A DNA stretch of 37,854 bases, from contig CAYFOQ010000001.1 in the NCBI GenBank assembly GCA_964344735.1, positions 1-37,854 of the forward strand, given 5' to 3'. The position numbers and the translations under genes are program-made. Position 1 is the stretch's first letter. Each line of letters starts with the position of its first letter. The notes below the pieces were generated by a model. That model was not told the origin of the DNA, made no database searches, and saw nothing but the letters and a program-made list of their open reading frames with translations. This document shows, piece by piece, positions 1 to 37,854 of the stretch. The DNA comes from an uncultured Piscirickettsiaceae bacterium (lineage in GTDB: Bacteria > Pseudomonadota > Gammaproteobacteria > GCF-002020875).

Positions 1-106
1 CTGTTTGCTACAGGCCTGCGGCGAATAGCAGCGCTTTTCCTCCGGCGTCAACAGAAAGGATTTAGGTGAGGGCATTATCAACGACCATGCGTTCCTGGTC
101 ACCGCT

Positions 107-901
107 TCAGCGTTTTCTGATTAGTGTCGGGATACCGCTTTCTAGTAGTTGTGCTCGAAGGGCTTCGATTCGACGCTCTCTGGGCTGCAGCATCACCTGA
201 TAGCGTCTCCCCTGTTGTGGGTGGTTGATGGTTCGGATCTCCACTGCGGCGAAGATCGTTGGGTGTAGTTGCTGGATTCTCTGGGTCAGTTGTTGTTGCA
301 GTGCTTGGGCATTTTTCTGTTGGGCAAAGAGACCGAACTGGAGGAGTTCTGAATGATCTACTGACTCCGGAGTATCCTCCGGGGTGATTGTTCGGATCGA
401 TACCCGGGCAGTCCCTTTTTCGATCATGCCCAGTTTCCAGGCCGCAGCATAGGAGAGGTCGATGATTCGATCCTCATGAAAGGGCCCCCGGTCGTTGACT
501 CGGACCACCACCTTGCGACCGGTATCAAGACGGGTTACTTCGACATAGCTCGGCAGCGGCAGACGCTTATGGGCGGCGGTCATCTGGTACATGTCGTACT
601 CCTCCATACAGGAGGTGGCTTTGCCGTGAAAATTGGGACCATACCAGGAGGCGACACCGGTCTCACTAAACCCTTTGCCGCTCTGTAGGGTCTGGTAACT
701 CTTCCCCAGTACGGTATAGGTGGGCATATTGCCGTAGCGGCAGGGGGGCTCGTAGCGGGGTACCGCATCGGTGATCGAGAGCAGACGATCCGGTCGGGTC
801 GGGTCGCCCGGTTCGGTCAGAACCGAGGCGATGCGACTGACACCACTACAGCCCGAAAGCAACAGAAGGAGCAGCAACACCATCGCAGGAGCGAATTTCA
901 A
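107..901 (-). CDS. rlpA: RlpA-family septal lytic transglycosylase lipoprotein (DPBB domain plus C-terminal SPOR domain)
   Basis: The translation has an RlpA/DPBB core (ASWYGPNFHGKATSCMEEYDMYQMTAAHKRLPLPSYVEVTRLDTGRKVVVRVNDRGPF) and a SPOR-like C-terminus (LQFGLFAQQKNAQALQQQL). The ORF is open to 1066, but that would overlap mltB. A TTG at 899-901, 7 nt after the mltB stop, gives a lipoprotein signal MKFAPAMVLLLLLLLSGC. An alternative ATG start lies at 883. Confidence 0.85.
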   Translation of the reverse strand: MKFAPAMVLLLLLLLSGCSGVSRIASVLTEPGDPTRPDRLLSITDAVPRYEPPCRYGNMPTYTVLGKSYQTLQSGKGFSETGVASWYGPNFHGKATSCMEEYDMYQMTAAHKRLPLPSYVEVTRLDTGRKVVVRVNDRGPFHEDRIIDLSYAAAWKLGMIEKGTARVSIRTITPEDTPESVDHSELLQFGLFAQQKNAQALQQQLTQRIQQLHPTIFAAVEIRTINHPQQGRRYQVMLQPRERRIEALRAQLLESGIPTLIRKR

Positions 902-908
902 CAGCCTG

Positions 909-2198
909 TTAGAGATTTGTGGAACTCTCCCCACTTTCCCCTTCCCCATGATAGTGGCGGGCGATCTCCTCACCGAGTTGGAATACCGCCATGGTGTAGA
1001 GTGTACGGGGATTATAGCGTGAAATAACATAGAAATTGTGCAGTGCCACCCAGAGTTCATCCCCACTCTCTCCTTTCAACTCCAGTAGCAGTGCCTTTTC
1101 CCGGTTGTTGAAATCAAGATCGATTCCAATCCCCGCCTGACGGATCTCCTCGACCCGATACTTTGGCCGCAGAGAGTCGATCAGCAGGTGTCGATAACCG
1201 GGCGACGTGGAGATCGGTAGTGTCAATGTTGCGCCTAGTCGGAGATGCTCGGCACGGTTGTCGATAAAGGCAGAACCGTTCTGCTGCTGTATGGTCTGCA
1301 TCAGCTGCGACAGACCTCCTCCCTGCTGCAGTTGTACCTTACGGGCGATTTTCCAGAGCGAATCTCCGGATCGAACCGTGTAGCTGGTGGATAGAGACTC
1401 CGGAGGCTGGTAGTGGGCTGGACTGGCTACAGGTTCACCCGAGCGCCAGCCGTGGTGGCGCAGGTAGTTGGCGATGCTGCCGATGGCATCGGCAGGGTTT
1501 TCTCGATCCCAGATATCCCGATCCCCATCTCCATCGAAATCGACCGCCAGAGTACGATAGTTGCTGGGCATGAACTGTGGTAAACCCATCGCCCCGGCGT
1601 AGGATCCGAGATAGTCAAAGGGGTTACGCTTATCCTCTCGTGCCTGTAGTAGAAAGGCCTCGAGTTCAGCCGTGAAGAACTTTTCCCGGCTGGGATAGTT
1701 GAAGGCGAAGGTGGCCAATGCGTTGATGACCGGATTTTTACCGGTATAGCCGCCATAGCGGGTCTCGACACCGAGGATCCCGAGGATGACATGAGCCGGA
1801 ATGCCGTACTCTCGTTCGGCACGATGCAGCAGAGATTGGTGCTGTTGCCAGAATTTGACCCCGTTACGGATGATTCCTGGTTTCACATGTTTGGGGCGAT
1901 AATCGGCCCAAGGGCGAGATTCGGCCGGATTGTCCATCTTCTCTTTGCGTTTCTGATTGGAGGTCCCGGGACTTACCTTTCGTTCCCGCAGAGTGAGCTG
2001 GTTCAGTAGCTGGGTCAACGCTTGACGCTCAAACTGGTGGTTGTTCACCATGCGTTCGATAAAGCGCTGGACATTGGGCTGATCGCTCAGTGGTTGGGGT
2101 TGGGGCGGGAGAGTGGGGGGGATCGAGGCGTTGGCGGCGATCACAGAGCAGGAGAGTAACAGGGTGCCCAGTAGGGGGGGTAGCGCAAGGATTCTCAT
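909..2198 (-). CDS. mltB: Lytic murein transglycosylase B family protein with an inserted LysM domain
   Basis: Signal peptide MRILALPPLLGTLLLSCSVIAANA. The MltB/SLT_2-type core is present (GILGVETRYGGYTG, GSYAGAMGLPQFMPS, DFDGDGDRDIW) and so is the C-terminal NFYVISRYNPRTLYTMAVFQLG. A LysM-like segment (YTVRSGDSLWKIARK...LTLP) is inserted. The start overlaps the rodA stop (ATGA). Confidence 0.85.
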   Translation of the reverse strand: MRILALPPLLGTLLLSCSVIAANASIPPTLPPQPQPLSDQPNVQRFIERMVNNHQFERQALTQLLNQLTLRERKVSPGTSNQKRKEKMDNPAESRPWADYRPKHVKPGIIRNGVKFWQQHQSLLHRAEREYGIPAHVILGILGVETRYGGYTGKNPVINALATFAFNYPSREKFFTAELEAFLLQAREDKRNPFDYLGSYAGAMGLPQFMPSNYRTLAVDFDGDGDRDIWDRENPADAIGSIANYLRHHGWRSGEPVASPAHYQPPESLSTSYTVRSGDSLWKIARKVQLQQGGGLSQLMQTIQQQNGSAFIDNRAEHLRLGATLTLPISTSPGYRHLLIDSLRPKYRVEEIRQAGIGIDLDFNNREKALLLELKGESGDELWVALHNFYVISRYNPRTLYTMAVFQLGEEIARHYHGEGESGESSTNL

Positions 2199-3310
2199 TT
2201 ATCGAGCAGTCTCCGGTGGGTTTGGATCGACATCAGGCTGGCGAAGGCGGCCATCAGCGTGACCATAGAGGTTCCACCGTAGCTTACCATTGGCAGTGGG
2301 AGCCCCACCACCGGCAGCAGACCACTGACCATGCCGACATTGACGAAGAAGTAGGTGAAAAAGATCATGGTGATGCCGCCGGCCAACAGACGAGTGAAAC
2401 TCTCTTGGGCACAGGCGGCGATATAGAGTCCACGATAGATGATGAAGAGGTAGAGAAGGAAGAGCGTGGCAACCCCGAGCAGTCCGAACTCTTCACTCAA
2501 CACCGCAAAGATGAAGTCGGTGTGGCGTTCGGGTAGAAACTCCAGTTGTGATTGGGTGCCATTGAACCAGCCCTTGCCGAAGGGGCCACCGGAGCCAATG
2601 GCGATCTTTGACTGGATGATGTGGTATCCGGTTCCTCGGGGATCACTCTCCGGGTTGAGGAAGGTGAGTACCCGCTGACGTTGGTACTCTTTCATTAAAT
2701 AGAGCCAGAGTACCGGTAGCAGCGCGATGGCGGAGATCGCCAGGCCGCCGATGATGCGCCAGGAGAGACCGGAGAGAAAGAGTACGAAAAAACCGGAGCT
2801 GGCGATCAGTAGTGAGGTACCGAGGTCCGGTTGACGGGCGATCAATAGGGTTGGAACGATGATCAACAGGGCCGCGATCAGCTGCTGTTTCGGGGCGGGA
2901 GGGAGAGGGTGCTCGGAGAGGTAGGCGGCCACGGTCATCGGAATGATCAGCTTCATCGCTTCCGAGGGTTGAACCAGAAACAGACCGAAATTGAGCCAGC
3001 GCTGTGCACCTTTGTGGGACTCACCGACCACCGCTACCGCTAACAGCATGATGATCCCGGCGATAAAGATCCAGAGGGTGAATATTTTGAGCCAGTGGGG
3101 AGGGATCTGGGCCACCGCGATTAAAACCAGAAAGGCGACTCCAAGCCGGGTCAGTTGTCGACTCAGCATTGCGTTCTCGCCACCGGCGGCACTGTAGAGC
3201 ACCACCAGACCGAAGAGGCTGAGGATCAACAGTCCAGTCAGCAGCGGTAGATCGATATGGATCCGATAGGAGAGTGGAATCTTTCGCTGAGTCTGATCGG
3301 TGGTCTTCAT
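2195..3310 (-). CDS. rodA: Rod shape-determining SEDS glycosyltransferase RodA (FtsW/RodA/SpoVE family)
   Basis: 371-aa polytopic membrane protein with typical RodA motifs (QPSEAMKL, DLGTSLL, GYHIIQSKIAIGSGG, PERHTDFIF, SYGGTSM). It is coupled by 4-bp overlaps to both mrdA and mltB. Confidence 0.93.
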   Translation of the reverse strand: MKTTDQTQRKIPLSYRIHIDLPLLTGLLILSLFGLVVLYSAAGGENAMLSRQLTRLGVAFLVLIAVAQIPPHWLKIFTLWIFIAGIIMLLAVAVVGESHKGAQRWLNFGLFLVQPSEAMKLIIPMTVAAYLSEHPLPPAPKQQLIAALLIIVPTLLIARQPDLGTSLLIASSGFFVLFLSGLSWRIIGGLAISAIALLPVLWLYLMKEYQRQRVLTFLNPESDPRGTGYHIIQSKIAIGSGGPFGKGWFNGTQSQLEFLPERHTDFIFAVLSEEFGLLGVATLFLLYLFIIYRGLYIAACAQESFTRLLAGGITMIFFTYFFVNVGMVSGLLPVVGLPLPMVSYGGTSMVTLMAAFASLMSIQTHRRLLDK

Positions 3311-5151
3311 GACGATTCTTTCAGCAGATAGCGATCCATGATTTTCTTTGCGATTGGTGCAGCTACCGAGCCGCCGTGGCCACCGTTATCCACCACGACG
3401 GCAATCGCAATCTCTGGATCTTCGTAGGGGGCGAAGGCGACGAAGAGGGCGTGATCTCGTAGGTGCTCTGGGATCTCATCCTCGTTGTAATCTTCATCCT
3501 GTTTGACGGTATAGACCTGCGCCGTTCCCGTCTTGCCGGCAATGGTATATTGCGACTTGCGGCCAACCCGTCTCGCTGTGCCCCGTCTGCTATGGGCGAC
3601 CCGTCGCATGGAGTCGAATACCTGATTCCAGTTCTCCTGCTTCAGAATCGGAATCTGGTTCAGTGGCTTGTACGGCTGCAGTTGAGGATTAGAAGTTCCA
3701 GGAGCCTGAGTGGCATAGAGCAGGTGGGGTTGCATCCGCTGTCCCTGATTGGAGAGGGTAGCGATGGCCGAGGCCAATTGTAGGGGGGTTGCGGTAAAGA
3801 AGCCCTGACCAATCCCGACACTGAGCGTTTCGCCGGGATACCATGGTTCCTCCAGATGGTTCTCTTTCCAACTTCGTGAGGGGAGTACCCCCGGAAGCTC
3901 TCCAGTGATATCGACCCCACTCTTTTCACCAAAGCCAAATCGACCCATGAAGCGGTGGATGGAGTCGATTCCCATACTGAAGGCGAGGTCGTAGAAGTAG
4001 ACATCACAGGATTCCACGATCGCCTTGTCGACATTGGTCTTGCCGTGTCCCTGTTTTTTCCAGTCACGATATTTGTGTTTGTAGCCTTTGATGCGATACC
4101 ACCCGGGACACCAGGTCTCGTCCCCGGCGTGGGTGTGACCAAGCTCTAGCCCAGCCAGAGCGACCAGCGGTTTGATTGTGGAGCCAGGGGGGTATTGGCC
4201 GTGTAGAAAGCGGTTGAAAAGGGGGCGTTCACTAGAGCTGATGAGTTCCTGGTAGGCACGGTGGCCGATGCCATTGACGAAAAGATTGGCATTGAAAGAA
4301 GGTTGGCTCACCATCGCCAGGATCTCGCCACTCTTGGGGTGAATCGCTACCGCTGCACCACGTTTTTCTCCCAAGGCCTCAGTGGCGGCCGCTTGTAGCC
4401 GACTGTCAATGGTGAGATAGATGTCATCGCCGGGGGTGGGTGGGGTCTCTTCTAGAACACGGATTACCCGTCCTAGTACATCACTCTCTACCTGGCGAAA
4501 ACCGGGAGTGCCGAGTAGCAGATTCTCGTAGTAGTGTTCGATACCGGTCTTGCCGACATGTTCTGTAGCCTGATAGAGCACCGGGTCAAGCTGTTGCAGT
4601 TCCTGTTCGTTGATTCTGCCGATATAGCCGGTGACATGGGCACTCAGGGTGTGCAGTGGATAGTGGCGGGAGTCGCTCTTCTCAATCGTTACTCCAGGAA
4701 AGCGGTGACGGTTGACCTCGAATCGGGCCACCTCCTCGTCACTCAGTGAGAATAGTAACGGCGTTGGTTTGAACCGTCGTGACCGTTTCCGCTCTTTCTG
4801 GAAACGCTCTAGATCATCCTCGTCATAGTTGATGATGGTACGTAGTTCGGTCAGCGTCTGTTCCAGGTTTACCACTTTGCTTGGGGTAATTTCAAGGCGA
4901 AACAGAGCGCGGTTAGTGGCCAGTGGAACCCCGTTGCGGTCGAATATACGCCCCCTTGGTGGGGGCAGGGCTACCGTATGAATACGGTTATCGTCGGAGA
5001 GTGTGGCGTAGTGTTGATGGTTGAGCAACTGCAGATAGATCATGCGTGAGACCAGCACCAGCACCATGAGCAAGACAAAGCCGGCAGCCACAAGCAGACG
5101 GTTGCGAAAGATACGGTTCTCGCTGTGATGGTCTTTGAGGCTGGGGATCAT
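3307..5151 (-). CDS. mrdA: Penicillin-binding protein 2 (elongasome transpeptidase)
   Basis: 614 aa with an N-terminal TM anchor and the PBP dimerisation region (RGRIFDRNGVPLA). The transpeptidase motifs are present: STIK (PPGSTIKP), SxD in ESCDVYF, and KTGTAQ. It sits between mreD and rodA. Confidence 0.93.
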   Translation of the reverse strand: MIPSLKDHHSENRIFRNRLLVAAGFVLLMVLVLVSRMIYLQLLNHQHYATLSDDNRIHTVALPPPRGRIFDRNGVPLATNRALFRLEITPSKVVNLEQTLTELRTIINYDEDDLERFQKERKRSRRFKPTPLLFSLSDEEVARFEVNRHRFPGVTIEKSDSRHYPLHTLSAHVTGYIGRINEQELQQLDPVLYQATEHVGKTGIEHYYENLLLGTPGFRQVESDVLGRVIRVLEETPPTPGDDIYLTIDSRLQAAATEALGEKRGAAVAIHPKSGEILAMVSQPSFNANLFVNGIGHRAYQELISSSERPLFNRFLHGQYPPGSTIKPLVALAGLELGHTHAGDETWCPGWYRIKGYKHKYRDWKKQGHGKTNVDKAIVESCDVYFYDLAFSMGIDSIHRFMGRFGFGEKSGVDITGELPGVLPSRSWKENHLEEPWYPGETLSVGIGQGFFTATPLQLASAIATLSNQGQRMQPHLLYATQAPGTSNPQLQPYKPLNQIPILKQENWNQVFDSMRRVAHSRRGTARRVGRKSQYTIAGKTGTAQVYTVKQDEDYNEDEIPEHLRDHALFVAFAPYEDPEIAIAVVVDNGGHGGSVAAPIAKKIMDRYLLKESS

Positions 5152-5538
5152 CGCTGTTGATAGGGGTGAAACAGGCGGTCACCCAACAGAAAGAGAAATG
5201 GCCACAGCAGCGGTGTGGTCAGTAACGGTGCCCAGAACAGCAGCGTATTGGCGGAGCCATCGGTGGCACCACGAATCAGGAATTCGATCAACAGATTGAC
5301 CGCGACCACCAGGCTGAGTACTAGAAACTGCTGGACCACGGCGTAGAGTCGTAGGCGCTGATGAAATAACAGCGTGGCGTAGGTGGTGGCAGCAAAGGTA
5401 ATGGCATGAGTCCCGATCAGCGTTCCGGTTAGGGCGTCCGGGGCGTAGTTCCTGCGGTAGCGGGATCAAGGTCAAGACCAATGCCATTGCCAGCAGAATG
5501 AAGAATCCGCTCCAGTAACTGTGGCGAGAACCGCTCAT
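5148..5538 (-). pseudogene. mreD: mreD, disrupted (out-of-frame, apparently internally deleted)
   Basis: The 391-nt slot between the coupled start (ATGA with the mreC stop at 5535-5538) and the coupled stop (ATGA with the mrdA start at 5148-5151) is not a multiple of 3. The N-terminal frame reads MreD-like (MSGSRHSYWSGFFILLAMALVLTLIPLPQEL) and then turns to nonsense-looking R/P/C/H-rich sequence. The C-terminal frame reads MreD-like (DALTGTLIGTHAITFAATTYATLLFHQRLRLYAVVQQFLVLSL...LLWPFLFLL) but is closed upstream by a TGA at 5466-5468. Confidence 0.6.
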
Positions 5539-6413
5539 GGGCGTTCTCTACCCGGGGAGTTGGCAGGCCAGACCAACAGCAGTTCACGACTCTGTTCCAG
5601 CCGGGCAGCGGGCGTGAGGATGACCTCGGCAAAGGGGCTGCCACTGTCCGTGGTGATCTGCTCTACGGTTCCAACCGGATAACCGTAGGGAAAGCGTCCA
5701 CCTAGCCCGGAGGTGATGAAGGTATCCCCTTCGATTAGATCACTGTCGGTTGCGACAAAACGGAGTGAGAGGCGGTTGGGGTCACCATTGCCGGTAGCGA
5801 TCGAGCGTAGGCCGTTGCGACGGTTTTGTACCGGTATCGAATGTAGCGGGGAAGAGAGTAATAGTGCGGTGCTACTGTGTGCGGTGGTTCGAACCACCTG
5901 TCCCATCACCCCGAAACCGTCCATCAGTGGCTGACCGGGGTAGACCCCTTCGCTGCTCCCTTTGTCCAGTACCACCTCCTCTCCGAGGGCATCGAGATCG
6001 ACTGCGACGATTTTGGTCAACAGTACCGGGTCATCCTGATAGGTGGAGCCAAACAGCAGGGAGGCATCCAGCAGAATCTGCAACCGTCGGTTCTCCGACT
6101 CGATCGCCTCCAGCTTCATCAGCTTCTGCCGTAACATCAGGTTGCGGGATCGTACCCCAGCGACCTCCTCCTGAAGCGTGGTTCGATTCTTGATACCCTC
6201 AGCGAACCAGTCGATCAGGGAGAAGGGGATGTCGATCAGTCGTTGTACTGGGGCGGTTATATTCTCGGCCCAGACTCGCAGCCGGTGATCTTTGTCGAAG
6301 CGATGGTCGATGGCGATCAGAAAGAGTGATAGCAGTACTACGATCACCAGTCTCAGGGTTAGGGTATCCCCCTGTTTGAAGATCGAACTCTGGGGTGAGG
6401 TATGAACCGCCAC
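5535..6413 (-). CDS. mreC: Rod shape-determining protein MreC
   Basis: 292 aa. It has an N-terminal TM, a coiled-coil segment (LRQKLMKLEAIESENRRLQILL) and an MreC beta-barrel region (GSSEGVYPGQPLMDGFGVMGQVV, TSGLGGRFPYGYPVG). It starts with GTG, 7 nt after the mreB stop. Confidence 0.9.
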   Translation of the reverse strand: MAVHTSPQSSIFKQGDTLTLRLVIVVLLSLFLIAIDHRFDKDHRLRVWAENITAPVQRLIDIPFSLIDWFAEGIKNRTTLQEEVAGVRSRNLMLRQKLMKLEAIESENRRLQILLDASLLFGSTYQDDPVLLTKIVAVDLDALGEEVVLDKGSSEGVYPGQPLMDGFGVMGQVVRTTAHSSTALLLSSPLHSIPVQNRRNGLRSIATGNGDPNRLSLRFVATDSDLIEGDTFITSGLGGRFPYGYPVGTVEQITTDSGSPFAEVILTPAARLEQSRELLLVWPANSPGRERP

Positions 6414-6420
6414 CGCTGAA

Positions 6421-7539
<1,119 letters not shown>

Positions 7540-7714
7540 TCACAATCGGCAAGCTGCAGAGGGTGGAAATCATCGTTTTGACACTACTGACTCAACAACA
7601 CCCGCAATTTATGCTAATTTCCCCCTCTTCCACGGTTCTTCCGGGCCTCGATGTGATCGAGAGGCCTCACGATTGTGGTTCATAGCCTCGTTACTGGCAG
7701 ATTGAGAGCCCACC

Positions 7715-8002
7715 ATGTCACTTGAAAAACAGGATGTTGAGAAGATTGCCCATTTGGCACGACTAGCCATCGAGGAGCGTGCTATCCCTGGATATGTGAA
7801 GGATTTATCCGGAATACTCGATCTGGTGGATCAGATGTCTGCAGTCGATACCGCCGGAGTCGAGCCTCTGGCACACCCTCATGAGGCTACCCAGCGGTTG
7901 CGTGAAGATCGGGTGACCGAAGAGAACCAGCGTGAACGGCTGCAACAGAATGCGCCACAGACCGAGGGTGGGCTTTTTCTGGTTCCACGGGTGATCGAGT
8001 AA
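7715..8002 (+). CDS. gatC: Asp/Glu-tRNA(Asn/Gln) amidotransferase subunit C
   Basis: 95 aa with a typical GatC sequence ([14 protein letters not shown]...[22 protein letters not shown]). It lies directly upstream of gatA-gatB. Confidence 0.93.
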
Positions 8003-8018
8003 GCAAGGAGAGAGGTTT

Positions 8019-9473
8019 ATGAAAGAGAAGAGTGTTGCGGAGCTCTCCGCCCTGTTGCAGCGCCGGGAGCTCTCCAGTCTGGAGCTCACCCGCTACTGTC
8101 TCGACCGGATTGAACGGCTCGATCCGGACCTCAACAGCTTTATTTCGGTGACCGCAGAGGAGGCTCTGTTGCAGGCCGAGGCAGCAGATCATCGTATTGC
8201 CGCTGGTGAAGCCGGTCCCCTCACCGGGATTCCTTTGGCTCACAAGGATATCTTTTGTACTGCCGGCATCCGTACCTCCTGCGGTTCGAAGATGCTGGAC
8301 AATTTTGTTGCCCCTTACGATGCTACCGTGGTGGAGCGACTCAACCGTTCCGGTGCGGTGATGGTCGGAAAAACCAATATGGATGAGTTTGCCATGGGCT
8401 CCTCCAACGAGAATAGCCATTATGGTGCGGTCAGCAATCCCTGGGATCGCGAGCGGGTTCCTGGTGGCTCCTCCGGAGGCTCCGCTGCCGCAGTTGCGGC
8501 ACGGTTGGTACCGATTGCCACCGGTACTGACACCGGGGGCTCGATTCGTCAACCCGCCGCATTCTGCGGGGTCACCGGATTGAAGCCGACCTACGGTCGA
8601 GTTTCACGCTGGGGAATGGTTGCATTCGCCTCTAGTCTCGACCAGGGTGGGGTGTTGGCCAGCAGTGCCGAGGATGCAGCATTACTGTTGGAAGAGATGG
8701 CGGGGTTCGATCCCCGGGACTCTACCAGTATCGATCGTGAGGTTCCTGACTACCGTGCTACCCTCAATGATTCACTGCAGGGTTTGAAGATTGGTCTGCC
8801 GCGCCAATTTTTCAGTGAAGGGCTCGATGGGGGGGTGGAGAATGCGGTACAGGAGGCGATTGCGGAGTATCGCAAGATGGGCGCGGAGGTGGTCGAAATC
8901 GATCTTCCCAACAGTGGCCTGGCCGTACCCACCTACTATGTCGTGGCACCTGCAGAGTGCTCCTCCAATCTCTCTCGTTATGACGGCGTACGGTTTGGTT
9001 ATCGTTGTGAAGAGGCTCGGGATCTGGAAGATCTCTACAAGCGCTCCCGTGGAGAGGGTTTCGGTCCAGAGGTCAAACGCCGAATCATGATTGGTACCTA
9101 TACACTCTCTGCCGGTTACTACGACGCCTATTACCTCAAGGCGCAACAGTTACGGCGACTGATCAGTGAGGACTTCAGTGCGGCCTTTGGTCAGGTGGAT
9201 GTGATCATGGGTCCGGTCACCCCCAATACCGCTTTCCGTAAGGGGGAGAAGACCGATGATCCGGTGGCGATGTACCTGTCCGATATTTATACCATTGCGG
9301 TCAACCTTGCTGGCCTTCCGGGGATGTCGATTCCGGTCGGTTTCAGTGATGGTCTGCCGGTTGGTCTGCAGTTGATCGGTAACCACTTCAGCGAGGCTAG
9401 ATTGCTTAATTTGGCGCACCACTATCAGTTGGCTACCGACTGGCATCAGCGGCTGCCGGCGGGGATCGAATAG
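8019..9473 (+). CDS. gatA: Asp/Glu-tRNA(Asn/Gln) amidotransferase subunit A (amidase signature family)
   Basis: 484 aa with the amidase signature ([30 protein letters not shown]) and a KD..CT motif. Confidence 0.96.
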
Positions 9474-9485
9474 AGGGATCGAATG

Positions 9486-10925
9486 ATGGAATGGGAAATG
9501 GTAATCGGGCTGGAGATTCATGCCCAGCTGGCAACAGAGACCAAGATCTTCTCTGCGGCATCCACCGCCTTCGGTGCGGCCCCCAATACCCAGGCCTGTG
9601 CGGTCGATCTTGGGTTACCGGGGGTGTTACCGGTGCTGAATCAGAATGCGGTACGAATGGCAGTCAAGTTTGGTCTTTCTATCGATGCCGAGGTGGCACA
9701 CCGTTCGGTATTCGCCCGCAAGAACTACTTCTATCCCGATCTACCCAAGGGGTATCAGATCAGTCAGTTCGAGCTGCCAATCGTCGGTAAGGGAGAGATC
9801 GAGATCGATCTACCGGATGGGTCCACGAAGGTGGTGGGGATTACTCGGGCGCACCTCGAGGAGGATGCCGGGAAATCCCTGCACGAGGATTTCCACGGGA
9901 TGAGTGGAATCGATCTCAATCGGGCCGGGACACCGCTGTTGGAGATCGTCTCCGAACCCGATATCCGTTCTGCTGCCGAGGCGGTGGCCTATGCCCGCAA
10001 GATCCACTCACTGGTACAGTATCTCGATATCTGTGATGGCAATATGCAGGAGGGGTCGTTTCGCATGGATGTCAATATTTCGATTCGACCCCAGGGCGAG
10101 GAGCGTTTCGGGACCCGAGCCGAGATCAAAAATCTCAACTCGTTCCGCTTCATGGAGAAGGCGATTCACTACGAGTATGAACGCCAGATTGACCTGCTGG
10201 AGGAGGGGGGAGAGGTCGTTCAGGAGACCCGACTTTATGACGTTGACAAGGGGGAGACGCGATCGATGCGCTCCAAAGAGGAGGCCAATGATTACCGCTA
10301 CTTCCCCGACCCGGATCTGTTGCCGCTGGTACTGGAGGGTTCGTTTATCGAACAGGTTCGTGCCGAGCTGCCGGAGTTGCCCAATGAGAAGAAGCACCGC
10401 TTCATTACTCACTTGGGGCTGAGCAGTTACGATGCCGGTGTGCTAACGGCCAGTCGTGAGCTTTCAGATTATTTCGAGCAGGTGGCGAAGGCTGCCGATG
10501 GTGAGAACAAAGTGGCGGCCAACTGGGTGATGGGTGAGCTTGCTGCCGCACTCAACCGGGATGGAACGGCGCTGGCTGATTCGCCAGTTACCGCGGTGAT
10601 GCTGGGGGGGATGATTCGTCGTATCGCCGATAACACGATTTCTGGAAAGATCGCCAAGCAGGTGTTCGAGGCGATGTGGAACGGAGAGGGGGAGGCCGAC
10701 CAGATCATCGAGCAGCAGGGGCTGAAACAGATTACCGACAGTGGAGCGATCGAGGCGCTGATCGACGAGGTGATCAGTAATAATCCGGCCCAGGTAGAGC
10801 AGTATCGGGCCGGTAAAGAGCAGTTGTTGGGGTTTTTTGTAGGACAGGTCATGAAGGCCTCCAAGGGGCAGGCCAATCCCGGTCAGGTGAATCAGATACT
10901 GCGCGACAAACTGAGGAACCCCTGA
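9486..10925 (+). CDS. gatB: Asp/Glu-tRNA(Asn/Gln) amidotransferase subunit B
   Basis: The N-terminus is the canonical Gat[16 protein letters not shown], and the C-terminus has a GatB/YqeY domain. The ORF track starts one codon earlier (ATG at 9483). The GAGGGA Shine-Dalgarno (SD) sequence at 9472-9477 fits 9486 slightly better. Confidence 0.95.
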
Positions 10926-11068
10926 ATAAGTCATGAGTAAATGCCTCACGCCTGTAGCGCCCAATATCTTCGTTGAAAATCTTGCTAATAGCTGGCTATT
11001 GGCTGCGATCTTCGCCTTGATCTTGGGCGCTACAGACGCGATTCAAATTACTCAGACTTGTTCAGGGG
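10919..11068. repeat. 150-bp imperfect palindromic intergenic element (MITE/ERIC-like hairpin) that begins inside the gatB stop codon
   Basis: The left arm (10919-10964, CCCCTGAATAAGTCATGAGTAAATGCCTCACGCCTGTAGCGCCCAA) pairs with the reverse complement of the right arm (11023-11068, TTGGGCGCTACAGACGCGATTCAAATTACTCAGACTTGTTCAGGGG). The terminal ~20 nt and the inner ~16 nt match nearly perfectly. The central 58 nt is also partly self-complementary (GCTAATAGC / GCTATTGGC). Confidence 0.6.
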
Positions 11069-11175
11069 TCCCTTAAGTAACGGTTTGCTCGCCAGACTGG
11101 TGGCACTCCGGGACATTGTAGGGCTGGAACCTGTGGTTCTAGATCAAAAATGTTGGTGTGGATGGAGGAGTGGCG

Positions 11176-12702
11176 ATGTTTGAGACGGCAGAACTGGGGC
11201 GCAAGGTCAGCAAGAGCGAGTTTCGTGAGCTGGTACCGCAATTACGTGTTGAGCTGTTAGATCTGCAGCAGCAGATCCGTAAGGCCGGGATTCCGGTAAT
11301 GATTGTACTGGCGGGAGTCGATGGGGCTGGCAAGGGGGAGACGGTCAACCTTATCAATGAGTGGATGGATCCGCGCTGGATCGAGACTCACGCCTACAAT
11401 GAGCCCTCGGATGAAGAGGTGGAGCGTCCCACCTTCTGGCGTTACTGGCGTGACTTACCGAGTCGAGGAGCAATCGCGCTGTTCATGAGTGCCTGGTACT
11501 CCAGCCCCATTCTCGACTGGGTACACGAACGTAGCGATTTCAATGACCTGGATGAGGAGCTGGGTAAGATCAACAGCTTCGAGAAGATGTTGGTCAATGA
11601 TGGTACCGTCATCATCAAGTTCTGGATGCACCTGAGCAAGTCGGCCCAGAAGCGGCGACTGAAGGCACTGGAGGGAGATCCACTGTTACGGTGGAAGGTG
11701 ACCGAGCAAGATTGGAAAAACTGGCGGCTCTATGATCGTTTCATCGAGGCGGCGGAGCGTACCATGCAGAAGAGCAGTACCGGCCGGGCCAGTTGGCACA
11801 TTATCGAGGGGGAGGATAATCACTACCGTAGTCTGGCGGTAGCCGAGATCATTCGCGATACGCTGCTACGACGGCTGGAGCTACAACAGCAGGCACTACC
11901 GGTCGTGGAGCAAGAGGGGACAGTGCCACAGGAGGAGCAGCTGGCGGCGGTAGCGGAGACCCTGAAACGCCAGCCCACCATTGTCGAACGTCTCGATAGT
12001 GATCTTCGGCTGGAGAAGAAGGAGTACAAGCGTGCCCTCAAGGAGCAGCAGGCACGGTTGAGTGACCTGTTTCGACGGGCTCGGCGTGAGGGTCGGGGAG
12101 ACTCCATCATCCTGCTGTTCGAGGGAGATGATGCTGCCGGTAAAGGTGGAGCGATTCGTCGAGTCACCGCTGCACTCGATGCCCGTTCCTATCGGGTCAT
12201 TCCGATCGCGGCCCCCACCGATGAGGAGCGTGGGCATCACTATCTTTGGCGCTTCTGGCGTCACATCCCCCGTAAGGGACGAGTCACGATCTATGACCGC
12301 AGTTGGTATGGACGGGTGCTGGTGGAGCGGGTAGAGAGGTTTGCCAGTGAGGAGGAGTGGCGTCGAGCCTATAGCGAAATCAACGATTTTGAAGAGCACC
12401 TGGTAACGGGGGGAGCGCTGTTGTTGAAGTTATGGATTCATGTCGATCCCGATGTGCAGCTGGAACGGTTCAAGCTGCGGGAACAGACCCCTCATAAGGC
12501 CTGGAAGTTGACCGAAGAGGATTGGCGCAACCGGGAGAAGCGTCCGCTCTATCAGCAGGCGGTGGATGATATGATCCAGCGCACCAGCTCTTCCATTGCG
12601 CCGTGGTTCCTGGTCGAAGGCAATGATAAATACTATTCACGGATCAAGGTGTTGACCACGGTCTGTGACCAGCTCGAGGCGGTACTGGAGAGGAATGGCT
12701 GA
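11176..12702 (+). CDS. ppk2: Two-domain polyphosphate kinase 2 (polyphosphate:AMP phosphotransferase-type PPK2)
   Basis: There are two tandem PPK2 domains, each with a Walker-A-like loop (GVDGAGKGE and GDDAAGKGG) and lid motifs (FWRYWRDLP / LWRFWRHIP, then WYSSP / SWYGRV). The ATG at 11176 has a GGAGGAG SD sequence upstream. The ORF is open from a GTG at 11158. Confidence 0.88.
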   Translation: MFETAELGRKVSKSEFRELVPQLRVELLDLQQQIRKAGIPVMIVLAGVDGAGKGETVNLINEWMDPRWIETHAYNEPSDEEVERPTFWRYWRDLPSRGAIALFMSAWYSSPILDWVHERSDFNDLDEELGKINSFEKMLVNDGTVIIKFWMHLSKSAQKRRLKALEGDPLLRWKVTEQDWKNWRLYDRFIEAAERTMQKSSTGRASWHIIEGEDNHYRSLAVAEIIRDTLLRRLELQQQALPVVEQEGTVPQEEQLAAVAETLKRQPTIVERLDSDLRLEKKEYKRALKEQQARLSDLFRRARREGRGDSIILLFEGDDAAGKGGAIRRVTAALDARSYRVIPIAAPTDEERGHHYLWRFWRHIPRKGRVTIYDRSWYGRVLVERVERFASEEEWRRAYSEINDFEEHLVTGGALLLKLWIHVDPDVQLERFKLREQTPHKAWKLTEEDWRNREKRPLYQQAVDDMIQRTSSSIAPWFLVEGNDKYYSRIKVLTTVCDQLEAVLERNG

Positions 12703-12724
12703 TATTCACCAATGGAGTGAGAGA

Positions 12725-14920
12725 ATGGAACAGAGCAGTGGGGTGGGAAGTGCAGTAGAGAACGCAAACAGCCAGGAGTGGGACCTAGAGGCACCGGATC
12801 TTTACCTCAATCGGGAGCTGACCTGGTTGGCCTTCAATCGCAGGGTGTTGCATGAGGCCGAGGATCCACGTAATCCACTGCTGGAGCGGGTAAAGTTTCT
12901 AGCCATCGTCAGTAACAATCTCGACGAGTTCTTTATGAAGCGGATCGGTGGCCTGAAGCAACAGGTGGCGGCTGGTTACAAAGAGCCCACGGTTGATGGT
13001 CGGACTCCGAGTGAGCAGATCCTGGAGTCTTGCGCCGCAGTGCGGGAGTTGCAGAGTATCCAGGGGCGAATCTGGTCTGGCCTGCGCCAGGAGCTGGCGG
13101 TCGAGGATATCCATATCGTACGCTACGACGACCTCACCGACAGTGAGCGAGACACGCTGCGTGAAGAGTTTCAGAATAAGGTGTTGCCACTGTTGACCCC
13201 ATTGGCGATGGACCCTTCTCACCCCTTCCCCTTCATCTCCAATCTCAACCTCAACCTACTGGTGACACTGCGCTATCCCGGAGAGGAGAACACGGTTTTG
13301 GCGCGGATCAAGGTGCCGATCAATAAGAAGTTCTCACCGCGCTACTATCCGGTCGAGAAACGAGATGGCCGTTATACCTTCTTGATGCTGGAAGAGTTGA
13401 TCACCCGTAATCTCGATCTGCTCTTTCCGGGGATGGAGATCGTCGCTTATGGAACCTTCCGCGTTACTCGTAATGCCAGCGTGGAGAAGAGTGAAGACAG
13501 TGCCGATGACCTGCTATCGATGATTGAGTCGGAGGTAAAGGAGAGACATTTTGCTCCCATCGTACGGTTGGAGGTGAGTCGTGGTTTTGATCCGATTCAC
13601 TGCGGCATGTTGGCGGCGGAGCTGGGTCTGGATGAACATGAAGATGTCTTCGAACTCGACAACCTGGCGCTGCACCACCTGTTCCAGATTGCGGGTCTGG
13701 ATGTTCCTTCATTGCACGACCCGGAGGCCCATCCGGTGGAACATCCGATGCTGGTGCAGGAGAACAAGAACATCTTCCACATCATTCGTAACAATGGTCC
13801 GTTGCTGCTACACCACCCTTACCAGTCATTTGCCAACTCGGTTGAGCGTTTTGTCCGTGAGGCCAGTACCGATCCCAAGGTATTGGGGATCAAGATGACA
13901 CTCTATCGTACTGCACCTGACGGCAAGTTGATCCATCATCTGATCCGGGCAGTACAGAATGGCAAACAGGTGGCGGTATTGGTGGAGATCAAGGCCCGTT
14001 TCGACGAGGCTGCCAATATCCGCTGGGCTCGTGAGCTGGAGAAACAGGGCATCCATGTGATCTATGGGGTGGTGGGGCTCAAGACCCACTGCAAGACCAT
14101 TCTGGTGGTGCGGCAGGACTATAATGGGTTGGCCCGCTACTGCCATGTCGGCACCGGCAACTATCACAGTGGTACCGCTCGACTCTATACCGATTATGGT
14201 CTACTGACACGGGATGGCAGTATCGGCCAGGATCTGACGGAGCTTTTCAATCTGTTGACCGGATATGGCCACAAGGAGCGGGAGTATCGCAAGATACTCA
14301 CCTCTCCGAAGGTGATGAAGCAGAAGCTGATCGCCAAAATTCATCGGGAGATCAGTCAGCACCGTCAACATGGAGATGGGCTGATTCAGCTCAAAATGAA
14401 TGCACTCGAGGACACCGATGTGGTCCATGCGCTTTATCAAGCGGCATTGGCACGAGTTCAGATCAATCTCATCATTCGCGATACCTGCCGGTTACGGCCT
14501 GGAATTCCAGGGTTGACCGATACGGTGTCGGTCATCAGCATCGTTGGGCGCTATCTTGAGCATGGTCGGGTCTACTATTTCTATAATCACGGTGAAGAGG
14601 AGTATTTCATCGGCTCGGCCGATCTGATGAAGCGCAATCTTGAGAGCCGGGTCGAGGTATTGGCACCGATCGAAGAGGAGGGGCTACGGCAGGAGCTGCG
14701 GATGAGTATCGATGCCCAGCTGGGTGACAAGCGTGGGGCTTGGGACATGAGTGCCGATGGTAGCTACACCCAGCGTAACCCTCAGGGTGGTCATCGCTCG
14801 GCTCAAGAGTTGCTTGCCGATGCCGCTAATAAGAGCGTTAATGCCGCCCTGCGACACCAGGAGGCGACGGTGCGTAATAAGTTGCTGAATCGATTTAAAA
14901 AGCGGTTGAATGAACAGTGA
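12725..14920 (+). CDS. ppk1: Polyphosphate kinase 1
   Basis: PPK1 hallmarks are present: YLNRELTWLAFNRRVLHEA, the autophosphorylation region RTAPDGKLIHHL, two PLD-like HKD-type regions (KTHCKTILVV, GTGNYH) and the C-terminal GSADLMKRNLESRVE. Alternative starts are 12695 (overlaps the ppk2 stop as ATGGCTGA) and 12665. The start at 12725 has the best-spaced GGAG. Confidence 0.92.
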   Translation: MEQSSGVGSAVENANSQEWDLEAPDLYLNRELTWLAFNRRVLHEAEDPRNPLLERVKFLAIVSNNLDEFFMKRIGGLKQQVAAGYKEPTVDGRTPSEQILESCAAVRELQSIQGRIWSGLRQELAVEDIHIVRYDDLTDSERDTLREEFQNKVLPLLTPLAMDPSHPFPFISNLNLNLLVTLRYPGEENTVLARIKVPINKKFSPRYYPVEKRDGRYTFLMLEELITRNLDLLFPGMEIVAYGTFRVTRNASVEKSEDSADDLLSMIESEVKERHFAPIVRLEVSRGFDPIHCGMLAAELGLDEHEDVFELDNLALHHLFQIAGLDVPSLHDPEAHPVEHPMLVQENKNIFHIIRNNGPLLLHHPYQSFANSVERFVREASTDPKVLGIKMTLYRTAPDGKLIHHLIRAVQNGKQVAVLVEIKARFDEAANIRWARELEKQGIHVIYGVVGLKTHCKTILVVRQDYNGLARYCHVGTGNYHSGTARLYTDYGLLTRDGSIGQDLTELFNLLTGYGHKEREYRKILTSPKVMKQKLIAKIHREISQHRQHGDGLIQLKMNALEDTDVVHALYQAALARVQINLIIRDTCRLRPGIPGLTDTVSVISIVGRYLEHGRVYYFYNHGEEEYFIGSADLMKRNLESRVEVLAPIEEEGLRQELRMSIDAQLGDKRGAWDMSADGSYTQRNPQGGHRSAQELLADAANKSVNAALRHQEATVRNKLLNRFKKRLNEQ

Positions 14921-14932
14921 ACTGAGTCAGTC

Positions 14933-15068
14933 ATCAATCGTTGCCAAAGTTTTGGCACGGCTTGAGTCGCAACCGTCTGCGGCCAGGAAAGGCCGCAGTC
15001 GAGCGACACAGGGATGTGCTCGAGCGTGTTGCGATTCAAGCCGTGCCAAAACTTTGGCAACGATTCAT
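14933..15068. repeat. 136-bp intergenic element with 41-bp near-perfect terminal inverted repeats (MITE/ERIC-like)
   Basis: Arms 14933-14973 (ATCAATCGTTGCCAAAGTTTTGGCACGGCTTGAGTCGCAAC) and 15028-15068 are reverse complements at 39 of 41 positions. The 54-nt core carries its own hairpin (CTGCGGCC-AGGAAA-GGCCGCAG). The palindrome produces mirror-image ORFs on both strands, each starting MPKFWHGL. Confidence 0.75.
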
Positions 15069-15210
15069 GCTATCGTGGTTGCTTGACTTTGGTGTGATGG
15101 AGGCAAATAGTAGAGAGAGGTGGTGTGGGGGGCACGGTTGAAAGGCTGTCAAGTGGTTGCTCTGCACCAATGGGATGGATATCGTGGGGATCATGTAAAG
15201 GTATAGGGCG

Positions 15211-16098
15211 ATGATCGATTCGATTGACGGTTCAGTACTCTTCTCTGCATCGGGAGTGTCCGCTTCATCCGGGCACTCGCAACAGCACGCTGCGGTCGTC
15301 ACCACGGCTGAGCCTCACGGTGGTGAGGGGGGAGATAAACACGCAGCGACGGCTACCACAACCGATACCGCACAGGCAGTTACCGCCTCACAGGCGGCGT
15401 CCCGTGGTGACCAGGGGGGTCGTGAGGAGGGGGGGGCAGCTGGTGAACAGGGTCGGGGTGAATCGGCTGGCAAGAGTGAGGCAACACAGGACCGTTTCAC
15501 TCAATCCCCAGAAGCAGAAGCGGTAGTCGCGGAACTGAAACAGCGTGACCAGGAGGTGCGGGCCCATGAGCAGGCTCACATGGCGGCCGGGGGGGCTCAT
15601 GTCCGTGGTGGCGCCTCTTTCACCTACCAGAAGGGGCCGGATGGTCAGCGCTATGCGGTTGGTGGTGAGGTCAGTATCGATACCTCCGAGGTGGCTGGAG
15701 ATCCTAGAGCCACGATGGCAAAGGCACAGATGGTGATGCGGGCGGCGTTGGCGCCTGCCAACCCCTCTGGACAGGATATGAGTGTGGCGGCCTCTGCGGC
15801 CCAGACCATTGCCAAGGCCCGGATCGAGATGGCCCGTGAGGCTCAGGAGCAGCTGCAGCCGGTGACGGAGCAGGCGGGTGAGGCCAAAGTCGGTAATGGT
15901 GAGCAGCGTTCACCCGGTGATGGTGTGGAGACGGCTGCGACTGCGATTCAGCCAGGTCAGCGAGGAGGGACGGAGGAGCGTGGGGCCGCTGTCGCCGTTC
16001 CAGCTGGACGGGGTCCTGAGGCGACGGCTTACTCTGAATTTCTACCTCGGCAGCAGGCTCGACAGCCCGGGAGTGAGGGGTTTAGTCTCTATAGTTAG
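15211..16098 (+). CDS. SprA-related family protein (putative metalloprotease, CJM1_0395-like) with a low-complexity N-terminal half
   Basis: The conserved block VAELKQRDQEVRAHEQAHMAAGGAHVRGGASFTYQKGPDGQRYAVGGEVSIDTSEV matches my recollection of the SprA-related family signature (RD.EVR.HE.AH ... Y..GPDG..YA.GGEV.ID). The N-terminal region is rich in Gly, Ala, Thr and Glu. Confidence 0.7.
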   Translation: MIDSIDGSVLFSASGVSASSGHSQQHAAVVTTAEPHGGEGGDKHAATATTTDTAQAVTASQAASRGDQGGREEGGAAGEQGRGESAGKSEATQDRFTQSPEAEAVVAELKQRDQEVRAHEQAHMAAGGAHVRGGASFTYQKGPDGQRYAVGGEVSIDTSEVAGDPRATMAKAQMVMRAALAPANPSGQDMSVAASAAQTIAKARIEMAREAQEQLQPVTEQAGEAKVGNGEQRSPGDGVETAATAIQPGQRGGTEERGAAVAVPAGRGPEATAYSEFLPRQQARQPGSEGFSLYS

Positions 16099-16145
16099 GG
16101 AACCTCTGAAGTAACTATTCAGGTGTGGTGAGCTGAACCGTTACC

Positions 16146-17048
16146 TCAGGTCAATAGCAGCTCCAACAGTGCCTTCTGTGCATGAAGGCGGTTTTCCGCC
16201 TCATCCCAGACCACACTCTGTGGCCCATCGATCACTTCAGCACTCACCTCTTCGCCCCGATGGGCTGGAAGACAGTGCATGAAGAGGGCATCACGGGCGG
16301 CACGATCCATCAGTGGTTGGTCGACCTGATAGGGTCGAAAAACCTGTAGTCGATCCCCACTCTCCTCCTCTTGACCCATGCTGGCCCAGACATCGGTCAC
16401 CACCAGATCGGCCTGGTTCACGGCCTCATAGGGGTCTCGCAACAGTTCGATCCGGTCCCGATTCTGTGACACCAGTGCTGTATCGGGTTCATACCCCTCG
16501 GGGGTGGCGATGCAGAGCTGGAAATCGAATTGGCGAGCGGCATTGATGTAGGAGTGACACATATTGTTGCCATCCCCAACCCAGGCAACCCGTTTGCCCT
16601 TGATATCACCACGGTGCTCCTGATAGGTCTGCATATCGGCCAATAGCTGACAGGGGTGGTAGCTGTCGGTCAGGGCATTGATTACTGGCACCGATGAATA
16701 TTGGGCAAACCGCTCCAACTGCTGATGCGAGTAGGTTCGAACCATTACCGCATCGACCATGCTGGAGAGTACCCGTGCACTATCCTCGATCGGCTCCCCT
16801 CGTCCCAGCTGGGTATCTCGTGGAGAGAGAAAAATGGCACTGCCACCAAACTGGGCCATACCGGCTTCGAATGAGACTCGGGTGCGGGTGGAGGATTTCT
16901 CGAAGATCATCCCCAGTACCCGGTTTTTCAGCGGCTCATAGCGCTCTCTGGCGTTGCGCATCCGTTTCAGCTCGATGGCACGATCGAGTAGTCGTCGTAG
17001 TGTAGTCGGCTCCAGGTCCAGCAGGGTTAAAAAGTGGCGTGGGCTCAT
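16146..17048 (-). CDS. argF: Ornithine carbamoyltransferase
   Basis: 300 aa with the carbamoyl-phosphate site STRTRVSFE, the ornithine-binding motifs HPCQ and DGNNM, and [10 protein letters not shown]. The start overlaps the argD stop (ATGA). Confidence 0.93.
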
Positions 17049-18235
17049 GAGTCCGCCCCTTTCTCATCGATCCACTCTCGAACCAGCGTGGTGAGACGTG
17101 TGATGATCTGGTCGGCCTCTTCGTCATGGAGGATCAAAGGTGGCAGCAGTCGGATCACTCGCTCAGCGGTGACATTGATCAAGAGTTGATGCTGTTGTAG
17201 CGCTCGAAGTACCAGTTCTGCACAAGGCTGCTCCAGCTCGACGGCGAGCATCAGGCCGTGTCCCCGTACCTCCCGTACCCCTGGAAGGTCGGTGAGTGGT
17301 TGTAGTCCGGCAAGGATACGCTCTCCGAGTTGGGCCGCACGCTGTGGTAGCGACTGTTGCTCCATGGTCTGCAATACCGTATGGGCGACAGCGGTCACCA
17401 GTGGGTTGCCACCAAAGGTGGAGCCGTGCATCCCGGGTTGGAACAGCTGTGCCGCCTCTCCCCGCGCGAGGCAGGCACCGATCGGAACTCCATTGCCGAG
17501 TCCTTTGGCGAGCGTGACCACATCCGGCAACAACTGCTGTTGTTGATAGCTGAACCAGCTTCCGGTTCGACCGATACCGGTCTGAATCTCATCTAGCATC
17601 ATCAACCAGCCCATGCGGTCACAGAGTGTCCGAATCTTCGGTAGATAGTCGGATGCAGGGATCACAACGCCCCCCTCTCCCTGTATCGGTTCCACCAGAA
17701 CGGCACATACCTGCCTGCTATGTTCGGCAATCTCCTCCAGCGCTTCGATATCGTTGTAGGGTGCGCGGATGAAACCGCCCACCAGCGGTTCGAACCCAGC
17801 CTGTACCTTGCGATTCCCCGTGGCACTCAGTGTGGCCAGGGTGCGACCATGAAAGCTCTTTTTGACCACGATGATGGCATGGTTTTCGATGCCATGCCGG
17901 TGACCATAGAGGCGTGCCAGTTTGATTGCGGCTTCGTTGGCCTCGGCCCCGGAGTTGCTGAAAAAGGTGTTTTCCATACCGGAGAGGGCACAGAGATGAT
18001 CTGCCAGCCGTTGTTGATTGGGAATCTGGTAGAGATTGGAGGTGTGGAGCAGTGCTCCCGCCTGTTCGCAGAGGGTCGCGGTGACCGCGGGGTGGCTGTG
18101 GCCGAGACCACAGACGGCAATTCCACTCAAGGCATCGAGGTAGCGTATGCCCTGATCATCCTCCAGCCAAGCGCCACTACCACGAACAAAAGCGACGGGA
18201 AGACGCCCGTAGGTGGGCATGATGGTTGTACTCAT
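17045..18235 (-). CDS. argD: Acetylornithine/succinylornithine aminotransferase (class III PLP aminotransferase)
   Basis: 396 aa with typical class III motifs ([47 protein letters not shown] with the PLP lysine, [10 protein letters not shown]). It lies upstream of argF. Confidence 0.9.
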
Positions 18236-18298
18236 AACGTGCTAAACAGATTACTGGTTCAGAACAGATAACCACTCAGGGCGATCTACCCGGAGTGG

Positions 18299-18339
18299 TC
18301 ACAAAAACAAAAAACGGCAGCACCACCATGACGCTGCCG
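18299..18339 (-). terminator. Orphan Rho-independent terminator on the minus strand, upstream of argD
   Basis: Read on the minus strand, a 7-bp GC-rich stem (CGGCAGC, pairing 18333-18339 with 18315-18321) encloses an 11-nt loop. It is followed by TTTTTTGTTTTTGT (complement of 18301-18314). No annotated minus-strand gene ends just upstream of it. Confidence 0.55.
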
Positions 18340-18498
18340 ATCAACGAATGGGCGATTGTAACCAATATGGTTGGAATCGCAACCTTTGTACAAGATGCCT
18401 TACAGATACTGAAAAACCTGACACTTATTTATATGGCCTATGGTATCCTCCAGTGAGACACGGGTAGAGGGGCTCGATAGAGTGAGGGGTATGGAGTG

Positions 18499-20679
18499 AT
18501 GCACAGGATCAAGAAGGTTGAGGTAACTCGGGGTATCAGTTGGATTGAGGTGCCCGAGGTTGATCTGCGTATTCTATGCGGTTGCCCGGCCGATAGTGTC
18601 AAACATTTGATGAAGCGGGGGCTCATCATCTGGACCGAGCGTGACGGGGTGAAGTATGAGCTTGGCCCCAATGCCATCCTTCTCTCGGATGTGCTGCTGC
18701 AGAATGGGGAGTTCTCCAATCTGGCGGAGTTTCCGGTGCTGCAGATGCTCTATCGCCAGGGGATGATCATCCCTAACCACCCCAATAATACTGGACAGAA
18801 GCCACTGTTGGTCGGTAATCGTAGCCAGGTCAAGGCGCAGATGGAGTACATCTATCGCGGCAATTATGGTCTGGTCTCGAAGGAGGAGATGCTGGCGACC
18901 GGTCTCGATGAAGAGACTGCTGACGAGATGATGGCGATGAAGCTACGTTTCGCCTTCGGCAAGATTCATCCCACGGAAGAGCTGCTCGATGTGAGGGTAG
19001 TGGAAGAGGAGGCGGTGGAGATTTTCGGAGGGGTGCAGATCCGAAGGTTGTCGCGGAACGTCTATCAGGTCGATTATCAGGGTGAGACGGTCGAGGTCGA
19101 TCTCAATCTGCCGGAGGGGAAAGGTTACGAGGTCCCCTATCCGCTCGATTGCCACGATGTGCGGCGTGGATACTTCTCGGTACTTCATTCTGGGCAGGGT
19201 GATGGTTGGGATCCACAACGCCCCAGTATGTCCTCGATTCTGATGTTTCAGGGCAAGGTCTACATGATCGATGTCGGCCCCAATGTCCATGAGAATCTCG
19301 AGGCGCTCGGGATCAGCCTCAACGAGATTCATGGACTCTTTCACACGCACTGTCACGATGATCACTTCGGTGGGTTGGCAACGTTGGCCCGTTCCGGCCA
19401 CCGTATCGAGTATTACGCCACACCGCTGGTACGAGCATCGGTCACCAAAAAGCTTTGTGCTCTGCTCTCGGTGGAAGAGTCCTTTTTTGAGAAGTGTTTC
19501 AATATCAATGATCTCGAAGATGATGTCTGGAACAGTGTCGATGGATTGGAGGTTCGTCCGATCTTCTCACCCCATCCGGTCGAGACTACGATCATGCGTT
19601 TCCGTTCCCTCTGGGAGGATGGCTATCACACCTACGCGCACTATGCCGATATTGCCGCTTTCAGTGTGATCGATGGTATGTTGGAGGAGGAGGGGCGACC
19701 GGGATTGAAGCAGTCCACCATCGAGAAGGTGAAGCGGGACTATCTGGAACCGGCCAACACCAAGAAGATTGATATCGGTGGAGGGATGATTCACGGTGAT
19801 ATCGAGGATTTCGCCCACGATGAGTCGGATCGTATCATTCTTTCCCATTCGGCGGCCCCTTATTCCGATCGTCAAAAGGAGATTGGTTCCGGGGCTCCCT
19901 TCGGAGCGGTAGATGATCTGATCCCGATCTACCAGAACTACTCCTGGCGTTTTGCTATCGAGTATTTGCGCTCCTATTTCCCCTCCGCTTCCGACTACTA
20001 CATGCGGATTCTGCTTAACAACAAGGTGGAGCTGTTCAATCCGGAGTCGATCATTCTCAAGGAGGGGTATGTCAACAAGGAGATCTATCTGACACTGACC
20101 GGAAATGTGGAGATGATGAATGTGCAGGAGGGGGTCAACTGTGAGCTCTATGCCGGTACGATCATTGGCGATGTCTCCGGGCTCAATCGGGTTCCCTCCA
20201 GCTACACCTTCCGCAGCAAGAATTTTGTTCAGGCATTACGAATACCGAGCTCTCTCTTCACCGTTTTTGTGCAACAGAACGACCTTTTCAACGAGATGGC
20301 ACAGATGGAGATGCGGCGAGAACTACTGAACCGAATTCCGCTCTTTAGCGAGGCGATCTCCTATGCACTGAAAAACCGACTCTCTCATGGCGTCACTACC
20401 TTGCAGTGTGCGGTCGGAGAGCTGGTGAGTAATGATGAAGATGCCCTCTATATCCTCTACCAGGGCAGTTTGGTGGAGCAGGGTGGTGGAGAGCGAGTGC
20501 TGGAGCCAGCCGACCACTTTGGCGAAGAGGCGGCGATTATTGAGGGCGAGCCTCTGGGCCAGCGCCACTTCAAGGCCACCGAGAAGAGCGAGATCTGGTT
20601 GATCCCAGGAAATCTGTTGCGAGAGATCCCGATCCTGCTCTGGAAGGTGATGGAGAACTCTAGTAAGGGCAGCGCCTGA
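18499..20679 (+). CDS. Multidomain protein: unknown N-terminal region, metallo-beta-lactamase fold, and two cyclic-nucleotide-binding-like domains (candidate cNMP-regulated phosphodiesterase)
   Basis: The MBL metal motif H-x-H-x-D-H occurs as HTHCHDDHFGG (19342-19365). Two C-terminal CAP/cNMP-type beta-barrel regions are visible (LFNPESIILKEGYVNKEIYLTLTGNVEM... and LQCAVGELVSNDEDALYILYQGSLVEQ...HFGEEAAI). The ATG at 18499 follows a GTG at 18496. Confidence 0.8.
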   Translation: MHRIKKVEVTRGISWIEVPEVDLRILCGCPADSVKHLMKRGLIIWTERDGVKYELGPNAILLSDVLLQNGEFSNLAEFPVLQMLYRQGMIIPNHPNNTGQKPLLVGNRSQVKAQMEYIYRGNYGLVSKEEMLATGLDEETADEMMAMKLRFAFGKIHPTEELLDVRVVEEEAVEIFGGVQIRRLSRNVYQVDYQGETVEVDLNLPEGKGYEVPYPLDCHDVRRGYFSVLHSGQGDGWDPQRPSMSSILMFQGKVYMIDVGPNVHENLEALGISLNEIHGLFHTHCHDDHFGGLATLARSGHRIEYYATPLVRASVTKKLCALLSVEESFFEKCFNINDLEDDVWNSVDGLEVRPIFSPHPVETTIMRFRSLWEDGYHTYAHYADIAAFSVIDGMLEEEGRPGLKQSTIEKVKRDYLEPANTKKIDIGGGMIHGDIEDFAHDESDRIILSHSAAPYSDRQKEIGSGAPFGAVDDLIPIYQNYSWRFAIEYLRSYFPSASDYYMRILLNNKVELFNPESIILKEGYVNKEIYLTLTGNVEMMNVQEGVNCELYAGTIIGDVSGLNRVPSSYTFRSKNFVQALRIPSSLFTVFVQQNDLFNEMAQMEMRRELLNRIPLFSEAISYALKNRLSHGVTTLQCAVGELVSNDEDALYILYQGSLVEQGGGERVLEPADHFGEEAAIIEGEPLGQRHFKATEKSEIWLIPGNLLREIPILLWKVMENSSKGSA

Positions 20680-20683
20680 GATC

Positions 20684-20712
20684 TTGCGGTTACCACCCGG
20701 GGCCCCTATAAT
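20684..20712 (+). promoter_or_regulatory. Candidate sigma-70 promoter for the 20754 gene
   Basis: A TTGCGG (-35-like) is followed by a 17-nt spacer and a perfect TATAAT at 20707-20712, about 40 nt upstream of the ATG. This is a pattern match only. Confidence 0.3.
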
Positions 20713-20753
20713 ATCCGACAATTAAGGTTGGTTAAATTCAAGGGGTCACAATC

Positions 20754-21359
20754 ATGAATCCATTACAAACTCGTGGCGGTACCGTAGTTGCCGGTGTGGT
20801 GTTGGCGCTGTTGTTGGCGTTGTTGTTGAAGTTGTTAGGTGCTTCTAGTGGTGGGGTCGTTTACGCCATTAATCCGCTGGAAATCAATGTGTGGTTCCAT
20901 GTTGTGGTTGGGATCGCCTGGGTAGGACTGCTCTACTATTTCAATGCGGTGCAGATCCCGGCGGTGGGTGAGGCGGTGGCGGATGGTGATCCCGGTCCGG
21001 CTGCCATCAACCGTTATGTCGCACCGCGTGCACTCTTCTGGTTTCGCTGGGCGGCGGTATTGACCTGGCTTTCTGGTGTGGCTGCATTGGGTCATATGGG
21101 CGGTCTGATTGGTGCGTTTACCTTTGCGGAAGGGTGGCAGGTGATTGGCATGGGGGCCTGGCTCGGAACCATCATGCTGTTCAATGTCTGGGTCATCATC
21201 TGGCCTAATCAGCAGAAGATTCTCGGAATGAGGGAGGCGAGCGACGAAGAGATCGCCAAGGCCAAGTTCCATGCCCTGATGGCATCCCGTTTCAATACGC
21301 TGCTATCCTTTCCGATGCTGCTGGGGATGACCGCCTACGGTCACGGTTTACCCTTCTGA
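20754..21359 (+). CDS. Integral membrane protein resembling the N-terminal membrane domain of urate hydroxylase PuuD
   Basis: 201 aa with about 4-5 TM segments. The motifs WFHVVVGIAWVGLLYYFN, LFWFRWAAVLTWLSGV and GTIMLFNVWVIIWPNQ resemble my recollection of PuuD N-domain motifs. No cytochrome c domain is present. Confidence 0.55.
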   Translation: MNPLQTRGGTVVAGVVLALLLALLLKLLGASSGGVVYAINPLEINVWFHVVVGIAWVGLLYYFNAVQIPAVGEAVADGDPGPAAINRYVAPRALFWFRWAAVLTWLSGVAALGHMGGLIGAFTFAEGWQVIGMGAWLGTIMLFNVWVIIWPNQQKILGMREASDEEIAKAKFHALMASRFNTLLSFPMLLGMTAYGHGLPF

Positions 21360-21428
21360 GGGGTGAGCTGGGGAATGGTTGGGGGCTCCATCAATGCCGT
21401 GAGTGTGGGCTGAGTGTGACGAGGGAGC

Positions 21429-22967
21429 ATGAACGGAGTCGAGTTAACCATCTTTTCCAGCAGGATTACCGCCATCTGTGATGAGATGGGGGCACTGCTG
21501 CAGCGATCCGCCTTCTCCCCCAATATCCGTGATCGACTCGACTTCTCCTGTGCCCTCTTTGATGCCGAAGGGGAGCTTTGTGCTCAGGCGGCACATATCC
21601 CGGTCCATCTCGGTAGCATGGCCTACGCCATGCGCGATATCGTTTCCGAACTGATATGGCGACCGGGAGATCTGGTCGTACTCAATGATCCTTATCTGGG
21701 AGGAACGCATCTCCCCGATGTGACGATGATTACCCCACTGTTTATAGACCAAGAGCGGTTGGGCTTTGTTGTCAATCGCGCACACCATGCCGATATCGGT
21801 AGTGCAACGCCAGGATCGATGCCACTCTCAACGACACTGGAGCAGGAGGGGGTGGTGATCCCACCAACCTACCTGATGCGAGAGGGCAAGCTACAGCGGA
21901 AGTGGTTCGACGAACTGTTACAGCAGATGCGAGATGAGGTGGTCTCGCGAGGTGATTTCGAAGCCCAGATGAGTGCCAATCAGGTGGGAGAGCGACGTCT
22001 GCGGGAGTGGATCGAGGAGATTGGTGCGGATTATTACCGCAATGGGGTGATTGCTCTCAACGACTACGCGGAAAAATTGGCGGCGCAACAGCTCAGCACG
22101 ATACCGGATGGCGTCTACTGTTTCGAGGACCGCTTGGATGGGGATGGTCAGGGAAGTGGTCCCTTGACGATTCGGGCGAAAGTTGTGGTTGAACAGGGGG
22201 TAGTCGAGGTCGACTTTAGTGGAACCGCAGCGCAAAGTCAGGGAAACGTCAATGCACCCCTGTCGGTGGCCGCGGCGGGAGTCTACTATCTCTTCAGAAC
22301 CTTGATGCCGCCGCAGATACCGGCAACGGCAGGGAGTTTTCGAGCCATCACGATCCGGGCAGAGCCGGGCTCACTGCCCCATGCTACCCGTCCGGCGGCG
22401 GTAGCTGCGGGCAATGTGGAGACCAGCAGCCGAGTGGTTGATGTGGTGATGGGCGCCTTGGCAAAAGCGGTCCCTGAGCGGATGGCGGCAGCGAGTCAGG
22501 GAACGATGAATAATCTGGCGATGGGTGGGGAGGTGGATGGCCATCACTGGGACTACTATGAGACCATGGGAGGAGGGATGGGGGCGTGGAACGGTGGTGC
22601 AGGCCTCTCTGCGGTGCAGAGCCATATGACCAACACGCTCAATACTCCAATTGAGGTGTTGGAGATGATGGCACCGGTTCGGGTGGAAGAGTACCGGTTG
22701 CGACGGGGGTCGGGAGGAGGTGGGGAACATTGTGGTGGGGATGGTCTGGTAAGGACCTTTCGGTTTCTTCAGCCGACAACGGTTACGCTGTTGAGTGAAC
22801 GGCGCGATCACTCCCCATGGGGGATGGCGGGTGGATCAGCAGGAAAGTGTGGCGTGAACGAGCTCGATGAGCGGCCACTCCCTGGAAAATTTTCGTTACG
22901 GGTTGAAGCGGGTCAGCAGTTGCGGATCTCGACACCAGGTGGAGGGGGGTATGGCAGGCCGGAGTGA
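21429..22967 (+). CDS. Hydantoinase B / oxoprolinase family protein
   Basis: 512 aa with a typical HyuB N-terminus (FSSRITAICDEMGALLQRSAFSPNIRDRLDFSCALFDAEGELCAQAAHIPVHLGSM) and C-terminal region (GGGGYGRP). No HyuA-type partner gene is in the window. Confidence 0.88.
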   Translation: MNGVELTIFSSRITAICDEMGALLQRSAFSPNIRDRLDFSCALFDAEGELCAQAAHIPVHLGSMAYAMRDIVSELIWRPGDLVVLNDPYLGGTHLPDVTMITPLFIDQERLGFVVNRAHHADIGSATPGSMPLSTTLEQEGVVIPPTYLMREGKLQRKWFDELLQQMRDEVVSRGDFEAQMSANQVGERRLREWIEEIGADYYRNGVIALNDYAEKLAAQQLSTIPDGVYCFEDRLDGDGQGSGPLTIRAKVVVEQGVVEVDFSGTAAQSQGNVNAPLSVAAAGVYYLFRTLMPPQIPATAGSFRAITIRAEPGSLPHATRPAAVAAGNVETSSRVVDVVMGALAKAVPERMAAASQGTMNNLAMGGEVDGHHWDYYETMGGGMGAWNGGAGLSAVQSHMTNTLNTPIEVLEMMAPVRVEEYRLRRGSGGGGEHCGGDGLVRTFRFLQPTTVTLLSERRDHSPWGMAGGSAGKCGVNELDERPLPGKFSLRVEAGQQLRISTPGGGGYGRPE

Positions 22968-23080
22968 TTCGGCACGGTTATTGAAAGTAGCACCGTGGAA
23001 GAGCGGGATGGGCGGATCAGAGTCAATAATTCGACGATTGCATCTCCCCTTATGGGTAACAGAACAACAAGAGAAGAGTC

Positions 23081-23434
23081 ATGGCGGCAACACTGAAGAA
23101 GTTTTCGGCGAATGAAGAGGTCTTCAAGCAGGGAATGCGTGGAGAGTGGGCCGGGGTGATCCGGGAGGGGTCCGTTGAGGTCTACATCGAGCAGAAGGAT
23201 GGAGAGCGTCTGGTATTGGCTCAACTGGCCAAGGGTGAGGTGTTTGGTGAATTGGCGATCCTTTCGGCTGATGACAAGCGTAGTGCGACGATTCGCGCCT
23301 TGGAGTACACCGAGATCATGCAGGTGACCCGTAAGGATGTCAATCTGATGCTGGGCAAGAGTCCTCCAATCATGCGGGCAATCGTACTAAGCCTGATTCG
23401 ACGGATGCAGCGTATGCTGGAGGCGAAGCAGTAA
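23081..23434 (+). CDS. Stand-alone cyclic-nucleotide-binding domain protein (no output domain)
   Basis: 117 aa with a CAP-family beta-barrel and a canonical phosphate-binding cassette (GEVFGELAILSADDKRSATIRA). There is no HTH or other effector domain. Confidence 0.85.
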   Translation: MAATLKKFSANEEVFKQGMRGEWAGVIREGSVEVYIEQKDGERLVLAQLAKGEVFGELAILSADDKRSATIRALEYTEIMQVTRKDVNLMLGKSPPIMRAIVLSLIRRMQRMLEAKQ

Positions 23435-23466
23435 GAGGCATTACTTACTCATCGATGAGGGCAATA

Positions 23467-23499
23467 GGGGAAGCCGAGTGGCTTCCCCTTTCGCGTTTT
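23467..23499 (+). terminator. Rho-independent terminator after the cNMP-binding gene
   Basis: GGGGAAGCC-GAGT-GGCTTCCCC gives a 9-bp stem and 4-nt loop, followed by TTTCGCGTTTT. Confidence 0.75.
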
Positions 23500-23601
23500 G
23501 GCATGGTTCTGTCGGGAGAATTCTGTGACGAAATAGTGTCGGTACTCTTCGATCTCGTGCTGCAGTCAGGTAACTAATTGTATTTTATGTTATTGTTTAG
23601 T

Positions 23602-23617
23602 TGGCATGTAAAGTGCT
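23602..23617 (+). promoter_or_regulatory. Candidate sigma-54 (-24/-12) promoter upstream of the motA-like gene
   Basis: TGGCAT-GTAAA-GTGCT matches the TGGCAC-N5-TTGCW consensus. The GG (23603-23604) and GC (23615-23616) have the canonical spacing. It lies about 85 nt upstream of the ATG at 23703. Confidence 0.4.
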
Positions 23618-23702
23618 GCTAAATCTGGTGAGGATCGATGTGTCAAATTGTCAACACCGGATCAGCTGTGTACACCAGTAGGAAATAGCGAGGAAACCGT
23701 TC

Positions 23703-24485
23703 ATGTCAGTAGGAACTCTAGCGGGAATCTTGGGAGGATTTGGGCTCTTTCTCTGGGCCATTTTCGCCAACACCGACAATCCGGCCATCTTTCTGAGTGT
23801 ATCGAGTTTGGCAATGGTCGCCGGTGGCGCGATTGCTGGATCCTATATGTCCTTTCAGCCTCTCTATGTCAATCGCGCCTTTAAGGCGATGATCACCCAG
23901 TTCCAGCCCACTACGGTCACCTTCTTCACGCTGATGGCCGATGTCGAGCGGATGATTGGTTGGGCCAAGACAGTACAGACCCAGGGGGTGGTCGCACTGG
24001 AGCAGGAGATGGGGGGGGACAACTCCGATCCCTTCGTGGCGGTTGGTGGCAAGTTCGTACTCTCCAACTACAAGGGGGAAGAGCTACGGGATCTGCTCGA
24101 GACGGCCAATGAGACCTCATTCCAGCGTAATACCATTCAGGTGGGAATTTTGAAAAAGATGGCGACCCTCTCTCCCGCCTACGGCATGATCGGAACCCTG
24201 GTGGGGCTGGTGATCATGCTCGGTAACATGGGCGGAGACCCTGCAGCACTTGGTGCTGGTATGGCAGTAGCGATGTTGACCACGCTCTACGGGGTAATCT
24301 TCGCTCAGATGGTCTTTCTGCCGGCAGCGGAGAAGTTGCAGCAGAAGGAGGAGATGATCCGGTTTCGTAATCTGCTATTGGTTGAAGGTTTCATGATGTT
24401 GGCGGAGCAGCGTCCTGGTCGTGAGATTCAGGATCGTCTCAATAGCTTTTTGGCTCCTCCGGCCTGGTTCGACGTGGCCGAATAG
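23703..24485 (+). CDS. MotA/PomA-type proton-channel stator subunit (MotA/TolQ/ExbB family)
   Basis: 260 aa with two N-terminal TMs, a cytoplasmic loop and a C-terminal TM3-TM4 carrying the family motif (SPAYGMIGTLVGLVIML ... AMLTTLYGVIFAQMVFLPAAEKL). A GAGGAA SD sequence lies 8 nt upstream. Confidence 0.88.
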   Translation: MSVGTLAGILGGFGLFLWAIFANTDNPAIFLSVSSLAMVAGGAIAGSYMSFQPLYVNRAFKAMITQFQPTTVTFFTLMADVERMIGWAKTVQTQGVVALEQEMGGDNSDPFVAVGGKFVLSNYKGEELRDLLETANETSFQRNTIQVGILKKMATLSPAYGMIGTLVGLVIMLGNMGGDPAALGAGMAVAMLTTLYGVIFAQMVFLPAAEKLQQKEEMIRFRNLLLVEGFMMLAEQRPGREIQDRLNSFLAPPAWFDVAE

Positions 24486-24531
24486 TCGGTGTGAATAACA
24501 GCAGAGCATAGTAGGGAACGGATCGTTCAGT

Positions 24532-25377
24532 ATGGCCAAGAAGTGTCCACAGTGCGAGGCGTGTGAAGAGTGCGATGAGTTGATGGCGACCTTCGCCGAT
24601 ATGATGTCGCTGTTGATGGCCTTCTTTATTCTGTTGCTCTCCATGGCTACCTTTGATCCGACCAAATATGGCGTGGTTTCCGAGGGGATGAAGGAGGCTT
24701 TTGCCCGTATCGTCACCACCTCCATCGAAGAGCCGCTAGTGGAAGAGTCACAGGAGGAGAAAGATGCCAAGGAGGCGAAGAAGAACCCTGCCGCCAAGGC
24801 GATGGCGGCGGTAGAGGAGATGGTCTCTGAACGAGGGGTGGAGCAGTTTGTCAAAGTGACTGCTACACCGGGTGGTTTCGAGATGGAGTTGGCGAATAAC
24901 TCCCTCTTCACCAGTGGTTCGGCTACGCTTCAACGTACAATCAAACCGATTCTGACCCAACTGGCGCAGACCATTGCGGCGGTCGATGGGGCCAATATGG
25001 AGATTCAGGGGCACACCGATGACGACCCGATTAGTACGGTACAGTTTCCATCCAACTGGGAACTTTCTTCCATCCGTGCAATCAACGTACTGAAGTTTAT
25101 GACCGGCCACGGGATGGATCCGAAGCGGGTCAAGGCGGTCGCCTACGCCGACTCTCAGCCCAAGGTGCCTAATCGTGACAAGCGTGGACGCCCCATCAAG
25201 GAGAATCAGGCCGAAAACCGTCGTGTTATCATAAAGGTGGACAAGGCGGTCGATTTTGATGATCCCAGTGCCGATGATCCGGCCTGGATGGGACGGGTCA
25301 AGGTGAAGGGTGGTGAACGTATCGATAAGAAGAAAAAGAAGAAGCGCAGGAAGAGGAGAAAGAGAAAGAGCGACTAG
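24532..25377 (+). CDS. MotB-type stator subunit with an OmpA-like peptidoglycan-binding domain and a polybasic C-terminal tail
   Basis: The N-terminus has CPQCEACEEC, then the plug/TM segment LMATFADMMSLLMAFFILLL with the conserved channel Asp (codon 24598-24600). An OmpA-like domain follows (IQGHTDDDPI...SNWELSSIRAINV...AYADSQP...NRRVII). The tail is KKKKKKRRKRRKRKSD. Confidence 0.88.
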   Translation: MAKKCPQCEACEECDELMATFADMMSLLMAFFILLLSMATFDPTKYGVVSEGMKEAFARIVTTSIEEPLVEESQEEKDAKEAKKNPAAKAMAAVEEMVSERGVEQFVKVTATPGGFEMELANNSLFTSGSATLQRTIKPILTQLAQTIAAVDGANMEIQGHTDDDPISTVQFPSNWELSSIRAINVLKFMTGHGMDPKRVKAVAYADSQPKVPNRDKRGRPIKENQAENRRVIIKVDKAVDFDDPSADDPAWMGRVKVKGGERIDKKKKKKRRKRRKRKSD

Positions 25378-25416
25378 CAGGTGATTGATCGATCTTATAG
25401 AGGTGCCGGGGTGTAT

Positions 25417-26010
25417 ATGTTGAGTAGAGGAACAAGGTTGGGTGTGGTGATTCTCGCGCTGGTGATGGCCGGGGGATTGTGGTCTGAGAGTGTCTGGTCG
25501 GCTTCGCCGGGCGATGTCAGGAAGGTCAAGAAGAGTAGAGTGTGCAAAAAGTGTGACCTGGAGGGGGCGGTGCTGATGAAGGCCAATCTCGGGCGCAAGA
25601 ACCTGAGTGGTTCCAATCTGAAAAAGGCCGATCTGAGCAATGCCATGCTGAAGATGGCGATTCTCAATGGGGTGCAAATGGCCGGTGCCAAACTTGATGG
25701 GGCCAACTTCAGTGGTGTAACCGCCAAGGGGATGAAGGGGTATGGCCTAGTCTTCAAAGGGGTGGATCTCTCCTACTCCAACTTTACCAAGGCCGACCTG
25801 GCCGCTGCCGATTTTCGTGGGGCGACCGTAAAGGGGGTGGATTTTTCTGGAGCAGATCTTACCTGGGCCAATTTTCGTGGCGTCGACCTTGGCAGCTCCA
25901 ATTTTGCCGGTGCCAATATTGAAGGTGCAGACTTCACCGGAGCCAAGTTACGAGCGGTAAAAGGGAAGCGCAGGGCTAAGAAGTTTCTCTTCGCCGAGGG
26001 TTGGAAGTAG
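25417..26010 (+). CDS. Secreted pentapeptide-repeat protein
   Basis: Signal-peptide-like N-terminus (MLSRGTRLGVVILALVMAGGLWSESVWSA), then about 30 tandem A(D/N)LxX-type pentapeptides (ANLGRKNLSGSNLKKADLSNAMLKMAILNG...ANFRGVDLGSSNFAGANIEGADFTGAKL). The ORF is open from a GTG at 25381, 3 nt after the motB-like stop. Confidence 0.85.
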   Translation: MLSRGTRLGVVILALVMAGGLWSESVWSASPGDVRKVKKSRVCKKCDLEGAVLMKANLGRKNLSGSNLKKADLSNAMLKMAILNGVQMAGAKLDGANFSGVTAKGMKGYGLVFKGVDLSYSNFTKADLAAADFRGATVKGVDFSGADLTWANFRGVDLGSSNFAGANIEGADFTGAKLRAVKGKRRAKKFLFAEGWK

Positions 26011-26046
26011 TCAGCGGTGAATCGTCACCTCTGAGCGATTTTGGTT

Positions 26047-26352
26047 TCACTCCAGCGTAAAGTGGGTAGCGTTGCTCAATGGTGTCTGAAACAGGATGCC
26101 GCGATGAGGGGTGCCAATCTCCAAGTGCTCATAGAGAAACTCAAAAATCTCTTCGGCCCTCTCTTCCGGTACGACAACCGCCAGGGTCTCTGACTCGATC
26201 TCCTTGCCATCTTGCTGAAACAGACTGCTGCGACCACCATAGACATTGGCACTTACTACGCTCTTCTCCTCTTTGAGCGCAGTGATGGTGTTGATCCCCT
26301 CTCCCTTGGGAATCAGGCAGGTGATCAGCTTGTTATTGGTCTCCAGGTTCAT
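26047..26352 (-). CDS. P-II-like protein (divergent, second copy)
   Basis: 101 aa with a ferredoxin-like beta-alpha-beta pattern parallel to GlnB (KLITCLIPKGEG..ITALKEE.. / LAVVVPEERAEEIFEFLYEHLEIGTPHRGILFQTPL). A GAGGAG SD sequence is upstream. It lies downstream of the first P-II-like gene. Confidence 0.65.
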   Translation of the reverse strand: MNLETNNKLITCLIPKGEGINTITALKEEKSVVSANVYGGRSSLFQQDGKEIESETLAVVVPEERAEEIFEFLYEHLEIGTPHRGILFQTPLSNATHFTLE

Positions 26353-26406
26353 CGTGACTCCTCGTCAATCCGGTCGTGCGGCTGATTGTGAAACAGCAGA
26401 GCTAGG

Positions 26407-26763
26407 TTAGGCCAGTTTGGCAACCAGCTCGGGTGGGATGTAGGTGGCCGCCTTATCCAGCGGTGTGGAGTACATGATCCCCATTCCCGGTGTATCGAGC
26501 TTGCCGGCAAGAAACATCTGTTCAAAGATCAACTCCTGCTGCTCGGTAGAGACAATCACCTGAATCACCTCCTTGTCGACCTCGACCGCAACGCCGAGTA
26601 TACCCATGCGCTCACGAATGCCGGTCCCCTTGGCAAAATTGATGGTCGCACCTTGAGCCCCGGCTTCCTGTGCAGCCTTGACGATGGCATCTGCGTTTCC
26701 ACGCTGGACGATACAGGTGATCAGTGAAACCCCGGTAAGAATGGTAATGTTACGGGCAGTCAT
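26407..26763 (-). CDS. P-II-like protein (first copy), translationally coupled to the DUF1538-type membrane protein
   Basis: 118 aa with a GlnB-like layout (SLITCIVQRGNADAIVKAAQEAGAQGATINFAKGTG ... VIQVIVSTEQQELIFEQMFLAGKLDTPGMGIMYSTPL). The start overlaps the upstream stop (ATGA at 26760-26763). Confidence 0.7.
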   Translation of the reverse strand: MTARNITILTGVSLITCIVQRGNADAIVKAAQEAGAQGATINFAKGTGIRERMGILGVAVEVDKEVIQVIVSTEQQELIFEQMFLAGKLDTPGMGIMYSTPLDKAATYIPPELVAKLA

Positions 26764-28535
26764 GCGCTTTCTCCTGTTGCAGCTGCTGGTGTGGTAAGAG
26801 AGGTCTGACGTTGAGCTCTACGGAGCTGAAACTGAATCCAGAGGCCTACGGCCATAACCGAAAGAATAGGTCCGATCGAGGCCATGGAGAGGATACCGAA
26901 ACCATCGACCGCATCGACCGCGTTGCCGAAGCCGAGCCCCATTGCCAGGACCAGTGGGACGGTAACCGGGCCGGTAGTAACGCCGGCGCTATCCCAAGCG
27001 ACATTGACAAACTCTTCGGTTGAGAAGACCGTGAAAACAATACCGATGACGTAGGCCGGAATCAGCAGGTTGGCGATCGGGATATCATAGATGATCTTCA
27101 ATACTCCGGTGGCGATACCACAGGCCACCCCAAAAGAGACCGCATACATTAGCGTACTTTTCTTGAAGGCACCATTGGTGAGGTTCTCCACCGTCATTCC
27201 CAGGGCGTTGAGTGCCGGTTCCGCCAGTGTCGCCCCAAACCCGAGAATCCAGGCGAAGATCAGGGCCACAGCGATTCCGGTGGTGTAGTCATAGAGTGGT
27301 GAATTCTCCACTTGTGGCAGTTGTGAGAAGGCCGCTGGAACCAATCCACCCGACTGCCCACCGAGTTTGGCCAGTCCATAACTGAGACCGATGCTGAATA
27401 CGATCATTCCGGTGACCGCAAGAACGATACCGTAAGCGACAATGCCTGGTTGACTGATCTTCTCTTTCAGAATCACCACGAGCACGATGAGCAGAAAGAT
27501 CACCAGCGGAACAATCGCACGGACACCACCGATCACCTCTGCCATCGGTGTCTGCTCGTACCACTCGGGAGCGGTAACCACGCCAGCACTACTCTGAGCC
27601 GCCTGAATGATCTCTTCGGCGGGGGTTACTCCGGCAACGTACAGGGTAAGTACCAAGACCGCAATGATAGGGAAAAGTGAGGCCAGAGTAACGATACCGA
27701 AACCGGAGAGTGATGAGTCTCCTTTGCCTGACGCTGAGGCGATCCCGATCCCGAGTGAGAGCACCAGGGGTACGGTAACCGGGCCGGTGGTGACTGCGCC
27801 GCAGTCCCAGGCCAGACCAAGTACTGCGGCCAGCTGGTCATCGGTCATCATGTAGCTGGTCAATAATAGCGTGGGAATGAGTGCGGCATAGATCATCGGC
27901 TTCAGACTCCAGCCCCGAAGGAAGCGGAGCGCTCCCAGTACCGCGGCCAGGCCGACACCAGCCCCCACCATCAGTACCAGCACGCTGGTCCAGTCATTCA
28001 GTAAGGTGTAGAGGTAAGGGGCCTTGGTAACATCGACCCCCGATCCTACCGCCTGCAGGGCTCCGATTGCCGGTTCGGCAAAGGTGACTCCGATGCCGAG
28101 CAGAAAGGCGATCAGTAACACCACCGGGAGTGGGGATTTTTTCGGGAGACCGTTGCCGATCACCTCGCCAAAGGGCATCAGTCCGAGCTTGAGCCCCTCC
28201 ATAAAGAGCATCAAGCCGAAGATGACCGCCGCCAGCCCAACCGTGATGATCCAAGAGTCCTGAACATTCTCTCGTAACATCAAAATCTGGAACAGTGCCA
28301 GGTAGAGGCCGAGAGGAACGACTGCCTGAACCTGTTCCATGACCCGAACACTGATGTAGGGCTGTAGCAGGCGGTAGACATCGACCGGGGTAAAGGTGAG
28401 CTGTTTGGGCTTGATCGGGATCAGGTTCCCGGCGCCATCTCGTTCTGGTGTAGGGGTGAGTTGATTGTAGTTGATCTGGTTGTGTTGAACCGAGACCTTG
28501 CTCAGGTAGTCCCCGAACCTGACTTCATTCGCCAT
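26760..28535 (-). CDS. Polytopic membrane protein with two DUF1538-like repeats (uncharacterised transporter or channel candidate)
   Basis: 591 aa and highly hydrophobic. An internal duplication is clear: TFAEPAIGALQ ... WDCGAVTTGPVTVPLVLSLGIGIA in the first half, and TLAEPALNALG ... WDSAGVTTGPVTVPLVLAMGLGFG in the second. The DUF1538 family assignment is from memory of that family and its usual P-II neighbours. Confidence 0.75.
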   Translation of the reverse strand: MANEVRFGDYLSKVSVQHNQINYNQLTPTPERDGAGNLIPIKPKQLTFTPVDVYRLLQPYISVRVMEQVQAVVPLGLYLALFQILMLRENVQDSWIITVGLAAVIFGLMLFMEGLKLGLMPFGEVIGNGLPKKSPLPVVLLIAFLLGIGVTFAEPAIGALQAVGSGVDVTKAPYLYTLLNDWTSVLVLMVGAGVGLAAVLGALRFLRGWSLKPMIYAALIPTLLLTSYMMTDDQLAAVLGLAWDCGAVTTGPVTVPLVLSLGIGIASASGKGDSSLSGFGIVTLASLFPIIAVLVLTLYVAGVTPAEEIIQAAQSSAGVVTAPEWYEQTPMAEVIGGVRAIVPLVIFLLIVLVVILKEKISQPGIVAYGIVLAVTGMIVFSIGLSYGLAKLGGQSGGLVPAAFSQLPQVENSPLYDYTTGIAVALIFAWILGFGATLAEPALNALGMTVENLTNGAFKKSTLMYAVSFGVACGIATGVLKIIYDIPIANLLIPAYVIGIVFTVFSTEEFVNVAWDSAGVTTGPVTVPLVLAMGLGFGNAVDAVDGFGILSMASIGPILSVMAVGLWIQFQLRRAQRQTSLTTPAAATGESA

Positions 28536-29166
28536 CGTATACCTCCTCCCGAACGGTTCAATGCTCGTAACTGTTCAACTCTTCTCTGTATCCGCCATTT
28601 CGATATCAGAAAATGGTCATTTATACCGGTGACACCATGAGCAGTGCTCGCGGTCATCGAAGGATAAATTCACACTTTCTGCCTTGATCTGACCCATTCC
28701 AGAGGTAACTTGAATCTGCTACAGGCAGTGGTGAATAGTTACCAATACTCAGCATCTTTTGGAAAATCAACCCTATATGGGAACGATATTGGGGTCAAGA
28801 ACTTATTGTCGCAAAAGTGTAATTTATAATGTTCTTTATAGCAGGTTGTTGAAATTCGCCAGCAGCTCTTCTCCACACAAAGTGGATGAGGGAGAGGGAG
28901 TATTGCCTAGTGGTGCTCTCGATCACTCTTCTCAAATTGGTGTGGATGAGGCGGTGAATCCCCCCAAAAAACACCAGTAACTATATGATGGTTATTTGTT
29001 TTTGTTGGTTCTGAAGTCGGGGTCGATCGAGGAGTTCGAGTCTAGGTGGGTTTTTATCGCCGGTGACTGTACCTTGTACCCAAAAGGCGTATAGTAAGTC
29101 TCAGGATCAATTCTCGGGAAGTATGGATTGCACACTTCTGCACCCAGGTATGCAATGAGGTTCGGT

Positions 29167-32100
29167 ATGTCTACGGAAACGGCAGAGCGGTATTCCGGGG
29201 GAAGGCTTCGGTACAACGGTTCAGGACTCTTTGGGGTACTGGTGGTTGCTGTGGCACTCCTTTCGGGGACGATGGAGGTGGAGGCTACTCCTGAGCAGGC
29301 GGCTGCCGAAGCGCAGCTTGGGATCGAACAGTACCGTGCCAAGCAGTACGATGCCGCCTATGGGCATCTGGCCCGCGCGGCGGAGCTTGACCCTGCCAAT
29401 GAAGATTATCAGGTCGATGCGGCGATTCTGAGCGAGATTGCTGGCGGTGCCCCTGTCCGGGCGATTCCCTACTACCACCGCGCCGCCCGTCTGGCGACCA
29501 AGCGTAAGGACTATGATGCCATTCGGGTCTACAACCTCAAGGTGTCGAAGTTGGCTGAGGTGATGCCGGAGTGGGTAGAACAGAAGGTGGCCGAGATTAA
29601 GGGGGGTAAAGAGGAGGGGGATGATGTCTGGCGCAAGGGGCGCGATCAGCTCAAGGCTTTCATTCAGCAGAAGAAATATGACCAGGCTGTCAGTGAGGGA
29701 GAGCGCTTGCTGGCACTGTCACGGGAGCAGTTGGGGGCGGCTCACCCACTAACCTTGAAGAGCTGGGGACAGCTCGCAGTGGCGATGTTTCACTCCGATC
29801 AGGTTGAAGCCGGCCTGAATCAGCTCAAACTTGCAGAGGCGGAGGCGGTTGCCGCCTACGGGCCCCAGCACCCGGAGACTCAGCGGCTGCAGATGTTGCT
29901 GGGAGAACTTTACCACGATCACGATCAGCCGCAGGTTGCGGCCGACTACTATGCCAAGGCGGCCAAGGAGTACGGTGAGTCGATCGGTGTGGGGCATCCG
30001 GACGCACTGGAAGCGGCCTATCGCCTCTCGCGTGTGGAAGAGTTGCGTGGCGATTATCTCTCGGCCTCACAGGCGCTATTGCTCAGTTGTGTCGGTGCTG
30101 CCAGAACGCTGGGCAACTATCATCTCCAGGCCGGGGAGTGTTACCAGCGTCTGGGACTGATGAACATGCGTCATGGGGACAACATCAAGGCACAGTCGGC
30201 CCTGAATAAGTCTGAGGGCATTCTGCGCAAGGTGGTGGGGAAGCGTGACCCGGCCTGGATTCAGACTCAGATCTATCGGGCTGATCTGGCTCGCTCCAGT
30301 GCCGATTTTGCCTCTGCGGAAGAGATTTTGGTGGCCATTGCCGAAGGCGAGGAGGTTACTGCACGATTGAAGTACGAGGCTAAAGGAGTACTGGCCCAGC
30401 TGTTCGAGGATCAGGGGCTCTATCCCAAGGCAGAAGCGGAGACGGTCTCGATTCTGGAGTATGAGAATGGCGCACTGGGTGAGCTTCATCCCAATGCGAT
30501 TACCACACTGAACAACCTGGCCGGGTTACAGCGCAAACAGTCCCGCCTTATCGAGGCGGAGAAGGGGTATGAGCTTGCGCTGCAACGATTCACTGAGGTA
30601 ATGGGAAAGGATCACCCCTCGACGCTGGCAGTGATGAACAACCTCGCTCTGACGCTGGAGACCCAGGGGCTCTATGATCGGGCAGAGCCGCTCTACAGAA
30701 GATCGTTGAAGATGTCGAAGGAGGTTCTGGGAGAGGTTCACCCTACGACCATTGCCAACATGAACAATCTGGCACTGCTTTATGAGAGTCAGGGTACCTT
30801 CGAAAAGGCCGAACCGCTCTACCAGCAGACGATCGAACTGCTGGTCGGAGAACGGGGGGAGGTCCACCCCGATACCATTGCAGTCAAGAATAACCTCGGC
30901 TATCTCTATCTGTTACAGCAACGTAACGAGGATGCCGTTGAGCTCTTCGATGAGGTGGTGGCCGAGTGGGAGCAGAGCCTCGGTGAGCGTCACCAGAAGT
31001 ATATGAAGGGGCTGAATAATCTCGGTCGGGTAAACCATAACCTGGGGGAGCTGGAGAGTGCCGAAGAGCTGATCAGCAGGGCACTGCAGCTGCGTACCGA
31101 GGTGCTGGGTGAGAACCACATGGATACCCTTCGCTCCCAGCATGATCTCGGTAAGCTCTATATGGATATGGAGCGCTATGAGGAGTCGCTGGAACTGCTA
31201 TTGAAGACCCGGGAACAGGCCGAACAGAACCTCGGTGAGCAGCACCCCTACACCTTCGAAACCCTCAACACCCTGGCACAGTTGCAGGAGCGCATGGAGG
31301 ATATCGAGGGGGCCTTTACCACCCAGCAGACCCTGTTCGAACGGCGTAATATCTTTCTTGATCAGATGCTCTGGGCCACCAGTGAGAATGCCCGCGAGGG
31401 TTACATTCGACTCCATAGGCCGGAACTCTACCGTCTGCTGAATATGGTCTCTGTGATGGAGCCGGCAGAGGCAGGGCGGGAGTTGGCACGGATCAGTCTC
31501 TATCGTAAGGGTCTGCTGCTGCATGTTGCGTCACAGATTCACCAGGTGACCAAGATGGCGGATGATCCGGCGTTGACCGCCATCAGTGATGAGTTGATGA
31601 ATACTCGCAAGGAGTTGGCGGCTTTGACCCTCTCTGGTCCTACCGAAGAGACGGCGGTCTCTTTCCTGGAGAAGCAGAGCACGTTGAAAGAGCGGATCAG
31701 TGAGCTGGAAGGGGAGCTGGGACGGGCCAGTACCCGATTCCGCGAGGCGGCTGAAGAGATCAACCTGGCTACCCTGGAGGCGAATCTCCCGGAGGGTGCG
31801 GCACTGGTTGATTTCATGGCCTTCCGGGATGGCGAGAACAATAGCCAACTCCAGGTGGCGATCATGAAGAACGAGGGCGGGGAGATTGGTTACGATCATT
31901 ACCTCTACGAGGATATCGAGGCGATCAACGATGCGGTAGCGATCATCCGTGAAGTGATTCAGGATGAGTATGTTGGTGAGGATGAGCTGATCGATGTCGG
32001 GATTGAGACCTATGACATGATCTGGGCTCCGATCGCGGAGAAGCTGGGAGAGGTGGGAGAGGTCTATGTGGTACCAGACGGTATGCTCAATATCCTCCCC

Positions 32101-33048
32101 TTCAATGCGATGGTGACCGAGGATGAGGAGTATCTGCTGGCGGCACTCGATATCCACTCCATATCCTCCAGTCGTGACCTGATCCCCTCCTCGATTCCGG
32201 TTGCCGCCGGGGGTTATATGATTATGGCGGGACCGGACTACGACACCGATGAGGTGACTGGGAAAAGTGTCCTGGCTTCGCTCAACGGCAAGCGTTCTGC
32301 GGCAGCAGCCAATCAGGCAATGCGAGGTATGGCTCACGGAATGCGTGGGCTCAGTTTTGCGCCGCTACCGGGTGCCGAGGAGGAGGGACGGCAGATCAAG
32401 GAGCAGATCGGCGAGAGTGGTAGCGATACACTGGCCAGCTTGATTCAGCGTAAAGAGGCACAGGAAGAGCTGTTGCGTAAGATCGAGCCCCCGACCGTCC
32501 TCCATATTTCGACACATGGATTTTTTCTCAAGCCTAATGAAGAGTTGAAGAAGCGCTTGAGTAAGCTGACGCGTGGTGCCGATCTGCAGATCCCGCCTCC
32601 AGGGGACAACCCGCTGATGCGAGCTGGGCTCGCCTTTGCCGGGCTCAATGCCAATGCAAAACTATTGGGTGAGATCGATACCGACAATGATGGGGTATTG
32701 ACGGCACTGGAGGTACTGGGGCTCAATCTGACGGGAACCCGTTTGGCTATCCTCTCCGCCTGTGAAACCGGACTGGGAGAGGTTCACGAGGGTGAAGGTG
32801 TCTACGGTCTGCGCCGTTCCTTCCAGGAGGCGGGTGCTGGTGCGGTGGTCAACTCGCTGTGGGAGGTGAGCGATGCCGGAACCCAGGCGCTGATGAACGG
32901 ACTCTACCAACGCATACTGGAGGGAGAGGATGTCCACTCGGCGTTGCGGAATACGCAACTGGATATGTCTCAGTCTGATGAGTGGGCACATCCCTACATC
33001 TGGTCGGCATTCTTCATGGTAGAGGGTGCTGTGCGCTCGGATTCGTAG
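29167..33048 (+). CDS. TPR-repeat CHAT-domain (caspase-like) protease with an N-terminal hydrophobic/signal segment
   Basis: N-terminal LFGVLVVAVALLSG. A long array of about 42-aa TPR units follows (HP.T...NNLA.LY..QG....AEPLY, roughly 30470-31320, plus more degenerate TPRs upstream). The C-terminal CHAT domain has His in LHISTHGFF (32515-32517) and Cys in LAILSACETG (32761-32763). The ATG at 29167 has a GAGG 6 nt upstream. The ORF is open from 29128, with another ATG at 29155. Confidence 0.88.
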   Translation: MSTETAERYSGGRLRYNGSGLFGVLVVAVALLSGTMEVEATPEQAAAEAQLGIEQYRAKQYDAAYGHLARAAELDPANEDYQVDAAILSEIAGGAPVRAIPYYHRAARLATKRKDYDAIRVYNLKVSKLAEVMPEWVEQKVAEIKGGKEEGDDVWRKGRDQLKAFIQQKKYDQAVSEGERLLALSREQLGAAHPLTLKSWGQLAVAMFHSDQVEAGLNQLKLAEAEAVAAYGPQHPETQRLQMLLGELYHDHDQPQVAADYYAKAAKEYGESIGVGHPDALEAAYRLSRVEELRGDYLSASQALLLSCVGAARTLGNYHLQAGECYQRLGLMNMRHGDNIKAQSALNKSEGILRKVVGKRDPAWIQTQIYRADLARSSADFASAEEILVAIAEGEEVTARLKYEAKGVLAQLFEDQGLYPKAEAETVSILEYENGALGELHPNAITTLNNLAGLQRKQSRLIEAEKGYELALQRFTEVMGKDHPSTLAVMNNLALTLETQGLYDRAEPLYRRSLKMSKEVLGEVHPTTIANMNNLALLYESQGTFEKAEPLYQQTIELLVGERGEVHPDTIAVKNNLGYLYLLQQRNEDAVELFDEVVAEWEQSLGERHQKYMKGLNNLGRVNHNLGELESAEELISRALQLRTEVLGENHMDTLRSQHDLGKLYMDMERYEESLELLLKTREQAEQNLGEQHPYTFETLNTLAQLQERMEDIEGAFTTQQTLFERRNIFLDQMLWATSENAREGYIRLHRPELYRLLNMVSVMEPAEAGRELARISLYRKGLLLHVASQIHQVTKMADDPALTAISDELMNTRKELAALTLSGPTEETAVSFLEKQSTLKERISELEGELGRASTRFREAAEEINLATLEANLPEGAALVDFMAFRDGENNSQLQVAIMKNEGGEIGYDHYLYEDIEAINDAVAIIREVIQDEYVGEDELIDVGIETYDMIWAPIAEKLGEVGEVYVVPDGMLNILPFNAMVTEDEEYLLAALDIHSISSSRDLIPSSIPVAAGGYMIMAGPDYDTDEVTGKSVLASLNGKRSAAAANQAMRGMAHGMRGLSFAPLPGAEEEGRQIKEQIGESGSDTLASLIQRKEAQEELLRKIEPPTVLHISTHGFFLKPNEELKKRLSKLTRGADLQIPPPGDNPLMRAGLAFAGLNANAKLLGEIDTDNDGVLTALEVLGLNLTGTRLAILSACETGLGEVHEGEGVYGLRRSFQEAGAGAVVNSLWEVSDAGTQALMNGLYQRILEGEDVHSALRNTQLDMSQSDEWAHPYIWSAFFMVEGAVRSDS

Positions 33049-33162
33049 TGTGGTGAGGTGGTGTTGGTGTGGACGGAAAGGGGTAGGGTTGGTCTGGATA
33101 AAATGATTTGTTAGAGTAAGCTGTATTGGTATAAGTGTGAGGCTATTGAAAGGAGTAGAAAG

Positions 33163-34167
33163 ATGAGTCGGATGATTAAAATCATAGCAACACTGGTGCT
33201 TTCACTGCTGTTGGTGGTGCAGGGAGAGTCCGTGTTGGCTGCGGGTAAGAAAAGCAGGGCACCGGTCACCATGATCATGAACGTGGAAGGGACGGTGGAG
33301 TACAGCAAGAATGGTACGAAGTGGAAAAAGGTCCGTCGTAACAAGTTCCTCTTCCCAGGATACATGATTCGTACCGGAGCGGATGGTAAGGGAACCTTCC
33401 TCAATCAAGAGAGCAATCTGTCTCGTGACATGAGTGGGGATTCTGAGGTCACTATTACTGCGGCTGGTGCCGAGGCGACCAAGGGGGCCCTCTCCGAGCC
33501 GGTTGCTGGTAGTGGCGATCTGGTGGCCAGTCTTGGCAATCGCTTCAAGAAGGGGCAAAAGTACACCACCGTGCGCCGTGGCTTGAAGATCAAGCTGGGT
33601 TCTGCCAGTCACTCCAAGAGTAGCCCCTACAAGCTCTCTGCCGCATGGCCAGAGCTGATTTGGGATAATGTGTTGGAGAATGATGTGGTCAAGCAGGGTT
33701 CGAAGATCACTGATGAGAACTATAGCGAGTTCAGCTATCGCCTGACCATCGACAAGCAGACCGTCGAGGTTCCAGCACCCAAGGGAGAGTTGGCGGTTCG
33801 TTTTGCCCTCAAGGATATGTTGCCAGGCAAGCATAAATACAAGGTTGAACTGCTGCGCAATGGTGAGATGGTCTCTGAGAAGGTAAGGCGTGCCAGTAGC
33901 TTCATCTGGATCGATGCTGCGGAAGAGAGTGCAATCAAGGGTCGGTTGGCCTCTCGTGGTGGTGATGAGTTACTGGAGGCAATCTCTCTCGACAATGACG
34001 GTATCAAGGTGGGTGCACTCGATATCTATACCAAGTTCTTTGCCGAGAACCTCGATGAGGTAGATATGCGTCCGCAGATGCTGGAGCACATTCGTGGTCT
34101 GAAGCTGGGTGAGCTGCTCTCGCACGAGGGCACACTCTACGAGAAGCTGTTGGCAGAAGAGGGTTAG
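33163..34167 (+). CDS. Secreted FecR-domain-like protein
   Basis: The signal peptide is MSRMIKIIATLVLSLLLVVQGESVLAAG. An N-terminal segment resembles the FecR sensor fold (NVEGTVEYSKNGTKWKKVRRNKFLFPGYMIRTGADGKGTFLNQES). An AAAGGAG SD sequence is upstream. The remainder has no motif I recognise. Confidence 0.6.
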   Translation: MSRMIKIIATLVLSLLLVVQGESVLAAGKKSRAPVTMIMNVEGTVEYSKNGTKWKKVRRNKFLFPGYMIRTGADGKGTFLNQESNLSRDMSGDSEVTITAAGAEATKGALSEPVAGSGDLVASLGNRFKKGQKYTTVRRGLKIKLGSASHSKSSPYKLSAAWPELIWDNVLENDVVKQGSKITDENYSEFSYRLTIDKQTVEVPAPKGELAVRFALKDMLPGKHKYKVELLRNGEMVSEKVRRASSFIWIDAAEESAIKGRLASRGGDELLEAISLDNDGIKVGALDIYTKFFAENLDEVDMRPQMLEHIRGLKLGELLSHEGTLYEKLLAEEG

Positions 34168-34199
34168 TCCAATTCGCTAGCCGTTCGATGTGGTAATAG

Positions 34200-34233
34200 C
34201 CCGCGGCCCTGTTGAGGGGTCGCGGGTTTTTTT
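34200..34233 (+). terminator. Rho-independent terminator after the FecR-like gene
   Basis: CCCGCGGCCC-TGTTGA-GGGGTCGCGGG forms a stem-loop followed by TTTTTTT. Confidence 0.8.
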
Positions 34234-34315
34234 ATCCCCAGTGCCCATTGAGTAGGGAGATTTAGGTAGACTATCCTGCATCTACGGGAAACTGGCCAGA
34301 GACTGGAGGCGGAGT

Positions 34316-36394
34316 ATGAAAAAAATCCTGGGTCGTTATGACATTCTGATCACCATCGCCCTCTTTTTGGCGATGATTCCAGCGGAGTATAACGAGACCT
34401 TTGCTCTGTTGGAGGAGCAGACGCTCTCCTTCCGGCAGATTCTCAGAATGACCAGTGGAGACCCGGAGCAGACCAGCTTCTCCAGTGATGACATCATCAT
34501 GGTCAATACCGATGAGGCCTTCTTTGCAGAGTACGGTAGCTTCCCACTACGGCGTACCGATATTGCACAAATCGCCTCGCAGTTGGATAAAATGGGGGCC
34601 AGAGTGATCGCACTCGACGTCTTGATGGACTTCCCCAGCTCCTACAATGAGGATCCCGAAACAGCGGAGATGTTACGAGAGACCGGTAAGGCACTATTGG
34701 TCTCTCAGGCACAGATCGTAGATGGTAAGTTTCAGGGGATGAACTACCCCACCGAGGCCTATCGGGATGCCGCCAAGAGTGGTTACACCAACATCTCTTC
34801 CTCCAGCTCGATTATTACCAGCCTCTCCAAGCTCAAGGTGCGTGATGATACCATCGAGGTGACCGATGGTTGGCCGTTTGCGGTACAGGCGTTATCGATG
34901 TATTACGGTGCTGAGCCGGCTCTGGTGAAAGAGGGAAAGAAGACCTATCTCACGATTGGTGACATGGTCAAGGTACCACTGGATCACCATAATCAGTTCC
35001 ACATCGACTTCCCCGCACTGCCGAACGGAACTCAGTTTCTCTATGAGACTGCCGGCATGAGCGCAATGGAGATCCTGGATCTGGACGAAGATGAGGTGGA
35101 GGATTACTCTTATCTCTTCGATGGCAAGATCGTGGTTGTTGGAGATACCTCAGAAGTATCTCACGACTGGTTCGACACACCGGTTGGGATGGTCTACGGG
35201 GTGGAGATCATCGCTGATAGCATCCATACTCTGATGCGGGGAGCACCGTTGCAGCCCGCCAGCCAGGAGCTGGAGTATCTGGTGCTGGTGGTGGTGATGA
35301 CATTGATGCTAATGCTGAGCTTTATCACCAGTCCGACCATCAAATTCTTGCTCACCGCACTGATTTTTGTCGCCTATGGTGGGGTTGTCACCAAACTTTA
35401 TATTGATCAGGGAACGGTCTTCGCCATGAGCTACGTGTTGGTCGCAGCCTTTCTCTCTTATCTGGTGATCAACCTGCGTCACTACCTGTTGGAGCGTGAC
35501 CAGAAGGGGTTTGTTACCGCAGCATTTGGACAATACCTCTCGCCCGATGTGGTTGATGCGCTGGTGAAGGATCCCTCCAAGATGTCGCTCGGGGGCGAGA
35601 GCCGAGAGATGACCGCATTCTTCTCCGATGTAGCCAGCTTCTCTACCATCTCTGAGAAGTTGACTCCAGGAGAGTTAGTGGCTCTTCTGAATGAGTACCT
35701 GACGGCGATGTGTGACATCATTGCGGGGACCGGAGGCACCATCGACAAGTTCGAAGGGGATGCCATCATCGCCTTCTGGGGAGCACCGCTGGAGCAACCG
35801 GACCATGCAGTACGAGCCTGTTACAGTGTGATCGATCAGCAGAAGTTTCTCGTTCCCTTCCGTGAGGAGCAGATCAAGAAAGGGTGGCTGCCGGTCGAGT
35901 TCCGGGTCCGTATGGGGGTCAACTCTGGACCGATGATCGTCGGTAATATGGGCTCGAAACAGCGCATGGACTACACTATGATGGGCGACTCGGTCAATCT
36001 GGCCGCACGGTTGGAGGGGGCCAACAAGTTCTACAAGAATCACTCCATGATCTCCGAATCCACCTATGCTCAGGCCAAGGATTTTATCGATGTGCGTGAG
36101 CTCGACTCTATCCGGGTGGTGGGTAAAAAAGAGCCGGTCACGGTCTACGATGTGTTGGAACGGAAAAATCAGACCAGCGGTAAGATGGCGGAGGTGGTAC
36201 CGATCTACCTGCGAGGGTTGGAGCTCTACAAGCAGCTCGATTTTGTGGCGGCCCAGCAGGAGTTCCGCAAGGCACTCGCCATTTTGGAGAACGATGGTCC
36301 ATCGCTTACCTATGTCGATCGTTGTCAGCACTTCATCGACAATCCACCTGCGCCGGACTGGGATGGGGTCTGGACCCATACCGAAAAGGGGTAG
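34316..36394 (+). CDS. CHASE2 sensor domain-containing class III adenylate/guanylate cyclase
   Basis: An N-terminal TM is followed by a roughly 290-aa extracytoplasmic region typical of CHASE2 (IIMVNTDE...RVIALDVLMDFPS...VVVGDTSE..HDWFDTP), then three TMs. The class III cyclase core is present (MTAFFSDVASFSTISE ... IDKFEGDAIIAFWGAP ... RVRMGVNSGPMIVGNMGS ... DYTMMGDSVNLAARLE). A short TPR-like tail ends the protein. A GGAGG SD sequence is upstream. Confidence 0.9.
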   Translation: MKKILGRYDILITIALFLAMIPAEYNETFALLEEQTLSFRQILRMTSGDPEQTSFSSDDIIMVNTDEAFFAEYGSFPLRRTDIAQIASQLDKMGARVIALDVLMDFPSSYNEDPETAEMLRETGKALLVSQAQIVDGKFQGMNYPTEAYRDAAKSGYTNISSSSSIITSLSKLKVRDDTIEVTDGWPFAVQALSMYYGAEPALVKEGKKTYLTIGDMVKVPLDHHNQFHIDFPALPNGTQFLYETAGMSAMEILDLDEDEVEDYSYLFDGKIVVVGDTSEVSHDWFDTPVGMVYGVEIIADSIHTLMRGAPLQPASQELEYLVLVVVMTLMLMLSFITSPTIKFLLTALIFVAYGGVVTKLYIDQGTVFAMSYVLVAAFLSYLVINLRHYLLERDQKGFVTAAFGQYLSPDVVDALVKDPSKMSLGGESREMTAFFSDVASFSTISEKLTPGELVALLNEYLTAMCDIIAGTGGTIDKFEGDAIIAFWGAPLEQPDHAVRACYSVIDQQKFLVPFREEQIKKGWLPVEFRVRMGVNSGPMIVGNMGSKQRMDYTMMGDSVNLAARLEGANKFYKNHSMISESTYAQAKDFIDVRELDSIRVVGKKEPVTVYDVLERKNQTSGKMAEVVPIYLRGLELYKQLDFVAAQQEFRKALAILENDGPSLTYVDRCQHFIDNPPAPDWDGVWTHTEKG

Positions 36395-36433
36395 TGAACG
36401 ACGACACACAATACCCTGCGGCAGTAGTACGAC

Positions 36434-37780
36434 ATGGCAAAGACCGAGTACGAAGAGTGGGCCCGAGTCTCTAGCAATCGCACGCGCCCCTTTCATCACC
36501 TGCTGCTCTTTGCAGTCGTGTTAGTGGTGGTGGTGGCGCTGGTCTGGGCGGATCATGCTGTTCTGGATGAGGTGACCCGAGGGGAGGGAAGAGTAATTCC
36601 CTCATCACAGGTACAGGTGATCCAGAACCTCGAGGGTGGGATCGTCGAGGAAATTCTGGTACACGAGGGGGAGGTCGTCGAGAAAGGGCAAGTGGTGTTG
36701 CGTCTCTCAGATACCCAGTATATCTCTGAGGCCCGTCAAAACCGACTCGAGGTGCTCTATCTGCTGGCAAAGATCGCGCGGCTGGAGGCGGAGGTGGCGG
36801 GTCAGCCCTACCGTCCACCAGCCGAGGTTGTGGCCGAACAGGCCGACTTCTCTGACAGTGAGGCTGCGGCCTACCTGGTACGTCGCTCCGAATTGGCGGC
36901 ACAGACCGATGTGCTCAACGCCCAACGTCTGCAACGAGAACAGGAGCTCTCCGAGAAACGTGCCAACATCTCCAATCTGGAGCAGGGATTGACGCTCTCC
37001 CATGAGGAGTACAAGATCGCTCAGCGCGAGCTTGAGATCGCGGAGAAGGTACGCAAGATCAAGGTGATGTCAGAGGTCGAGATGGTGCGCCTGAAACGCG
37101 ATCTGGCCCGTCTGGAGCGAGAGTTACACACCCTGCAGACCGAGTATGATGCCAACCTCAACGCCATTCCGCGACTGGAAGCAACCATTTCCGAGATCGA
37201 TCGCCGGCTCGAGAGTGAACGACTCACCTTTGTTGCCCGTTCTACCCAGGAGTTGAGTGAGGCTCGTGCTATGCTCTCCCGAGGGCAAGAGAAGCAGAGT
37301 ACGCTCAACGATCGTCTCCAGCGGACAGAGATTCGCTCTCCGGTCTATGGTGAAGTGAAACGAATCAAGGTGAGTACGATTGGTGGGGTAATCCAGCCGG
37401 CGATGGACATCATGGAGGTGGTGCCGCTCAATGACCAGCTGTTGATCGAAGCCAAAATCCGTCCTGCCGATATCGGTTTTCTGCGTCCCGATCAGCAGGC
37501 GATGGTCAAGTTTACCGCCTACGATCCCACGATCTATGGAGGCATACCGGCACAATTGGAGCAGATCAGTGCAGACACCATTGTCGATGAGAAGGGGGAG
37601 AGCTACTACCGTGTACGGCTCAGAACCGAACGTAACGCCCTGGGGAGTGAGGAGAAGCCACTGCCGATCATTACCGGAATGACGGTCACCGTAGAGCTGT
37701 TAACCGGGGAAAAGACGGTGCTTGATTACCTGCTCAAACCGATTCTCAAGGCTAGGCAGAATGCCTTGCGTGAGCGCTGA
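36434..37780 (+). CDS. HlyD-family type I secretion periplasmic adaptor (membrane fusion protein)
   Basis: 448 aa with an N-terminal TM, HlyD lipoyl/hairpin/beta-barrel motifs (GEGRVIPSSQVQVIQNLEGGIVEEILVHEGEVVEKGQVVLRL), a long coiled coil, and the C-terminal GMTVTVELLTGEKTVLDYLLKP typical of T1SS adaptors. Confidence 0.92.
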   Translation: MAKTEYEEWARVSSNRTRPFHHLLLFAVVLVVVVALVWADHAVLDEVTRGEGRVIPSSQVQVIQNLEGGIVEEILVHEGEVVEKGQVVLRLSDTQYISEARQNRLEVLYLLAKIARLEAEVAGQPYRPPAEVVAEQADFSDSEAAAYLVRRSELAAQTDVLNAQRLQREQELSEKRANISNLEQGLTLSHEEYKIAQRELEIAEKVRKIKVMSEVEMVRLKRDLARLERELHTLQTEYDANLNAIPRLEATISEIDRRLESERLTFVARSTQELSEARAMLSRGQEKQSTLNDRLQRTEIRSPVYGEVKRIKVSTIGGVIQPAMDIMEVVPLNDQLLIEAKIRPADIGFLRPDQQAMVKFTAYDPTIYGGIPAQLEQISADTIVDEKGESYYRVRLRTERNALGSEEKPLPIITGMTVTVELLTGEKTVLDYLLKPILKARQNALRER

Positions 37781-37854
37781 TCATCGGCGACTCATCCTTT
37801 ACAACGCAAGATAACGCAACAATCTTGACCTGAACAGAGGGATGCGATCTAATA

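Follow-up and report, generated by a model that had tools for sequence, protein, structure and literature searches.

The window analysed here, a stretch of 37,854 nucleotides, almost certainly contains a gammaproteobacterial orthologue of the mtx cluster, and this region is, on balance, best explained as an envelope-sensing cAMP module in which the secreted protein MtxA acts as the partner of a CHASE2 receptor. The mtx cluster owes its name to work on magnetotactic bacteria (Richter et al. 2007, cited in PMC4439547); in Magnetococcus, Magnetofaba, and Magnetospirillum, it comprises MtxA, an adenylate cyclase with a CHASE2 domain, and a Sel1/TPR protein (PMC4439547; PMC5088516). The window holds all these elements: a gene with the MtxA domains, a CHASE2 cyclase gene immediately downstream, and an adjacent large Sel1/TPR gene. 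The first-pass annotation of this DNA knew of no experimental characterisation of the trio, a statement that no longer stands since MtxA (MGR_0208) has a crystal structure (PDB 4Z29) and a deletion mutant (PMC4439547).

ORF analysis placed the three genes, all on the + strand, at the positions first proposed: 29167-33048 (with an alternative opening at TTG 29128), 33163-34167, and 34316-36394. The first one encodes a TPR-CHAT protein of 1293 aa, counted from the ATG at 29167, with GAGG as ribosome-binding site 5 nt ahead of this codon. Its TPR array matches Pfam TPR_12 in nine stretches and its C-terminal caspase-fold domain (32011-33021) matches Pfam CHAT over residues 962-1298 (E-value 1.7e-69; 234.9 bits against a cut-off of 24). 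The catalytic residues are His 1130 (VLHISTHGFF, codon 32515-32517) and Cys 1212 (LAILSACETG, codon 32761-32763), a dyad invariant in 22/22 non-redundant CHAT domains. A Foldseek search with the AF2 model of the protein (pTM 0.83) retrieved craspase (8d9h_E, 3.1e-10) as the best match, followed by DdvA (8rot_A, 9.2e-8) and separase (5fc2_B, 1.1e-5), with fold alignments of ~380 columns to craspase versus ~306 to DdvA; by sequence, DdvA is the closest solved structure. The Pfam match, the dyad, and the separase/craspase-type fold of the model make this protein a predicted CHAT protease. It is 43% identical to its orthologues in Magnetococcus MC-1 and Magnetofaba, which are Sel1+TPR_12+CHAT proteins, and the nearest CHAT relatives outside this clade, found in cyanobacteria, have no MtxA or CHASE2 neighbours, a point against our favoured explanation.

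The N-terminal hydrophobic segment of the TPR-CHAT protein, already noticed in the first-pass annotation together with the long TPR array, the C-terminal CHAT domain, and the exact dyad codons, corresponds to a Sec-type signal peptide (29167-29286, + strand; MSTETAERYSGGRLRYNGSGLFGVLVVAVALLSGTMEVEA / TPEQ), with a hydrophobic core and then a VEA cleavage motif followed by T. We assigned signal peptides by hydropathy and the -3/-1 rule only, without a trained predictor, and on this basis every TPR-CHAT homologue examined has one of the AxA type, despite sequence divergence. The signal peptides of these homologues are a new point: the large mtx gene has been termed a Sel1/TPR or signal-transduction gene in PMC4439547 and PMC5088516, where the CHAT domain and export are unmentioned. 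Two objections raised beforehand, that CHAT might be cytoplasmic and that the dyad might be misassigned, are answered by these rule-based signal peptides and by the alignment of the 22 domains, respectively.

The second gene (33163-34167, + strand) encodes an MtxA homologue of 334 aa, preceded by an AGGAG ribosome-binding site. A signal peptide (33163-33240, cleavage between VLA and A) is followed by the N-domain (DUF7354/MtxA_N, 33256-33504, E-value 2.2e-29), an Ig-like domain (MtxA_IG-like, 33724-33891, 3.9e-16), and a TPR-like C-domain (MtxA_C, 33952-34143, 2.7e-10). The protein is 38.5% identical to the crystallised MtxA of M. gryphiswaldense MSR-1 (E-value 3e-71), the family profile matches 4Z29 at 8.5e-118, and homologues named MtxA were recovered in Magnetococcus and Magnetofaba. 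Deletion of mtxA in M. gryphiswaldense caused no detectable phenotype, with wild-type magnetosomes and magneto-aerotaxis (PMC4439547), an observation that we counted against our favoured explanation. The most conserved MtxA segment (alignment A1) is an invariant inter-domain motif, F128-x3-Q132-K-Y134-T-T-V-R138-R139 (33544-33579, + strand), present also in loci recovered independently of it (L016 and L010). AF2 predicted a low-confidence helix at the motif. The fragment of MSR-1 MtxA that resisted trypsin and was crystallised begins ~10 residues after it, and the region of the motif is protease-accessible in vitro (PMC4439547). Because YTTVRR is equally invariant in loci without a nearby CHAT gene, this motif cannot exist solely as a CHAT cleavage site.

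The signal peptide and a FecR-like segment had both been attributed to this gene at first; the former was confirmed (by rule), whereas the latter holds at the level of remote homology only. Pfam FecR (PF04773) gave no match in MtxA at E<=10, and hhalign of MtxA alignment A2 against E. coli FecR returned a probability of 0.05. A search of 1.84 billion proteins with the MtxA_N profile nevertheless matched three proteins (P0409, P0432, and P0434) at E-values from 3e-9 to 8e-6, in which Pfam FecR (down to 3e-36) overlaps the stretch matched by MtxA_N. This overlap is partial, as MtxA_N covers the region just before PF04773 and its first third. Another protein (P0388) combines DUF7354 with a weak FecR match. 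MtxA appears, from these profile matches, to be remotely related to FecR through its N-domain, but it has a cleavable signal peptide only instead of an anti-σ architecture, and we found no ECF σ factor or TonB receptor gene near mtxA in the window. The model of the N-domain also matched 5IX9 in Foldseek (prob 1.00, target-normalised TM 0.74, rmsd 1.7 Å, 66 columns), the retention/plug domain of MpIBP that served as template for the LapA retention module. This single match of a small β-sandwich suggests the fold of an RTX-adhesin retention module. Both the FecR kinship and the fold match are new points about MtxA.

The third gene (34316-36394, + strand), with a GGAGG ribosome-binding site, encodes a predicted class IIIb adenylate cyclase of 692 aa. 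Four transmembrane segments (residues ~5-21, 322-338, 342-358, and 369-385, the last three at 35279-35470) enclose, between the first and the second, a CHASE2 domain (~34364-35308, Pfam 3.3e-31), and are followed by the cyclase domain (35605-36142, Guanylate_cyc 2.8e-18). All class III catalytic residues are in place (D438, D482, K480, T554, N562, and R566), the specificity residues K480 and T554 point to ATP as substrate, and the closest solved relatives are CyaB (3R5G, 9e-35) and Cya2-type domains. By sequence, this protein has every hallmark of a CHASE2 receptor class III adenylate cyclase and, as Pfam, the transmembrane scan, and the six residues agree, the TM-CHASE2-3TM-cyclase architecture with intact motifs read at first sight was right. 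So was the idea that the sensor or protease parts of all three proteins are extracytoplasmic: MtxA and TPR-CHAT are predicted to be exported to the periplasm, where the cyclase would expose its CHASE2 domain while keeping a complete adenylate cyclase site in the cytoplasm.

A spacer of 148 nt separates mtxA from the cyclase gene and contains an intrinsic-terminator-like hairpin (34198-34235, + strand) made of a 13-bp stem (34198-34228) with 9 G-C pairs and then T7. The first-pass annotation had described this strong terminator correctly and had taken it as a possible sign of two transcription units. A hairpin with a T-run recurs, however, in ~33/58 distinct mtxA-cyclase spacers from different lineages, the stems being unrelated in sequence, so the terminator is no argument for functional separation. 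On the other side of the cyclase gene, 39 nt past its stop codon, lies a gene for an HlyD-family type I secretion adaptor (36434-37780, + strand; TIGR01843, 371 bits against a cut-off of 209). Its position is kept in all gammaproteobacterial relatives and it is possibly co-transcribed with the cyclase, any link with the mtx module being tentative.

Our survey comprised 65 MtxA locus clusters, with counts made on the informative ones, that is, those with enough sequence. A CHASE2 gene occurred directly downstream of mtxA in 45/49 informative clusters; mtxA and the gene for the CHASE2 cyclase almost always occur side by side and form the conserved core. TPR-CHAT is an accessory component found in about half of the lineages, being present in 18/33 informative clusters (12 upstream and 6 downstream of the cyclase) and absent within the flanks in 15/33. 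The linkage of the three families, proposed earlier as a test of the trio, extends well past close relatives: it was found in Gammaproteobacteria, Magnetococcales, Magnetospirillum-like loci, and one more 4.7-Mb genome, in two gene orders. The trio recurs in MC-1 and IT-1 with the gene order of the window, and a locus whose MtxA is 99.65% identical to the crystallised MSR-1 protein (L032) has the order mtxA, CHASE2 cyclase, TPR-CHAT, and MBL-cNMP. In one marine lineage, mtxA is flanked by two CHASE2 receptors, a kinase upstream (with PP2C and FHA genes) and a cyclase downstream. Another new point is a natural caspase-MtxA fusion (P0388), in which a signal-peptide-bearing Peptidase_C14 caspase is joined to a complete MtxA, known from a single representative on a 3-kb contig.

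A fourth partner recurs. The window encodes a protein of 727 aa with a metallo-β-lactamase fold and cNMP-binding domain (MBL-cNMP, Pfam; 18496-20679, + strand) that is 48% identical over 723 aa to the product of the gene directly after TPR-CHAT in three Magnetospirillum-type mtx loci (L030, L032, and L041). Its architecture resembles that of the Dictyostelium class IIb phosphodiesterases GbpA/B (PMC11988041), and it may serve the module as a phosphodiesterase or as a partner that binds cAMP. This recurrence and the phosphodiesterase-like architecture are a further new point.

In the explanation that we favour, periplasmic sensing by MtxA and CHASE2 probably drives cAMP production. MtxA would be dedicated to the CHASE2 ectodomain as its periplasmic protein partner, acting either as co-sensor or as inhibitor. 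The conserved partial terminator would cause more MtxA than cyclase receptor to be made, and the state of MtxA would set cAMP synthesis. In about half of the lineages TPR-CHAT would be an accessory periplasmic regulator whose TPR array catches a protein signal in the periplasm, leading to a change in cAMP; its most likely target would be the exposed invariant linker of MtxA or else the CHASE2 ectodomain. The latter route recalls S. meliloti CyaD1, which makes cAMP constitutively without its CHASE2 domain (PMC5498481), so that CHASE2 may be read as inhibitory. Proteins that bind cNMP, among them the MBL-cNMP protein, would read the cAMP and probably break it down. Proteolytic gating of the MtxA-CHASE2 module by CHAT is a tentative addition, and it cannot be the general mechanism given the clusters without TPR-CHAT. 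The envelope-located proteolytic switch imagined in the first-pass annotation thus survives in part: topology, dyad, linkage, and the caspase-MtxA fusion speak for it, and that absence against it. Its full version, a periplasmic caspase-like switch in which a protein signal makes CHAT cleave the MtxA linker or the CHASE2 ectodomain and frees the cyclase from inhibition, seems rather unlikely. To our knowledge, no ligand of CHASE2 has been known since 2003. If the proposal is true, CHASE2 would be the sensor of a dedicated protein partner, the module would contain the first protease-gated nucleotide cyclase in bacteria, and MtxA would reuse a retention-module/FecR β-fold, with a possible connection between the switch and type I secretion.

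Information might also flow in the opposite direction, with MtxA and TPR-CHAT as envelope effectors downstream of cAMP, whose clustering with the cyclase serves co-regulation rather than control of the enzyme. We consider this unlikely, although S. meliloti offers a parallel: SMc02177, which has a FecR domain and shares a gene cluster with the CHASE2 cyclase gene cyaD1 (smc02176), and SMb20495, encoded elsewhere, are both Clr/cAMP-activated targets, needed for a downstream phenotype and dispensable for plant-signal perception (PMC5498481). We counted this against our favoured explanation, and information may flow either way; the terminator ahead of the cyclase gene would likewise allow separate regulation. 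Yet the precedent is partial, as SMb20495 apparently has no CHAT domain (tblastn gave no S. meliloti matches), and mtxA adjoins CHASE2-bearing receptors specifically, including the CHASE2 kinase with its different output, which suggests that the ectodomain, and not cAMP, is the common denominator. The secretion genes around these loci bring to mind instead a Lap-like release of adhesins, where periplasmic CHAT and MtxA would govern either the pore of a type I secretion system or a giant adhesin and the cyclase would couple this to cAMP. The 5IX9 match of the MtxA N-domain fits this scheme, and so do several neighbouring genes. All gammaproteobacterial loci carry a genuine HlyD gene of type I secretion 39 nt behind the cyclase, and one locus (L031) has an ABC transporter of type I secretion together with HlyD in divergent orientation upstream, a place where L068 and L088 have an HlyD homologue. 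OEP and ABC genes come after a TPR-CHAT gene in L011, and giant genes diverge upstream in MC-1 (with Cadherin/Big_9 repeats) and in Magnetofaba (>2,700 aa, for which no Pfam match is on record). The scheme is nonetheless quite improbable: MtxA is Sec-exported and not type-I-secreted, LapG (PF06035) and LapD (PF16448) have no Pfam match in the window, other members of the MtxA family do not conserve the dialanine site (TAAG, residues 99-102), the fold match is a single one, and type I secretion genes, common in general, are missing from most MtxA loci.

A role in anti-phage defence or abortive infection, with CHAT as effector protease and the cyclase making an alarm nucleotide, is very improbable. 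Type III-E CRISPR, CBASS, and gasdermin systems all make use of CHAT proteases. In addition, one periplasmic TPR-CHAT, that of DdvA, is a regulator of a defence island (PMC11506125), and the cyclase domain matches PADLOC PycC models. However, these PycC matches involve the generic class III domain only, the substrate-specifying residues are of the adenylate cyclase type, and PADLOC gave no defence-model match for CHAT or MtxA, its other matches being generic TPR ones. The window, as first described, contains no CRISPR, gasdermin, or toxin genes, nor Cas7-11/Csx30 or CD-NTase/SAVED genes; the protease bears a signal peptide, and the synteny of the trio is stable in a housekeeping chromosomal context in many assemblies. 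Least credible is a signalling cluster specific to magnetotaxis, as the mtx name implies. This name came from the comparative genomics of magnetotactic bacteria, in Magnetospirillum the cluster is found close to the magnetosome island (PMC4439547), and the family is abundant in Magnetococcales assemblies. The idea is largely refuted by the wild-type magnetosomes and behaviour of the mtxA mutant and by the presence of the family in assemblies labelled Gammaproteobacteria, Deltaproteobacteria/SAR324, and Pseudomonadales. Moreover, the 37.8 kb window has no mam genes, the remainder being housekeeping genes; the original 'MTB-specific' criterion for mtx clusters is outdated rather than excluding.

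Among known systems, the mtx cluster of Magnetococcus and Magnetofaba shares with the window its three protein families, Pfam architectures, and gene order, with identities to MC-1 of 35-40% for MtxA, 43% for TPR-CHAT, and 60% for the cyclase. The host differs, being a marine Thiotrichales/Piscirickettsiaceae-like gammaproteobacterial lineage represented by metagenome assemblies only, and so does the order in Magnetospirillum (mtxA, cyclase, CHAT). A predicted four-gene cluster of Campylobacterota also has a CHASE2 adenylate cyclase beside a FecR-domain protein, a TPR protein, and a cAMP phosphodiesterase (of a type unstated in PMC9239204), which its authors predict to form a single pathway spread by horizontal transfer (PMC9239204). 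Its FecR protein is described as an outer-membrane protein (compare P0434, where FecR and TPR occur together with a TonB-type barrel), whereas MtxA is soluble (~315 aa). In Burkholderia, a LysM/FecR protein accompanies a CHASE2 kinase (PMC5192318). The CyaD1/CyaD2/CyaK-Clr cascade of S. meliloti, with SMc02177, SMc02178, and the secreted TPR protein SMb20495 (PMC5498481), resembles the window in its CHASE2 receptor adenylate cyclases, the FecR-domain protein in the cyclase cluster, and the large exported TPR protein, but SMb20495 is an unlinked gene on pSymB, and the biology is specific to plant symbiosis.

Closer to the protease, the LapD-LapG-LapA system (bioRxiv 10.1101/198937) ties a periplasmic cysteine protease to an inner-membrane second-messenger protein, and its substrate has the layout of MtxA, with an N-terminal retention-module fold, a cleavable linker, and Ig-like domains. 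LapG is, however, transglutaminase-like and not caspase-fold, LapD senses c-di-GMP from inside, and the substrate is a type-I-secreted giant adhesin. Craspase, whose TPR-CHAT protein Csx29 cleaves Csx30, and the gasdermin- and CBASS-associated CHAT proteases have the TPR-CHAT architecture and fold of the window protein and, as in our proposal, the logic of a triggered protease cleaving a small neighbour-encoded protein; they are cytoplasmic, RNA- or nucleotide-activated, and devoted to defence, and their partner genes are absent from the window. The first-pass view that none of the described CHAT contexts applied is consistent with this absence but overlooked DdvA, a periplasmic TPR-CHAT with a His/Cys dyad involved in transmembrane signalling and proposed to be a signal-activated site-1 protease (PMC11506125). 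DdvA is membrane-anchored, fused to its own anti-σ output, and devoid of a three-helix active-site element, and its output is an ECF σ factor, whereas the predicted protease of the window would be exported as a free protein and have as its neighbour a receptor that makes cAMP.

The three co-directional genes at 29128/29167-33048, 33163-34167 and 34316-36394 (+), open reading frames as the first-pass annotation had proposed and each with a plausible ribosome-binding site, are the mtx cluster first named in magnetotactic bacteria, and gene 2 encodes MtxA. The gene 2 product carries the DUF7354/MtxA_N, MtxA_IG-like and MtxA_C domains (Pfam), and homologues from Magnetococcus massalia, Magnetococcus marinus MC-1 (Mmc1_3696) and Magnetofaba australis bear the annotation MtxA. 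MC-1 and Magnetofaba have the identical three genes in identical order, and we confirmed a CHAT domain in their large 'Sel1/TPR' proteins; in a metagenomic locus whose MtxA shares 99.65% identity with the M. gryphiswaldense protein that was crystallised, the genes run mtxA, CHASE2 cyclase, TPR-CHAT. MtxA has a signal peptide, the structure of its Ig-like and TPR-like C-terminal half has been solved (4Z29), and deletion of mtxA left magnetosomes and magneto-aerotaxis unaltered (PMC4439547; PMC5088516). The initial view of the trio as uncharacterised is thus wrong in part, since the cluster has been described and both a structure and a deletion mutant exist. The name 'magnetotaxis' misleads: the cluster is probably a general module linking the envelope to cAMP in several marine lineages, the present locus is a new gammaproteobacterial representative of it, and comparable CHASE2-cyclase/FecR/TPR clusters are already on record for two further phyla or classes. 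The closest relatives, marine assemblies labelled Piscirickettsiaceae, Thiotrichales or Gammaproteobacteria, fully keep the synteny DUF1538, trio, HlyD. One gammaproteobacterial assembly (locus L004, 4073-17008) contains a tandem duplication: after CHAT-MtxA come another CHAT, which a stop codon or frameshift interrupts at 14221/14222, another MtxA with 49% identity to that of the window, and the cyclase.

The gene 1 product has TPR_12 in nine stretches and ends in a CHAT domain (Pfam, E = 1.7e-69). The catalytic His and Cys are encoded by exactly the codons previously assigned to them and do not vary in 22 non-redundant relatives, and the AlphaFold model of the domain (pTM 0.83) matches the folds of craspase TPR-CHAT (E = 3e-10), the anti-σ factor DdvA (9e-8), separase and gingipain; the protein looks like a competent protease. 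A 12-residue loop, DTDNDGVLTALE (window 32677-32712; residues 1184-1195 as numbered from the TTG at 29128), resembles an EF-hand and lies 17 residues N-terminal to the catalytic Cys; we discarded the EF-hand reading since several homologues have K, R, T, G or V at the third position of the loop, and calcium binding by this loop is uncertain. The gene 3 product comprises one transmembrane segment, CHASE2, a block of three more transmembrane segments and, last, the class III cyclase domain (Pfam, transmembrane scan). Alignment with solved cyclases located the two Asp that bind metal, the Asn and Arg of the transition state, and Lys and Thr as the substrate pair, a signature of class IIIb adenylate cyclases such as CyaB. 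Gene 3 is predicted to encode a competent adenylate cyclase.

To determine which part of the cluster is conserved, we collected 91 MtxA loci from genomes and metagenomes, grouped them into 65 clusters at 90% identity and scored their neighbours by tblastn. Downstream sequence of at least 700 nt is available for 49 clusters, and in 45 of these a CHASE2 gene lies directly 3' of mtxA. TPR-CHAT is found upstream of mtxA in 12 clusters and downstream of the cyclase in 6, and is absent from 15, each with at least 1.5 kb of upstream and 8 kb of downstream sequence; its state could not be determined in 32 of the 65 clusters, which fall outside the informative set. Lone genes occur once each (MtxA in L010, the cyclase orthologue in L017, TPR-CHAT in L011), and the closest CHAT relatives outside the clade, in two cyanobacterial-type loci, have neither an MtxA nor a CHASE2 neighbour. 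These counts identify MtxA and a CHASE2 receptor as the conserved unit: they are near-obligate partners, whereas TPR-CHAT is a recurrent accessory of about half of the lineages, its linkage persisting through a change in gene order. In a large marine lineage devoid of CHAT, genes for a Ser/Thr kinase bearing CHASE2, a phosphatase of the PP2C type and an FHA protein lie directly 5' of mtxA (L052, 5939-9774; L015, 1-3382; ~20 other loci), and the same genes also precede mtxA in one 4.7-Mb genome with CHAT. With this block on its 5' side and the cyclase on its 3' side, mtxA lies between the genes of two CHASE2 receptors whose outputs differ. Only decayed remnants of the block are seen in some loci (L039 and L040).

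Cellular location was deduced by classical signal peptide rules combined with conservation. Every TPR-CHAT orthologue examined opens with positive charges that lead into a hydrophobic core and a cleavage motif of the AxA type, with mutually unrelated sequences in the gammaproteobacterial, Magnetococcales, Magnetospirillum-like and other lineages; a lipobox is present in one orthologue. MtxA, too, starts with a signal peptide. The positively charged N-terminus and four transmembrane segments of the cyclase place CHASE2 outside and the catalytic domain inside. TPR-CHAT and MtxA are thus predicted to be exported and CHASE2 to face outwards; a cytoplasmic CHAT opposite periplasmic partners, the arrangement most damaging to the initial proposal, is not what these N-termini indicate.

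The strong terminator reported between mtxA and the cyclase gene is real as a hairpin (34198-34235; a 13-bp G+C-rich stem followed by seven T), but it is no argument for functional separation of the genes, since a stable hairpin with a T-run recurs in ~33 of 58 distinct mtxA-cyclase spacers. The stems are unrelated in sequence and occur in gammaproteobacterial, Magnetococcus, Magnetospirillum-like and marine CHAT-less loci; in some relatives the spacer is too short for a hairpin. The element resembles a partial terminator, or a stabiliser of the mRNA, that has been conserved and would raise the level of the periplasmic partner above that of the membrane receptor, and its retention in position rather than sequence suggests conserved differential expression of mtxA and the cyclase. 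Such a pattern is known from operons for binding-protein-dependent transporters.

The N-terminal domain of MtxA is confidently predicted as an all-β structure (AlphaFold, pLDDT >90), followed by a low-confidence helix containing the most conserved segment of the family alignment, the inter-domain F-x3-Q-(K/R)-Y-T-T-V-R-R (window protein residues 128-139). Metagenome loci were ascertained in part through the YTTVRR motif, so that its conservation is circular among them; it is also intact in loci recovered by other routes. MtxA crystals were obtained only from a trypsin-generated fragment (PMC4439547), which by inferred numbering starts ~10 residues past the motif, implying a protease-accessible linker. 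The sole convincing Foldseek match of the N-domain is 5IX9, the domain that retains the RTX adhesin MpIBP in the periplasm, also called its 'plug' (probability 1.00; TM 0.74 on the target, 1.7 Å over 66 columns). 5IX9 is the template for the retention module of LapA, beside which the LapG protease cuts. A LapG-type TAAG site at residues 99-102 of the window protein is unconserved in the family and we treated it as chance.

A profile of the N-domain retrieved 244 relatives from 1.84 billion proteins. In three of them (P0409, P0432 and P0434) Pfam FecR overlaps the stretch matched by the profile, P0434 combining FecR with TPR and a TonB-type barrel. The window MtxA itself had no Pfam FecR match at E ≤ 10, and hhalign against E. 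coli FecR was negative; we rejected direct membership of the FecR family, and the earlier 'FecR-like' description holds only as remote, transitive homology at the profile level. Three other relatives (P0412, P0419 and P0423) fuse a response-regulator receiver domain to a DUF7354/MtxA_N-like domain, suggesting that the fold is used in the cytoplasm too, as an output or interaction module. A further protein (P0388; locus L099, 115-2139) has a signal peptide, a Peptidase_C14 caspase domain with intact His/Cys dyad and a complete MtxA with the linker motif KHYTTIRA. This fusion provides Rosetta-stone evidence joining MtxA to a caspase-fold protease, from a single representative on a short, 3-kb metagenome contig. 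The adjacent gene resembles, by eye, a solute-binding protein and not CHASE2.

Other genes of the window may belong to the same pathway. The 727-aa product of 18496-20679 (+) has both a metallo-β-lactamase fold and a domain for binding cNMP (Pfam) and is 48% identical over 723 aa to the product of the gene directly 3' of TPR-CHAT in Magnetospirillum-type loci (L030, L032 and L041), where the homologues have an additional hemerythrin domain. The cNMP-activated class IIb phosphodiesterases of Dictyostelium share this architecture (PMC11988041), making the protein a candidate cAMP reader or degrader; this is consistent with the report of a phosphodiesterase in the CHASE2-cyclase cluster of Campylobacterota (PMC9239204). 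A genuine HlyD adaptor of type I secretion (TIGR01843; 36434-37780, +) starts 39 nt past the cyclase, a position constant in all gammaproteobacterial relatives, with no ABC or TolC partner in view in the window. Type I secretion or giant genes adjoin the cluster in three further contexts, among them L031, with a divergent type I secretion ABC transporter and HlyD upstream of mtxA (5199-8548, -; L068 and L088 have a HlyD homologue at the matching position), and divergent giant genes upstream of the trio in both magnetococci (MC-1, L007 1-4884 (-), >2,500 aa with Cadherin/Big_9 repeats; Magnetofaba, L009 1-5194 (-), >2,700 aa with no Pfam match on record). We treat this link as a lead rather than a finding. 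Beyond the point where the window ends, gammaproteobacterial relatives encode HlyD, a 293-aa protein without family match and then (L018, 15706-17979) a further adenylate cyclase, cytoplasmic and of GAF-GAF-PAS type, together with a TPR protein; this neighbourhood is rich in cAMP-signalling genes. The remaining window genes are housekeeping (mreBC, PBP2, rodA, gatAB, ppk1, ppk2, ornithine/aspartate carbamoyltransferase, motAB); ppk2, with two PPK2 domains, adjoins ppk1 (11158-14920, +). PADLOC defence models gave only generic domain matches in the window, and we discarded membership of the trio in a defence system.

To our knowledge, no ligand has been assigned to CHASE2, a sensor domain widespread in bacteria, nor a function to MtxA, although its structure dates from 2015, and DdvA, whose trigger is unknown, is the single studied periplasmic CHAT protease. 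A sequence search found no solved CHASE2 structure, and no paper in the literature library searched names CHAT, CHASE2 and FecR together. In the mtx literature searched, we found no description of the large gene as an exported, catalytically intact CHAT protease, no MtxA-CHASE2 pairing statistics, and no mention of the FecR/retention-module relationship of MtxA_N, the caspase-MtxA fusion or the linked metallo-β-lactamase/cNMP-binding protein. The near-obligate MtxA-CHASE2 pair, joined by an exported CHAT in about half of the lineages and once by fusion, merges these three questions into one tractable problem, and the CHASE2 ligand and MtxA function become directly testable through the mtx system.

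From these features we infer a mechanism in which MtxA would be the protein partner of the CHASE2 ectodomain and set cyclase activity; TPR-CHAT, where present, would modulate this pair, most simply by cleaving the exposed linker of MtxA or the CHASE2 ectodomain. That MtxA-CHASE2 sensing drives cAMP synthesis seems to us fairly probable. The protease-gated envelope cAMP switch originally proposed keeps its envelope side, given the predicted export, the outward-facing CHASE2 and the MtxA-CHASE2 linkage, but proteolytic gating by CHAT is rather doubtful: CHAT is missing from almost half of the informative loci (15 of 33 clusters) and the linker motif is equally invariant without it, both of which argue against gating as the core mechanism.

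We looked for CHAT in the SMb20495 protein of Sinorhizobium meliloti by tblastn of the CHAT domain against PLSDB, which may lack pSymB, and obtained no S. meliloti match; a Shinella TPR-CHAT protein has neither a pSymB orthologue nor a cyclase neighbour. The S. meliloti FecR and TPR proteins function downstream of cAMP, and the signal is perceived without them (PMC5498481), which also speaks against gating as the core mechanism. The logic of a protease/MtxA/CHASE2 system is supported by three precedents: S. meliloti CyaD1 is constitutively active without CHASE2 (PMC5498481); craspase CHAT proteases cut a small protein encoded adjacently (as summarised in PMC11506125); and DdvA is a periplasmic TPR-CHAT protein involved in transmembrane signalling, for which a site-1 protease role has been proposed (PMC11506125).
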